Origin: an uncultured Eubacteriales bacterium | GTDB taxonomy: Bacteria; Bacillota; Clostridia; Oscillospirales; Acutalibacteraceae | DNA length: 53,597 nucleotides | Direction: 5' to 3' | Assembly: GCA_964490085.1 (NCBI GenBank) | Contig: CAZBAO010000002.1 | Coordinates: 1 to 53,597 of the forward strand | Shown: positions 1-53,597 of the stretch, in pieces | How the letters are laid out: the number at the start of each line of letters is the position of its first letter | Position numbering within the stretch: position 1 is the stretch's first letter | The notes under the pieces: generated by a model | The model's database searches: none | Told to the model about the DNA's origin: nothing | What the model saw: the letters and a program-made list of their open reading frames with translations, nothing else | Translations under genes and position numbers: made by a program

Positions 1-574
1 CCACGCGAATCGGCTTGTTCCCGTCGTATTCCACCGTCACCTGCGTTTTGCCGTCGGGGCGCAAGTAAGACAGCGTGCCGTTTTTACGCAGTGCCGTGAG
101 CTCCTTTGCCAGACGATGCGCAAGCGAGATCGGCAACGGCATCAGCTCAGGGGTTTCGTCACACGCAAAGCCGAACATGAGTCCCTGATCGCCCGCGCCG
201 ATGCGGTCGTATGCGTCACCCTGTTCGTCGCCACGCACCTCGATCGCCTCGTTGACGCCCATGGCGATATCGGGCGACTGCTCGTCCAACACGGTCATCA
301 CCGCACAGGTGTTGCCGTCAAAGCCGATCGCGGCGTTGTTGTACCCGATATCGTTCACCACACCGCGCACGATCTTGGGAATATCCACCGACGCACCCGT
401 TGTGATCTCGCCCATCACCATCACCATACCGGTGGTGGTCACCGTTTCACACGCGACGTGCGCCGCAGGATCCTGTGCGATGATCGCGTCCAATACCGCG
501 TCGGAGATCTGATCGCACACCTTATCCGGATGTCCCTCCGTTACGGATTCCGACGTAAAAAAATGTCTTGCCAT
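1..574 (-). CDS. metK: S-adenosylmethionine synthetase, N-terminal ~191 codons (3' end runs off the window)
   Basis: Absent from the ORF track because it is open at the window edge. Manual reverse translation from the ATG at 574-572 gives [31 protein letters not shown]..., the canonical MetK N-terminus. It is preceded by an S-box leader. Confidence 0.95.
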
Positions 575-597
575 GGTTGTTTTTCTTCCTTTCTTTG

Positions 598-745
598 CCG
601 AAAAAAGCGCCCCGTACAGAATACGGGGCGTATCTCCACCTCATCTGTCGGTCAAAACCGCAGGATTTAGCACCTTGCACACTTGCAGGTTGCCGGGCTT
701 CACAGGGCCTGTCCCTCCGCCGCTCTTGATAAGGACCTATTCGAT
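598..745 (-). promoter_or_regulatory. SAM-I (S-box) riboswitch with intrinsic terminator (stem 608-630, U-run 601-606)
   Basis: The minus strand reads CTTATCAAGAGCGGCGGAGGGACAGGCCCTGTGAAGCCCGGCAACC...GTGCTAAATCCTGC, which are the S-box core motifs. This is followed by CGCCCCGTA..TACGGGGCG plus TTTTTT directly upstream of metK. Confidence 0.9.
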
Positions 746-756
746 TTGCAGGTACT

Positions 757-784
757 ATTCTATCACATTTTGTCAGTTTGTCAA
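757..784 (-). promoter_or_regulatory. Candidate sigma-A promoter for the metK leader (TTGACA, 16 nt, TGaTAGAAT)
   Basis: The minus strand has TTGACA (784-779) and TAGAAT (762-757) with an extended -10 TG. It overlaps the 3' end of the upstream gene. Confidence 0.5.
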
Positions 785-1632
785 TACAGAAGTGTGATGG
801 TATGTAACCGATGGAAGGTTTTCCCGCCTTCAACGCAGTGGATACCCACCTTTTTGGTGATGTCCCCGTCGTGCTCCATCGTGTCGGGGAACCCGCACCA
901 CGGCTCCACGCAGAGGAACGGCGCGTGTTTCGGCTGCCACAACAGCAAATGGTCAAAGCCCTCATATACGACTTCCACACCGCGACCCGTTTCTTTGTTT
1001 CGGAGAATCAGCGAGTTGGACTTGCTGCCGTCGCGGAAATTCAGTGAATCGTTGAAGAAAAGCTCCTCGTTCAGCGGAAACACCTTGCTGTTGTCAAGAA
1101 TGAGCTTTTTGTCGTTGCTCGTGCTGATATTGAACGAGCTGTACAGCGTTTCCGCCTGCGGGAACACGATCTCATACGCGTTGACGCCTTCGGGGCACGC
1201 ATACGCCTCGTGCGCACCGATCGACATATACAGCGGTCGCTCCGACGGATTGGTCACGTCGTACGCCACCTCGATCGTGTCGCCGTTCAAGCGATACGTG
1301 ATGCGCAGCTCGTATGCAAACGGATAGTTAACGCGGCTTTCTTCGTCGTCACGGAGTAAAAACGTTGCCTCCGTTTCGGCAGCGCTCTCCACCTCAAACA
1401 ATTTAGTCCACGCATACCCGTGCTTCGGCAGCGTATAGGTCTTGCCCTCGTAATGATACTCGTTGTTTTTCAGACCGCTGCAGATCGGGAACAGCACCGG
1501 CGCGTGCTTGCCCCAAAACGCGGGATCACCGTGCCACAGATATTCCGTGCCATTCGCCGCGAGCACCGAGATCATCTCGGCACCCTGCTCCTTGATGGTA
1601 ACGGTCATGGATTCGTTTTTCAAAACAACCAT
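781..1632 (-). CDS. Aldose 1-epimerase (galactose mutarotase-like) family protein
   Basis: 283-aa ORF with the typical mutarotase-fold layout (WHGDPAFW...APVLFP..G, HLLLWQP...F.CVEPW). RBS AAAGGAG lies 6 nt upstream of the ATG. Confidence 0.8.
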   Translation of the reverse strand: MVVLKNESMTVTIKEQGAEMISVLAANGTEYLWHGDPAFWGKHAPVLFPICSGLKNNEYHYEGKTYTLPKHGYAWTKLFEVESAAETEATFLLRDDEESRVNYPFAYELRITYRLNGDTIEVAYDVTNPSERPLYMSIGAHEAYACPEGVNAYEIVFPQAETLYSSFNISTSNDKKLILDNSKVFPLNEELFFNDSLNFRDGSKSNSLILRNKETGRGVEVVYEGFDHLLLWQPKHAPFLCVEPWCGFPDTMEHDGDITKKVGIHCVEGGKTFHRLHTITLLY

Positions 1633-1645
1633 TATTTACTCTCCT

Positions 1646-2920
1646 TTACTTTACGATCACGGATATGCCATCCGGTATTGCAACGATCTTTACGTCTTGC
1701 TTCCCCAGCAGCTCTTTTGCTTTGGCGAGTGCCTCGCCGATGGAATGTGCCGGAAGCATATGCATATCCCGCACGATATCATCCGGTGCGTTGGAAACAT
1801 AGATGACCGACGCTTTCATCAGAATTCTCAAAAAGATCTGAGACATCCATTGATCGGGCTCGGTTTCATTGCGCGCACGTTCCAAAAACACCCGCATGGT
1901 TTCGTGAATATCCTTCGTCTGTGCCATGCGACGGTAAAAATGATCCCCGCCGGTACCGTCGTCCGACGCGGCAAGCATAATGATCACGCCGCCTTGTTTA
2001 ACGGTAGCCTCAGCCGCCGTCATACCCTTTACTGCCTGATATATATTTTGGTCTAACGGATATCCGCCGTTCGTTGTGACCACAATGTCAGCGGGGATCG
2101 CCTTTGCGCCGCAAAGAGAGGACAAAAAGTCGGCACCTTTTTTGTGAGCTTCCACGGCATCTCCGGCCGTTGCAAAGATGGGTTCTTTTTCAGAATTCAA
2201 CACCACGTTCACAATAAATTGCAGATTTGCTTTTTGCGCCGCCCACACCATATCCTTGTGTATGGGGTTGTCCGTTAAGATCCCCGTTCTTGCCTTCTCA
2301 TCCGCGATAAATTCCGAGCAATGATTCGCCAGCACCGTCGCCCTTCCGGCAATGCCCGGCAGCACGCTCTTTCTTCCGCCTGAAAAGCCCGCGAAAAAGT
2401 GCGGTTCAATAAACCCTTCTGCAACAAGCAGGTCCGCCTCATACGCGATACGGTTGATCTCACACTGCCCGCCCGACGGCAAAACGCCGATGTTAACAAG
2501 CTTTTCCCGCTCATCGCAATCGTGAATATAAATGGTCTCGTTTTGTACGATCTCTTCCCCGAACTTGCTTATCAGCTCCTCCTTGGTCGTACCCCGATGA
2601 CAACCCGTTGCGATGAGGATCGTAATATCCGCGTCAGGATTGCCGCTTCGGATCTCTCTGAGCATTTGCGGCATTATGATCTTACTCGGCACCGGGCGCG
2701 TATGATCGCTTGCAATAATAACGACGTTTTTCTTGTTCCTTGCAAGCTCGCAGAGCCTTTTGCTGCCTACGGGCGCCTCTATGGCTCGTCGCACCAGCTC
2801 AGCAGCGTCGCATTCGGGCTGATACTCCTCAATGGACGATGTCAGAACGCCGGCAAGCTCGCTGTCATCGAAGTTGTAGCGCATCGTCCCTTTGCCGTAC
2901 GGAAAAGTTATTGATCCCAT
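1646..2920 (-). CDS. larA: LarA-family nickel-pincer-dependent 2-hydroxyacid racemase/epimerase (DUF2088)
   Basis: 424 aa with SDHTRPVP and HFFAGFSGGRKSVLPG motifs characteristic of the lactate racemase family. The start lies 1 nt after the stop of the upstream gene. Confidence 0.85.
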   Translation of the reverse strand: MGSITFPYGKGTMRYNFDDSELAGVLTSSIEEYQPECDAAELVRRAIEAPVGSKRLCELARNKKNVVIIASDHTRPVPSKIIMPQMLREIRSGNPDADITILIATGCHRGTTKEELISKFGEEIVQNETIYIHDCDEREKLVNIGVLPSGGQCEINRIAYEADLLVAEGFIEPHFFAGFSGGRKSVLPGIAGRATVLANHCSEFIADEKARTGILTDNPIHKDMVWAAQKANLQFIVNVVLNSEKEPIFATAGDAVEAHKKGADFLSSLCGAKAIPADIVVTTNGGYPLDQNIYQAVKGMTAAEATVKQGGVIIMLAASDDGTGGDHFYRRMAQTKDIHETMRVFLERARNETEPDQWMSQIFLRILMKASVIYVSNAPDDIVRDMHMLPAHSIGEALAKAKELLGKQDVKIVAIPDGISVIVK

Positions 2921-2921
2921 T

Positions 2922-3461
2922 CTACGCTTTCTTTCCTTCCTTCGTAATTTTTACCACTATGCTCATCAACAGGGGAATCAGCACCAATTGTAGCACAATA
3001 CCGGCAAACGAGTCAATAAACGCGCCGGTTAAAAACATCGAAAACGTAAATACAGACCCTTTCAAGCCAAGCAGCAGCGCTTTGGCAATGCCCCACACCG
3101 CTCGGCCACATAGCATCGCCACGATAAGGCATCCATATAAACGGCCCAGCGAAAACTTGGTTACGCGTGCATACAATAGCCCGATCATCAGCCCGTATGT
3201 TGAAAGCTCCAACGCCATCCACACCGCGTTGGGATAGATCGGCGGCATGGAAAACACCACAGAGCGCAGAAACGGTAAGATAAAGCCCACCGTTGCCCCG
3301 TATTTCCATCCGCACAACAGGCCGCACAATAAGACCGGCAGGTGCATCGGCAGTAAAGTATCGCCGATCTCCTTGATCTGACCGGTCAACAACGGCAATA
3401 CGAAACCGACTGCCAAAAGCATGGCGGCAAGCACCGTTTTTTTAACATTTTCACGTTTCAT
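2922..3461 (-). CDS. ECF-transporter S (substrate-capture) component, substrate unknown
   Basis: 179 aa with about 6 TM segments. The small polytopic layout and the LPMHLPVLLCG segment are typical of ECF S components. No A/T components are adjacent. Confidence 0.6.
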   Translation of the reverse strand: MKRENVKKTVLAAMLLAVGFVLPLLTGQIKEIGDTLLPMHLPVLLCGLLCGWKYGATVGFILPFLRSVVFSMPPIYPNAVWMALELSTYGLMIGLLYARVTKFSLGRLYGCLIVAMLCGRAVWGIAKALLLGLKGSVFTFSMFLTGAFIDSFAGIVLQLVLIPLLMSIVVKITKEGKKA

Positions 3462-3488
3462 TTTCCATCACCCCAAAACAAGGCACAC

Positions 3489-5096
3489 TTATTTTTCCCA
3501 CTTGTCACACAACGCGTGTATCTGAGCCGTAAACTTGGCAAGATCCTTGTTCGCGCGCCCACGGCTGTTTTCGATCACACGCAACAATCGCTGTCCCGCG
3601 GCGGTAAGCTTGCCGAACACGGTATTCTCGCGGCGGGTATCCCCCGCTTTGCGCTCAATACGCCGACGGCTGCCCTGCTCGACCTGCTGATCTTCGAGCA
3701 GATCCCACGCATCCCCGCTGTACGGTGCGGTCGCCGACTGCTGCTGTTCGCTCGTCAGGCGGGCGGCTAAGATCTCGCACGCACTCTCGTCACCGTGGTT
3801 GACGAACACCCTGGTCGGTTTCGGATCAAATGAACCGACCCACCGCAACAGCCCGTTATCGTCCGCGTGGCTGCTGATGCTGTTGAGCTTGGTGATCTCG
3901 GCGTTGACCTCAATGGTCTCACCAAACAGCTTTACTTCCTTTGCCCCGTCCAGTAACGATCGGCCGATGGTGTTCACCGATTGATAGCCGACGAACAAGA
4001 TCGTGCTGTCCGCCCGCCACAGATTGTGTTTGAGATGATGGCGGATACGTCCCGCCTCACACATACCGCTGGCGGACAAAATGACCTTGGAGCGTTTATC
4101 CGCGTTGATCGCCCGCGAATCGTCCGCCGTCACGGAAGTGGAGAGCCCCGTAAACCCGATGGGGTTCTTGCCGCTTTGCACCAGTGCGCGGGTTTCCTCG
4201 TCGTAGCATTCCATCGCGGTCGGCCCGAAAATGCGCGTGGCCTCCACCGCGAGCGGACTGTCCACCACCACGGCAAAATCACCGTGACCCTTGACCAAAT
4301 TCTGTTCCTTGATCTGCCTTATAAAATACAGCATTTCCTGCGTGCGACCCACCGCAAATGACGGAATGACGACGTTGCCGCCGCGGTCAAAGGTGCGCTG
4401 GATCACCGCCGCCAAATCGCGGACGTAATCCGGCTTTTCCTCGTCATGACTGCGGTCGCCGTAGGTGGATTCCACCACCACGTAATCGGCGGTTTTCAGC
4501 AGCTGCGGATCGCGCAGGATGGGTTTGTTGTCGTTGCCGATATCCCCCGAAAACACGATGCGCTTTTCCTCGCCGTTTTCTCTGGCGGTCACCGTGATGG
4601 AGGACGAACCGAGCAAATGCCCCGCGTCGGTAAAGGTCACCGACACCTCGTCAAACGGCGTGTACACCGTATCGTAATCGCACGACACGAACTGCGGCAG
4701 TACACCCTCCACGTCCTGCATGGTATACAGCGGCACGTACGGCGGCTGACCCGCGCGCTGTGCCTTGCGGTTGCGCCACTGCGCCTCAAACTCCTGGATA
4801 TGCGCGGAATCTCGCAGCATGATGTGACAAAGCTCGGTCGTGGCGCGCGTGGCATACACCGCCCCGCGAAATCCGTTGGCATACAGCATCGGTATCTTAC
4901 CGGAATGGTCGATGTGCGCGTGCGTCAACAACACCGCGTCGATCAGCGAGGGGGCAACCGGTATCTCCTGATTTTCAAACAGATCCCGTCCCTGCTCCAT
5001 ACCGCAGTCGATGAGTATCTTTTTACCACTGACCGTCAGCAACGTGCAGCTGCCGGTGACCTCGTGCGTAGCACCTAAAAACGTGATCTTCATCAC
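3489..5096 (-). CDS. MBL-fold beta-CASP family hydrolase (RNA-metabolising metallo-beta-lactamase type)
   Basis: 535 aa with the HAHIDHSG motif and beta-CASP-like downstream motifs (SHAD, VNHGD). It carries a ~90-aa basic C-terminal tail. Confidence 0.8.
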   Translation of the reverse strand: MMKITFLGATHEVTGSCTLLTVSGKKILIDCGMEQGRDLFENQEIPVAPSLIDAVLLTHAHIDHSGKIPMLYANGFRGAVYATRATTELCHIMLRDSAHIQEFEAQWRNRKAQRAGQPPYVPLYTMQDVEGVLPQFVSCDYDTVYTPFDEVSVTFTDAGHLLGSSSITVTARENGEEKRIVFSGDIGNDNKPILRDPQLLKTADYVVVESTYGDRSHDEEKPDYVRDLAAVIQRTFDRGGNVVIPSFAVGRTQEMLYFIRQIKEQNLVKGHGDFAVVVDSPLAVEATRIFGPTAMECYDEETRALVQSGKNPIGFTGLSTSVTADDSRAINADKRSKVILSASGMCEAGRIRHHLKHNLWRADSTILFVGYQSVNTIGRSLLDGAKEVKLFGETIEVNAEITKLNSISSHADDNGLLRWVGSFDPKPTRVFVNHGDESACEILAARLTSEQQQSATAPYSGDAWDLLEDQQVEQGSRRRIERKAGDTRRENTVFGKLTAAGQRLLRVIENSRGRANKDLAKFTAQIHALCDKWEK

Positions 5097-5240
5097 TCAG
5101 CCCCCTTTTCTATATTATATGACGATTTTTCCACCCTTACAAGATATTTTCTAAAAAAATACTTTGTTGGAAAAGGGTGGATTTTTTCGGCAGCATCCGC
5201 TATAATAAAATCACATATGAGCACAAGGAGAGAGCCCTTT

Positions 5241-6794
5241 ATGCAAAAGCTTAATTACAAGCGTACGATGTTAGTCGGCTTTGCCTTCTTCCTCATCAGT
5301 GCGTTCTGGCAGGCGTACGACGCCACCATTCCGGTCATTCTGACCAATAAGTTCGGCATGTCCCAAACGTGGTCGGGCATCATCATGGCGCTTGATAACG
5401 TGCTGGCGGTGTTTATGCTGCCGCTGTTCGGCGCGCTCAGCGACAAATGCAAGACTCGCTTCGGCAAGCGCACCCCGTTCATCACCGTCGGCGCGGCGGT
5501 CGCCGCCGTGGTGCTGATCGGCCTGTCGCTTGTCGATAACGCGCAGCTTAAGCAGATCTCGGCGGTATCCGAGATCGACGACCCCGCCGCCTTGACCGTT
5601 ATTTACGAAACACAGGGTGACAAGACGTTAAAGACCCCCGAGGGCGAAGCCTTCGTCCTGTCCGACGAATTCACACTCGAGGAATTCACCCGCATCACAT
5701 GTAAGGTGACGAACGAGAACGGCAAGACCGAGACCTCCAAGGAGTACACAAACTACGTCGCACCCGCGCGTCAAGCGTACGTCGCCGAGGTCACCGCACA
5801 AAACCCCGCCTCACTCATATTCTTTATATCGCTGCTGCTCCTACTGCTCATCTCGATGGCGACCTTCCGTTCACCCGCGGTCGCACTGATGCCGGACGTC
5901 ACCGTCAAACCGCTTCGCAGCAAAGCAAACGCCGTCATCAACCTGATGGGCACCGCCGGCGGCATCCTCGTGTTGGTGTTGGGCATGGTGTTTGCCACCT
6001 CCGCCGTGCAAAACGCACTGATGAGCTACACCACCTACTATGCCGTCATCGCAGGGATCATGCTGGGCGCACTCCTTATCTTCCTGCTGACCGTGCGGGA
6101 ACCGGCTTGGTCCCGCCAAATGCAGGAGGACAGCGTACGGCTCGGCATTGAAGAAAACGCGGAGGATACCACCGTCAAGCGCGGGCTGTCCAAGAGCGAA
6201 AAACGGTCGCTCATCCTCATTCTCATCTCCATCGCACTGTGGTATTTCGGCTATAACGCCGTCACCTCCAAATACGCGGTATACGCCACCAATATTTTGG
6301 CTAAGGACTACAATACCACGATGTTGCTCGCACAGGCGGCCGCGATCGTCGCGTATCTGCCCGCCGGTATGGTCGCCTCCAAGATCGGCCGTAAAAAGAC
6401 TATTTTAGGCGGTGTCGTGATGCTCGCCACCGCATTCGGCGTTGCTGCCTTTATGCGGTCCGAGAGCCCCACTCTGCTGATGAACGCGATGTTTATTCTA
6501 GCGGGTATCGCGTGGGCAACCATCAACGTCAACTCCTTCCCGATGGTGGTGGAGATGTGCTCCGGCAGTGATATCGGCAAGTACACCGGTTACTATTACA
6601 CCGCCTCCATGGCGGCACAGATCGCCACACCGATGCTTTCCGGTTTTTTAATGGATCAGATCGCGGAAACGGTGCTGTTCCCCTATGCCGCGATCTTCGT
6701 GGCACTCGCGTTCGTGACGATGTTCTTTGTCCGCCACGGCGATGCTAAGATCGTCGCGAAAAAAGGCTTGGAGGCACTGGATATCGATGATTAA
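5241..6794 (+). CDS. MFS transporter with a ~90-aa hydrophilic insertion
   Basis: Multi-TM ORF. The start was moved to the ATG at 5241 (MQKLNYKRT) because AAGGAG lies at 5225-5230 and a TATAAT box (5201-5206) sits too close to the 5217 ATG. Confidence 0.8.
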   Translation: MQKLNYKRTMLVGFAFFLISAFWQAYDATIPVILTNKFGMSQTWSGIIMALDNVLAVFMLPLFGALSDKCKTRFGKRTPFITVGAAVAAVVLIGLSLVDNAQLKQISAVSEIDDPAALTVIYETQGDKTLKTPEGEAFVLSDEFTLEEFTRITCKVTNENGKTETSKEYTNYVAPARQAYVAEVTAQNPASLIFFISLLLLLLISMATFRSPAVALMPDVTVKPLRSKANAVINLMGTAGGILVLVLGMVFATSAVQNALMSYTTYYAVIAGIMLGALLIFLLTVREPAWSRQMQEDSVRLGIEENAEDTTVKRGLSKSEKRSLILILISIALWYFGYNAVTSKYAVYATNILAKDYNTTMLLAQAAAIVAYLPAGMVASKIGRKKTILGGVVMLATAFGVAAFMRSESPTLLMNAMFILAGIAWATINVNSFPMVVEMCSGSDIGKYTGYYYTASMAAQIATPMLSGFLMDQIAETVLFPYAAIFVALAFVTMFFVRHGDAKIVAKKGLEALDIDD

Positions 6795-7593
6795 CTTGTT
6801 ATGGATCATCCCCGCCGCACTGCTCGTGCTGTACGTGTTGAGCGTCGGCGGCAGATCGGGTCACGCGGGATTAAAAGATCTGCAGGGTCACGTGTTTGCC
6901 CATCGGGGCTTACACAACGGCACGCGTCCCGAAAATTCCCTGTCCGCTTTTCGGGCAGCGCGGGATAAAGGGTACGGCATTGAACTGGATATTCATCTTT
7001 TAAAAGACGGCACGCTCGCCGTGTTCCACGACCATACGCTGATCCGTATGACGGGTGAAGACGGCAAGATCGAGGATCTCACCGCCGCCGACCTTTCGCG
7101 GGTTCATTTAAACGGCACCGACGAGGTGATCCCGACGTTCGGCGAGGCGCTCTCCCTCATCGACGGGAAAGTCCCGCTGGTGATCGAGCTCAAAGCCGCC
7201 GGCAATCACGGCGCACTGGTGGATGCCGCGATGAAGCAGCTGCGCGAGTATCACGGTGTCTACTGCATCGAGTCGTTTGACCCGCGCTGCCTGTGGCATC
7301 TCAAAAAACGCCATCCGGATGTCATCCGCGGCCAGCTGTCGCAGAACTTTATCGGCAGCGAGGAAAAGCTGTCCGGTGTAACCAAGTTCATCTTAACTTG
7401 CCTTTTGACAAACTTCCTCACCCGCCCCGATTTTGTGGCGTATAAATTCACCGACCGCAAGCATTTCAGCGTCACCCTCGCCCGCAAACTGTGGCGCGTG
7501 CAAGGGGTCGTGTGGACGCTCACCGATATAGAACAGCACAAAACCACCCTCGTCGAGGGTTACCTCCCCATTTTTGAACACTACGAACCGTAA
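6787..7593 (+). CDS. Membrane-anchored glycerophosphodiester phosphodiesterase family protein
   Basis: Contains HRG..........ENS..AF and GIELDIHL..DG..VVFHD, the GDPD signatures. The preferred start is ATG 6787 (MINLLWIIP, N-terminal TM), which overlaps the MFS stop as ATGATTAA. Confidence 0.85.
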   Translation: MINLLWIIPAALLVLYVLSVGGRSGHAGLKDLQGHVFAHRGLHNGTRPENSLSAFRAARDKGYGIELDIHLLKDGTLAVFHDHTLIRMTGEDGKIEDLTAADLSRVHLNGTDEVIPTFGEALSLIDGKVPLVIELKAAGNHGALVDAAMKQLREYHGVYCIESFDPRCLWHLKKRHPDVIRGQLSQNFIGSEEKLSGVTKFILTCLLTNFLTRPDFVAYKFTDRKHFSVTLARKLWRVQGVVWTLTDIEQHKTTLVEGYLPIFEHYEP

Positions 7594-7596
7594 CAA

Positions 7597-7632
7597 AAGC
7601 GGCGCGGTATGCAACTGCATACCGCGCCGCTT
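7597..7632. terminator. Bidirectional intrinsic terminator between convergent genes
   Basis: 16-bp perfect stem AAGCGGCGCGGTATGC / GCATACCGCGCCGCTT with a 4-nt loop. T-rich tracts are present on both strands. Confidence 0.7.
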
Positions 7633-7652
7633 GTTTGTGTGCCTATTTGTTT

Positions 7653-9293
7653 TTACTTTTCAACCACCAACAGAACACCTTCAGGACCAACTCGTTTTTC
7701 CGGTTCTGTTAAAATGTTTTCAGCAATACATTTTTCAATCAAATCGTTCAAAACATTTATTCCCGCTACCAACAAATTATATGATTTATATTCATTAAGA
7801 AGATGTTTTTGAATATGCGATACCATATAATCATGCAACTCTACAGCAATTTCATTACAGATGTCTTCAACGGAATCATAATATCCTCGAAGAAGATTGC
7901 GGTATTTTTCCCAATCTTCATGATAGATAGTTATTATTTTCGGCTCTAAAACATCGCCAACTTTTCTTAAGAATCCACATTCAATTGCCTTTGCCGCAAT
8001 CTCCTTTTGATTCTCGGTTAAGTCATTTACAGACAGTCCACCGATCGCTTTTAATGTAATACTCATTTTTTCATCATTTGTTATGTCCTGACCGGCATAA
8101 AAATGTCTGTCAATTCTTTTGCCGTAGATATTGCGGATAAAAACATAAGAATAACCACAAAAATCTCGTGTCTCATTGCCGTCACAACCATAAAACCTAC
8201 CACCGTAAGGTGTACCGTCCTTAACTGCAACAGCAACTGTTGTAAAATACCTCTCCGGCAATTTTACATCTTTAAAGAACTTTTCTTCGAGTATATCATC
8301 AACACGTTCTTTTATAAACCACACAGATTCGTTTATCAAGGACCAAAGAATAAATCTCAAGTCGGTTTGTGGGCTCAAATAAGGGAAGTTTAAAAAGCTT
8401 TCTTTAGTATCAGTCAAATGCTTTTTTAGTTTTTCGGAAAGTTTGTCCAACTGTTTTGTATATATTTCTCCAACTTCATCAAACTCGTGGTTATCAACGA
8501 TAATTACGTTGGCAATATACTTTTCTCCTTCTTTCCGAAGAAGTCCGTAACTACCGTTTTCGCCTTTAATTTGAATATCAAGTTCATCTTCAATATAAGG
8601 CATAGGAACGCATAATTCTTCTGATAACTCTTTCGCACTCTTGGCCTTATCTTTACACGCATAAACGATATTTTGGGATAAAATACGCTCCGCCTTTGTT
8701 CGCGGGTCATTCCCACGAGGGTTACCAGTACCTATAAATGCCAAAGAGACAGGCTTTAAAGATAAATTTCTTTCACTCATCGTTTCAACCTCTTTTCTGA
8801 CTGTATTACGTGCAGAAAACAAACGCTGTTTTACTGTTGTTTCATTGATGCCGAGTTTTAAGGCAATATCCTTAACCTTCATTTCGTCAAGGTAATACAG
8901 CACCATAACCTCTCGGTAAGCTTTGGACAGAAATGAAATCTCTGCAAAGATTTTCTTTATCTGTTCCTGCTCGGCAGCTTCTTCAATAAAATTATCAATT
9001 TCATTTTCTTTTGCTACCAATAGCAAATCGCTATTTTCAATACTAATGGTTTGTCGTGTCTGATTCCTCTTTTCAGAGTAATCGGCATACACTCTCCGTG
9101 CGATCGTCCAAACAAACCCGTAAAAGTTTTCTATACTCTCCTGATTATGTACAGCAGATATTACGGCAAGAATGATGTCCGAGCACAAATCCTCCGCCTC
9201 ATAGGAAATATTGCATCTTCGGTATGAGAATTGATAGACTTTATCGAGAAACTCTTTATTACCGATAAGTTTTAATGCTTCGTTCGTTTTCAT
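7653..9293 (-). CDS. Sigma-70 family (ECF-like) sigma factor fused to a ~375-aa soluble C-terminal domain of unknown function
   Basis: The N-terminal ~175 aa carry region 2-like (FYGFVWTIARRVYADY) and region 4.2 HTH (YREVMVLYYLDEMKVKDIALKLGINETTVKQRLFSARNTV) segments. The remainder shows no TM segment. The start is set to ATG 9293 (RBS AAAGGTG) rather than the TTG at 9311. Confidence 0.75.
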   Translation of the reverse strand: MKTNEALKLIGNKEFLDKVYQFSYRRCNISYEAEDLCSDIILAVISAVHNQESIENFYGFVWTIARRVYADYSEKRNQTRQTISIENSDLLLVAKENEIDNFIEEAAEQEQIKKIFAEISFLSKAYREVMVLYYLDEMKVKDIALKLGINETTVKQRLFSARNTVRKEVETMSERNLSLKPVSLAFIGTGNPRGNDPRTKAERILSQNIVYACKDKAKSAKELSEELCVPMPYIEDELDIQIKGENGSYGLLRKEGEKYIANVIIVDNHEFDEVGEIYTKQLDKLSEKLKKHLTDTKESFLNFPYLSPQTDLRFILWSLINESVWFIKERVDDILEEKFFKDVKLPERYFTTVAVAVKDGTPYGGRFYGCDGNETRDFCGYSYVFIRNIYGKRIDRHFYAGQDITNDEKMSITLKAIGGLSVNDLTENQKEIAAKAIECGFLRKVGDVLEPKIITIYHEDWEKYRNLLRGYYDSVEDICNEIAVELHDYMVSHIQKHLLNEYKSYNLLVAGINVLNDLIEKCIAENILTEPEKRVGPEGVLLVVEK

Positions 9294-9361
9294 CCTGCAC
9301 CTTTGCTTCAATCATGATTGTTACGCCTATATAGTCAGAAAATGAAAAGGTTGGTTAGGTG

Positions 9362-10105
9362 TTATTTATAAATAATATTTCCCTGACATTCAACGTTGCC
9401 TTCGATAATTTTACACTCTATGTCACCGCCGCATCTCACATCGCCGGCAATATTATCGCCGCAAGCAACATGCCCGCCGCAAAAAACTGCTCCGGTAATG
9501 CCATCCCCGCATGCCACGTTATCCCCGCAACTGACAGCGCCGTTTATACTGTCACCGCAAGAAATGTTTTCCCCGCAACTGGCGTTGCCGTTTATACTGC
9601 CCTGACAGGAAATGTTTCCCTCGCAACTTTTGATATCGCCGTTGATTTGATTGCACTCGATCAACCCGTGTCCGATCACGTCACCGTTAATACTGGAATC
9701 ACAGGAAATATTACCAAAGACTTCAACTTTAAAATATTGCCGTGTAGTTTCGTTGCAGTTTTTAGGAAAGGCAACCTCTATGCTGGTGTTGCCCTCTTGC
9801 GATTTTAATATCTTTTTGCCCAACGTCTGAAACACTCGTATGGTGTTGTCGTCGTTCCAGGGGAACTCCGCACAATGGTCATAATGAATCTCTTTTTCAA
9901 CTTTTCTCCCAAACAATTCGTCTATGCTGATCTCAAATATATCAGAAAGTTTGGGCAATAAACTGATGTCGGGACAACACTGTGCCGACTCCCATTTAGA
10001 TACCGACTGATTGGTTACACCTAATTTCACGGCGAGTTCCTCTTGCGTCAACCCCTGCTTTTTTCGGTAAAAACAAATCGTATCGTTTAGTTTCAAGCTA
10101 TCCAT
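9362..10105 (-). CDS. XRE-family HTH protein fused to a Cys-rich beta-helix-like (bactofilin-like) repeat domain
   Basis: The N-terminus (GLTQEELAVKLGVTNQSVSKWE) is a classic XRE HTH. The C-terminal ~115 aa are repeats such as CGENISCGDSINGAVS / CGDNVACGDGITGAVF / CGGHVACGDNIAGDVR. RBS AAAGGAG precedes the ATG. Confidence 0.75.
   Translation of the reverse strand: MDSLKLNDTICFYRKKQGLTQEELAVKLGVTNQSVSKWESAQCCPDISLLPKLSDIFEISIDELFGRKVEKEIHYDHCAEFPWNDDNTIRVFQTLGKKILKSQEGNTSIEVAFPKNCNETTRQYFKVEVFGNISCDSSINGDVIGHGLIECNQINGDIKSCEGNISCQGSINGNASCGENISCGDSINGAVSCGDNVACGDGITGAVFCGGHVACGDNIAGDVRCGGDIECKIIEGNVECQGNIIYK
9365..9720 (-). repeat. Imperfect tandem coding repeats (~48-nt / 16-codon period) encoding the Cys ladder
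   Basis: The periodicity is visible in the translation, and the DNA shows recurring GCCGTTTATACTG-type segments. The repeats generate spurious long ORFs on the opposite strand. Confidence 0.7.
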
Positions 10106-10142
10106 AAACGCTCTCCTTTATATTACTTGTAGCTACAGTTAC

Positions 10143-10209
10143 ATTTTAAGTGCTAAAGTAAAGCAAATCAATAACGCAGATATTGGATTTTTCCAACTTA
10201 GAGTTGGAA
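10143..10209 (-). promoter_or_regulatory. Candidate promoter (TTGATT, 17 nt, TAAAAT) with an upstream 19-bp palindrome TTCCAACT-TAG-AGTTGGAA
   Basis: -10 at 10148-10143 and -35 at 10171-10166 on the minus strand. The perfect 8+8 inverted repeat lies at 10191-10209. Confidence 0.4.
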
Positions 10210-10214
10210 TGGCT

Positions 10215-10250
10215 TTTAAAATAGTGCCGCCCTCTTAACGCGGGCGGCAT
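10215..10250 (-). terminator. Intrinsic terminator after the XRE-TPR gene
   Basis: The minus strand reads GCCGCCC-GCGTTAAGA-GGGCGGC followed by ACTATTTT. Confidence 0.6.
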
Positions 10251-10259
10251 ATTCCACAA

Positions 10260-11378
10260 TTAGTTGTGGCGGTGCGCTTCTAATCTCTTTTTCAAGTTTT
10301 TAAATTCTTCATTTTCTCTTAAACTCGCAAAACCGGTATCATCAAGATTATATAATAACTGCTCTTTGAGAGTTTTATCAGAATTCGTACTTATGTTTTT
10401 AGGATTCCAAGTTAGTTTACTGAAAAAAATAGACTTGTAATTCTGTTCCCCAAAATCAGAAACGCTGTCATAATTTATTGCACATTTTTCCGAAAGCAAT
10501 AAATGTTTAATGACCATATCAATTTCGTTTTTTTGACAATAAAGTTTTGCTATCATTAAATACCATAATGATAGTTGACCATTGTATAAATTTTCATTTT
10601 CATCATCGTAAAGCATCGTTTTGTTGAGGTTAATTGCCGTTTCAAGCATGTTAATTCGTTGGTCAACGGTTAACCCTTGGCGCAACTCTTTATCACAAGC
10701 CATTAAATAAAGTATGCTTAAACAATAATGAAGCATCCATCTTAAATTGGTTTGTTCTTGTTTTAATCGTTCCGTTCCGGAATAAATATGGCTTAAAAGC
10801 ATTTCTTTACAAATTAGCATATCCGGCATACTTTCAGCAAGCTTGATCGCTTCTTCTTTTTTATCAAAATTGGGATATTCATAGCAAAGTATTTGTATAG
10901 CACTATGTCTGATGCTATCAACTGTGCAGTCTTCTAATATTCTTTCACATAAGGATATCGCTTCCTCAATAAACTTGTGGTCTTTTCTATATTTTTGCTG
11001 CTCAGTTGTAGCACCATAAGATATTAAACCATAGGCAAGATTTAACATCCATTGATAGTGTCTCGGATACAAATCAAGTACTTTACGCGACAAATCAATT
11101 TGCTCTAAAACCTTCCCTTTGCGTCCAAGTTCGTGATATTCTTTTTCGTATTTTCTTAGTTCCGTTTCATTTTCACTTGTTTTCAAATTAAGCAACTCAT
11201 CTGCACTGACACCAAAGAAATTTGCTAATTTAGGTAATAGTGTTATATCCGGCAGTGCCAAGCCGTTCTCCCACTTGCTCACCGCTTGATACGAGATATT
11301 CAGATAATCCGCAAGCTTTTCTTGCGTCACGTCCTGCGCTTTTCGCAGTTGTTTTATTTTTTCGCCAATCTTTAACAT
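10260..11378 (-). CDS. XRE-family HTH regulator with a helical-repeat (TPR-like) C-terminal domain
   Basis: The N-terminus (IKQLRKAQDVTQEKLADYLNISYQAVSKWENG) is an XRE HTH. About 300 aa of helical repeat-like sequence follow. The start is set to ATG 11378 (GGAG 8 nt upstream); the track start at 11387 is a GTG. Confidence 0.7.
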   Translation of the reverse strand: MLKIGEKIKQLRKAQDVTQEKLADYLNISYQAVSKWENGLALPDITLLPKLANFFGVSADELLNLKTSENETELRKYEKEYHELGRKGKVLEQIDLSRKVLDLYPRHYQWMLNLAYGLISYGATTEQQKYRKDHKFIEEAISLCERILEDCTVDSIRHSAIQILCYEYPNFDKKEEAIKLAESMPDMLICKEMLLSHIYSGTERLKQEQTNLRWMLHYCLSILYLMACDKELRQGLTVDQRINMLETAINLNKTMLYDDENENLYNGQLSLWYLMIAKLYCQKNEIDMVIKHLLLSEKCAINYDSVSDFGEQNYKSIFFSKLTWNPKNISTNSDKTLKEQLLYNLDDTGFASLRENEEFKNLKKRLEAHRHN

Positions 11379-11502
11379 AGCATTCACTCCAAATATTTAC
11401 TCGAAAGCGCTTTCTGATCATAGTATAAATGACGAGTGAAGAAATGTATATAACTTTGTTGTTTATCCTGATGCAACTACAGGTTGAGCGCGCCTTGAAC
11501 AT

Positions 11503-11540
11503 AAAAACGAACGGTCGGAGAGTTCCGACCGTTCTTTTGC
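11503..11540 (-). terminator. Intrinsic terminator downstream of spoVAEB
   Basis: 11-bp stem GAACGGTCGGA / TCCGACCGTTC with a 4-nt loop. A T-run follows on the minus strand (CGTTTTTAT). Confidence 0.7.
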
Positions 11541-11544
11541 GTTT

Positions 11545-11910
11545 CTACGATTTGTCTTTGGATTTGAAAAAGAGTCCGCACAGAAACGCTGCCGTTACCG
11601 CAAAAGCGATACCGCCCGCCGTGCCTGTGAGCCCGCCGGTGAAGATGCCGAGCCAGCCTTTCTCGGCGATCCCCTCCTGCACGCCCTTGGCGAGCGAATA
11701 CCCGAAGCCGGTCAGCGGCACGCTCGCCCCCGCACCGGCAAAGTCGATCAGCGGCTCATACACGCCGATCCCAGTCAGCGCCACGCCTAACGTGACAAAC
11801 AACACCAGAATACGCGCGGGGGTCAGCTTTGTCAGATCAATGAGCAGCTGTCCCACCACGCAGATAAGACCCCCTACCACAAACGCCTTGACGATCATCC
11901 ATAAGTCCAT
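11545..11910 (-). CDS. spoVAEB: Stage V sporulation protein AEB
   Basis: 121 aa reading KAFVVGGLICVVGQLLIDLTKLTPA...FAGAGASVPLTGFGYSL, which closely follows the B. subtilis SpoVAEB sequence as I recall it. Confidence 0.9.
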   Translation of the reverse strand: MDLWMIVKAFVVGGLICVVGQLLIDLTKLTPARILVLFVTLGVALTGIGVYEPLIDFAGAGASVPLTGFGYSLAKGVQEGIAEKGWLGIFTGGLTGTAGGIAFAVTAAFLCGLFFKSKDKS

Positions 11911-11921
11911 GCGGACACCCC

Positions 11922-12170
11922 TTAGAGAATTTCTTTGTCGTTAACATTCCCTTCGCGTATCCTCTTTATACGCGGCTTATCGATCGGTTCGTCAAAATCC
12001 TTTGGCAACCCCTGCGCGATCGCGGGAAACACGTGATCGCTGTCAGCAGTCGGCTGGATCTCATAAGTGCCGTACTTGTTGACCATCTCCTCCGCCGTTT
12101 CGGGCGAGCCGCCGATCGGCATCATAAACGGCGTTTCCAGATCCTTTTTCTTATCGGACATACTTGTCAC
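11922..12170 (-). CDS. Small hydrophilic protein of unknown function, probably co-transcribed with spoVAEB
   Basis: 82-aa ORF ending 11 nt before the spoVAEB start, whose RBS (AAGGGGTG) sits in the gap. I recognise no domain. Confidence 0.5.
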   Translation of the reverse strand: MTSMSDKKKDLETPFMMPIGGSPETAEEMVNKYGTYEIQPTADSDHVFPAIAQGLPKDFDEPIDKPRIKRIREGNVNDKEIL

Positions 12171-12355
12171 CCCCTGACAAATAGTATGCCCTCATTGCGA
12201 CGAAAAAGCAGCTGCTCCTACGTTTTGTGTGTATCTAACGAAAAGTAAGTAATACGGCCATCACTTTGAGAATGAAAATTTGACTATGTGCCTTGCGGCG
12301 TGTTATTATTTGAGAAGCTATGCGGATCGCGCAAACAGGAAGGAATGAAAACGCA

Positions 12356-12988
12356 ATGTCAAAAAACGCCCTTATTTTTGGCGACAGCTATTCCACCTTT
12401 GAGGGAAATATCCCCAAAGGCTATGCTTCGTGGTATCCTCAAAATGAAAAATGCGGTGAAACCGATGTGAAAACGGTCACCGACACCTGGTGGTATCAGG
12501 TAATGGAAGAAGCCGACTTGAATCTGGTGTTAAACAACAGCTGGAGCGGCTCCCCCATCGGGTACACCGGCTATAACAATGCCGATTGTTCCCGATCGTC
12601 CTCTTTCATCTGTCGATTAAACAAGTTGATCGAAACCGGCTTTTTTGAAAAGAACAAGATCGACACCGTGTTCGTGTTCGGCGGGACGAACGACAGCTGC
12701 GCGAACGCACCGCTCGGCGAGATGGACGGCACGGATCTCTACTGCGTCCTGCCCGCGATCAGCCACTTTTTCAAACGGTTGCGGGAAACACTGCCCGACG
12801 CCGACGTCTACTGCCTCATCAACACGCATTTAAAGCCGGAAATTGCCGATGCGTTAAAAACGGTAAGCGCGCGGCACGGCATCACCGCCGTCGCGTTCGA
12901 TCACATTGACAAAGACTTCGGCCACCCCACCGCCCGCGGCATGCAGGATATCAAACACGGCGTCTTACAAGCCCTCGATCATACATAA
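12356..12988 (+). CDS. SGNH/GDSL-family hydrolase
   Basis: IFGDSYS (block I Ser), FGGTNDS (block III) and a DxxH-like GHP near the C-terminus. The start is chosen at MSKNALIFGDSYS. Confidence 0.75.
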   Translation: MSKNALIFGDSYSTFEGNIPKGYASWYPQNEKCGETDVKTVTDTWWYQVMEEADLNLVLNNSWSGSPIGYTGYNNADCSRSSSFICRLNKLIETGFFEKNKIDTVFVFGGTNDSCANAPLGEMDGTDLYCVLPAISHFFKRLRETLPDADVYCLINTHLKPEIADALKTVSARHGITAVAFDHIDKDFGHPTARGMQDIKHGVLQALDHT

Positions 12989-12990
12989 AA

Positions 12991-13020
12991 AAACAGCCGA
13001 ACGTCGTTCGGCTGTTTTTT
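12991..13020. terminator. Bidirectional terminator (CAGCCGAACG / CGTTCGGCTG plus T6)
   Basis: Perfect 10-bp stem flanked by an A-run and a T-run, lying between convergent genes. Confidence 0.75.
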
Positions 13021-13023
13021 CAC

Positions 13024-13491
13024 TTACGCTTTCACTTCTTCTTTTTTCAGCAATTCGCGGATGTCGCGCAACACGTCCATCTCGGTCTCAGCGGGCTCAG
13101 CAGCGGCTTCTTCCTCTGCGGCGGCTTCCTCCTCCGCTTTCTTGACCAACAGTTCTTTGGTCTTGGTCTGCACCGCCAGCAAGATCTTCAGTGCCACAAA
13201 GATGCAGAACGCCACGATCAGAAAATCAATAACCGCTTGCAGCAGAATACCGTAGCTCACCGCGACTTCCGCCTGCTCCACGCCGTCCACCACCGTAGCG
13301 GGTGTCAGCACCCATTTCCACTCGGTGAAATTAAGGCCGCCGACCGCCAAGCTGATGAGCGGCATAATGACGTTGTCCACGAGCGCCGTGATGATCGCCT
13401 TGAACGCATTACCGATGACAACCGCAACCGCCATGTCAATGACGTTGCCTTTGGAAATAAACTCTTTGAATTCCTCAAAAAACTTTTTCAT
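13024..13491 (-). CDS. mscL: Large-conductance mechanosensitive channel
   Basis: FKEFISKGNVIDMAVAVVIGNAF..IITALVDNVIMPLI is the MscL signature. Confidence 0.95.
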   Translation of the reverse strand: MKKFFEEFKEFISKGNVIDMAVAVVIGNAFKAIITALVDNVIMPLISLAVGGLNFTEWKWVLTPATVVDGVEQAEVAVSYGILLQAVIDFLIVAFCIFVALKILLAVQTKTKELLVKKAEEEAAAEEEAAAEPAETEMDVLRDIRELLKKEEVKA

Positions 13492-13543
13492 ACTCCGAAC
13501 CTCCCCTTTAATAACTACATTATAAGAAAATCCGCGTTTTTTG

Positions 13544-13996
13544 TCAACGCTTTACCCGTAGCTGTCGAAAAAAGTCCTGGAGGAGTGCCGCGCACTCCTC
13601 CTGCAACACCCCGCCGGTAAGCTCCGGCTGATGGTTGTACGGCAGGCTGAACAAATCGACGAGCGACCCGCAAGACCCCGCTTTCGGATCGGGAGCGCCG
13701 TACACCACACGATCGAGCCGCGCGTTGATGATCGCGCCCGCGCACATCGGGCAGGGCTCCAACGTCACGTACAGCGTGCAACCCGAAAGCCGCCAACCGC
13801 CAAGCATCCGGCACGCACCGCTTATCGCCTCGATCTCCGCGTGTGCCAGTGCGTTTTTGCCGATCTCCCGCCGATTGCGCCCCGCCGAAACGAGCTGATC
13901 GTCTTTCACGATCACCGCACCGACAGGCACCTCACCCTCGGCGGCGGCTTCAGCGGCAAACGCCATCGCGCGCCGCATCCAATCTTTATCCGTCAT
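13544..13996 (-). CDS. tadA: tRNA adenosine(34) deaminase
   Basis: HAEIEAI and TLEPCPMCAGAI zinc-binding motifs in a 150-aa protein. Confidence 0.95.
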   Translation of the reverse strand: MTDKDWMRRAMAFAAEAAAEGEVPVGAVIVKDDQLVSAGRNRREIGKNALAHAEIEAISGACRMLGGWRLSGCTLYVTLEPCPMCAGAIINARLDRVVYGAPDPKAGSCGSLVDLFSLPYNHQPELTGGVLQEECAALLQDFFRQLRVKR

Positions 13997-14976
13997 GCCA
14001 ATCCACTTCCTATACTGTCAAACAAGCTCACCAGCATGGCGACCAGTGCCAGCACCATAGCGGGTGACGACAACAGCTTGCTTGCGCGTTCGCGTACCCG
14101 AAACAGCGATGCCCCGTTTCCCACCGGCTTCAAGTAACCGGGACGGCGGAGCACCGTGAGTACGACAGCCCCCATCGCTGCCACCGTCACCAGCGTCACA
14201 CCGCTGATCGCTTGCTGATGATCGGGATAGCATTTCCCGAAAAAGTTGAGCAGCACCGACATCAGATTATTGGTAAAGTGCAACAGCACCGCCGGCCAGA
14301 TGCTGTCAGTGAGAACCACCAAATATCCCATTGCCAGACCTAAGATAAGCGCAAACGGGATCTGCAACACATTGCCGTGGAACAACCCGAAGAGGATCGC
14401 GGACAGCACAACCGCAAGCCCGTCGCCGTGCGCACGCAGTGCACCGAGAATATAGCCGCGGAAGACCATTTCCTCGATAATCGCGGGCAGGATCGCAGTG
14501 GATAGAATGTTTAACGCCAAGCTGACCGTCGTAGGCTGTAAAGTATCCGGCATTTCGGGTTCTGGAATACCGAACAATGAGAGCCAGCTCATCAGCCCGC
14601 TCGCCGCTAAATTCGCAACGATGGCGATCGCCATGCCGCCGAGCACGCCCGCGCCCAGCATACTGCCGCTGACCCGCGCCGACGGGAACGGATTCTGTCG
14701 GCGGCCGCTTATCAGTGCGACCGCCACCGTCGGCACGGCGAGGCACAAAATATATACGATCATATTGAGCAGCATATACCCCTCGTAGGTATCCGCCAAC
14801 GCCAATAATCCGGACAACAGACCGAACCGCACGGCAACCGTCAATGCAAACTCCGTTGCCATCATCATCAGAAGCGTCAGCGCAACGAAGGTACTGCTTT
14901 TTTTGAGCTCACGCGCTTCCGCTTGCTGTGGGGTCATATAATAGGTCGGTCGCTCCACGCGCCTCACGCCTTTCAA
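13993..14976 (-). CDS. CPBP-family intramembrane glutamic endopeptidase (CAAX protease-like)
   Basis: EEMVFRGY and FGLFHG motifs in a multi-TM protein. Its stop overlaps the tadA start by 4 nt. The start codon is uncertain (14976 or 14937). Confidence 0.85.
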   Translation of the reverse strand: MKGVRRVERPTYYMTPQQAEARELKKSSTFVALTLLMMMATEFALTVAVRFGLLSGLLALADTYEGYMLLNMIVYILCLAVPTVAVALISGRRQNPFPSARVSGSMLGAGVLGGMAIAIVANLAASGLMSWLSLFGIPEPEMPDTLQPTTVSLALNILSTAILPAIIEEMVFRGYILGALRAHGDGLAVVLSAILFGLFHGNVLQIPFALILGLAMGYLVVLTDSIWPAVLLHFTNNLMSVLLNFFGKCYPDHQQAISGVTLVTVAAMGAVVLTVLRRPGYLKPVGNGASLFRVRERASKLLSSPAMVLALVAMLVSLFDSIGSGLA

Positions 14977-15117
14977 TGATTTTTGTTACAGTATACCATA
15001 AGAGGAGCCACCCTGCAATAAAATTTGCCAAAACGCAAAAAAAGAGTAAAAAAACATTGTATTTACCGCAAAAATCAAGTAAAATGAGTTTATCTTTTGT
15101 ACAAGGGAACGATGAAT

Positions 15118-16317
15118 ATGAGCAAAATCCAAATGACCACGCCGCTCGTCGAGATGGACGGCGACGAAATGACCCGCATCCTGTGGCAGGCGATCAAGGA
15201 AAAGCTCCTGCTGCCGTTTGTCGATCTGAAATGCGAATATTACGACCTCGGTCTGCCGTACCGCGATCAGACCAACGATCAGGTCACGGTGGACGCGGCA
15301 AACGCGATCAAAAAATACGGTGTCGGCGTCAAATGCGCCACCATCACCCCCAACGCACAGCGCGTGGAGGAATATAAGCTGAAGGAAATGTGGAAAAGCC
15401 CCAACGGCACGCTGCGTGCGATGTTGGACGGTACGGTATTCCGCGCACCCGTGGTGGTCAAGGGCATCGCACCGAGCGTTTCCACCTGGGAAAAGCCCAT
15501 CGTGCTCGCGCGTCACGCGTACGGCGACGTGTACAAAAACTCCGAACTGTATGTGGACGGTGCCGCCAAAGCCGAGCTGCTCGTCACCTATCCGGACGGC
15601 CGCACCGAGAGCAAACTCATTCACGATTTTGAGGGAAGCGGCATCATTCAGGGCGTGCACAACACCGATAAATCCATCGCGAGCTTTGCCCGCGCCTGCT
15701 TCAACTACGCACTGTCGTTAAAGCAGGATCTGTGGTTTTCCACCAAGGATACCATCTCCAAGATCTACGATCATCGGTTTAAGGACATCTTCGCCGAGAT
15801 CTACGAGGCCGAATACAAGGAACCGTTTGAAGCCGCCGGCATCGAGTATTTCTATACGCTCATTGACGACGCCGTCGCGCGCGTCGTCCGCTCCAAGGGC
15901 GGCTTTATCTGGGCGTGCAAAAACTACGACGGCGACGTCATGAGTGACATGGTTGCCACCGCGTTCGGCTCGCTTGCCATGATGACCAGTGTGCTCGTCT
16001 CCCCCGACGGTAAGTACGAATACGAGGCGGCGCACGGAACCGTCACCCGCCACTATTACAAGCATCTGAAGGGTGAGGAGACCTCCACCAACTCGGTCGC
16101 CACCATCTTCGCATGGTCGGGTGCCCTGCGCAAGCGCGGCGAGCTGGACAATCTGCCGGAGCTATGCGCATTTGCGGACCGTCTGGAAGCCGCCACCCTC
16201 GGCACCATCGAGGACGGCATCATGACCGGTGACCTGTATCTCCTGTCCACGCTCGAAAACAAGAAGAAAGTCAATTCCTTGGAGTTTTTGGATGCCATCG
16301 CCGCAAAACTGGCTTGA
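15118..16317 (+). CDS. icd: NADP-dependent isocitrate dehydrogenase (eukaryote-like ~400-aa type)
   Basis: [27 protein letters not shown]...YYDLGL..RD.T.DQVT matches this IDH class. The start is probably MSKIQM at 15118 within the longer ORF. Confidence 0.93.
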
Positions 16318-16342
16318 CATCCGCATAGATCCGTGCTACAAT
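16314..16342 (+). promoter_or_regulatory. Candidate sigma-A promoter for the thiT leader (TTGACA, 17 nt, TGcTACAAT)
   Basis: TTGACA at 16314-16319 overlaps the icd stop codon. TACAAT lies at 16337-16342 with an extended -10 TG. Confidence 0.6.
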
Positions 16343-16349
16343 ACACACT

Positions 16350-16440
16350 GTTAAACAAGGGGTGCTGAGCAATCGGCTGAGAGGAAGTTCGCTTCTAACC
16401 CTGTGACCTGATCCGGATAATACCGGCGTAGGAATGTTTA
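16350..16440 (+). promoter_or_regulatory. TPP (THI-box) riboswitch
   Basis: GGGGTGCTGAGC...CTGAGAGG...ACCCTGTGACCTGATCCGGATAATACCGGCGTAGGAA matches the conserved THI-element core. Confidence 0.9.
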
Positions 16441-16483
16441 CAAAAAAGCAGCGGTTAAAGCGCGCATAACATCTGCCTTTTAT

Positions 16484-16525
16484 AACATCCTATCCGTATT
16501 TTTCGGATAGGATGTTTCTATTTTC
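16484..16525 (+). terminator. Riboswitch expression-platform terminator
   Basis: 13-bp stem AACATCCTATCCG / CGGATAGGATGTT followed by TCTATTTT, just upstream of the thiT RBS. Confidence 0.8.
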
Positions 16526-16541
16526 AAAGGAGTTGTTAAAA

Positions 16542-17360
16542 ATGTCTGACCGCAAATCATCCGTTTACCGTCTTACCGAAAGTGCGATCTTACTCGCCAT
16601 CGCCGCAGTGCTGAGCGTCATAAAAATCGTCGACATGCCCTACGGCGGCAGCGTTACCGCTTTCAGCATGTTGCCGCTTTTGGTGATCGCCTACCGCCAC
16701 GGCACGCGTTGGGGATCGTTCACCGCGTTTACCTACAGCCTGATCCAACTGCTGTTGGGGCTGGATAATTTCTCGTATGCCACCTCGTTTTTGGCGGTCG
16801 TAATGATCGCTCTGTTTGATTATCTGCTCGCGTTTTTCGCACTGGGACTGGGCGGCATCTTCCGGGGCAAACTGCCGCAGGGCGCGGCGCTCAGTGCGGC
16901 GGCGATCCTCTCCGGTATTCTGCGGTATCTGTGCCACGTGATCTCCGGTTGCACGGTGTGGGCAGGGTTATCCGTTCCCACCGCCGAAGCACTGGTGTTC
17001 TCGCTGTCGTATAACGCGACGTATATGATTCCTGAGATCGTTATTTTGGTGCTCGGCGCCGTGTATGTGTCCCGCCTACTGTCACTGGACGGTGTGGGTG
17101 TTTCCCGTGCGACCGTCCGCCGTATCGACGTGAGCAAACCCTCTTGGGCACTGTCCGCGGTCGCGTATACGCTGCTGCTCGTCACCGCCGTCGGCGACGT
17201 GGTGTATATCGCACCCGCCTTGCAAAACGCCTCGAGCGGTGAATTGTTTTTTGCCGGTCTTGCCGCATTAAATTGGCTGGGCGTTGCGATCTTCACCGCC
17301 GTCGGCGTTGCTCTGTTCGCGGTACTCAAACTGATTGCCGCACGTGTTACCAAGAAATAA
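16542..17360 (+). CDS. thiT: ECF-type thiamine transporter S component (ThiT-like) with an extra C-terminal ~2-TM extension
   Basis: Directly downstream of the TPP riboswitch. RBS AAAGGAG, start MSDRKSS. The core is polytopic and ThiT-like (LLAIAAVLS..., W-rich helix). Confidence 0.8.
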   Translation: MSDRKSSVYRLTESAILLAIAAVLSVIKIVDMPYGGSVTAFSMLPLLVIAYRHGTRWGSFTAFTYSLIQLLLGLDNFSYATSFLAVVMIALFDYLLAFFALGLGGIFRGKLPQGAALSAAAILSGILRYLCHVISGCTVWAGLSVPTAEALVFSLSYNATYMIPEIVILVLGAVYVSRLLSLDGVGVSRATVRRIDVSKPSWALSAVAYTLLLVTAVGDVVYIAPALQNASSGELFFAGLAALNWLGVAIFTAVGVALFAVLKLIAARVTKK

Positions 17361-17372
17361 TCCCATAAACAA

Positions 17373-17410
17373 AAGTCGCCGTGTGCTTCTCAGCACACGG
17401 CGACTTAGTT
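17373..17410. terminator. Bidirectional terminator (15-bp stem AAGTCGCCGTGTGCT / AGCACACGGCGACTT)
   Basis: Perfect stem with a 4-nt loop between convergent genes. Confidence 0.75.
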
Positions 17411-17425
17411 TTCTGTATAACTTTA

Positions 17426-17824
17426 TTATTCGAGCGCTTTAAGTGCAAGCTCCACGCCGAGCTCAATGCACCGCTGGCAAGACACGCGCCCCTCATCCTT
17501 GATTGCCGTACAAACGGCCGTACCGCCGCACGCGGCGGTAAATTCCTCACACAACGCTTTGCAGAGCGCATACGTTTGTTGCTTAGAAGCGGGTGCCCAC
17601 AAGTTTCCGTCGCTGTGCTTAAGTCCCGCGATAAAGATCGCACCCGACAACGCTCCGCAGGTCTGCTCTCTGCCGCCCATACCGGCGCCGAAACCTTCCA
17701 TAGCGCGCATGACGGTCTGTGGGTCGATACCTATTTCCTCCGAAAACGGTAACGCCACCGATTGTGCACAGTTGTGCCCTCTTTCGTGAAGATCTTTTGC
17801 CTGCTCGAATTTGTTACCAAACAT
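17426..17824 (-). CDS. C_GCAxxG_C_C family protein
   Basis: GHNCAQSV, GFGAGMG..EQTCGALSGA and C-terminal CxxC-like cysteines. The start is set to MFGNKF. Confidence 0.8.
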   Translation of the reverse strand: MFGNKFEQAKDLHERGHNCAQSVALPFSEEIGIDPQTVMRAMEGFGAGMGGREQTCGALSGAIFIAGLKHSDGNLWAPASKQQTYALCKALCEEFTAACGGTAVCTAIKDEGRVSCQRCIELGVELALKALE

Positions 17825-17840
17825 CGTATCGTCTCCCCTT

Positions 17841-18539
17841 TTATATGCCGAATTGCTGACGCAATATGTTTTCCACACTCTCGGCTGTCGGCAGATCGCC
17901 GAAGCCGGTACACAACGAACCCTTCATACGGTAGGGATGCCCCACCGCGCACAACAGCGGAATATCGTTTTCGCCGTCACCGAACGCGATCGCTTGCTCG
18001 GGCGGTACCCCGAATTTCCGCATCACCACGCGTGCCGCCGCGCCTTTGTCCGCACCCGCGGCAACGAGCTCGGTCGTGCAGCCGTTCTGATACGCCACCC
18101 GAAACGACTCGTGCAGATCGGTTACCGTTCCCGACGGCAGTTCGACCTTGAGATAGTCCTCCGGAATCTCCTCCGGAATGTGCACGCGTTTACCGACCAC
18201 CGGCGTATCGCCGACGCAATAGATCTGCTCGCGCCCATAAATGGCCGCACCGCCGTAACGCGCGATAAGCTCTTTGGTTTTACATTTCATCAAGCGCTTT
18301 TTATACAGCACACAGTTTTTGTGCATCACAAGCGCACCGTCCATACACAAAAACACCAGTCGGTAAAACAGCGAACCGAACAAGCCTTTCAGCTGTGCAT
18401 ACGGTCTGCCGCTCGCAATGACCACCGTGATGCCGCGATCCAGCAGACGGCGCAGCACGTTCAGCGTATCCGTCGAAATTGTTTTTTCGGTTTTCGGAAG
18501 CAACGTGCCGTCCACGTCACAAAATATCATTCGCAGCAT
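17841..18539 (-). CDS. HAD-IIB (Cof-type) phosphatase
   Basis: FCDVDGTLL, VIASGRP and GDGENDIPLL motifs. ATG 18539 has GAGGTG 9 nt upstream. Confidence 0.8.
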   Translation of the reverse strand: MLRMIFCDVDGTLLPKTEKTISTDTLNVLRRLLDRGITVVIASGRPYAQLKGLFGSLFYRLVFLCMDGALVMHKNCVLYKKRLMKCKTKELIARYGGAAIYGREQIYCVGDTPVVGKRVHIPEEIPEDYLKVELPSGTVTDLHESFRVAYQNGCTTELVAAGADKGAAARVVMRKFGVPPEQAIAFGDGENDIPLLCAVGHPYRMKGSLCTGFGDLPTAESVENILRQQFGI

Positions 18540-18552
18540 CCCGCTTGTCACC

Positions 18553-20931
18553 TCATTTCATTTCCACGATCGTCACGCCGGTCTCGCCCTCACCGTATAA
18601 CCCCAAACGGAACGACTTGACACCGGGACACGATTTCAGGTGCGCGTGCACCGCCGCGCGCAAGGCACCCGTGCCTTTCCCGTGAATAATGGTCAGCCTG
18701 TCCAGACCGCCGAGCCGTGCGTTATCCAAAAATCTGTCCACTTCAAGCAAGGCTTCATCCGTCGTTTGACCCCGCAGATCCAATTCGGTCTGTGCGGCGC
18801 GAGTGGAGCGCGATACGTCGGTATAGACAGCGCCGCGGCTTTTCTTGACGGCGGGGGCGGTCATTTTTTCAATCAAGCGCAGGTTATCCTGTGATACGCG
18901 CGTGCGGATGATGCCCGCCTGTACCTCTACCGTGCCGCCTGCATCCGGCAGCGCTGTGACAACAGCCGATCTATCAATATCGACGATCAGCACCTCGTCA
19001 CCCACGACTAACGGGCGCGGCAGTTGATACGCGCCGCGTGCTTTTTGCATGACGGGATCAATATCGTCTTCTAATTTGTTCAGCCGACTGCGCAGCTGTG
19101 ACCGTGCCGCGGCGGCTTTTTTGGAAAAGTCGGCGGAATTCCGCTGCTTGCGTAGCGCATCCAGCTCGGCGATGAGTTCTTCCGCATCACGGCGAGCGTG
19201 CTCCACCACACGGCGCGCCTCGTCCTTGGCATCGTCAAGCTCCTGCTCTTTTTGCGCTTGTAAGGCCGCCAGTTGTTCCCTCGCGGTTTCGTTGGCGTGC
19301 TGTGCCGCCCGCGTGGCTTCCTTCGCTTCCTGCAATTCCTTTTCCAGACTCAGCCGCTTTTCCTCCAGCACGACCACGACGTCTTCCAAACGGCGGTCAT
19401 CACCCGACACCAAAGAGCGCGCCCGCTGTACCACCGACGGATCCATGCCGAGCCGCTCGCTGATAGCAAACGCATTGGAGCGCCCCGGTACGCCCACCAT
19501 CAACCGATAGGTCGGGCGCAGGGATTCCACGTCGAATTCACAGCTTCCGTTTTCCACGCCCTCGGTCTGAATGGCGTACGCCTTCATTTCCGCGTAGTGT
19601 GTGGTAGCCGCGATACGCGCGCCCTGTGCGCGCAGACGTTCCACGATCGCGGTCGCCAGTGCCGCGCCCTCGACGGGGTCGGTACCGGCACCGAGCTCAT
19701 CAAGCAATACCAGACTATGTTCGTCCGCTTCGTCTAAAATGCGGATCAGATTGGTCATATGCGCCGAGAAGGTCGACAGCGACTGTTCAATGGACTGCTC
19801 ATCCCCGATGTCGGCAAGCACGGTGCGGAATACCGATAAGCTGCTGCCGTCACGCACCGGCGGCAGCATCCCGCACATCGTCATCAAGGTGAGCAGGCCA
19901 ACGGTTTTGAGGGTCACGGTCTTACCGCCCGTGTTAGGGCCGGTAATCACGAGCGTATCAAAACTGCCGCCGAGCTCCACGTCGATCGGCACCACTTTTT
20001 TGGGATCAATCAACGGGTGGCGCGCTTTGTTCAGCAGGATATATCCGTCGTCAGTCACCCGCGGAACGGAGGCTTTCATCTGATATCCGAGCCGCGCTTT
20101 GGCAAAGATCAAATCGATGCCGACGAGCACCGTGTAATCGTCAATGATCGCATCGGCGAACGACCCTGCCTCGGCAGACAGATCACGGATGATGCGTTCG
20201 ATCTCCGCCGCCTCCTGCGATTCCAAGACCTTTAATTCGTTATTTGCTTCCACCGCACCCATCGGCTCGATAAACACGGTCGCACCTGACGACGAGGTAT
20301 CGTGCACCAAGCCGGCGATCGACGAGCGATGCTCCGCCTTGACCGGCACCACAAACCGCCCGCCGCGAATGGTCACGATCGGTTCCTGCAACGCCTTTTG
20401 TGCCGATTGTGAATGGATCAATTTGTCCAGCTGATCCCGCACTCTGGCAGATGCCGCGCGCATTTTGCGACGGATGGTATAGAGTTCCGGTGATGCCTGA
20501 TCGCTGATCTCATCTTCGGAAAGAACGGTGGTGCGGATGCGATCCTCTAAGTATTTGTTCGGGGACAGCGACGAAAACCGATCGTCTAAGCAAGTCCCCA
20601 TTCCCTCACAGTGGGAATGCCATTCTGCCACCGAACGGATACCGCGCAACGTGCCCGCTATACGAAGCAGCTCCGCAAGCGTCAGCATCGCGCCCGCCTG
20701 CGCGCGGCGCAGGGCGTTGGAAACGTTTTTGACGTCACCAAACGGCGGCGCGCCGAATTTTGCCATGAGGCAAAACGCCGCGTCCGTTTCGTCAAGCAGG
20801 CGCTGTACCTCGCCGAGGTACGGTGACGGCTGCAGGGCGCGCGCCGCCTCTGCCGCGTCCTCACAGGTAGCCTGCACCGCCAGCAGTTCCAGCACCTTAT
20901 CCAGTTCCAATGCGTGATAATGCTTGTTCAT
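18553..20931 (-). CDS. mutS2: Endonuclease MutS2 (MutS domain V ATPase plus C-terminal Smr)
   Basis: 792 aa with ITGPNTGGKT (Walker A), a coiled-coil middle region and an Smr end (LDLRGQT..EAL..VD.FLD...L......IIHGKGTG.LR). Confidence 0.95.
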   Translation of the reverse strand: MNKHYHALELDKVLELLAVQATCEDAAEAARALQPSPYLGEVQRLLDETDAAFCLMAKFGAPPFGDVKNVSNALRRAQAGAMLTLAELLRIAGTLRGIRSVAEWHSHCEGMGTCLDDRFSSLSPNKYLEDRIRTTVLSEDEISDQASPELYTIRRKMRAASARVRDQLDKLIHSQSAQKALQEPIVTIRGGRFVVPVKAEHRSSIAGLVHDTSSSGATVFIEPMGAVEANNELKVLESQEAAEIERIIRDLSAEAGSFADAIIDDYTVLVGIDLIFAKARLGYQMKASVPRVTDDGYILLNKARHPLIDPKKVVPIDVELGGSFDTLVITGPNTGGKTVTLKTVGLLTLMTMCGMLPPVRDGSSLSVFRTVLADIGDEQSIEQSLSTFSAHMTNLIRILDEADEHSLVLLDELGAGTDPVEGAALATAIVERLRAQGARIAATTHYAEMKAYAIQTEGVENGSCEFDVESLRPTYRLMVGVPGRSNAFAISERLGMDPSVVQRARSLVSGDDRRLEDVVVVLEEKRLSLEKELQEAKEATRAAQHANETAREQLAALQAQKEQELDDAKDEARRVVEHARRDAEELIAELDALRKQRNSADFSKKAAAARSQLRSRLNKLEDDIDPVMQKARGAYQLPRPLVVGDEVLIVDIDRSAVVTALPDAGGTVEVQAGIIRTRVSQDNLRLIEKMTAPAVKKSRGAVYTDVSRSTRAAQTELDLRGQTTDEALLEVDRFLDNARLGGLDRLTIIHGKGTGALRAAVHAHLKSCPGVKSFRLGLYGEGETGVTIVEMK

Positions 20932-20942
20932 AGTGACTGTCC

Positions 20943-21674
20943 TTACAATAAACTATGATAAAATTCCAACGTGTTAAACCCGCGGTTCAGCTGTGCGAGC
21001 AAAAAGCGCTCTACGGCAGCGCCGAGCAGTGCCATATCCGCTTCCGGCAGAGAAAATGCAAAGCATTTTTCAAACGGCGCATACACGATATGCCGCAGTG
21101 CCGCCAGTGCCCCCGCCGTCAGCGGCAGGGTATCGGTGCCGCCGTGCTGTTCGCAATACAGTACCCCGCGCAGCGGGGAAAACCGCGCGCAATCCCCGGT
21201 GCCGCACGCGGCACATTGCGCCACCGCCGGCATATATCCCGCCTTGCATAACAGTCGCAGTTCCGTAACAGCCTTCACCTGCGGTAACGACCGCGTTCCC
21301 GCGGATAAATAATACAGGGCATTGAGCAGCAGCCGCAGTTCCTCCTCGGCCTCCTCCTCGGCGGGCGCTAACACACCCGCAAGCTCACAAAAATATTGCG
21401 CGAGAGCCAGTTTGTCCAACTGATCCCGCACCTCGAAAAACACCTGTAACGGTTCCGCATCGTCCACTATGTATTTTTCCCGCCCCTTGTAAAGCGACAG
21501 GCGGGAATAGCAAAGCAGCTGTGTGGCACTGCCGTTGCGGTTATTGAGTTGTCTGGCGCGGCGCACCGACGCGCGAATAACGCCGTGATCGCGGGTCAGA
21601 GCAGTGACAAACCGATCCGACTCGCCGACGGTGTTATTTTCACGTATGATCAGTGCGTCGGTCGTCAGCTTCAT
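20943..21674 (-). CDS. recO: DNA repair protein RecO
   Basis: 243 aa with an OB-fold N-terminus and a C-terminal Cys cluster (CAACG...C....C). It occupies the conserved position after era-yqzL. Confidence 0.9.
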   Translation of the reverse strand: MKLTTDALIIRENNTVGESDRFVTALTRDHGVIRASVRRARQLNNRNGSATQLLCYSRLSLYKGREKYIVDDAEPLQVFFEVRDQLDKLALAQYFCELAGVLAPAEEEAEEELRLLLNALYYLSAGTRSLPQVKAVTELRLLCKAGYMPAVAQCAACGTGDCARFSPLRGVLYCEQHGGTDTLPLTAGALAALRHIVYAPFEKCFAFSLPEADMALLGAAVERFLLAQLNRGFNTLEFYHSLL

Positions 21675-21801
21675 GCGATTTCTCCTTAGCCTCCGCTACG
21701 GAATTTTCACCGGAACCGTACACGTCCACCCCGCAGTAGCGCAGGTAATCCTGTACTTTTCCGGTCTTCTCAAAGGTTGCCCATAATTTATCCTTATCCA
21801 T
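21640..21801 (-). CDS. yqzL: YqzL-family small protein (53 aa)
   Basis: The track lists a 138-aa ORF (21640..22056), but only the part from MDKDKLWATFEKTGKVQDYLRY (ATG at 21801) is outside era. It sits where yqzL lies in Bacillus (era-yqzL-recO). A GGAGG RBS is upstream. Confidence 0.6.
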   Translation of the reverse strand: MDKDKLWATFEKTGKVQDYLRYCGVDVYGSGENSVAEAKEKSHEADDRRTDHT

Positions 21802-21863
21802 CGTCCGACGCCTCCGTTCACTATTACTTTGAACGGAAAGGGGTTGTTTGATACAGGAAATTT

Positions 21864-22763
21864 TTACAACCGATAACCAAAGCCGTTGAGAAGCCCTTGA
21901 CGGTTGCGCCAGTCCTCCTTGACCTTGACCCAGCACTGCAAATTGACGTGTGCACCAAGCGCCTTTTCCATCTCTTCGCGTGCCGCCGTGGAAATGCGTT
22001 TGAGCATCGCGCCCTTTTTGCCGATCACCATGCCCTTGTGGGTATCGCGCTCGCAAAAGATCTCCGCATCAATATCCAAAATGACACCGCGCTCGGTTTC
22101 GCGTTCTTCCATCCGCTCGATCACCACGGCAATGCCGTGCGGGATCTCGTCTCTGAGAGAAAGCAGCATCTGCTCTCGAAGCAGCTCTGCCGCCAGCACC
22201 TTCTCCGGCTGATCGCTGACAGCGTCGGCGGGGAAAAAGTGCGGGCTTTCAAAGGTGTATTGGGTAAGCTCGGCGAGCAACTCGTCCACTCCCTCGCCCG
22301 TCAACGCGGATACCGGCAAGATCGCCTCGAACGCGAATTCCTGCCGCCACGCATCAATGCAGGTGAGCAGTGTTGCTTTGTCTTCGACCGTGTCGATCTT
22401 ATTGATCACGAGCAGCACCGGCAGTTTTTGTGCGCGGAATTTTTGGAGCAGCTCGCGCTCGCTGTCCCGCACCGTGGAGGTGGGTTCGACGATCAGCACT
22501 CCCACATCCACGCCCGTCATCGCTTCACCGATGGATCTCACCATAAAATCCCCCAGCCTGGTGCGGGGACGGTGCGTACCGGGTGTATCCAAAAAGACCA
22601 GTTGCACGGTATCCCGCGTAAGCACGCCCATAATGCGGTTGCGCGTGGTCTGCGGCTTGTCCGACACGATGGCGACCTTTTGCCCCACCAAAGTGTTAAG
22701 CAGTGATGATTTTCCCACGTTGGGTCGCCCGACCAACGCAATAAAAGCAGAGGTTGTTTCCAT
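21864..22763 (-). CDS. era: GTPase Era
   Basis: FIALVGRPNVGKSS (G1), DTPG (G3), NKID (G4) and a C-terminal KH domain. The start METTSAF is chosen because it forms TAATG with the dgkA stop. Confidence 0.95.
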   Translation of the reverse strand: METTSAFIALVGRPNVGKSSLLNTLVGQKVAIVSDKPQTTRNRIMGVLTRDTVQLVFLDTPGTHRPRTRLGDFMVRSIGEAMTGVDVGVLIVEPTSTVRDSERELLQKFRAQKLPVLLVINKIDTVEDKATLLTCIDAWRQEFAFEAILPVSALTGEGVDELLAELTQYTFESPHFFPADAVSDQPEKVLAAELLREQMLLSLRDEIPHGIAVVIERMEERETERGVILDIDAEIFCERDTHKGMVIGKKGAMLKRISTAAREEMEKALGAHVNLQCWVKVKEDWRNRQGLLNGFGYRL

Positions 22764-23206
22764 TACTTTGTTCTCCATTTCCACACGAACAGCACCGCCG
22801 GCACAGCAGACAGTGCCAATAAGATCGGCTTATAAATATGTTCTCCCCAATCGGCGAAGACGGAAACCCAAACGTCCGGTTTCCAGAACAGCATGACCGC
22901 CACTACGACCGCAGCGATAGCCGCTAAGAGCACCGCGCCCGCCGCCATATCCTTGGCAGCGCCGGCAAGCGGGTGCCGTTCGGCGGAAAAGCGGTCAATG
23001 GTGCGTTCCACTGCTGAGTTGAACATTTCGGCAACCAGGACACCGGCGATGGTAAGTGCCAATACGGCACCCTCGGCGCGGGACAGCGAAAAATGCGGCG
23101 TAAACAGCAAAACGTAGAACGCGATCACCAAATGAAAGCGAAAATGCCATTCCTCGCGCGCGCAGCGCCAAATACCGCGCGCCGCCCAGCCGAAGCCTTT
23201 AATCAT
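22763..23206 (-). CDS. dgkA: Diacylglycerol/undecaprenol kinase family protein
   Basis: Small 3-TM protein with HFRFHL...E.FNSA.E..ID motifs. The start MIKGFG overlaps the ybeY stop (ATGATTAA). Confidence 0.85.
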   Translation of the reverse strand: MIKGFGWAARGIWRCAREEWHFRFHLVIAFYVLLFTPHFSLSRAEGAVLALTIAGVLVAEMFNSAVERTIDRFSAERHPLAGAAKDMAAGAVLLAAIAAVVVAVMLFWKPDVWVSVFADWGEHIYKPILLALSAVPAVLFVWKWRTK

Positions 23207-23705
23207 CTTCGAGCACATAACTACTCCCGCGGGGCAAGCCCACCTGTTTCATGACGGTTTCTTCCTTTTCGCGCATACGCACGGCTTCCATGCCGCCCTG
23301 CACGTGATCGTATCCGAGCAGGTGAAGCATGGAGTGTACCGTCAGATACCCCACCTCGCGGTTGAAGCTATGACCGTAATCCTCCGCCTGCTTCGCCGCC
23401 TGCTCCAACGACAGCATAATATTACCGAGAAGCTTTTCACCGGTTTCGGGGTGCAGGTCGTATACGCCGTTCTCACCGAGCGGGAAGGACAGCACGTCGG
23501 TCGGCGCGTCGATGCCGCGCTGTTCAAGGTTGACCTGATGGATGCGGTCGTTATCGACCAAGGTCACGTCCACCTGAACCGAACCGTCCACCTGCTCCAG
23601 CTCCAACACCGCGTGACAGCAGCGGCGGATCAGCATCCGCAGTCCCGTTGGGAGCTTCACGGCCTTTTGTTGGTTTTCAATGTCGACTCGAAGTTTTTTC
23701 AGCAT
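23199..23705 (-). CDS. ybeY: rRNA maturation endoribonuclease YbeY
   Basis: TDVLSFPL and HSMLHLLGYDH metal-binding motifs. The start is probably MLKKLRV (23705). Confidence 0.9.
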   Translation of the reverse strand: MLKKLRVDIENQQKAVKLPTGLRMLIRRCCHAVLELEQVDGSVQVDVTLVDNDRIHQVNLEQRGIDAPTDVLSFPLGENGVYDLHPETGEKLLGNIMLSLEQAAKQAEDYGHSFNREVGYLTVHSMLHLLGYDHVQGGMEAVRMREKEETVMKQVGLPRGSSYVLEDD

Positions 23706-24726
23706 AGCGACTGCGCTTCCCTTCCTTGTTTTTTTTATAGCGTTCATACGCTTCAATGATGCGTTGCACCAGCTGGTGCCGCACCACGTCTTTTTGTGTG
23801 AACGTGCAGATGGACACGTCCTCTACGTCTTTGAGCACCCGCATGACCTCGCGCAGACCGCTTTGCTTGCCGGAGGGCAGGTCGATCTGCGTGATATCGC
23901 CGGTGACCACCATCTTGGAATTAAAACCCAATCGGGTCAAAAACATCTTCATCTGCTCGGGGGTGGTGTTCTGCGCCTCATCCAAAATAACAAAGCTGTC
24001 ATCCAACGTGCGGCCGCGCATATACGCGAGCGGCGCGATCTCGATGTTGCCTCGCTCCAAATATTTCTGATAGGTCTCCGTACCGAGCATATCAAACAAC
24101 GCGTCGTACAACGGGCGCAAGTACGGATCGACCTTGGATTGCAGATCACCGGGCAGAAAGCCGAGCTTTTCGCCCGCCTCCACGGCGGGTCGCGTCAAAA
24201 TGATACGATTGACCTGCTTTGCCCGAAACGCCTCCACCGCCATCGCTACCGCCAGATAGGTCTTGCCCGTACCGGCAGGACCGATGCCGAGCACTACCGT
24301 GTTATCGCGGATAGCTTCCACGTATCGTTTTTGCCCCAACGTCTTGGGCTTGATGGGACGGCCCTTGGCAGTGATGCAAATGCTGTCACCGGTGAGAGCA
24401 GGCAGTTCGTCGTCCGTGCCCTCGTTCACCAGCATCAGCACGTACCGCACGTTCTGCTCGGTGAGCTGCTCGCCGCGGTTGAGCAGCTGCAGCAGTCCCT
24501 CGATGGCGCGAATGGCCTTGGCGACCGCCTCCGACTCGCCGCTGACCTTCAGATCGCTGTCGCGGCTGAGGACGGTCACGCCGAACTGCTCCTCAATCAA
24601 CCGAATATTCTCATCGAAATTGCCGAACAGTGCAACCGCCTGTTCCATGCGGTCAACGTTGATGATCTGTTCTATGACTTCCGCCTCCTGCGTGCTATTC
24701 CTTACTATTTTGTCATTGTACCACAA
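23677..24726 (-). CDS. phoH: PhoH-family ATPase
   Basis: GPAGTGKTYLAVAMA (Walker A), FVILDEAQN (Walker B) and VVTGDITQIDLP. Confidence 0.9.
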   Translation of the reverse strand: MWYNDKIVRNSTQEAEVIEQIINVDRMEQAVALFGNFDENIRLIEEQFGVTVLSRDSDLKVSGESEAVAKAIRAIEGLLQLLNRGEQLTEQNVRYVLMLVNEGTDDELPALTGDSICITAKGRPIKPKTLGQKRYVEAIRDNTVVLGIGPAGTGKTYLAVAMAVEAFRAKQVNRIILTRPAVEAGEKLGFLPGDLQSKVDPYLRPLYDALFDMLGTETYQKYLERGNIEIAPLAYMRGRTLDDSFVILDEAQNTTPEQMKMFLTRLGFNSKMVVTGDITQIDLPSGKQSGLREVMRVLKDVEDVSICTFTQKDVVRHQLVQRIIEAYERYKKNKEGKRSRYAEKTSSRH

Positions 24727-24764
24727 AAACTTTCGCTTGTCATTAGGAAAAACAGCAATTTTTC

Positions 24765-25919
24765 TTATTTCTCATGCAACTGCAGGGGTTCACTCTGCCC
24801 AATGGATTCTAAACAAGTATAGGTGCCGACGAGCACCCACCCGTCGTCGGTTTTCTGTTCGGTCACCGTTTCGGCTTCGATCGTCATCTCCTCCCGCAAA
24901 GCACCGACCGCCTCGCTAAGACGCGACTGCGCCTCTGCCAGCGTTTCGGCTTCGGTTCGTGTACAAACCACCGTTTCATCAAACACCAGCCGCGTCACCT
25001 CGATCCCGATGGGAAGCGCCTTGCCGTAGGCGCGCAAGGGATATTCCTCCGTCTGTTGGGTGTATTCCCCCTCAATATCCGCACCGGCATACAGCGGCAC
25101 GCGTAGCCCGAGCAAATAAAAACAGGGACGGGACACGGTCCGCGGAGCCGTGCTCGGCACGTCCTCCTCAAACGGTACGGTCACGGTCAGCGTGCGGGTG
25201 GTACGTGCCGTCACAACACCCTCGGCGCGCTTTAAGATCGGTCCCACCTTGCTGTCCATCACGCCGCTGATAAGCAGTGTCCCTTTTGTCACGGCGTCCC
25301 CCGGTTTGACCATCGCTTGCCCGCTCACCGCATCCACGCTGACGATCACACCGTCCTGTGTCGCCACGATATTAGCGGGCTCATCGGACGCAATCGGCTG
25401 TGTTTCCTGCCGCTCTCTGACCTCCACCAGTGCGGTACTGCCCTCAAAGTTGACCGTTAGCCACACAAGCTCCGGCAATTTCTCCAGTGCTGTCAGCTGC
25501 AGCTGCGGCAGATCGACAGCAGAAAGCGCAGCTCCTTCATAGACGCCGAGAGGCTCCAGCATCTCGCGGATCGCCTCGTCTGAAACCTGCTCGTTACCGG
25601 AGATGCGAACGGTCCATACGCGGGACGAAAGCAGTTGCAACAGCACAACAAACAACACCGCTCCCACCGCAAGCCCCCACCGAAGGCGAAACGGACGCAA
25701 TAAAAACGGCAACCCACGCCGTTCGCGCACCCGCATACGCACCGAGGCTACTCGTGCTGCGGGTCGCAGTTCGCGGTACTGCGCCGCCTTACACCAACAA
25801 AAGAGGAATATCCCCTTGCGAGAAATACCCCATAAGGCAATGTTCCGTTTTGACGCCTCGTTCAAAAACCGTTCCGGAAATCCCCCTTCACATTCGATAC
25901 ACACGGTTCCCGCAAACAT
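24765..25919 (-). CDS. yqfD: Sporulation protein YqfD
   Basis: About 385 aa with a single central TM. Its position between yqfC and phoH matches Bacillus/Clostridium synteny. Confidence 0.8.
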   Translation of the reverse strand: MFAGTVCIECEGGFPERFLNEASKRNIALWGISRKGIFLFCWCKAAQYRELRPAARVASVRMRVRERRGLPFLLRPFRLRWGLAVGAVLFVVLLQLLSSRVWTVRISGNEQVSDEAIREMLEPLGVYEGAALSAVDLPQLQLTALEKLPELVWLTVNFEGSTALVEVRERQETQPIASDEPANIVATQDGVIVSVDAVSGQAMVKPGDAVTKGTLLISGVMDSKVGPILKRAEGVVTARTTRTLTVTVPFEEDVPSTAPRTVSRPCFYLLGLRVPLYAGADIEGEYTQQTEEYPLRAYGKALPIGIEVTRLVFDETVVCTRTEAETLAEAQSRLSEAVGALREEMTIEAETVTEQKTDDGWVLVGTYTCLESIGQSEPLQLHEK

Positions 25920-25929
25920 CGTATGCCCC

Positions 25930-26208
25930 CTACAAAAACTCAAGTGACAGTAATCTGCCGGTAATGACGGCACAAGCAGGATTCAGGCTGGTCATGCACA
26001 GCTCGCGTCCGGTAAACCGGATCGTGCCGCTGACAGTACGCAACTGTATCTGATCCTCATCGTATTTTACGATCCCCTGACACCCCTCCACCAATATCTG
26101 TCGGTTTCCGGACAATTCAATGCGCGCCGCCTCCGACAGCACACCGACCGGCATATCCAACACTTTTTCCATTTTGGCGGAGATGGCAGCTCGCGTTTCA
26201 CGTTTCAT
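25930..26208 (-). CDS. yqfC: Sporulation protein YqfC
   Basis: 92 aa reading IELSGNRQILVEGCQGIVKYDEDQI.L, typical of YqfC. It lies directly upstream of yqfD. Confidence 0.8.
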   Translation of the reverse strand: MKRETRAAISAKMEKVLDMPVGVLSEAARIELSGNRQILVEGCQGIVKYDEDQIQLRTVSGTIRFTGRELCMTSLNPACAVITGRLLSLEFL

Positions 26209-26300
26209 GACAGCGCCCTCCTTTTACCTTATGAATATGAAACGGCAAGCGGAATAATACCGGATACGTACTACATATATAGAAGGCAGGGGGGATTCGT

Positions 26301-27401
26301 ATGTCTGCTTATATCACTCTGCACCCACGCCTTCGCACCGCACTGGTAGGCACGGGGATCGTGTGCTACAGCGCTCTCATATTGCTTCGTCCTGAGGCAG
26401 TCGCCGGCGGGATCAGCCGCGGCTTGTCGATCTGTGCTTCGGTGATCATTCCCTCGTTGTTTCCGTTCCTGGTGTTAGGCGGATTTTTATCAAGATCAGG
26501 AGTCGCAGCCGCCGTCGGCAGCCGACTCGAGCGCATCACGCGCCTGCTGTTTGGATTGCCCGGCTGCTGTGCCGCGGGCATCTTGATCGGCTTTATCGGC
26601 GGATATCCCGCAGGCGGAGCCGTTGTGGGCGAGCTGGTGCGCTCCCGACAGATCTCACGCGACGAGGGACGGCGTATGCTGCGCTTTTGCGTCTGCGGAG
26701 GGCCGGGGTTTATCATCAGCACGGTCGGCGCGGGACTGATGGGCAGCACGGCGTTCGGTGTCATTCTGTTTGCCGCACATATCGCGGCGGCGATGATCTT
26801 AGGCATCCTGGGCGCACCGAGAGGCAACCGACGGTACGTCAAGACCGACTCGCCCTGCCGCCCTCGCGGTTCGGTGGCGACGGCGTTTGTAGAATCGGTG
26901 ACCGCCGCATGTCAGTCGCTGCTATCCATGTGCGGCTTTATCCTCCTGTTTTCGGGGCTCCTTGCACTGCCGAATACCTTTTCCGCCTCCGACAACCGTA
27001 CGGTAAGCGCTCTGCTGTCCTGCCTGTTGGAAGTGAGCTGCGGTTGTGTCGCCGCCGCCGAGCTTGGCGAGCTCGCACCGTTTTTTCTCGGTATCGCCGT
27101 CGGTTTCGGCGGTCTTTCCGTACATTGTCAGGTGGCCTCGTCTCTCGCCGGTACCGGCGTGCTGACACCGCACTTTTGGCTCGCACGGCTGTCGCACGGC
27201 TTTTTGACCGCTGTGTTGACCCTCTTACTGCTCCGACTCGTTCCGGTCACGATACCGGTGTTCGGCACCTCGTCCCAACCGGTGATACGTGCGGTGTCCG
27301 GCCATGTCGGAATCTCCGTGTTTCTGTTGATGTTATGCGGAATTTGGTTGCTTTCTGTTGACAAAGCGAGCAGACTCACCTATAATAAGGATCATAGTTA
27401 G
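26301..27401 (+). CDS. ylbJ: Sporulation integral membrane protein YlbJ (nucleoside-recognition domain)
   Basis: 366-aa polytopic protein with SLFPFLVL and GYPAGG segments. It is divergent from yqfC. Confidence 0.75.
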   Translation: MSAYITLHPRLRTALVGTGIVCYSALILLRPEAVAGGISRGLSICASVIIPSLFPFLVLGGFLSRSGVAAAVGSRLERITRLLFGLPGCCAAGILIGFIGGYPAGGAVVGELVRSRQISRDEGRRMLRFCVCGGPGFIISTVGAGLMGSTAFGVILFAAHIAAAMILGILGAPRGNRRYVKTDSPCRPRGSVATAFVESVTAACQSLLSMCGFILLFSGLLALPNTFSASDNRTVSALLSCLLEVSCGCVAAAELGELAPFFLGIAVGFGGLSVHCQVASSLAGTGVLTPHFWLARLSHGFLTAVLTLLLLRLVPVTIPVFGTSSQPVIRAVSGHVGISVFLLMLCGIWLLSVDKASRLTYNKDHS

Positions 27402-27427
27402 AGGCTCATGATAAAGGATGTGACAGC

Positions 27428-27646
27428 ATGAAGCGGAAGTTATACGGCAACGCCGTGACGCCTGTATGCGAGATCTGCGCAAACGGCCGGCGTTCCTCCG
27501 ACGGGCGGGTGATCCTGTGCCTGCGCAAGGGCATTATGCAACCCTCGGCACATTGCCGCAAATTCCGCTACGATCCGCTGCGCCGCATCCCGTATATTCA
27601 GCCGGATCTGCAGACCTATACGGAAGCGGATTTCCGTATAGACTAA
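27428..27646 (+). CDS. Small Cys-containing protein (CxxC...C...C), unknown function
   Basis: 72-aa ORF whose codon usage resembles its neighbours. No domain recognised. Confidence 0.45.
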   Translation: MKRKLYGNAVTPVCEICANGRRSSDGRVILCLRKGIMQPSAHCRKFRYDPLRRIPYIQPDLQTYTEADFRID

Positions 27647-27664
27647 TTTTTTTGCTTTTGCCTA

Positions 27665-27693
27665 TTGACAAGTGCGGATCGCTTTGTTATAAT
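27665..27693 (+). promoter_or_regulatory. Consensus sigma-A promoter (TTGACA, 17 nt, TATAAT) for ylxM-ffh
   Basis: Both hexamers are exact, at 27665-27670 and 27688-27693. Confidence 0.7.
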
Positions 27694-27772
27694 GGCTGTA
27701 AAGCAAATTCCTTTACAGGAAACGCTTGGACATCCGGGCGTTTTTTATTATGCTAAAAAGGAGGGACAAGAA

Positions 27773-28138
27773 ATGCCGAAGAATATGGAGATCATTTGGT
27801 TGTTTGACTTTTACGGCGACATGCTCACCGAAAAGCAACGCAACGTGGTGGAGCTGTATTATGAAGAGGACTTGTCCCTGGCAGAGATTGCCGAAAATCA
27901 GAACATAACCCGGCAGGGTGTACGGGATTCCATCAAGCGCGCGGAGGCGCAGATGATCGAGATGGAAGAACGCTTGCACTTAGCCGCACGGTTTCGCGGT
28001 ATGCGCGACGGATTGGAAGCGATCCGCGAGGCTGCACAGGATATTCAGATGCTCAACGACCGCACCCGCTATTCCCGCGAGATCGACGAACGGTCAAAAC
28101 GGATCATACAGCTGGCGGATGAATTGAGAGAGAGGTAG
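27773..28138 (+). CDS. ylxM: YlxM (UPF0122) putative HTH protein of the SRP operon
   Basis: LFDFYGDMLTEKQRNVVELYYEEDLSLAEIAE..NITRQGVRD.IKR. RBS AAAGGAGGG. It lies immediately upstream of ffh. Confidence 0.85.
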   Translation: MPKNMEIIWLFDFYGDMLTEKQRNVVELYYEEDLSLAEIAENQNITRQGVRDSIKRAEAQMIEMEERLHLAARFRGMRDGLEAIREAAQDIQMLNDRTRYSREIDERSKRIIQLADELRER

Positions 28139-28145
28139 GAGCACC

Positions 28146-29498
28146 GTGGCGTTTGAAGGACTGTCCGACAAACTGTCTGCTGCATTCAAGCGGCTGAAAA
28201 ATAAAGGTAAGCTGACCGAGGCGGACGTCAAGGAAGCCATGCGCGAGGTACGTCTGGCACTGCTGGAGGCGGATGTCAACTACAAGGTCGCCAAGGATTT
28301 CACAGCGGCGGTAGCGACACGCGCCGTCGGCGAAAAGGTCATGGAAAGCCTCACCCCCGCGCAGATGGACATTAACCTCGTCAACGTGGAGCTGACCGCA
28401 CTCAGGGGCGGCGAAGCCGCACGCCTGGCAACCGCCAACCGCCCGCCGTGTGTGGTGATGATGTGCGGTCTGCAGGGCTCCGGTAAAACCACCCATTCCG
28501 CCAAGCTTGCCAAAATGCTCAAGGGGCAGGGCCACCGCCCGCTGCTCGTCGCGTGTGACGTGTACCGTCCCGCCGCTATTACGCAGTTGCAGGTAGTCGG
28601 CTCAGCCGCCGGTGTGCCGGTGTTTGAACGCGGCACCATCGATCCGGTGCGCATTGCCAAAGAGGCAGTCGCGCACGCGAAGGATCACGGCAACGATTAC
28701 GTGATCCTGGATACCGCCGGCCGTCTGCATATCGACGAACAGTTGATGGCGGAGCTTCGCAATATCCGCGAAGCGGTCGCCCCGCAGGAGATCCTGCTGG
28801 TGGTGGATGCCATGACCGGTCAGGACGCGGTGAACGTCGCGCAGTCGTTTAACGAAACACTGTCCATAGACGGTGTGATCTTAACCAAGCTCGACGGCGA
28901 TACTCGCGGCGGCGCGGCACTCTCGGTGCGCGCGGTAACCGGCAAGCCGGTCAAGTTCGCCGGTACCGGCGAAAAGCTGGACGATTTGGAGATATTCCAT
29001 CCGGCGCGCATGGCGTCCCGTATTCTCGGCATGGGCGACGTGATGTCGCTCATTGAAAAGGCACAACAACAGATCGACGATCGCGAAGCCGAAGAGCTTG
29101 CTCGCAAAATGCAGCAAAACACCTTCGACTTTAACGATATGCTGGATCAGTTCCGTCAGATCCAGAAGATGGGCGATATCAAAAGCCTGCTCGGCATGAT
29201 CCCCGGCATGGGCAAGCAGCTCAAGGATATTGATATCGACGAACGACAATTTGCGCGCGTTGAGGCGATCATCCTGTCGATGACGGAAAAGGAACGCCGT
29301 AAACCGGATATCATCAACCCCTCCCGCAAGCGGCGCATTGCCGCAGGCTGCGGCATGCGGGTGGAGGACGTCAACCGTCTGCTCAAGCAGTATGATACCA
29401 TGAAACAGCTAATGAAGCGCATGAAAAACATGGGCAAAAAAGGCGGGCGCGGAATGCCGATGGGCTTTGGCGGCAAGGGCAATCCCTTTGGGTTCTAA
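28146..29498 (+). CDS. ffh: Signal recognition particle protein Ffh
   Basis: [14 protein letters not shown] and TKLDGD G-domain motifs plus a Met-rich M domain. GTG start. Confidence 0.97.
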
Positions 29499-29560
29499 TT
29501 TCAACCGTATTCACGGTTGGCGAAGAATACATTTTCAGTACAATTTTGGAGGTAACCAAC

Positions 29561-29800
29561 ATGGCAGTAAAAATCAGACTGCGCCGCATGGGCGCAAAGA
29601 AAGCTCCCTTCTATCGCATCGTGGTAGCGGATTCCCGTTATCCCCGCGACGGCCGCTTCATCGAGGAGATCGGCTATTACAACCCGCTGGAAGAGCCGGC
29701 TGTTGTCAAAGTTGACGCCGAGAAGGCTAAGAAGTGGATCGCCAACGGCGCTCAGCCCACCGATACCGTCAAGGATCTGCTGAAGAAAGCCGGTATATAA
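29561..29800 (+). CDS. rpsP: 30S ribosomal protein S16
   Basis: [34 protein letters not shown]. Confidence 0.97.
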
Positions 29801-29804
29801 GGCC

Positions 29805-30041
29805 ATGAAAGAGTTATTGTTAACGATTGCTCGCGGTCTTGTTGAAGATCCCGACGCGGTCGTCGTCACCGAGGATGAACCCGCGGAGGACGGCACGATC
29901 GTGTTTCATCTTCACGTGGCAGCAGACGATATGGGTCGCGTCATCGGCAAGCAGGGTCGCATTGCGAAGGCGATGCGCACCGTGATGCGTGCCGCCGCGA
30001 CCCGTCAGGATGCGAAAGTAGCCGTCGAGATCGACGACTGA
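29805..30041 (+). CDS. KH-domain RNA-binding protein (YlqC family)
   Basis: DMGRVIGKQGRIAKAMRTV is a GxxG KH motif. The gene sits in the conserved rpsP-KH-rimM order. Confidence 0.85.
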   Translation: MKELLLTIARGLVEDPDAVVVTEDEPAEDGTIVFHLHVAADDMGRVIGKQGRIAKAMRTVMRAAATRQDAKVAVEIDD

Positions 30042-30061
30042 TAACCCGCAAACACCCGATA

Positions 30062-30092
30062 ACCTCTCACGGCACGCCGTGAGAGGTTTTTT
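30062..30092 (+). terminator. Intrinsic terminator/attenuator between the KH gene and rimM
   Basis: CCTCTCACGG-CACG-CCGTGAGAGG followed by T6. Confidence 0.7.
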
Positions 30093-30107
30093 CCGAGGAG
30101 GAACGGT

Positions 30108-30626
30108 ATGGCGAAACGGAGTTTTCTGGAAGCCGGCGAGATCGTCGGCACACACGGTGTGCGCGGCGAGGTACGCGTGCGCCCTGAATGTGACTCACCC
30201 GACATGTTTTGCACCCTGCGCACGGTATATTTCGACGATGTCGGCAAACGGTCGGTCCGCATGAAAGCACGCGTTCATAAAAACATTGCGCTCGCGAAGC
30301 TCGATGGCGTTGACACGGTGGAGGCAGCAGCAGCCCTGCGCGGTACGATGCTGTACCTTGACCGCCGTGATATCAAGCTGGAAAAGGGCCGTTATTTTAT
30401 CTGTGACCTGATCGGCACACGGGTAGTTGACTGTGAGACCGGTACCGTTTACGGCGAATGTACCGACGTCACGCATACCGGCTCGAACGACGTCTACCAT
30501 ATGAAAACACCGGAGGGTAAGGAGATCCTGATTCCTGCGATCCCCGACGTCATCCGTGAGGTGGACATTGAGCATGAGAGCATTCGTATTTTTCCGATGT
30601 TAGGGTTGTTTGACGATGAGAATTGA
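30108..30626 (+). CDS. rimM: Ribosome maturation factor RimM
   Basis: [16 protein letters not shown]-terminus, a PRC barrel C-terminus, and its operon context. Confidence 0.9.
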
Positions 30627-31353
30627 TTTTCTGACACTGTTTCCCGAATCCTGCAACGCGGTGCTGAGCGAGAGCATTATCGGCAAAGCCCGCGAACGCG
30701 GTATTCTGGATTTTCATTTTCACCAGATCCGCGATTACACGGAAAACCGCCAAAAGCAGGTGGACGACTATCCCTACGGCGGCGGTATGGGCATGGTGAT
30801 GAACGCACAGCCGATCGCAGACTGCTTCCGCGCGGTCTGTGACCAGATCGGTCATCGCCCGCACCTGATCTATCTGTCACCGCAAGGCAAAACGCTGACA
30901 CAGGCACGCGCACGAGAGCTTTCCGAGCTGCCGGAGCTGTGCCTGTTGTGCGGTCATTACGAAGGCGTGGACGAACGCGTTTTGGACGCGATCGTAGACG
31001 AGCAGATCTCGATCGGTGACTATGTGCTCACCGGAGGCGAGCTTCCCGCAATGGTACTCGCCGACTGCGTCGCCCGCATGATCCCCGGCGTGCTGTCCGA
31101 CGAGATATGTTTCACCGAGGAAAGCCATTTTTCCTCGCTCTTGGAATATCCGCAATACACGCGTCCCGCAGTATGGGAAGGACGCGAGGTGCCGCCGATC
31201 CTGCTGTCGGGTCATCATGAGAATATTGCGGCGTGGCGGCGGGAACAATCCTTGTTGCGGACGCTCAAGCACCGCCCCGATCTGCTGAAAAACGCCGATC
31301 TGACACCAAAAGAAAAAGTGTTCTTAGACGAAAAACAGCGCCATTGTGACTAA
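30616..31353 (+). CDS. trmD: tRNA (guanine37-N1)-methyltransferase
   Basis: [24 protein letters not shown] and [12 protein letters not shown]. Confidence 0.95.
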
Positions 31354-31463
31354 ATTCCTTCCACATTCCCCGTCATTTTTACCAATTCGAATGGTTCTTG
31401 TTTTTTCAAAATAGGGCAGGCATCCAAATTTTCAAAAATCGAGTTTTTTTGCGTGGTTTTTGT

Positions 31464-31491
31464 TTGACCGCACCGCGCTTTATGGTATAAT
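31464..31491 (+). promoter_or_regulatory. Candidate sigma-A promoter for HPr (TTGACC, 16 nt, TGgTATAAT)
   Basis: Hexamers at 31464-31469 and 31486-31491, with an extended -10 TG. Confidence 0.6.
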
Positions 31492-31543
31492 ATGTACTGA
31501 CAAGGGAAAACTCGAGACGTGATGAGGAGAAGGAGTAATTCGT

Positions 31544-31807
31544 ATGTGTGTCAAAGATGTTTTGGTTCAGAACCAAGTAGGCCTGCATGCTCGTCCTGCT
31601 ACTTTTTTCATTCAGAAGGCGAACGAGTTTAAGTCGTCCATTTGGGTGGAGAAAGAGGAGCGCCGCGTCAACGCCAAAAGCTTGCTGGGCGTGTTGTCGC
31701 TCGGCATCGTGGGTGGTACGACCATTCGGATCATCGCCGACGGCAACGATGAAGAAGAGGCTGTGGATGCGCTCGTGTCCTTAGTACAGTCCGGTTTCAC
31801 CGAGTAA
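31544..31807 (+). CDS. ptsH: HPr-family phosphocarrier protein
   Basis: GLHARPA (His15 site) and NAKSLLGVLSLG (Ser46 site). Confidence 0.85.
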   Translation: MCVKDVLVQNQVGLHARPATFFIQKANEFKSSIWVEKEERRVNAKSLLGVLSLGIVGGTTIRIIADGNDEEEAVDALVSLVQSGFTE

Positions 31808-31819
31808 GAGTTGTAGGGA

Positions 31820-31852
31820 AAGCGCAACCGCGAACGCGGCTGCGCTTTTTTG
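31820..31852 (+). terminator. Intrinsic terminator after HPr
   Basis: AGCGCAACCGCG / CGCGGCTGCGCT stem (one mismatch) followed by T6. Confidence 0.6.
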
Positions 31853-31881
31853 TTAATTTCCGGTTTGAGGGAGGGTGAGCG

Positions 31882-33720
31882 ATGGATAAAAAAGCCGAAT
31901 TGCGGGCAAAGGCGATGGCACTGCCGCTCGAGCCCGGCGTCTATATCATGAAGGACCAAAACGGCACCATCATTTATATCGGCAAAGCCAAGGCGCTGAA
32001 GAACCGTGTCAGTCAGTATTTCGGAGCCGACACCGCTCACACCGAAAAGGTGCGGCAGATGGTCAGCCGCGTGGATCGTTTTGAGTATATCGTCACCGGC
32101 AGTGAGTTTGAGGCACTCATACTGGAATGTTCGCTTATCAAACAATATTCCCCCAAATACAACATCCTGCTCAAGGACGACAAGGGCTATCACTACATCC
32201 GCGTATCCCCGCCCCCCTTTTCCCGCATCAGCGAAGCGAAACAAAAGACGGAGGACGGCGCACGGTATATCGGGCCGTATCTCTCCTCGTTTGCCATCAA
32301 GCAAGCGGTCGACGAGGTAAACCGGCTGTTCGGTCTGTCCACCTGCCGCAAACCACTGCAGTACCGTAAGGCTTGCGAGCGGCCGTGTCTTAACCACTAT
32401 ATCGGACAATGCTGTGCGCCCTGCACGGGCAAGGTATCCCCCACCGAGTACGCCGACCGCGTTGAACAAGCGATCACCTATTTGACGCAGGGACGCTCCA
32501 AGCTCACCGCACTGCTGCGTCAGCGTATGGAGGCGGCATCCGATGCGTTGGATTTTGAGACCGCCGCGCGCCTGCGTGACCGTATCCGCGCATTAGAAAA
32601 GCTGAATGCAACCCAAAAAGTGGTGCAGTCGCGTGTGAAACGGCAGGACATCCTCGCTTTTTCGCAGGCACAAGGCGTGGCGTGCTTTGAGGTATTCCGT
32701 TTCACGGACGGTGCTTTGTCCGATCGGGAGCACTTCTTCGTCGACCCATCAGACGAGCTGCCCGCCACGCGCGCGGAATTTCTGCGCCGCTATTATTCTC
32801 TGCGCGAATCAGTCCCGCCGCGCATCGTGTTGGACGGTGAGATTGAGGATGCCGACCTGCTTGCGCAGTGGCTCACCGAAAAAGCGGCGGCTACCGGCGA
32901 ACGATATACGGTGCGCTTTGTGTTCCCAAAACGAGGCGAGCAGGCGCAACTGATGTCCATGTGCCGTGACAATGCGGCAGAGCGTGTCGCACAGCAGTTA
33001 AATCTCCGCGGGCGCGATGTCTCCGCATTGGAGGAGCTACAGAAGCTGTTAGGTCTCGAAAAATTGCCCGCTCGCATTGAAAGCTACGATATCTCACACA
33101 CTGCCGGCAGCGACGTAGTGGGAGCGATGGTGGTATTCCGGAACGGAAAACCGCTCAAATCCGCCTACCGCCGTTTTGAGATCAAGACCGTGGTCGGACA
33201 GGACGATTACGCCTGTATGCGTGAGGTGCTGGAACGCCGCCTTAAGGAATATGCCGCAAGCCCCGATGACGTCGGGTTCGGTAAGTTGCCGGATCTGATC
33301 CTGCTGGACGGCGGCAAGGGGCACGTGTCGGCCGTTAAACCGCTTTTGGACAGCTTGGGATATGGAATTCCTGTGTTCGGTATGGTCAAAGACTCGCATC
33401 ACCGCACCCGTGCCATCACCGAGGAGGGTGCTGAGCTGTCCATTCAATCCCGCCGCAGCGCGTTCACGCTGGTTTCCGCCGTCCAAGAAGAGGTCCACCG
33501 TTTTGCCATTGGCTATCATCGTTCCAAGCACCGCAAGCAAGGCGTCTCCACGACGCTGACCGAGATCCCCGGCGTCGGTGCCAAACGCGCCGCTTTGTTG
33601 CTGCGGCATTTTGGGTCGTTGCGGGCGGTCAGAGCTTCCACAGTAGACCAGTTGGCGGCGGTCAAAGGCATGACGCGTCCCGCAGCGGAGGCCGTGGTAC
33701 AATATTTTCAAGAAAATTGA
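31882..33720 (+). CDS. uvrC: Excinuclease ABC subunit C
   Basis: GIY-YIG N-terminus (GVYIMKD..GTIIYIGKA..L..RV..Y), a UvrBC-interaction region and a C-terminal (HhH)2. Confidence 0.97.
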   Translation: MDKKAELRAKAMALPLEPGVYIMKDQNGTIIYIGKAKALKNRVSQYFGADTAHTEKVRQMVSRVDRFEYIVTGSEFEALILECSLIKQYSPKYNILLKDDKGYHYIRVSPPPFSRISEAKQKTEDGARYIGPYLSSFAIKQAVDEVNRLFGLSTCRKPLQYRKACERPCLNHYIGQCCAPCTGKVSPTEYADRVEQAITYLTQGRSKLTALLRQRMEAASDALDFETAARLRDRIRALEKLNATQKVVQSRVKRQDILAFSQAQGVACFEVFRFTDGALSDREHFFVDPSDELPATRAEFLRRYYSLRESVPPRIVLDGEIEDADLLAQWLTEKAAATGERYTVRFVFPKRGEQAQLMSMCRDNAAERVAQQLNLRGRDVSALEELQKLLGLEKLPARIESYDISHTAGSDVVGAMVVFRNGKPLKSAYRRFEIKTVVGQDDYACMREVLERRLKEYAASPDDVGFGKLPDLILLDGGKGHVSAVKPLLDSLGYGIPVFGMVKDSHHRTRAITEEGAELSIQSRRSAFTLVSAVQEEVHRFAIGYHRSKHRKQGVSTTLTEIPGVGAKRAALLLRHFGSLRAVRASTVDQLAAVKGMTRPAAEAVVQYFQEN

Positions 33721-33805
33721 CCGTCAACCCTTGCAATCCCGCGATCACCTATGATATACTATTACAGTAAAGTGGTGAAGAGAAGTATCGGAAAGGAGAA
33801 CCGCC

Positions 33806-34324
33806 ATGGATTCCTTTGTGGAGCAGTTAGTCAAAAAGAAAAAGAGTGCCGGTCAAATCGTAGCGATCATCAGCACCGTTGTACTTGCGGTTTTCCTGTT
33901 AGCACTGTCGATCCTACTTATTGCATGGATTCGGGGATTTGCCGCGTTTGTCATCGTGGGCGTATTTTACGGTGCTTGGTATCTGCTGACCGCGCAGAAC
34001 ATTGAGTATGAATACTGCGTCACCAACGGTGATATTGATATTGACCGCATCGTTGCTCAACGCAAGCGTCAGCGCATCGTGTCAGTATCGGGCAAAAAGA
34101 TCGAAAGTGCCGGTCGGTACGTACCGGAAAAGTGGACAGGTCGGCCGATGGATCGCACCGTGATCGCCGCGCCCTCTGACCGCGAGGATAACCTGTATTA
34201 TTTCACCTACCGCAGTAAAAAACGCGGTCATACGTTGGTCGTCTTCCAACCCGACGAACGCGTGAAGAACTCCTTGTACGAGGGGTTGCCCAAGCTGGTA
34301 CAGCTCGATTGGGACAAAGAATAA
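33806..34324 (+). CDS. Two-TM membrane protein of unknown function
   Basis: 172 aa with an N-terminal pair of TM helices followed by a soluble domain. No domain recognised. Confidence 0.5.
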   Translation: MDSFVEQLVKKKKSAGQIVAIISTVVLAVFLLALSILLIAWIRGFAAFVIVGVFYGAWYLLTAQNIEYEYCVTNGDIDIDRIVAQRKRQRIVSVSGKKIESAGRYVPEKWTGRPMDRTVIAAPSDREDNLYYFTYRSKKRGHTLVVFQPDERVKNSLYEGLPKLVQLDWDKE

Positions 34325-34336
34325 TAAACGACTAAC

Positions 34337-34369
34337 AAGGCAGCCAAAATCCGTTTGGCTGCCTTTTTC
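34337..34369 (+). terminator. Intrinsic terminator
   Basis: AAGGCAGCCAAA / TTTGGCTGCCTT stem followed by a T-run. Confidence 0.75.
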
Positions 34370-34384
34370 AAAGGAGACTCTCTT

Positions 34385-35239
34385 ATGACAGTTCCCGAAT
34401 CCATCAAACGCTGTTTTCCGCCGCGGGCGGCGGACAGCCATAAAGGAACCTACGGCACCCTGCTCTCGATCTGTGGGAGCTACGGTATGGCAGGTGCGGC
34501 AGTACTTGCTGCCCGCGCCGCCGGACGATGCGGTACCGGGCTCGTGATCGCGGCCTTGCCGGAATCCATTTATCCCATAGCGGCGGCACAGCTGCCCGAG
34601 GTAGTATTCGTGCCGTTCAAGGAAACCGCGTGCGCCGACCGTCTGAAGAAATTGGCACCGCATGTGGAAAAATGCACCGCCTTGCTGATCGGCTGCGGGC
34701 TCGGCAACACGGCAGCCTCCACACAACTTACGGAAGCACTGCTGAATGCGGCAACCTGCCCGATCGTTTTAGACGCCGATGGTATAAACGCCGCCGCAAT
34801 GCATATATCTATACTGGAAACAGCGCATCCACCGCTCATCCTCACACCGCATCCAAAAGAGCTTTCCCGTCTGCTTCACTGTACGGTCGAGCAGATACAG
34901 ACTGATCGAAAGCTCGCGGCGCAGACCGCGGCTTCGCGGTTTCATGCGATCGTCGTACTCAAAGGACATAACACGGTGATCGCCGAGCCGAACGGCTCGG
35001 TATCCGTCAATAATACCGGCAACCCCGGTATGGCGGTCGCCGGCAGCGGCGACGTACTGGCGGGTATGATCGCGGGGCTCGCGGCCCAAGGTCTGTCGCC
35101 GAGGGATGCCGCCCGATGCGGTGTGTATCTGCACGGTGCGGCAGGGGATCTTGCCGCTGGGCGGCTGTCACAGCACGCGATGCTGCCAACCGACATGTTG
35201 GATGAGTTGGGGACGCTGTTTCTGCAACTTGAACAATAG
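34385..35239 (+). CDS. nnrD: ADP-dependent NAD(P)H-hydrate dehydratase (YjeF C-terminal domain only)
   Basis: SHKGTYG, VLDADG, VLKG..T.I and GNPGMA.AGSGDVLAG motifs. The start is set to MTVPES, preceded by AAAGGAG. Confidence 0.85.
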   Translation: MTVPESIKRCFPPRAADSHKGTYGTLLSICGSYGMAGAAVLAARAAGRCGTGLVIAALPESIYPIAAAQLPEVVFVPFKETACADRLKKLAPHVEKCTALLIGCGLGNTAASTQLTEALLNAATCPIVLDADGINAAAMHISILETAHPPLILTPHPKELSRLLHCTVEQIQTDRKLAAQTAASRFHAIVVLKGHNTVIAEPNGSVSVNNTGNPGMAVAGSGDVLAGMIAGLAAQGLSPRDAARCGVYLHGAAGDLAAGRLSQHAMLPTDMLDELGTLFLQLEQ

Positions 35240-35250
35240 GAGCTGTCAGT

Positions 35251-35754
35251 ATGTCCCGTCGCGTTTTCGCGCTATGCCTTGTGTTTTCTCTGATGTTGGT
35301 CGGCTGCACCCCCCAAAAGCCGGCCGAGCCGGTTTCGGTGGATTTTGCGTGCGAGTTTCAAGCACGGTATAATGATCTGACCGCCACCGGCACCCTCACC
35401 CGTCGCACGGCGGGTACGCTGTTACTGGAATTTGCCGAGCCCGAAACGTTAGCGGGCCTTTCCGCCGAGTGGGACGGAGAAAAAGTAACGCTGAAATATT
35501 GGGGACTGTCCTACGACATGGACCCCGATACACTTCCCGAAAGCGCGCTGGGAGAAGGGCTCATCGCCGCCTTTGACGCCGCCCTGCGCGGTGAGGGAGA
35601 ACGGCAGGAGGCCGACGGTAAGGTGACCGTCACCGGTTTATCGGGAGACACCGCGTACACCTACGTGTACGATACCGAGACCGGCGTACCGCTATCGCTT
35701 GCGGTACCGTCCGTCCCCCTCTCCGTCACCTTTTCCGGCACACGAACAAATTGA
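35251..35754 (+). CDS. Putative lipoprotein, unknown function
   Basis: Signal peptide with a lipobox: MSRRVFALCLVFSLMLVGC. Confidence 0.6.
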   Translation: MSRRVFALCLVFSLMLVGCTPQKPAEPVSVDFACEFQARYNDLTATGTLTRRTAGTLLLEFAEPETLAGLSAEWDGEKVTLKYWGLSYDMDPDTLPESALGEGLIAAFDAALRGEGERQEADGKVTVTGLSGDTAYTYVYDTETGVPLSLAVPSVPLSVTFSGTRTN

Positions 35755-35760
35755 CGGTGA

Positions 35761-35796
35761 AAAAGCCGCGGTTACGTAACGTAACCGCGGCTTTTT
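35761..35796. terminator. Bidirectional terminator (perfect 17-bp palindromic stem)
   Basis: AAAAGCCGCGGTTACGT / ACGTAACCGCGGCTTTT between convergent genes. Confidence 0.85.
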
Positions 35797-35799
35797 GAT

Positions 35800-38226
35800 T
35801 TACAGATTATGCAGGTATTTATAAACAAATTTTTTCCCTTTTGTCAGATCGGCATAGATTGCGTTCGAGTAGGCACGCAGCTCTTTCAGGATCTCGTTCG
35901 CTTCCTCTACGGTGGCGGGTGCTTGAGAATACGTGTGCTTCAACAACACGTTGAAGATATGTTGCAGCATATACACGCCGATATACGTACTCCGAGTTCC
36001 GATATACTCGGCAAGCGCCGCATGATCGTACGTATTGCCGATCTTGATCTTTTGATACCTCGCGAGCGCAACCAAATACTTATAGGCGTACTTCAGCTTT
36101 GCATCGACGTCGCCCGAAGCATATACACGTTTTCTCCGCAAAACGATAACCAGATGGATCACAAAAAGGGTCGCCGCGGCGACGACCAGAAGCAGCGGAA
36201 TAGCCGCCAGAAGCCAAAGCGGGTTTATGTCGGCAGGGGGATCGAACTCTTCATCGACGTCGTTCTCAACATCCTCCTCGACAATATCAACGTTCGTATT
36301 GATCTGTTCCTCGGAGCTTGGGGGAGTGTCGGTTTCGGGCGGTTCTTCTTCCTGCGAATCGGACGACAGCTCGGGCTGACTGAAATCGCCGCTCCAATAT
36401 CCCGGTGTTACCTCCACGGGGATCCAGCCGTACGTTTCGTCAAAAACCTCGATCCACGCATGTGCATACTGATCGGTAATATCAATGGTTTTATACCCCT
36501 GCATACGGTCAGACGGTGTGTTGTTGAATACGTCAACGGGGATATAATATCCCTCAATATAACGGGTGGCATACCCTCTCGCCTGTAACAGTACGGCTGC
36601 GGCAGAGGCAAAATGCGTGCTGTATCCTTTTTTCGTGTTAAAAAGGAAGTTTTCAACGAAGTCGATGCCCTCAGGGCACTTTCCCGAAAGCATGGTGTGC
36701 TCCATGTTTTCTTCCAGATACGCGCGCACCTTGTTGATATACTCGTACTTGTCCGCCGCTTCAAAGCTCATGGCAAGCGCTTTGACCCGATCGGTCGTCT
36801 GCGACTTGACGTATTCCTGATTAACAAACTCCGCATATCGGGCGAACGCTGCTTGAAAGTCTTCTTTTTGATAGCTGATCGAGCTTGGAACCATGGCAAG
36901 ATAGCGTTCCGAAAGAAAAGCGGGATAAGAATACTCGGACTTTTTTGTGGGTGCCACGTAGCTGTCGTAAACGGGCTCGTAATCCGAAAAATTCGCAAAA
37001 TACGTTTCATAAGCGTACGGCTTTTTGCGTCGGAAATTGCTCATGGTAATATCCGAAAAGTACTTCGTCGTAAATTCGGGACTGCTGATCGCCAAAAAGC
37101 CCGTGTTGACGCCCATCATATACGCCGCATAACCAGTTTCCTTAAACTCGTCAAACATGGCTTGATATTTATCGTATTGATCGGTCTGATTCCAACAATT
37201 CTCCTTATATATCGTGGCGGTAAACCCCTTGATCTTTATGGGTTCCTCGGTGGAGCTGACGGTAGTTGTCATAGTCATATAATGTCTGTTTTTGATGACG
37301 CGGTCGTCCACCTTATACAGCTTTCCGTCTTTGAGACTTCCGTCATGATCTTCCCCTGTGATGTAATCCACGATATCTGCATATGCGACCTTAATGCTGC
37401 GCCGTAACACGTCCGTCGATTCGGCACGGGTAAAATCGATCGCGTTAAGATACGTGGTAACGGCAGTAAATAACAATACGACCGACAGGGCTATCACAAC
37501 GGCAATGCCCGCAAACTTTTGCGTGCTTCCGCCGATATTCGTTTTCTGCTTCTCACCGTTTGAGCGGCGTACTTTTATTTTGGCGTTTGATACCCGAGAA
37601 ACGGTAAGCGATGCCGCCCACGAAGCCAACATCATCGAAAAATATGTGTAATTCGGAACGGCTCCGAAAGCTGCACCAATCTCAAAAAACGGGAATGTCA
37701 ACAAGAAGATCGCGATAAACCGTTGCTTTACCACCGTAAAATAGCCGATTGCCGCGCAAAGCACCCCGGATAACAAAACCAGGACGAAATTGGTAAGCGT
37801 AAAAAAGTCATCCCGCCACTCGTATGTCGGTACAAACTCTTGCCATTGCATGGAGCTGTATATCGCGATCCTCGCCTGTTCAACAAGGATCGCAACGCCT
37901 TCGGAAACGTTCTTCCAAAACAGCAACGCAATAAGACCCGCTACCGCCGCGGCTCCCACGATAACGAGGTAGTGCCGCTTCTTAACGAGCTTATACAAAA
38001 CCGTATAGATCACCGAAAACGCAACGATCGACGTGACCGCAACGCTCGGTACGATCTTGAGATCCAGAATCGTGACAAACGTCATGATTGCGCCGACAGC
38101 AGCGATCATAACAAGCAAGCACAGCATGAGATCACTGAAAAACGGGATCTTGATCCGCTCGTTTGCCTCGACCTCATAGGAGAACGAGACTCCGCTGCCG
38201 GTCGCCGGTTTGTGTTTGTTTTTCAT
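35800..38226 (-). CDS. Polytopic membrane protein with a transglutaminase-like core domain (TgpA-like), acidic linker and C-terminal TM plus cytoplasmic tail
   Basis: KGYSTHFASAAAVLLQARGYATRYIEGYY ... HAWIEVF....GWIPVEVTP aligns to the transglutaminase core. The start is set to MKNKHK (GGGAG RBS). Confidence 0.8.
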   Translation of the reverse strand: MKNKHKPATGSGVSFSYEVEANERIKIPFFSDLMLCLLVMIAAVGAIMTFVTILDLKIVPSVAVTSIVAFSVIYTVLYKLVKKRHYLVIVGAAAVAGLIALLFWKNVSEGVAILVEQARIAIYSSMQWQEFVPTYEWRDDFFTLTNFVLVLLSGVLCAAIGYFTVVKQRFIAIFLLTFPFFEIGAAFGAVPNYTYFSMMLASWAASLTVSRVSNAKIKVRRSNGEKQKTNIGGSTQKFAGIAVVIALSVVLLFTAVTTYLNAIDFTRAESTDVLRRSIKVAYADIVDYITGEDHDGSLKDGKLYKVDDRVIKNRHYMTMTTTVSSTEEPIKIKGFTATIYKENCWNQTDQYDKYQAMFDEFKETGYAAYMMGVNTGFLAISSPEFTTKYFSDITMSNFRRKKPYAYETYFANFSDYEPVYDSYVAPTKKSEYSYPAFLSERYLAMVPSSISYQKEDFQAAFARYAEFVNQEYVKSQTTDRVKALAMSFEAADKYEYINKVRAYLEENMEHTMLSGKCPEGIDFVENFLFNTKKGYSTHFASAAAVLLQARGYATRYIEGYYIPVDVFNNTPSDRMQGYKTIDITDQYAHAWIEVFDETYGWIPVEVTPGYWSGDFSQPELSSDSQEEEPPETDTPPSSEEQINTNVDIVEEDVENDVDEEFDPPADINPLWLLAAIPLLLVVAAATLFVIHLVIVLRRKRVYASGDVDAKLKYAYKYLVALARYQKIKIGNTYDHAALAEYIGTRSTYIGVYMLQHIFNVLLKHTYSQAPATVEEANEILKELRAYSNAIYADLTKGKKFVYKYLHNL

Positions 38227-38251
38227 GATAACTCCCATCACGTAAGATCCG

Positions 38252-39436
38252 TTACAAAACCGCGGCGTTAAGATACTCGCCGATACGGCTTTTTTTAACG
38301 GAAATTATATTGAGCTCCTCGCCCGCCATATCAATGTCCATGGCGTCGTCATCAACGACATTGATGACCGTATACAGCAAGGCGTCATTTTTGCGCGCCG
38401 ACAACGCGGCGCACTGCTCCGCCGTCATATCGGCGCCAATATATACGACGTGCGACACATTTTGCAGCATATCCGCATCCGCTCCCGCCAAAACGGGGGT
38501 ATCGTAGTAACGGGACGTGTTAAAGATCGCACCGAACACCGCATAGAGATCGTCAAGGTCGTTTATTTTCTGAGAACAAACCTTATCTGCCTCAGCGTTA
38601 TAATACCCAATGGCTTGTAAGGTCTTTCGCTCGACAAAAACGTGTGAAAGCGAGAATGCGACCTCCAACACCGCATCAACCAGATCCAGATCCGCCTCTT
38701 GCCCACCGTCAAAAAGAAGTTCAGGTAAGATTAAAACCGACTCGTTTATCGGCAAGCTAAAATCCTTCACGATGTATTTGTCCTGTTTTGAGGTCAATTT
38801 CCAATGAATGCGATTGATCTTATCGCCTTCAACGTACTCGCGGACGGCAAACACCTCGGACGGGTCATCACCGGGCTTGTGCTTAGAATACATCGTCGCC
38901 TCGCTTGCGGTATAATTGTTTCTCCGCAACGTCGGCTCGATCGTGTGAACCCGAGGCAGGAACGAAACGGAAATCGTCTTTTTCATCCTGACCGGCAGAG
39001 AAAACAAGCCCAAATAATCCAAAACGCGCGCCTTTTTAAAGAAAACGTCTATCCGCCCCGCATGGCGCGAATGCATCTTGATCTCATAACGGTTTTTGGA
39101 AAACGGCGGTGCGAAGAAATTAAACTCGCCGACGTCCGATTGTTGGAAGAACATGTTTTTATAAGTGGCAAATACCTTGATTTGCGAAACGGGCAACGGC
39201 GAATAGTTCGCTATCACAAGCGAGAGCTTCGCCGTTTCACCGCACAAGCAAACACTGTGCCCCGTCTCGACGGTGACGCGAATACCGAGGCGCATCAAAA
39301 AGACAAGGGCTAAAAGGAGCAACGGTATCGCCAGCACGACCAAGAACAGGATCAAGGAAAGCGGATCGCGGTACAGGATAAAAAAAGCACCCGAAACGAT
39401 CGCGATCGCCAAATATATCAATTTTTCCTTCGTCAT
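38252..39436 (-). CDS. DUF58-family protein (vWA-like, two N-terminal TM)
   Basis: REYVEGDKINRIHWKLTSKQDKYIVKDF is the DUF58 signature. Its start abuts the MoxR stop (TAAATG). Confidence 0.8.
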   Translation of the reverse strand: MTKEKLIYLAIAIVSGAFFILYRDPLSLILFLVVLAIPLLLLALVFLMRLGIRVTVETGHSVCLCGETAKLSLVIANYSPLPVSQIKVFATYKNMFFQQSDVGEFNFFAPPFSKNRYEIKMHSRHAGRIDVFFKKARVLDYLGLFSLPVRMKKTISVSFLPRVHTIEPTLRRNNYTASEATMYSKHKPGDDPSEVFAVREYVEGDKINRIHWKLTSKQDKYIVKDFSLPINESVLILPELLFDGGQEADLDLVDAVLEVAFSLSHVFVERKTLQAIGYYNAEADKVCSQKINDLDDLYAVFGAIFNTSRYYDTPVLAGADADMLQNVSHVVYIGADMTAEQCAALSARKNDALLYTVINVVDDDAMDIDMAGEELNIISVKKSRIGEYLNAAVL

Positions 39437-40402
39437 TTACACTCTTCCCTGTGATACCGTCGGTGCAGGAACTTTTTCAAGCACACCGGTTAAAACTTCC
39501 TCTACCGAAAGACCGGCTATCTTAGCCTTAGGGCTTAAAACGACCCTGTGAGCCGCAACGTCGCGGAATATGTACGCAACGTCATCGGGAATAACGAAAT
39601 CTCTGCCGCGAAGGAACGCGACGGCACGCGAAAGTCTTGTGAGAGTAAGCGTTCCGCGAGGACTGATTCCAAGCTTGAACATTTCGTTTTTACGGGTCTC
39701 ATCCGCGATGGCGGCAATATAGTCGTATATTCTGTCGTGGGTATAAACGCCCTTAACGACCCCCCGCATAGCCTTGATAGCGTTCTTATCCGCAACGGGC
39801 TTTACCAACTCAAGCGGGTTTTTATCCTGTCTGTCCTTGAGGAGAGTGACCTCGTCCTCGATGGAGGGATACCCCATGGAAACGCAGATCATAAATCTGT
39901 CGAGCTGTGAGTCGGGGAGCATTTGTGTTCCGACAGAGCCGATAGGGTTCTGCGTTGCGATCACAACGTACGGATCGGGCAACGGATGCTCTACACCGTC
40001 AACGGTGACCTTTCCCTCCTCCATCAGCTCAAGAAGTGCTGACTGGGTCTTTGATGAGGTTCTGTTTATCTCATCGGCAAGGAACAGGTTACACACGGCA
40101 ACGCCCTCCTTGTATTGGAAGGTGTCCGTCTTTTTGTCGTAGACCGTAAAGCCGGTAACGTCGGAGGGCAACACGTCGGGCGTGAACTGAAGTCTGTGAT
40201 AATCCATACTGGTAGCACGCGAAAAAGCAAGAGCCAGCGTTGTTTTGCCGACACCGGGAATATCGTCAAGCAGAACGTGCCCTCCCGCCAGAGTGGCGGC
40301 GAGTATCTTGGTGATAACCTCGTCTTTACCCAAAACGACGGAGCGGATCTCCTCCTGGATCTTAAGCGCCGTTTCATAATACTTGTAATACCCTTTTTCC
40401 AT
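39437..40402 (-). CDS. MoxR-family AAA+ ATPase
   Basis: GHVLLDDIPGVGKTTLA (Walker A), NLFLADEINR (Walker B) and VIATQNP. 321 aa. Confidence 0.9.
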   Translation of the reverse strand: MEKGYYKYYETALKIQEEIRSVVLGKDEVITKILAATLAGGHVLLDDIPGVGKTTLALAFSRATSMDYHRLQFTPDVLPSDVTGFTVYDKKTDTFQYKEGVAVCNLFLADEINRTSSKTQSALLELMEEGKVTVDGVEHPLPDPYVVIATQNPIGSVGTQMLPDSQLDRFMICVSMGYPSIEDEVTLLKDRQDKNPLELVKPVADKNAIKAMRGVVKGVYTHDRIYDYIAAIADETRKNEMFKLGISPRGTLTLTRLSRAVAFLRGRDFVIPDDVAYIFRDVAAHRVVLSPKAKIAGLSVEEVLTGVLEKVPAPTVSQGRV

Positions 40403-40452
40403 AATATCTCTCCTCTTTATAAAAATACCCAGTATAAAAGCATTCCGTTTTA

Positions 40453-41241
40453 TTACGTTCCCAGCAGCGTCATGTGACAGATCCCCGCAAAATCACGGAT
40501 CCAATAGCTCGCCAACAAATACCACGGCGTGTGTGCCGTGACCGCACCGGAAACCGTCAGCCCCGCCCGTTTTGCAAACTGTTGGGCGCGGAACTGGTGA
40601 AATTCCTGCGTGACGATCGCAACCTCCGCACTTAGCCCGTACTGCTGGATCAGCTCACGGGAAAGACGGATGTTCTCGAATGTACTGGTCGAGCGTTCCT
40701 CCCTATAAATACGCGCGGGATCGATCCCTTTATCGATCAAATAGGTTTGCATAACACGGGCCTCGGTACAGATCTCATCCTCGCCCTGTCCGCCGGATAC
40801 GATGCACACGGCATCCGGATGCTCGACTAAATACGCATACGCCGCTTCCAACCGTCCGCGCAGCAACTCACTCGGCTGATCCCCGCGCAAGGCGGCACCC
40901 AACACAATGAGGGTCGCCCTCTCGCTCGGTTTCTTGTTACACGCACCGATCATGCAGACCGATAGGCCGATAAACAACAGCACCAAGGCACTGACGATTC
41001 CCGCAGCACTGCACAGCACCGCCCGCCCCGCCCCGCTTTGCCATGCGCGGCAGAAAAAAGCGGCAAGCTGCGGAAACGCGATGCACGAAATAAACCCAAG
41101 CGTGCCGACAAGGATCATCGTCAGGCAACCGGAATGAAAGCGACCGGTAAACGACGGCAAGATCCCCCACACACAAATACATAGACAGACCACCGCAACG
41201 AGGACCCGCCACGTGATTCCGAGTCCGCTTGTTCCGGGCAT
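40453..41241 (-). CDS. Membrane-anchored YdcF/SanA/ElyC (DUF218) family protein
   Basis: Four N-terminal TM helices followed by LIVLGAAL.GD.PS..L..RL, IVSGGQG and IVT..FH..R. Confidence 0.75.
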   Translation of the reverse strand: MPGTSGLGITWRVLVAVVCLCICVWGILPSFTGRFHSGCLTMILVGTLGFISCIAFPQLAAFFCRAWQSGAGRAVLCSAAGIVSALVLLFIGLSVCMIGACNKKPSERATLIVLGAALRGDQPSELLRGRLEAAYAYLVEHPDAVCIVSGGQGEDEICTEARVMQTYLIDKGIDPARIYREERSTSTFENIRLSRELIQQYGLSAEVAIVTQEFHQFRAQQFAKRAGLTVSGAVTAHTPWYLLASYWIRDFAGICHMTLLGT

Positions 41242-41274
41242 GGCACGTCCTCCTTTTTTAGTGAATCTGTCACA

Positions 41275-41312
41275 CTAAAAAAGCGGCGCCGAGAAAAGTG
41301 CCGGAGCCGCTT
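41275..41312 (-). terminator. Intrinsic terminator after serA
   Basis: The minus strand has a hairpin AGCGGCTCCGG...CCGGCGCCGCT-type stem (one mismatch) followed by T6. Confidence 0.55.
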
Positions 41313-41324
41313 TAAATGGTTTAC

Positions 41325-42482
41325 TTAGATTTTACGAACGCGAACGACGCCCTCAACTGCTTTGATACCGTCGATCACACTTTGCGGTAAGTCGCCGATG
41401 ATATCCAGCACCGTATACGCGTTGTCCTTTTTGGAACGGTTAGTCATCGTTTCAATGTTGACACCCGCCTCCGATACGACCGCGCTGATCTGCGCGAGCA
41501 TATTCGGGATGTTGCGGTGCAACACACAAATGCGCACGTCGCCGCTCTTGGCAACGTCCATAGCGGGGAAGTTGACCGAGTTGCGGATAACGCCCTGCTC
41601 CAGATACGCCTTGAGCTCGTCCGCCGCCATCATCGCACAGTTGTCCTCGCTCTCGGGCGTGGATGCACCGAGGTGCGGGATCGCGATGACGTTGTCGACA
41701 CACAGCATATCGTCAGACGGGAAATCCACCACGTACGCGGCGACCTTTCCTTTTGCCAGAGCGGCGCGCATCGCCTCACCGTCGACGAGCTCGCCGCGGG
41801 CGAAGTTGAGGATGCGCACGCCGTCCTTCATCGCGGCGATGCTGTCCTTGCCGATCATACCGCGCGTACCGTCGTTGAGCGGCACGTGGACGGTGATGTA
41901 GTCACATTCCGCGTAGATCTGCTCCAGATTCGCTGCATGATGGATGGAACGCGACAAGCTCCACGCCGCATCCACCGACAGGTACGGGTCGTAGCCGTAC
42001 ACTTCCATACCCAGAGATTTAGCAGCGTTGGCCACTAAGATGCCGATAGCACCCAGACCCACGACGCCGAGCTTTTTACCGAGAATCTCGGGGCCTGCGA
42101 ACTGACCCTTGCCTTTTTCGACCAGCTTGCCGACCTCAGCGCCCTGGCCTTTGAGCGTCTTTGCCCACTCAATGGCGGGAACGACCTTACGGGACGACAG
42201 CAGCAGACCCGCGATCACTAACTCCTTCACCGCGTTCGCGTTGGCACCGGGGGTGTTGAACACCACGATACCGGCATCGCTGCAGCGATCCAACGGGATG
42301 TTGTTGACGCCCGCGCCCGCTCTGGCAACCGCCAGCAGCGAGGACGGGAATTCCATATCGTGCATCGCAGCGGAGCGAACCAGTACGCCGACCGGCTCCG
42401 CGACCGCGTCACCGACGGTGTAGTCAGCACCCAGACGATCGGTGCCGCACGCGGCGATCTTATTCAGTGTTAAGATGTTCAT
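41325..42482 (-). CDS. serA: D-3-phosphoglycerate dehydrogenase with C-terminal ACT domain
   Basis: GVVGLGAIG (NAD fold), a 2-hydroxyacid dehydrogenase catalytic region, PHLGAST, and an ACT-like tail. The start MNILTL is preceded by AAGGAG. Confidence 0.9.
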   Translation of the reverse strand: MNILTLNKIAACGTDRLGADYTVGDAVAEPVGVLVRSAAMHDMEFPSSLLAVARAGAGVNNIPLDRCSDAGIVVFNTPGANANAVKELVIAGLLLSSRKVVPAIEWAKTLKGQGAEVGKLVEKGKGQFAGPEILGKKLGVVGLGAIGILVANAAKSLGMEVYGYDPYLSVDAAWSLSRSIHHAANLEQIYAECDYITVHVPLNDGTRGMIGKDSIAAMKDGVRILNFARGELVDGEAMRAALAKGKVAAYVVDFPSDDMLCVDNVIAIPHLGASTPESEDNCAMMAADELKAYLEQGVIRNSVNFPAMDVAKSGDVRICVLHRNIPNMLAQISAVVSEAGVNIETMTNRSKKDNAYTVLDIIGDLPQSVIDGIKAVEGVVRVRKI

Positions 42483-42495
42483 GATATTTCTCTCC

Positions 42496-43581
42496 TTATG
42501 CGTTGGCTTCTTCAAAAGCCTTCATAAACGCAACCAACTTCTCGACACCCTCGACCGGCATGGCGTTGTAGATGGAAGCGCGCATACCGCCGACCGAACG
42601 GTGACCCTTCAGGTTGACAAAACCGGCGGCAGTCGCTTCCTTAACGAACTTCGCATCCAGCTCCTCGTCACCGGTGACGAACGGCACGTTCATCAGCGAA
42701 CGGTCCTTCTTCTCAACCGTACCCTTGAACAGCTTGGAAGAATCGAGGAAGTCGTACAAAATAGCCGCCTTTTTCTCGTTGATGGCTTTCATCTTCTCTA
42801 AGCCGCCGATCTCGTTCTTCACCCACTCCAACACCAGCTTGCAGATGTAGATGGTGTAACAGGGCGGGGTATTGAACATCGAATCGTTATCTGCATGGGT
42901 CTGGTAGTTGAACATCGTGGGGGTGATCTCCTGTGCGTTGCCGATAAGATCCTCGCGCACGATCGCCACCGTCAAGCCGGCAGGTGCCATATTCTTCTGC
43001 GCACCCGCATACAGCACGCCAAAGCGCGACACGTCGATCGGCTCGGACAGGATGCAGGACGAAATATCCGCGACCAGCGGCACGTCGCCTGTCTCGGGCA
43101 GCTTAGTGAACTTCGTGCCGTAAATGGTGTTGTTCATGCAGATGTGGAAATAATCCGCATCCTTTGTGAACTCCGCCTCATCCCACTCAGGGATATAGGA
43201 GAACGTCTTATCCTTCGAGCTGGCAATGACCTTTGCCTCACCGTAACGGGCAGCCTCTTTGTAAGCCTTGGTCGCCCACTGACCGGTCAGGATGAAGTCC
43301 GCCTTGCCGCTCTTGTTCATGAGGTTGAGCGGAACCATCGCAAACTGCGAGGACGCGCCACCCTGCAGGAACAGCACCTTGTAGTTATCCGGAATGTTCA
43401 TGACCTCACGCAGAAGAGCCTCACACTCCTTGATGATGGCATCGTACGTTTTCGATCGATGCGACATTTCCATAACGGATTGACCGGATCCCTGATAATC
43501 CAGCATCTCCTCTGCCGCACGCTTCAAAACACTTTCCGGCAGCACGGAAGGGCCGGCCGAAAAATTGTATACTCTTGCCAT
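42496..43581 (-). CDS. serC: Phosphoserine aminotransferase
   Basis: VYNFSAGPS, FLQGGAS.QF and GG.RAS.YNA motifs. Confidence 0.95.
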   Translation of the reverse strand: MARVYNFSAGPSVLPESVLKRAAEEMLDYQGSGQSVMEMSHRSKTYDAIIKECEALLREVMNIPDNYKVLFLQGGASSQFAMVPLNLMNKSGKADFILTGQWATKAYKEAARYGEAKVIASSKDKTFSYIPEWDEAEFTKDADYFHICMNNTIYGTKFTKLPETGDVPLVADISSCILSEPIDVSRFGVLYAGAQKNMAPAGLTVAIVREDLIGNAQEITPTMFNYQTHADNDSMFNTPPCYTIYICKLVLEWVKNEIGGLEKMKAINEKKAAILYDFLDSSKLFKGTVEKKDRSLMNVPFVTGDEELDAKFVKEATAAGFVNLKGHRSVGGMRASIYNAMPVEGVEKLVAFMKAFEEANA

Positions 43582-43616
43582 GATTCATTCCTCCAAAGAA
43601 AAAGTAAATTATTATT

Positions 43617-43645
43617 ATTGTACTCCCATTTGACAGAATAGTCAA
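43617..43645 (-). promoter_or_regulatory. Candidate sigma-A promoter for serC-serA (TTGACT, 17 nt, TACAAT)
   Basis: Minus-strand hexamers at 43645-43640 and 43622-43617. Confidence 0.5.
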
Positions 43646-43661
43646 CTGAAAAGTTCGCATC

Positions 43662-43679
43662 TTGTGAATTTTTTCACAA
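43662..43679. promoter_or_regulatory. Perfect 18-bp palindrome TTGTGAA-TTTT-TTCACAA (Rex-operator / CRP-FNR-type site)
   Basis: Read directly in the sequence. It lies between the two divergent promoters. Confidence 0.6.
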
Positions 43680-43688
43680 GGGTTTTCC

Positions 43689-43717
43689 TTGCATATTGAC
43701 GCGTTTTCCAGTATACT
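43689..43717 (+). promoter_or_regulatory. Candidate sigma-A promoter for the DRTGG/hydrogenase-like operon (TTGCAT, 17 nt, TATACT)
   Basis: Hexamers at 43689-43694 and 43712-43717. Confidence 0.5.
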
Positions 43718-43758
43718 GAAAATAAGACTTGATTCTTGTAAAAAAGGTGGAATGATCA

Positions 43759-44106
43759 ATGACCATTGCAGATGTTCAAAAGACCCTGAAGGCCGAGCTC
43801 GTATGCGGCAACGACCTGACCGCCGAGGTGCAAAACGCCTGCGGCAGTGATATGATGAGCGACGTGCTCGCGTTCGTCAAGGATCAGTCCGTCCTGCTGT
43901 CGGGTCTCGTCAATACACAGGTGGTGCGCACCGCCGAAATGATGGATATGCTGTGTGTCGTGTTCGTGCGCGGCAAGGAGCCGACTGCCGAAATGATCGA
44001 GCTCGCCGAGGAGTTCGGCATCGTATTGATGAAAACTCCGCTTCGGATGTTCACCGCCTGCGGTCTGCTGTATGAAAGCGGTCTGCACGGCGGTGACGAG
44101 ATATGA
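43759..44106 (+). CDS. DRTGG-domain protein (1 of 2)
   Basis: 115 aa reading GSDMMSDVLAF...LLSGLVNTQVVRTAEMMDM..VVFVRGK.P...., typical of stand-alone DRTGG proteins. Confidence 0.75.
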   Translation: MTIADVQKTLKAELVCGNDLTAEVQNACGSDMMSDVLAFVKDQSVLLSGLVNTQVVRTAEMMDMLCVVFVRGKEPTAEMIELAEEFGIVLMKTPLRMFTACGLLYESGLHGGDEI

Positions 44107-44115
44107 GGTGATCGT

Positions 44116-44532
44116 TTGAAACTGCATTACGAAGTTTCCGGTGATGATTTCACCCGCGCGGGTGAAGCGTCCGGCGCCGTCAAAGCCACGTTAAAACGTT
44201 TAGGGTTCCCCGCCGACGTGATCCGCCGCGTCGCGATCGCGATGTATGAGGGCGAGATCAACATGGTCATTCACGCCGACGGCGGTATTGCGGACGTGGA
44301 GATTGAGCCCGACCGTATCGTCGTGACGCTTAGCGACCGCGGCCCCGGTATTCCGGACGTAGAAAAGGCCATGCAAGAAGGCTTCTCCACCGCGCCCGAA
44401 AACGTGCGTAATTTAGGCTTCGGTGCCGGTATGGGCTTGCCCAATATCAAACGCTATACCGATGATCTTGCCATTGATACCGAGATCGGAAAAGGCACTT
44501 GTATTCGCATGACGATCAACGTGCCCTCTTAG
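44116..44532 (+). CDS. GHKL ATPase, anti-sigma-factor-type Ser/Thr kinase-like (RsbW/SpoIIAB fold)
   Basis: N-box EGEINMVIHA, G1 DRGPGI and G2 GFGAGMGLPN. TTG start with GAGGTG 5 nt upstream. Confidence 0.8.
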   Translation: MKLHYEVSGDDFTRAGEASGAVKATLKRLGFPADVIRRVAIAMYEGEINMVIHADGGIADVEIEPDRIVVTLSDRGPGIPDVEKAMQEGFSTAPENVRNLGFGAGMGLPNIKRYTDDLAIDTEIGKGTCIRMTINVPS

Positions 44533-44562
44533 TGTGACATGACTTAACAAGGAGCGTTGCTT

Positions 44563-45804
44563 ATGGAACGGATGTTACATTCCGTGACGCTGGACACCGA
44601 AAAATGCGTGGGCTGTACACACTGCGTCAAGCGCTGCCCCACGCAGGCGATCCGTGTGCGCGGCGGCAGAGCCGTTATCACGGACGAGCGCTGCATTGAT
44701 TGCGGCGAATGTATCCGCGTTTGTCCCCATCATGCCAAAAAAGCGCGGCACGATTCGCTGTCGATGCTTAACGATTATACGTATACCATTGCCCTCCCCG
44801 CCCCCGCGCTGTACGGGCAATTCCATAATCTGGACGACATCGACGTGATCCTATCCGGGCTGCTGAAGCTCGGCTTTGACCAGGTGTTTGAGGTATCCCG
44901 CGGCGCGGAGATCGTGTCGGATGCCACCCGCAAGGTCATGGCGGACGGTCTTGTGAAGAAGCCCGTCATCAGCTCGGCGTGTCCGGTGGTCGTTCGGCTG
45001 ATCCAAATTCGTTTCCCGGAACTGTGCGAGCACGTCCTGCCGATGAAAGCGCCCATGGAGGTCGCGGCGGCGATGGCGCGTCAACGCGCGATGGCACAAA
45101 CGGGACTGGCACCCGAGGACATCGGCGTTTTCTTCATTTCTCCCTGTCCCGCCAAGGTGACCGACGTGCGCTTCCCCATCGGCGATTCCCACTCGCAGGT
45201 GGACGGTGTGCTGTCGATCGCGAATATTTATCCCAAACTGGTACACGAAATGGATCACCTGGATCAGGTGCAACCGTTATCCCATTCGGGACTGATCGGC
45301 ACCAGCTGGTCATTTATCGGCGGCGAGGCGGCGGGCCTGCTCAATGAGAATCATCTGGCGGCGGACGGCATCCAGAATGTCATCCGCGTATTGGAAGAAT
45401 TGGAAGACGAAAAACTCGCCGATCTGGATTTTATTGAACTCAGCGCTTGTGCCGGCGGTTGTGTCGGCGGCGTATTCGCGGCGGAAAACGGGTACGTTGC
45501 CCGCGCCCGCATCAAGCGCCTGCGCAAATACCTGCCGGTGTCCTGCAACCGCGCCGAAGACATCGGCGACCTGCGTTCACTGAATTGGTCGGAGCCATTG
45601 TCGGAAAATCCGGCACTGCGATTGGCAGAAAACGTCAGTGACGCCATGCGTTTGATGCAACAGGCCGAGGCGATCTACGCCAAGCTGCCAAAGCTCGATT
45701 GCGGCTCCTGCGGCGCACCGTCCTGCCGTGCACTGGCAGAGGATGTCGTACGCGGTCTGGCAAAAGAAACCGATTGCTTCCGCATAAGGGAGGGAAACAC
45801 ATGA
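44563..45804 (+). CDS. [FeFe]-hydrogenase-like protein of the putative sensory (M2e-type) class
   Basis: Two ferredoxin motifs (CVGCTHCVKRCP, CIDCGECIRVCP), H-domain-like motifs SSACPVV / SPCPAKV / ELSACAGGCVGG, and a C-terminal CGSCGAPSC-x16-C. The start is set to ATG 44563 (GGAG 8 nt upstream). Confidence 0.8.
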   Translation: MERMLHSVTLDTEKCVGCTHCVKRCPTQAIRVRGGRAVITDERCIDCGECIRVCPHHAKKARHDSLSMLNDYTYTIALPAPALYGQFHNLDDIDVILSGLLKLGFDQVFEVSRGAEIVSDATRKVMADGLVKKPVISSACPVVVRLIQIRFPELCEHVLPMKAPMEVAAAMARQRAMAQTGLAPEDIGVFFISPCPAKVTDVRFPIGDSHSQVDGVLSIANIYPKLVHEMDHLDQVQPLSHSGLIGTSWSFIGGEAAGLLNENHLAADGIQNVIRVLEELEDEKLADLDFIELSACAGGCVGGVFAAENGYVARARIKRLRKYLPVSCNRAEDIGDLRSLNWSEPLSENPALRLAENVSDAMRLMQQAEAIYAKLPKLDCGSCGAPSCRALAEDVVRGLAKETDCFRIREGNT

Positions 45805-46139
45805 CCGTTCGTGATCTGATAACCGCCCTGCGGTTGGACGTGCTTGTCGAGGGCGATCTTGACCGCACCGTGACCGGCGGTTATTGCGGCGACCTGCTCA
45901 GTTGGGTCATGGGCCGTGCCAAAGCCGGCAACGTGTGGTTCAGCGTAATGGGCAACGTCAACGCCATCGCGGTTTGCGTGCTCGCGGACGTCGCCTGCTT
46001 GTTACTGTGCGAAAACGCCGCGTTGGATGATGCCGCCCGTGCCCGCGCTGAGCTGGAGAACGTCACCGTTTTGCGCAGCACCGACACCGCGTATACGCTC
46101 GCCGGCACGCTCAGCGCCCTTTTAGAAAGGACTGTATAA
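45801..46139 (+). CDS. DRTGG-domain protein (2 of 2)
   Basis: 112 aa reading GYCGDLLSWVM......VWFSVMGNVNAIAV. Its ATG overlaps the upstream stop (ATGA) and GGAGGG lies upstream. Confidence 0.75.
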   Translation: MTVRDLITALRLDVLVEGDLDRTVTGGYCGDLLSWVMGRAKAGNVWFSVMGNVNAIAVCVLADVACLLLCENAALDDAARARAELENVTVLRSTDTAYTLAGTLSALLERTV

Positions 46140-46140
46140 A

Positions 46141-46611
46141 ATGTCTATCGAACTGGTTCGTACGTTCCTCGCCACATTCGGCAAAGAGCGGGATATTTTG
46201 GAATTTCCCGTATCCAGTGCCACCGTGGAGCTCGCGGCACAGGCACTGAACGTAGCCCCCGCCCGCATTGCCAAAACAATGTCGTTTGCCGACGGCGAGG
46301 GATGCTTGGTGGTAGTCACCGCGGGAGATACCAAGATCGACAACCCCAAATACAAGCAGACCTTCGGCTTTAAGGCGAAAATGCTCTCCCCCGATCAAGC
46401 ACTGGCGTTGACCGGACACGCTGTCGGCGGCGTCTGCCCGTTTGCGTTACCCGAGACCGTGCGGATCTTTCTGGATAACTCCCTGCGCCGCTTTGATACG
46501 GTATATCCCGCGGCGGGCAGCTCCAATTCTGCAATCGAGGTCACCCCTTCACAGTTAGAGGAATACACCGGCGGTATCTGGGTAGACGTATGTAAACTAC
46601 GAGAAGAATGA
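46141..46611 (+). CDS. YbaK/EbsC/ProX-type aminoacyl-tRNA deacylase domain protein
   Basis: 156 aa with AKTM.F, a VGGV.PF motif and AAG....I... It starts 1 nt after the upstream stop. Confidence 0.7.
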   Translation: MSIELVRTFLATFGKERDILEFPVSSATVELAAQALNVAPARIAKTMSFADGEGCLVVVTAGDTKIDNPKYKQTFGFKAKMLSPDQALALTGHAVGGVCPFALPETVRIFLDNSLRRFDTVYPAAGSSNSAIEVTPSQLEEYTGGIWVDVCKLREE

Positions 46612-46621
46612 AGTGTTGTAA

Positions 46622-47353
46622 ATGAAAATTTACTATGATTTTCATCTGCATTCGTGTCTGTCGCCTTGCGGCGACGATGAAATGACCCCTAATAATATTG
46701 TCAACATGGCACAACTGACAGGGCTGTCTGCGATCGCGCTGACCGACCACAACACCTGCGGCAACTGCGCGGCGACCGCCGCTGTCGCGCGCGAGCTCGG
46801 CATCACCTTTCTGGCAGGCATGGAGCTGTGCACCGCGGAAGAGGCGCACGTCGTGTGCCTCTTCCCCACCGTAGAAGCGGCACGACAATTCGAAGCGCAC
46901 GTCGCCCCGACACTGCCGCCGATCCCAAACCGTCCGGACATCTTCGGCGAACAGATTTTGTGTGACGCGGAGGATCGGCAGATCGGCACGCACGATATCC
47001 TGCTCACCACCGCGTCGGGGATCAGCGTGGACAACGTAGCGGCGCTCGCCCGCTCGTTTGGCGGCACGGCGTTTCCCGCACACATCGACCGTCCGTCCTA
47101 CAGCGTCACCGCCGCACTCGGCGATCTGCCCCCCTTGGGCTTTGCCGCGATCGAGATCACCAAAAACGGCAATGCTGAGGAGTTGACGCAACGCTATCCC
47201 GAGATCGTCGGCAAGCCGCTGTTGCAAAACTCGGATGCACATCGTTTAGAGGATATCCAAGATGCCGGCCCGTATCTGGAACTGCCGGTCAACACCCCCG
47301 AGACCATCCTCGCCGCCTTAAACGGCGAGACTCCCTGCGGCTGGTATCGGTGA
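46622..47353 (+). CDS. PHP-domain (polymerase/histidinol-phosphatase-like) metal hydrolase
   Basis: YDFHLHSCLSPCGD, ALTDHNT, GMEL...E.H and AHIDRP. Confidence 0.8.
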   Translation: MKIYYDFHLHSCLSPCGDDEMTPNNIVNMAQLTGLSAIALTDHNTCGNCAATAAVARELGITFLAGMELCTAEEAHVVCLFPTVEAARQFEAHVAPTLPPIPNRPDIFGEQILCDAEDRQIGTHDILLTTASGISVDNVAALARSFGGTAFPAHIDRPSYSVTAALGDLPPLGFAAIEITKNGNAEELTQRYPEIVGKPLLQNSDAHRLEDIQDAGPYLELPVNTPETILAALNGETPCGWYR

Positions 47354-47415
47354 GGATAAATTGTTTATTCAGTTATAAATCACTTCATATCCTTGGTAGC
47401 AGTTTTGGCGCAGCA

Positions 47416-47432
47416 TGCAAATTTTTAAGAAA
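47416..47432 (+). promoter_or_regulatory. 17-nt motif TGCAAATTTTTAAGAAA, copy 1 (candidate AraC-type operator)
   Basis: Identical 17-mer to 49224-49240. It lies ~80 nt upstream of the 47510 start. Confidence 0.5.
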
Positions 47433-47509
47433 TAGTAAATACGAAAGGTTATTGCGCACCGTACACGGATATTTTATAATTAAGCCATAAAACTAAGGAG
47501 GTTCTTAAT

Positions 47510-48331
47510 ATGGACGCATCAAGAATTACCGCCGCCATTTGGCCATGGGGAACAACTACCAGAGAGCAAATGGAAATTGCCGCAAAAGAGGTTACTGACA
47601 TCGGCTACAAAAGCTTTGAAAGCGTTAAGGCTGCGATCTACGCTTTCGACCTTGATTTAAAGGCGTATAAAGAAGTCCTTAATCGATACGACTTAAAGCC
47701 CGTAAGCTTTTATTTCCACATTCCCCAAAAAGGTTTAGAAAACGACCTTTTCGGGAACCTTGAAAAAGAACTTGAGTTTATTGCCGAGCTCGGCGTTAAG
47801 CGGATCTGCCTTCAGGCTACCGGCGGCAGACCCGAGGTTATGGACGAAGCGGCTCTTGATTATGAGCTTGGTATTATTAGGAAGTTTGCCGAAAAGACCA
47901 GAGAGTTTGATATCATGTCCAACCTTCACCCCCACTACAACACATGGGTTATGTACAAGAGCGAAATTGATAACATTCTTAAAAACCTTGACTCCAAGAC
48001 AATTCAGTTTGCTCCCGACACCGCACACCTTACCACCGCAAACTGCGACCCGGTTGAGGTCGTCAGAGAATATGCTGACCGTGTAAACTTTACTCACTTT
48101 AAGGATATCAAGGATACAAATGTTGAATCCGACGGCTATGCAAGCGCAGGTATGGAGGTTTACTCCAACTTCTGTGAGTTAGGCACGGGTTGTGTTGATT
48201 TCAGAAGCATTTTCGATATCTTAAAGGACGTTAACTACGACGGCCCTCTTTGCGAAGAGCTCGACAAGGCTCCTGTAAGCAATGCCGAATCTGCAAAGAA
48301 CAACTATCACTTCTTACTCAATAACTATTGA
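47510..48331 (+). CDS. Sugar phosphate isomerase/epimerase (xylose-isomerase-like TIM barrel) family protein
   Basis: 273 aa with alternating beta/alpha pattern, a DTAH motif (FAPDTAHL) and E..LG.G.VDF. Strong RBS AAGGAGG. Confidence 0.75.
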   Translation: MDASRITAAIWPWGTTTREQMEIAAKEVTDIGYKSFESVKAAIYAFDLDLKAYKEVLNRYDLKPVSFYFHIPQKGLENDLFGNLEKELEFIAELGVKRICLQATGGRPEVMDEAALDYELGIIRKFAEKTREFDIMSNLHPHYNTWVMYKSEIDNILKNLDSKTIQFAPDTAHLTTANCDPVEVVREYADRVNFTHFKDIKDTNVESDGYASAGMEVYSNFCELGTGCVDFRSIFDILKDVNYDGPLCEELDKAPVSNAESAKNNYHFLLNNY

Positions 48332-48333
48332 TC

Positions 48334-48372
48334 AAAAAAATACCGCTGAGGATTTCTCAGCGGTATTTTTTT
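48334..48372. terminator. Bidirectional terminator overlapping the 3' end of the AraC gene
   Basis: A7-TACCGCTGAG / CTCAGCGGTA-T7. Confidence 0.75.
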
Positions 48373-49163
48373 CTGTATTCAGATGGTGAAAGCCCGTTTA
48401 TTTCTTTAAACATCCGGCAGAAATTCTTGTGTTGCGAAAAGCCCACACGGTAGGAGATCGTCGAAATGCTGTCGTCGGATTCGGTAAGTAGGATTCGCGC
48501 CTTTTTGACTCTGTAGGTATTAAGATAGCTATGGAACGTGGCGTTGGTTGCATTCTTAAAGCTTCTGCAAAAAGAGCTTTTTTCATAGCCCGAGACAGCC
48601 GCTGCCTGCTCTACCGTTATATTTTCACCGTAATGAGCGGCAACGTAATCAAGCGCTTTCTGAATCTTGGAAATGGCAAAAAGCCGTTCCTGCTGGCGTT
48701 TGGTAATGTTTTCAGTGGATGTAAGCCCGTTAAGAAGCAGAGAAACAAGCCGGTAAAGTCTGCCTCTTATCTCCATATTATTGGCAAGGCTTTTTTCTTC
48801 CGAATTAAGCTTTGTAATTTCAATAATTTGCTCGCGTACATCCTTGTTTTTCCTAAGCACGGGATTATCAAAGCAAAGGTTTCTTATTTTACTGAATTCG
48901 TCGCCGAAAAAAAGGAAGCCGAGGCTTATAACACAGCCGTTGACCGGCTTCTGCGAAGAAATACAGTGCGGCGTACAGCTTCCCACAAGAATGACGTCTC
49001 CCGCTTCGATCTTATATTCATTTTCATCGGTTTCTACGTAAAACGCGCCTTCCTCACAATACAGTATCTCAAGATCACTGTGCCAGTGCATGGGATAATT
49101 GGCGACGTGCAAGGCTTTTACCTGGAAGCCGTTCTTATCTAAAACAATAGGCTGAAAAAACAC
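48357..49163 (-). CDS. AraC-family transcriptional regulator (cupin N-terminal domain plus 2x HTH)
   Basis: The C-terminus (ISYRVGFSQHKNFCRMFKEINGLSPSEYRK) is the AraC signature. The N-terminus is cupin-like (HWHSDLEILYCEEG). Confidence 0.9.
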   Translation of the reverse strand: MFFQPIVLDKNGFQVKALHVANYPMHWHSDLEILYCEEGAFYVETDENEYKIEAGDVILVGSCTPHCISSQKPVNGCVISLGFLFFGDEFSKIRNLCFDNPVLRKNKDVREQIIEITKLNSEEKSLANNMEIRGRLYRLVSLLLNGLTSTENITKRQQERLFAISKIQKALDYVAAHYGENITVEQAAAVSGYEKSSFCRSFKNATNATFHSYLNTYRVKKARILLTESDDSISTISYRVGFSQHKNFCRMFKEINGLSPSEYRKKYR

Positions 49164-49223
49164 AAGACCACACCTGCCTTATATATTATTGTATAACACA
49201 AACCCCTTTGCTTGTCAATCTTC

Positions 49224-49261
49224 TGCAAATTTTTAAGAAAAATGCACTTATAATGTGCATT
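49224..49261 (+). promoter_or_regulatory. 17-nt motif copy 2 (49224-49240) followed by inverted repeat AATGCAC-TTATAAT-GTGCATT around a TATAAT box
   Basis: Read directly. TATAAT lies at 49249-54 inside the loop of a 7+7 inverted repeat, within the divergent AraC/oxidoreductase intergenic region. Confidence 0.5.
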
Positions 49262-49331
49262 GTTTAAGCCGTTATTATTTGATAAAATTTTATAAAAAGA
49301 GAAAATACAGCAAGAAGGAGGCATAACGGTA

Positions 49332-50480
49332 TTGAAAATCAGAGTCGGAATCATCGGTATGGGGTATATCGGTGAAAGCCACATTGAAGCCATAAGACGT
49401 ATCGGTCTATGTGAGCTTTCCGCAGTTGCAGATACAAACTATGAGCTTGCCAAAGAAAAAGCCGAAACATACGGAATTGAAAAGGTATACGCTTCTGTTG
49501 AAGAGCTCCTTGCCGACAGTGAAATCGATGCGGTTCATAACTGTACCCCTAATTTCCTGCACAAGCAAATCAATGAAAAAATAATCCGTTCGGGCAAGCA
49601 CCTGTTCAGTGAAAAGCCTCTCACCAAGAACTACGAAGAGGCAAAAGAGCTTTTGGAACTCAAAAAGCAATACCCTGACGTTGAAGCCGCAGTTAACTTC
49701 AATTACAGAATGAACCCTATGGTTCAGGAAATAAGAGCCAGAATTGCCCGCGGCGAAGCAGGCGATATACGTATTATAACCGGGTCGTACAATCAGGATT
49801 GGCTTATGTATGACACCGACTATAGCTGGAGACTTGAGCCCGAAATTGCAGGTGACTCCTGTTGCATAGCAGATATCGGTTCACACTGGATGGACATTAT
49901 CCAACATATTACGGGTCACAAAATAGTAAGCGTCATGGGCGATGCCGTAACGGTTATCCCTGTGAGAAAGAAGCCTGCCAAGCAGCAGGAAACCTTCAAG
50001 GACGCCGTATCGGATGACTACGTAGAGGTTAACGTTAAAAACGAGGACTACGCCGCAGTTATGTTCAAAACCGACAAGGGCGCTACGGGCGTTTTCCACG
50101 TTTCGGAAATGGCTCCCGGACACGGCTGTGATTTCAACTTTGAAATAAACGGTTCTAAGCTTTCCTATGGCTGGAATCAAGAACAGAACGACAGGATGTG
50201 GGTAGGCAAACGCGGCGGTGACAACAGCCTTGTGATCCGAAATCCCAATTTGATTTCACCAAGCGCAAAGCCCTACACCTCTCTCGCAATGGGACATCCC
50301 GAGGGCTGGAACGACGCCTTTAAAGGCAACTTCTATGCCTTCTACAAATTCCTTGCAGAAGGCAGGCAGGGAGAAAGAATTTATTCCACGCTTGAGGATG
50401 CCGCATACATCGTTAAGCTTACGGAAAAGATCATTCAAAGCAGCAAACAAAAAACATGGATAAATATAGAGGAGGACTAA
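49332..50480 (+). CDS. Gfo/Idh/MocA-family NAD(P)-dependent oxidoreductase
   Basis: KIRVGIIGMGYIG Rossmann N-terminus and an EKP motif (FSEKPL). TTG start with AAGGAGG upstream. Confidence 0.85.
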   Translation: MKIRVGIIGMGYIGESHIEAIRRIGLCELSAVADTNYELAKEKAETYGIEKVYASVEELLADSEIDAVHNCTPNFLHKQINEKIIRSGKHLFSEKPLTKNYEEAKELLELKKQYPDVEAAVNFNYRMNPMVQEIRARIARGEAGDIRIITGSYNQDWLMYDTDYSWRLEPEIAGDSCCIADIGSHWMDIIQHITGHKIVSVMGDAVTVIPVRKKPAKQQETFKDAVSDDYVEVNVKNEDYAAVMFKTDKGATGVFHVSEMAPGHGCDFNFEINGSKLSYGWNQEQNDRMWVGKRGGDNSLVIRNPNLISPSAKPYTSLAMGHPEGWNDAFKGNFYAFYKFLAEGRQGERIYSTLEDAAYIVKLTEKIIQSSKQKTWINIEED

Positions 50481-50483
50481 GTT

Positions 50484-51512
50484 ATGTTTAAGTATTCAGT
50501 AGGACCATGGAACGTTCACGAAGGTGCAGACGCTTACGGCCCGGCCACCCGTAACAGCTTCTCGTTTGAGGAGAAGATCAAAAAGTTCAAGGAGATCGGA
50601 ATTGACGCAATTCAGTTCCACGACGACGACGCCGTGCCCAACATGAACAATATGACCGAAAGTCAGATCGTTGCAGAGGCAAAGGATGTTAAAGCTCTTC
50701 TCGACAGCTACGGCTTGAAGGCTGAGTTCGTTGCTCCTCGTCTTTGGATGGATCCCCACACCATCGACGGCGGCTTTACTTCCAACAGCAAGGAGGACCG
50801 TGAATTTGCTCTTTGGCGCGCCAAGCGTTCCATTGATATCGCAAACGCCTTAGGCTGTGACAAAACCGTTCTCTGGCTTGCAAGAGAAGGCACGATCTGC
50901 CCCGAAAGCAAAAGCCAGGTCGAAATCGTAAAGCAGCTCGTTGATGCACTGAACCAGATGCTCAGTTACGACAGCAAAATCAAGATCATGATCGAAACCA
51001 AGCCTAACGAGCCTATCGACAGAAACGTATGCCCCACACTGGGTCACGCACTGGCGGTATCTGCCGCCACTATTGATCCCAGCCGTGTAGGCGCTCTTCT
51101 TGAGACTGCTCACGCGGTGCTTGCAGGTCTTGACCCTGCCGCCGAAATGGGCTTTGCTCTCGCAATGGGCAAGCTTTGGGGCGTACATCTAAACGACCAA
51201 AACGGTATGAAGTTCGACGAAGACAAAAACTTCGGTGCTGAAAATCTCCGCAGCGCCTTCAATCAGATCAAGGTTCTTAAGGAGCATAACTTCTGTGCCA
51301 ACGGCGAGTACATCGGCCTTGACGTAAAAACAATGAGAACCCAGAAAACCGAAGACAGCTTCCGCCACATTGAAACCAGCCTTAAGATTGCAAAGGCTAT
51401 GGAAGAAAAGGTCAACCGTTACGATTATGCATTTGCCAACAAGTGCATTGAAGAGAGAAATTACGAGGCACTTGAGTGCTACGTATTGGAACTCATTATG
51501 GGTCTTAAATAA
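50484..51512 (+). CDS. Short class-I-like xylose isomerase family protein
   Basis: FHDDD, DGGFTSN, IETKPNEP..........PTLGHALA and NDQNGMKFDEDKNFG parallel actinobacterial class I XI segments as I recall them. It starts 3 nt after the oxidoreductase stop. Confidence 0.75.
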   Translation: MFKYSVGPWNVHEGADAYGPATRNSFSFEEKIKKFKEIGIDAIQFHDDDAVPNMNNMTESQIVAEAKDVKALLDSYGLKAEFVAPRLWMDPHTIDGGFTSNSKEDREFALWRAKRSIDIANALGCDKTVLWLAREGTICPESKSQVEIVKQLVDALNQMLSYDSKIKIMIETKPNEPIDRNVCPTLGHALAVSAATIDPSRVGALLETAHAVLAGLDPAAEMGFALAMGKLWGVHLNDQNGMKFDEDKNFGAENLRSAFNQIKVLKEHNFCANGEYIGLDVKTMRTQKTEDSFRHIETSLKIAKAMEEKVNRYDYAFANKCIEERNYEALECYVLELIMGLK

Positions 51513-51523
51513 TTTTCGGTCAC

Positions 51524-51560
51524 AAAACCCCCGAACACGTCTGTGTTCGGGGGTTTTCTT
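51524..51560 (+). terminator. Intrinsic terminator after the XI-like gene
   Basis: AAAACCCCCGAACAC / GTGTTCGGGGGTTTT followed by CTTTG. Confidence 0.8.
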
Positions 51561-51599
51561 TGTAGAAAAGATCCCCGCCGACCGCTCGGCGGGGATCTC

Positions 51600-51994
51600 G
51601 CCGTCGGTGACTGCTCGTTCGGAATGGCGCAGAACGGTAATTTTGCTTTCGCGGGCTTTTCCTCCGCCATAATTTCGTATATTTCGTCTTTTGTCAGCAC
51701 ACAGTCCTGCGATAACTTTTTGAGTCGTATGCTCTGTGCGTGGGATGGTGTGCAATCGTTAAGTTCTATCGCATCAAGCAGGATTCTTTGCTCATCCTCT
51801 GTCAAGAATGAGATTTCCACCGCCGGACTGAAAGCGATTTTGCCTTCATCTACCTTGTTAAGTAGTTCGCGTATTAGGTGTGTTAAGCGGATATATTTAA
51901 GAAAAATTTTTGTTCCTTCACTTATTCCCACTGAGCAAGGCGATTTACTAACCCCCTCTACCGTTAATTGCTGAATTTTTCTGCGTTTGGACAT
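51600..51994 (-). pseudogene. Truncated ParB/Spo0J-like (conjugative-element type) gene fragment
   Basis: Only the middle/C-terminal part is present (YIRLTHLIRELLNKVDEGKIAFSPAVEISFLTEDEQ...PSHAQ). The ParB N-terminal nuclease-like domain is missing. The listed ORF tail (51479-51600) reads through two hairpins and looks non-native. Confidence 0.6.
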
Positions 51995-52183
51995 TTTTCT
52001 TTCAAAAAAGACAAAAAAGACGCCTATCTTTCGATAAGCGCCGGTTAAAAAAATTTGGTTTTAAAAAATGATAACACAAATGAATCTTTGTTTCTATTTT
52101 TTATTGCCGTATTCACGCACTTGTGTTACAATACGAAAGAAAACATTAAACGCAATGTGTTATCGTTTGTTGGAGGTAGGACA

Positions 52184-52783
52184 TTGGAACATAAAGAAAT
52201 TATAAAGAATGTAATAAGTGCCAACGGCGGTATTGCAAAGCTGTCTGCTCTCACATCCGCCGGTGTACCAAAAGAAAAGATATATAAGCTGTGCTCCGAC
52301 GGCTATCTTCAGCGTGTCCGCCAAGGCTACTATCAGCTTGCAGACGAGCTGATCCTCTCCGATGAGCAGGTAATCGCTTCCACCATTCCCGAAGCAATCA
52401 TTAGCATGGAGTCAGCTCTGTTCCGCTACGGCTACAGTGATTTTATGCCAAGGGTTTGGTCTGTTACCGTTCCAAGAAGCGCATCACGCAGACTCAATAC
52501 CTCTGTTCCGATAAAGGTCTATTACGTCAAAGATGATATCTACGACCTCGGTAAGACAACAATCACCGAAAACGGCGTTACCTTTGCCATTTACGACCGT
52601 GAACGCACCATCTGCGATATGTTCAAGCATCGTGGCAAGGTGGATAATGAAATGTTCAGCAAGGCGGTAAATGCCTATGCAAACGATACACAGAAAAACC
52701 TGATCGCCCTTTCCGACTACGCAAAGAAGCTGAGGGTTTACAATAAGGTTATGGATATTATGGAGATATTGCTTCATAAATGA
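52184..52783 (+). CDS. abiEi: AbiEi-family (type IV toxin-antitoxin) antitoxin domain protein, orphan
   Basis: An N-terminal wHTH (GIAKLSALTSAGVPKEKIYKLCSDGYLQRVRQGYY) followed by an AbiEi_4-like C-terminal domain. TTG start with GGAGG upstream. No AbiEii gene follows. Confidence 0.65.
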   Translation: MEHKEIIKNVISANGGIAKLSALTSAGVPKEKIYKLCSDGYLQRVRQGYYQLADELILSDEQVIASTIPEAIISMESALFRYGYSDFMPRVWSVTVPRSASRRLNTSVPIKVYYVKDDIYDLGKTTITENGVTFAIYDRERTICDMFKHRGKVDNEMFSKAVNAYANDTQKNLIALSDYAKKLRVYNKVMDIMEILLHK

Positions 52784-52809
52784 TGTGTCTATAACCAAGC
52801 TATCACAAA

Positions 52810-52846
52810 AACACCCCGTGTTCGATGAACACGGGGTGTTTATTGC
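52810..52846 (-). terminator. Intrinsic terminator of ppdK
   Basis: 14-bp stem AACACCCCGTGTTC / GAACACGGGGTGTT. On the minus strand it is followed by TTTTTGTG. Confidence 0.7.
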
Positions 52847-52928
52847 TTGTTTCGTAGCAGTATTTTACGAGGCATTTGTAGCAATCAGAACGCCCTCAAG
52901 CCCGCATCAATACTGGATTTTTGAAAGC

Positions 52929-53597
52929 TTATTTGCTTTCTTTAATTGCAGCCTGTGCAGCGGCCAAGCGAGCGATCGGCACACGGAACGGCGAGCAGGA
53001 CACATAGTCCAGACCGATGGTGTGGCAGAACTCGACGGACGTCGGGTCGCCGCCGTGCTCACCGCAGATACCGCAGTGCAGGTTCTGGCGAGTTTCCTTA
53101 CCCATCTTGACCGCCATCTTCATCAGCGAGCCGACACCGGTCTGATCCAGCTTCGCGAACGGATCGCTCTCGTAGATCTTGGTGTCATAGTAAGCGTTTA
53201 AGAACTTACCGGCATCGTCACGGCTGAAGCCGAAGGTCATCTGAGTCAGGTCGTTGGTACCGAAGCAGAAGAACTCCGCCTCTTTCGCGATCTCGTCAGC
53301 AGTCAGGCAAGCACGCGGGATCTCCATCATGGTACCCACTTCGTACTTCAGCTCAACGCCGGCGGCCGCGATCTCCGCGTCGGCGGTAGCAACCACGATA
53401 TCCTTGACGAACTTCATTTCCTTGACCTCGCCGGTCAGCGGGATCATGATCTCGGGAACGAGGTTCCAATCGGGATGAGCCTTCTTCACGTTGATAGCAG
53501 CGCGGATGACCGCAGTGGTCTGCATCTTCGCGATTTCCGGATAGGTGACAGCCAGACGGCAGCCACGGTGACCCATCATCGGGTTGAACTCATGCAG
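52929..53597 (-). CDS. ppdK: Pyruvate, phosphate dikinase, C-terminal PEP-utilising TIM-barrel part (5' end off the window)
   Basis: GTNDLTQMTFGFSRDD and CGICGEHGGDP.S..FCH..GLDYVSCSP.RVPIARLAAAQA. The ORF is open to the window edge. Confidence 0.95.
   Translation of the reverse strand: MHEFNPMMGHRGCRLAVTYPEIAKMQTTAVIRAAINVKKAHPDWNLVPEIMIPLTGEVKEMKFVKDIVVATADAEIAAAGVELKYEVGTMMEIPRACLTADEIAKEAEFFCFGTNDLTQMTFGFSRDDAGKFLNAYYDTKIYESDPFAKLDQTGVGSLMKMAVKMGKETRQNLHCGICGEHGGDPTSVEFCHTIGLDYVSCSPFRVPIARLAAAQAAIKESK

Follow-up and report, generated by a model that had tools for sequence, protein, structure and literature searches.

Group D (M2e) putative sensory [FeFe]-hydrogenases have been defined, and the properties of TamHydS from Thermoanaerobacter mathranii described, by Land et al. 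2020 (PMC8163306) and Schumann et al. 2026 (PMC13104023), and M2e genes were listed by Carere et al. 2012 (PMC3561251). TamHydS interconverts H+ and H2 reversibly in vitro and is catalytically competent at low rates; a missing proton-transfer cysteine and a serine at the M353 position are marks of this low-activity, high-affinity class (PMC8163306). The C-terminal cluster of TamHydS was not reduced by H2 in the 2026 study (PMC13104023), and one proposed signalling route is weakened by this result.

Related arrangements are found in other sensory and regulatory systems. Group C (M2f) includes Thermoanaerobacterium hfsABCD and Ruminococcus albus HydS, in which the kinase is RsbW-like and the phosphatase is a PP2C. 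SpoIIAB-type kinases are known to act on substrates of the STAS fold. Among regulatory [NiFe]-hydrogenases, HoxBC-HoxJ-HoxA and HupUV-HupT-HupR use a PAS histidine kinase and a DNA-binding response regulator for signalling. The idea shared with the latter is that of a slow, inhibitor-tolerant hydrogenase acting as the H2 sensor that controls a catalytic hydrogenase (in part PMC8163306); the metal site and proteins are unrelated, and the PAS kinase and response regulator components are absent from the locus described here.

Results

The locus lies within a 53.6-kb stretch of DNA (the window) and comprises six tightly spaced plus-strand genes at 43759-47353, preceded by two predicted control elements:

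43662..43679, no strand assigned: predicted Rex operator, perfect palindrome TTGTGAA-N4-TTCACAA, serC/g1 divergent intergenic region
43696..43723, plus strand: candidate sigma-70-like promoter for the operon, TTGACG, 16-nt spacer, GAAAAT (9/12 matches by consensus scan)
43759-44106, plus strand: g1, DRTGG1, stand-alone DRTGG-fold protein, 115 aa (Pfam DRTGG 24.4 bits, marginally below the 25.2-bit cut-off; AF2/Foldseek)
44116-44532, plus strand: g2, SpoIIAB/RsbW-like GHKL ATPase, putative serine kinase, 138 aa (HATPase_c_2; TTG start)
44563-45804, plus strand: g3, group D (M2e) putative sensory [FeFe]-hydrogenase (HydS), 413 aa (Pfam/NCBIfam domains, motifs, identity)
45801-46139, plus strand: g4, DRTGG2, 112 aa (Pfam DRTGG 22 bits, below the cut-off)
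46141-46611, plus strand: g5, free-standing YbaK/ProX-type aminoacyl-tRNA trans-editing domain, 156 aa (tRNA_edit 85 bits)
46622-47353, plus strand: g6, PHP-family metal-dependent phosphoesterase, 243 aa (Pfam PHP 37 bits)

A preliminary description of this DNA had reported six same-strand genes, very likely transcribed as one unit. The ORF listing agreed exactly with its intergenic distances of 9, 30, -4, 1 and 10 nt, all six genes were preceded by a Shine-Dalgarno-like sequence, and a search across the operon revealed no convincing internal terminator; we likewise consider a single transcription unit very likely. Compared to close relatives, 59-88% of the differing codons were synonymous in each gene, which indicates purifying selection on all six. 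Profiling with Pfam and NCBIfam models bore out the DRTGG, HATPase_c_2, DRTGG, tRNA_edit and PHP identities proposed earlier, with both DRTGG scores below the cut-off. The neighborhood search also agreed with the earlier account that hydABC, a STAS protein and a sigma factor do not adjoin the operon: hydABC, hydEFG and rex were not detected within the window, nor were a STAS protein, sigma factor or PP2C phosphatase detected in the operon or nearby.

The central protein, g3, starts at an ATG with an AAGGAG ribosome-binding site (an alternative TTG is at 44557). By Pfam and NCBIfam profiles, two Fer4 domains, Fe_hyd_lg_C (110 bits) and PF04060 FeS were found, and no PAS domain. Two N-terminal [4Fe-4S] motifs precede an H-domain (S137-S-A-C140-P; S193-P-C195; E-L-S294-A-C296-A-G-G-C300), which is followed by a C-terminal Cx2Cx4Cx16C (C380/C383/C388/C405). 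The H-cluster and accessory-cluster cysteines are invariant across relatives, the proton-transfer cysteine is substituted (SSACP), and the M353 position is a serine. g3 was 53% identical (E 7e-157) to a Thermoanaerobacter HydS that is itself 96% identical to TamHydS, compared to only 23% identity to group A HydA. TamHydS has the same architecture, SSACP and SPC motifs and C-terminal cysteine spacing, and also has no PAS domain; it differs in having leucine where g3 has serine at the M497-equivalent position. Most relatives carry a C-terminal helix of ~25 residues after the last cysteine, which is absent from HydS proteins of the window's clade. The group C HydS of Thermotoga maritima is similar in its H-cluster without the proton-transfer cysteine, its extra C-terminal [4Fe-4S] motif, and its location near bifurcating hydABC and a small GHKL kinase-like gene. 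By contrast, group C has a PAS domain that g3 lacks, its phosphatase partner is of PP2C type instead of a PHP protein, and the DRTGG proteins belong, as observed here, to the group D module only. Thus, g3 has every sequence-level feature of group D, and we assign the locus with high confidence to the group D (M2e) sensory-type hydrogenase modules. The earlier reading of g3 as a HydS-like, sensory-type homologue was upheld by domains, motifs and identity, and needs sharpening only in that the class is a characterised one, of which TamHydS catalyses at low rates.

We compared this gene order to that of related loci. The order DRTGG1-GHKL-HydS-DRTGG2-PHP was kept in 80/80 Oscillospirales loci, judged only as far as each contig reaches, with median gaps of 9, 34, -4 and -4 nt. 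An identical core was found in Thermoanaerobacter, Caldicellulosiruptor bescii and Coprothermobacter and is immediately followed there by hydC-GHKL2-x-hydB-hydA, as it also is in 20 of the Oscillospirales loci; a Peptococcaceae locus retains DRTGG1-GHKL-HydS alone. On the Thermoanaerobacter contig with the 96%-identical HydS, DRTGG1-GHKL lies upstream and DRTGG2-PHP downstream, similarly to the window. By contrast, the window has no hydC-GHKL2-x-hydB-hydA after PHP, and YbaK is inserted before PHP. The recurrence of such neighborhoods beside bifurcating hydABC in Clostridia and Thermoanaerobacterales, previously asserted from general knowledge, is borne out by this comparison and by the literature (PMC3561251, PMC8163306), and the co-occurrence is far beyond chance. 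The absence of an adjacent hydABC is also real, but it is not the oddity it was taken to be, as hydABC was unlinked to the module in 36 of 56 informative related loci.

Rex is an NADH/NAD+-sensing repressor of Firmicutes. The predicted Rex operator matches the consensus of PMC6391272 and PMC2883068, is separated by 81 nt from the ATG of serC and by 80 nt from that of g1, and was the sole match in the window even when 2 mismatches were allowed. Its position (-95 to -109) is kept in the nine closest loci, and a scan of 1.18 Mb of sequence from related loci gave 16 near-matches, 10 of which were located within 350 nt upstream of g1. In C. bescii, Rex is bound upstream of both hydC (Athe_1295) and a serC-serA-type operon (PMC6391272), and the C. 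bescii HydS locus has a matching box 38 nt ahead of hydC. That regulon includes both hydABC and a serC-serA-type operon. The candidate operator here lies between serC-serA and the HydS operon, and it is upstream of both predicted -35 elements instead of over a promoter. The box may control serCA, the operon or both; serC-serA alone is possible. A perfect candidate Rex operator upstream of a HydS operon is new in this analysis.

The four partner proteins were further characterized by sequence and by AF2 modelling. For the GHKL protein g2, HATPase_c_2 scored 50.7 bits, the best NCBIfam model was SpoIIAB (TIGR01925 spIIAB equivalog, 55 bits, under its 135-bit cut-off) and the nearest solved structure was SpoIIAB (1til, E 9e-10). 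Its N-box E..N, DxGxG and GFGAGMGL motifs were invariant among 78 sequences. In the PHP protein g6, H8, H10, H43, E68, H76, H154 and D205 were invariant and H207 at least 90% conserved (68 sequences). With ATP-binding motifs and metal ligands invariant or nearly so, the GHKL and PHP enzymes look active. The g6 model (pLDDT 80.5) had 3o0f/3e0f, EndoQ, RNase AM, the Cv1693 pAp phosphatase and Pol III PHP as Foldseek neighbors, and no CpsB/YwqE-type protein phosphatase was among its matches at E<1e-3. Based on these matches, g6 resembles nucleotide/nucleic-acid phosphoesterases, not the known PHP protein phosphatases, which is new here.

The g1 model (pLDDT 94) displayed a canonical DRTGG fold, matching AF1212 (2ioj; TM 0.84) and the DRTGG domain of CBS-PPase (TM ~0.75) by Foldseek, with no STAS resemblance, a finding that is also new here. 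Clustering at 50% identity split the DRTGG1 family into 1352 clusters; D31 and S34 were invariant in this family, as was GDLLSWV..RA in DRTGG2. The start of g4 shares 4 nt with the g3 stop (median g3-g4 gap -4 in 77 loci). By hhalign, the two families were related with 96% probability (E 5e-9, 101 columns), and DRTGG1 and DRTGG2 are, by this profile comparison, paralogues, a relationship new in this analysis. Natural DRTGG1-GHKL fusions, also new, were found twice independently (P0298 and P0317); these are unannotated metagenome gene calls and possible assembly or gene-calling artefacts, and they support a direct DRTGG1-GHKL partnership.

Discussion

We propose that HydS would bind H2 at its intact H-cluster, the proton-transfer cysteine being replaced, and, as drawn from the TamHydS literature, would be a slow, high-affinity H2-responsive protein instead of a bulk catalyst. 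Through protein contact, its H2 or redox state would reach two pairs of proteins, DRTGG1/GHKL ATPase and DRTGG2/PHP, in which the DRTGG proteins may be docking or dimerising adaptors; the pairing is suggested by DRTGG paralogy, the DRTGG1-GHKL fusions, the Peptococcaceae DRTGG1-GHKL-HydS locus and the usual 4-nt DRTGG2/PHP overlap. The GHKL protein would use ATP to phosphorylate or sequester a partner, and the PHP enzyme would remove a phosphoester and reset the switch. Since the core includes no DNA-binding protein and hydC-GHKL2-x-hydB-hydA is downstream elsewhere, the output would most likely be protein-level control of electron-bifurcating HydABC, here acting in trans. The Rex operator probably ties transcription of the operon and/or the divergent serC-serA to NADH/NAD+. 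It is plausible that the GHKL, DRTGG and PHP partners carry the signal. The ATP/phosphoester chemistry is advanced as a tentative proposal, somewhat doubtful in its particulars, and the explanation as a whole, blended over its layers, is modestly favored. No phosphorylation, protein interaction or H2 response of any module member was reported in the literature searched.

The module is similar to SpoIIAB-SpoIIAA-SpoIIE and RsbW-RsbV-RsbU in having a small GHKL protein with intact ATP-binding motifs, nearest to SpoIIAB among solved structures, accompanied by a phosphoesterase gene and by small partners of one domain each. By contrast to those systems, STAS, PP2C and sigma factor are missing and the partners have the DRTGG fold. 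The specific switch suggested earlier, in which GHKL and PHP act as kinase and phosphatase on the DRTGG proteins, was not supported, as the DRTGG1 model has no STAS likeness and nucleotides or nucleic acids are the substrates of the structural neighbors of the PHP model. These same neighbors suggest a nucleotide-centred switch, also with HydS as input, in which GHKL is an ATP-driven conformational clamp of anti-sigma type, PHP hydrolyses a small nucleotide (a pAp-like bisphosphate, short oligonucleotide or second messenger) and the DRTGG proteins serve as regulators that bind a ligand or provide docking. The nearest sequence relatives of PHP are the 3',5'-nucleoside bisphosphate phosphatase (2yb1), BAD_1165 (3e0f/3o0f) and RNase AM, to which the fold adds EndoQ and Pol III PHP; nucleotide-regulated CBS-pyrophosphatases contain the DRTGG domain that DRTGG1 matches; and the conserved D31, S34, T48, R57, T58, R71 and K73 of DRTGG1, being polar or basic, may bind an anion. 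However, the PHP model reaches only low TM-scores against every solved structure (0.40-0.56), which leaves its substrate unreadable from the fold, the GHKL motif conservation fits kinase activity equally, and the module has no conserved nucleotide cyclase or synthetase. We consider this switch rather unlikely.

Less probable still is that HydS is no sensor but a low-rate catalytic or electron-input hydrogenase, with GHKL (as a chaperone-type ATPase), DRTGG and PHP serving as [FeFe]-hydrogenase assembly, repair or stabilising factors. The reversible H+/H2 interconversion by TamHydS (PMC8163306), the invariance of every cluster cysteine and the second GHKL gene within the hydC-hydA block of linked loci are consistent with such a role, but the replaced proton-transfer cysteine and M353 serine are those of the low-activity, high-affinity class, the GHKL protein is nearest to SpoIIAB regulatory kinases, not Hsp90 or MutL-type ATPases, and the many modules without adjacent hydABC are more easily explained by a diffusible regulator than by a dedicated assembly factor.

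YbaK was indeed found inside the operon, but its presence is not singular, as it recurs in four patches of the HydS tree. It could be a working part, for example one that couples H2 signalling to tRNA charging or to proline/cysteine status, the six-gene form then being a distinct functional variant. Its close packing (1 nt to g4, 10 nt to g6) and strong purifying selection (synonymous changes in 79-86% of the codons that differ from close relatives) would agree with this, as would its identity to the window copy, which follows HydS identity across loci and suggests long vertical retention in the operon. However, YbaK (nearest structures APE2540 1wdv and TTHA1699 2cx5) occurs in only ~17-19 of 80 loci, lies 350-2200 nt from neighboring genes in several, and is absent at every distant group D locus examined, including those of Thermoanaerobacter, C. 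bescii, Coprothermobacter and Peptococcaceae; where it is missing, DRTGG2 and PHP usually overlap by 4 nt. This junction also takes unrelated genes elsewhere (lipoprotein-like, membrane proteins, a two-component system, and an unprofiled 497-aa protein that we take to be arabinofuranosidase-like), which makes YbaK most likely a passenger. A functional role in the module is therefore very improbable; YbaK is probably an old insertion at the DRTGG2/PHP junction with its own housekeeping role, and we are fairly confident, from the locus comparison, that the functional unit is the five genes. Chance juxtaposition of genes without functional coupling is negligible, given an order held in 80 loci and at least four orders of Firmicutes-type bacteria, start/stop overlaps and gene fusions.

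Taken together, this gut-Clostridia locus is one more copy of a sensor-type module that is known and widespread, here apart from its usual hydABC partner and with one inserted gene, and both features once thought unusual are real yet typical of the lineage. The main interest lies in the four conserved partner proteins, which are concrete candidates for the signalling route of the sensory hydrogenase.

Organization of the six-gene operon

The [FeFe]-hydrogenase homologue of the window (HydS) was found to be encoded within a series of six open reading frames (ORFs), g1 to g6, all on the same strand.

Genes of the HydS operon in the window, with profile matches
g1, 43759-44106, plus strand: DRTGG protein (DRTGG1), 24.4 bits (Pfam cut-off 25.2)
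g2, 44116-44532, plus strand: HATPase_c_2 (GHKL) protein, 50.7 bits; SpoIIAB is the top NCBIfam model
g3, 44563-45804, plus strand: HydS; two Fer4 motifs, Fe_hyd_lg_C and PF04060
g4, 45801-46139, plus strand: DRTGG protein (DRTGG2), 22.0 bits (Pfam cut-off 25.2)
g5, 46141-46611, plus strand: YbaK/ProX-type protein; tRNA_edit, 85 bits
g6, 46622-47353, plus strand: PHP protein (PF02811), 37.2 bits

The positions and spacing of the six genes proposed in the preliminary description were reproduced by ORF listing and profile searches, and its protein identities (DRTGG, GHKL, HydS-like, DRTGG, YbaK and PHP) were recovered with Pfam and NCBIfam, the two DRTGG matches falling just under the cut-off. 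The ORFs are separated by 9, 30, -4, 1 and 10 nt, each is preceded by a Shine-Dalgarno-like sequence, and scanning of the six-gene block for an internal terminator revealed no convincing one. A predicted promoter-like sequence (TTGACG, 16-nt spacer, GAAAAT; 43696-43723) lies in the 177-nt AT-rich stretch upstream of g1. When compared to close relatives, 59-88% of the differing codons in each of the six genes were synonymous, which indicates that all six are maintained by selection. An Rfam search of the 5' region and the rest of the 40-50 kb interval detected no riboswitch or known RNA at E<=0.1. An anti-phage defence system was rejected as a candidate identity, PADLOC matching nothing except a trivial ferredoxin motif.

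HydS has the sequence hallmarks of group D

The N-terminal portion of g3 (residues 8-58) matched the Fer4 family, with C15, C18, C21, C25, C44, C47, C50 and C54 invariant, and was followed by an H-domain (Fe_hyd_lg_C, 110 bits) in which the H-cluster ligands C140, C195, C296 and C300 were invariant among 79 sequences. Hallmarks reported for group D (M2e) enzymes are loss of the proton-transfer cysteine (C299 of CpI), replacement of M353 by Ser or Thr, a Cx2Cx4Cx16C motif and absence of a PAS domain (PMC8163306). The H-domain motifs of g3 were SSACP (A139), SPCPAK (S193) and ELSACAGGC, and BLASTP alignment revealed SSACP and SPC to be identical in a sequence like TamHydS, the characterized group D putative sensory hydrogenase of Thermoanaerobacter mathranii. 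The C-terminus of g3 carries C380-x2-C383-x4-C388-x16-C405 (PF04060 FeS, 45.7 bits) and ends 8 residues past C405, with no match to a PAS domain among Pfam and NCBIfam profiles. Thus, at the level of sequence, all of the group D (M2e) hallmarks are found in g3, and the locus belongs to the group D module already known. Group C (M2f) sensory hydrogenases, by contrast, carry a C-terminal PAS domain, and the locus is therefore not of group C.

For comparison, the TamHydS protein was rebuilt from the coding sequence given in the PMC13104023 supplement (99% identical to a database protein). HydS of the window was 53% identical (E 7e-157, 410 residues) to a Thermoanaerobacter protein that is itself 96% identical to TamHydS, versus 23% identical to a group A HydA, and this identity serves as a proxy for its probable placement with group D. 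The best NCBIfam models for g3 were those of groups B1 and A, both far under their cut-offs. By these hallmarks and this identity, the earlier reading of g3 as a sensory-type [FeFe]-hydrogenase homologue was upheld. The family is large, with at least 8000 candidates in each of two homology searches, and the architecture was identical in all 120 among the matches listed in each.

In the window and in the closest relatives, HydS measures 411-416 aa and stops 8 residues beyond the last cluster cysteine (45760-45804 in the window), whereas in most relatives, TamHydS included, about 20-40 further residues form a helix-like tail (consensus IFRMRRQIQxIASxL...). The locus differs from described group D examples by this shortened C-terminus, by the lack of hydABC in cis and by the presence of YbaK, the latter two traits being common in the family.

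Five genes form the conserved unit

A genome scan yielded 80 loci of Acutalibacteraceae and other Oscillospirales, mostly from gut or rumen metagenome-assembled genomes (MAGs), with 61-94% HydS identity, and the neighbourhood of HydS was compared across them by tblastn with the six window proteins. The order and orientation DRTGG1-GHKL-HydS-DRTGG2-PHP were kept in every one of the 80 loci as far as contigs reach; the one open case is locus L021, in which DRTGG2 is followed by a small membrane protein and a two-component system to the contig end. Median gaps of the core were 9, 34, -4 and -4 nt, with ATGA-type overlaps usual at the HydS/DRTGG2 and DRTGG2/PHP junctions. These five genes are probably the functional unit.

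In 20 of the loci PHP is directly followed by hydC (NuoE-like), a second GHKL gene, a small 2Fe-2S-like protein, hydB (NuoF-like) and hydA (N-terminal 2Fe-2S/NuoG-type domain plus small-subunit domain), i.e., a bifurcating HydABC block. An identical ten-gene arrangement was found around TamHydS-type proteins of Thermoanaerobacter, Caldicellulosiruptor bescii (Athe_1290-1299, by position) and Coprothermobacter. The recurrence of this neighbourhood beside hydABC in Clostridia and Thermoanaerobacterales, which the preliminary description had put forward, was thereby borne out. M2e genes have also been listed five positions upstream of a bifurcating hydrogenase in six species (Carere et al. 2012, PMC3561251). 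Taken together, the census, the distant genera and this list reveal the module to be old and widespread.

The GHKL protein within the hydC-hydA block is always a different, second type (HATPase_c/HATPase_c_3, 181-196 aa). The block also always encodes a 121-130 aa protein with no Pfam match and a cysteine pattern resembling a thioredoxin-like 2Fe-2S domain; the two genes together span 13076-14084 in L074, 12019-12932 in L081 and 12001-12944 in the C. bescii locus L082. Both are missing from the window.

HydS was accompanied by DRTGG1 and the SpoIIAB-like ATPase almost everywhere, and by DRTGG2 and PHP in all lineages examined but one, a Peptococcaceae MAG (L084) with only DRTGG1-GHKL-HydS. At that locus (8116-13025), CN_hydrolase and PAS-GGDEF genes lie 3' of the three genes, and CheW, MCP and STAS protein genes lie upstream; this arrangement may mean that the output of a group D sensor is wired differently there.

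Partners absent from the window

Searching the 53.6 kb by tblastn with HydA, HydB and HydC of the hydABC-linked locus L074 matched only g3 itself. Pfam analysis of about 45 ORFs of the window detected no hydE, hydF, hydG, rex, STAS or PP2C gene and returned housekeeping and sugar-metabolism genes only. The nearest sigma-like ORFs were YlxM (27665-28138, 16 kb away) and a 552-aa sigma-70-like protein (7653-9311, 35 kb away). The preliminary description was thus correct that no hydABC, STAS or sigma factor gene is adjacent; its view of this as an oddity did not hold for hydABC, as the hydC block is not found 3' of PHP in 36 loci that extend for at least 1.5 kb past this gene (versus the 20 linked loci). 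Most of the family, and every close relative for which the sequence extends far enough, has no hydABC in cis. Gut and rumen members of the Acutalibacteraceae often retain the module with no adjoining hydABC, which speaks for an output able to act in trans.

YbaK is probably a passenger

YbaK was present in about 17-19 of the 80 loci, scattered over four patches of the HydS tree and always between DRTGG2 and PHP, so its position within the operon, noted earlier as unusual, is real and at the same time common in the family. Across loci, the identity of YbaK to that of the window rises and falls with HydS identity, which suggests a single old insertion and repeated losses thereafter. Loci without YbaK have a DRTGG2/PHP overlap of 4 nt, and no YbaK was found in the distant group D loci examined (Thermoanaerobacter, C. 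bescii, Coprothermobacter and Peptococcaceae). The g5 protein scored 59.6 against TIGR00011 (YbaK_EbsC; cut-off 153), matched the tRNA_edit domain, and has the ProX-like trans-editing proteins APE2540 and TTHA1699 as its closest structures. YbaK is probably a passenger gene with its own function, and a working part for it in the module, whose five core genes persist in the loci that lack it, appears very improbable.

The DRTGG2/PHP junction is an insertion hot spot in an otherwise rigid operon. Other inserts at this position (L021, 11685-13950; L028, 4726-5379; L029, 12262-14424; L031, 2602-3516; L022, 11461-12126) include a lipoprotein-like gene, membrane proteins and a putative arabinofuranosidase-like protein of 497 aa; that of L021 comprises the small membrane protein and the two-component system, which is of OmpR type.

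A predicted Rex site upstream of the operon

An exact match to the Rex-operator palindrome, TTGTGAATTTTTTCACAA (TTGTGAA-N4-TTCACAA, 18 bp), was found at 43662-43679, midway between the start codons of the divergent serC and g1, and was the sole match in the window with up to two mismatches allowed. Variants of this box occur at -95 to -109 in all nine closest loci, and of the 16 near-matches that 1.18 Mb of related sequence contains, 10 lie within 350 nt upstream of g1. At 54 of the 80 loci serC-serA is oriented divergently to g1, so either serCA or the HydS operon, or the two together, may be under control of the box. Rex of C. bescii binds upstream of Athe_1295 (hydC onward) as well as of an operon for a class V aminotransferase and 3-phosphoglycerate dehydrogenase (PMC6391272), the same gene pair as serC-serA in the window; as both gene sets are Rex targets there, the regulated side is ambiguous in the window. 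In the C. bescii locus, a matching Rex box was located 38 nt ahead of hydC. Besides this published hydC site, the same locus has a one-mismatch Rex-like box, TTGTTATGAAATTAACAA, that overlaps the beginning of DRTGG1 (L082, 8185-8202), and a separate Rex site for the sensor module may exist in C. bescii.

Flanking regions of the window

Synteny was found to stop at the PHP stop codon even in comparison to the closest relatives (84% nt identity). The region beyond (47354-53597) has a lower GC content (0.43-0.48), is present in none of the 80 related loci, and encodes two xylose-isomerase-like TIM barrels, an AraC regulator, a GFO/IDH/MocA oxidoreductase, an AbiEi-like protein and a PEP-utiliser fragment. 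The AraC regulator (48357-49163) was considered as an output of the module, TamHydS having been reported beside an AraC-type gene, and was rejected because AraC and the surrounding sugar genes adjoin the module in 0 of 80 loci and because of this break in synteny. In the close relative L017, malic enzyme, Ldh_2, CtpA, M23 peptidase, FtsX/FtsE and PucR genes are found 3' of PHP.

A block of about 4.7 kb (35750-40440; transglutaminase-like protein of 813 aa, DUF58-like protein of 394 aa and MoxR-type AAA_3 ATPase of 321 aa) is missing in four close relatives (L004, L005, L017 and L006), in which the equivalents of ~35740 and ~40440 join directly; it is either an insertion in the window or a deletion in the relatives. 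The segment 7653-11387 has a GC content of ~0.40 versus 0.55 elsewhere, encodes the 552-aa protein (with N-terminal sigma-70 regions 2 and 4) and two HTH_3 (Cro/C1-type) proteins, and may be a horizontally acquired island.

DRTGG, GHKL and PHP proteins

The two DRTGG proteins were found by hhalign to be full-length paralogues (probability 96%, E 5e-9) with a common G-x-D-(M/L)-(M/L)-S-x-V motif. An AF2 model of g1 (pLDDT 94) was matched by Foldseek to the DRTGG protein AF1212 (2ioj; TM 0.84, rmsd 2.1 A), to the DRTGG domain of a CBS-pyrophosphatase (3l31/3l2b; TM 0.73-0.78) and, more loosely, to the HPr-kinase N-domain, and Mur-ligase N-domains were also in the list; the DRTGG fold is thus seen in the g1 model, with g4 tied to it by hhalign. 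No STAS structure was among the Foldseek matches of the g1 model, and DRTGG as a STAS analogue by fold was rejected. A full-library search placed the DRTGG1 family in 1352 clusters at 50% identity, nearly all of stand-alone proteins of 110-125 aa, and residues D31 and S34, both part of the common motif, were invariant among 52 diverse members. Two metagenome proteins (P0298 and P0317; 270 and 275 aa) combine DRTGG1-like and SpoIIAB-like GHKL domains across a linker of about 25-30 residues and could be either true fusions or gene-calling read-through. Protein lengths among the matches listed gave no evident HydS-DRTGG2 or DRTGG2-PHP fusions. From the fusions and the gene overlaps, the partners seem to form two pairs, DRTGG1/GHKL and DRTGG2/PHP.

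The closest solved structure to g2 was SpoIIAB (1til, E 9e-10), and its ATP-binding motifs were invariant among 78 sequences; from these features g2 is classed as a HATPase_c_2-type GHKL protein with intact ATP-binding motifs and a putative serine kinase. SpoIIAB/RsbW partner switching includes a STAS antagonist, a PP2C phosphatase and a sigma target; the window operon, by contrast, is without all three, and its phosphoesterase is of the PHP rather than PP2C type. With STAS, PP2C and sigma tested and absent, the module is similar to SpoIIAB-type partner switching but is not a member of it.

The PHP protein g6 has invariant metal ligands (H8, H10, H43, E68, H76, H154 and D205), with H207 conserved in at least 90%. 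Its closest solved relatives by sequence were 2yb1 (Cv1693), 3e0f (BAD_1165) and RNase AM (7ug9). Fold neighbours of its model (pLDDT 80.5) were the BAD_1165 phosphoesterase, EndoQ, RNase AM, Cv1693 pAp phosphatase, Pol III PHP and TrpH-like proteins, with modest TM-scores of 0.40-0.56. An identity as a CpsB/YwqE-type protein phosphatase was not supported for g6, with none among 30 Foldseek matches at E<1e-3 nor among sequence matches.

Proposed working of the module

Based on these results, we tentatively favour a mechanism in which HydS would report H2 or redox state by contact with the DRTGG1-GHKL and DRTGG2-PHP pairs, the GHKL protein would spend ATP in modifying or holding a partner, and the PHP enzyme would undo this action. 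The output would be on HydABC at the protein level, as the module has no conserved DNA-binding component and hydABC is its ancestral neighbour, and would be exerted in trans in this organism. TamHydS is slow, of high affinity and CO-tolerant, and its secondary structure changes with H2 (PMC8163306, PMC13104023). In a 2026 study H2 did not reduce the C-terminal cluster of TamHydS (PMC13104023), which weakens the idea of that cluster reporting H2.

The main rival retains the sensor and replaces protein phosphorylation with nucleotide hydrolysis or ATP-driven clamping; it is suggested by the structural neighbours of PHP, and we consider it rather improbable. A catalytic role for HydS, or an assembly role for its partners, in place of sensing is unlikely.

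A more speculative extension is that the DRTGG pair, GHKL and PHP would constitute a previously undescribed STAS-free and PP2C-free cassette, the missing transducer of group D hydrogenases, with the DRTGG proteins as phospho-acceptors or switching partners and with post-translational control of HydABC, here at an unlinked target in trans; we hold this extension to be doubtful. Literature searches on DRTGG with hydrogenase, PHP with HydABC and M2e locus tags found no functional study of the partner genes, and the partner set is absent from the published discussions found. The window instance is otherwise ordinary, and the locus is unsurprising to a specialist. With this partner set, signal transduction by group D enzymes becomes open to direct tests through inexpensive in vitro work with Thermoanaerobacter or C. 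bescii proteins, and an output in trans would bear on the regulation of hydrogen turnover in gut fermenters.
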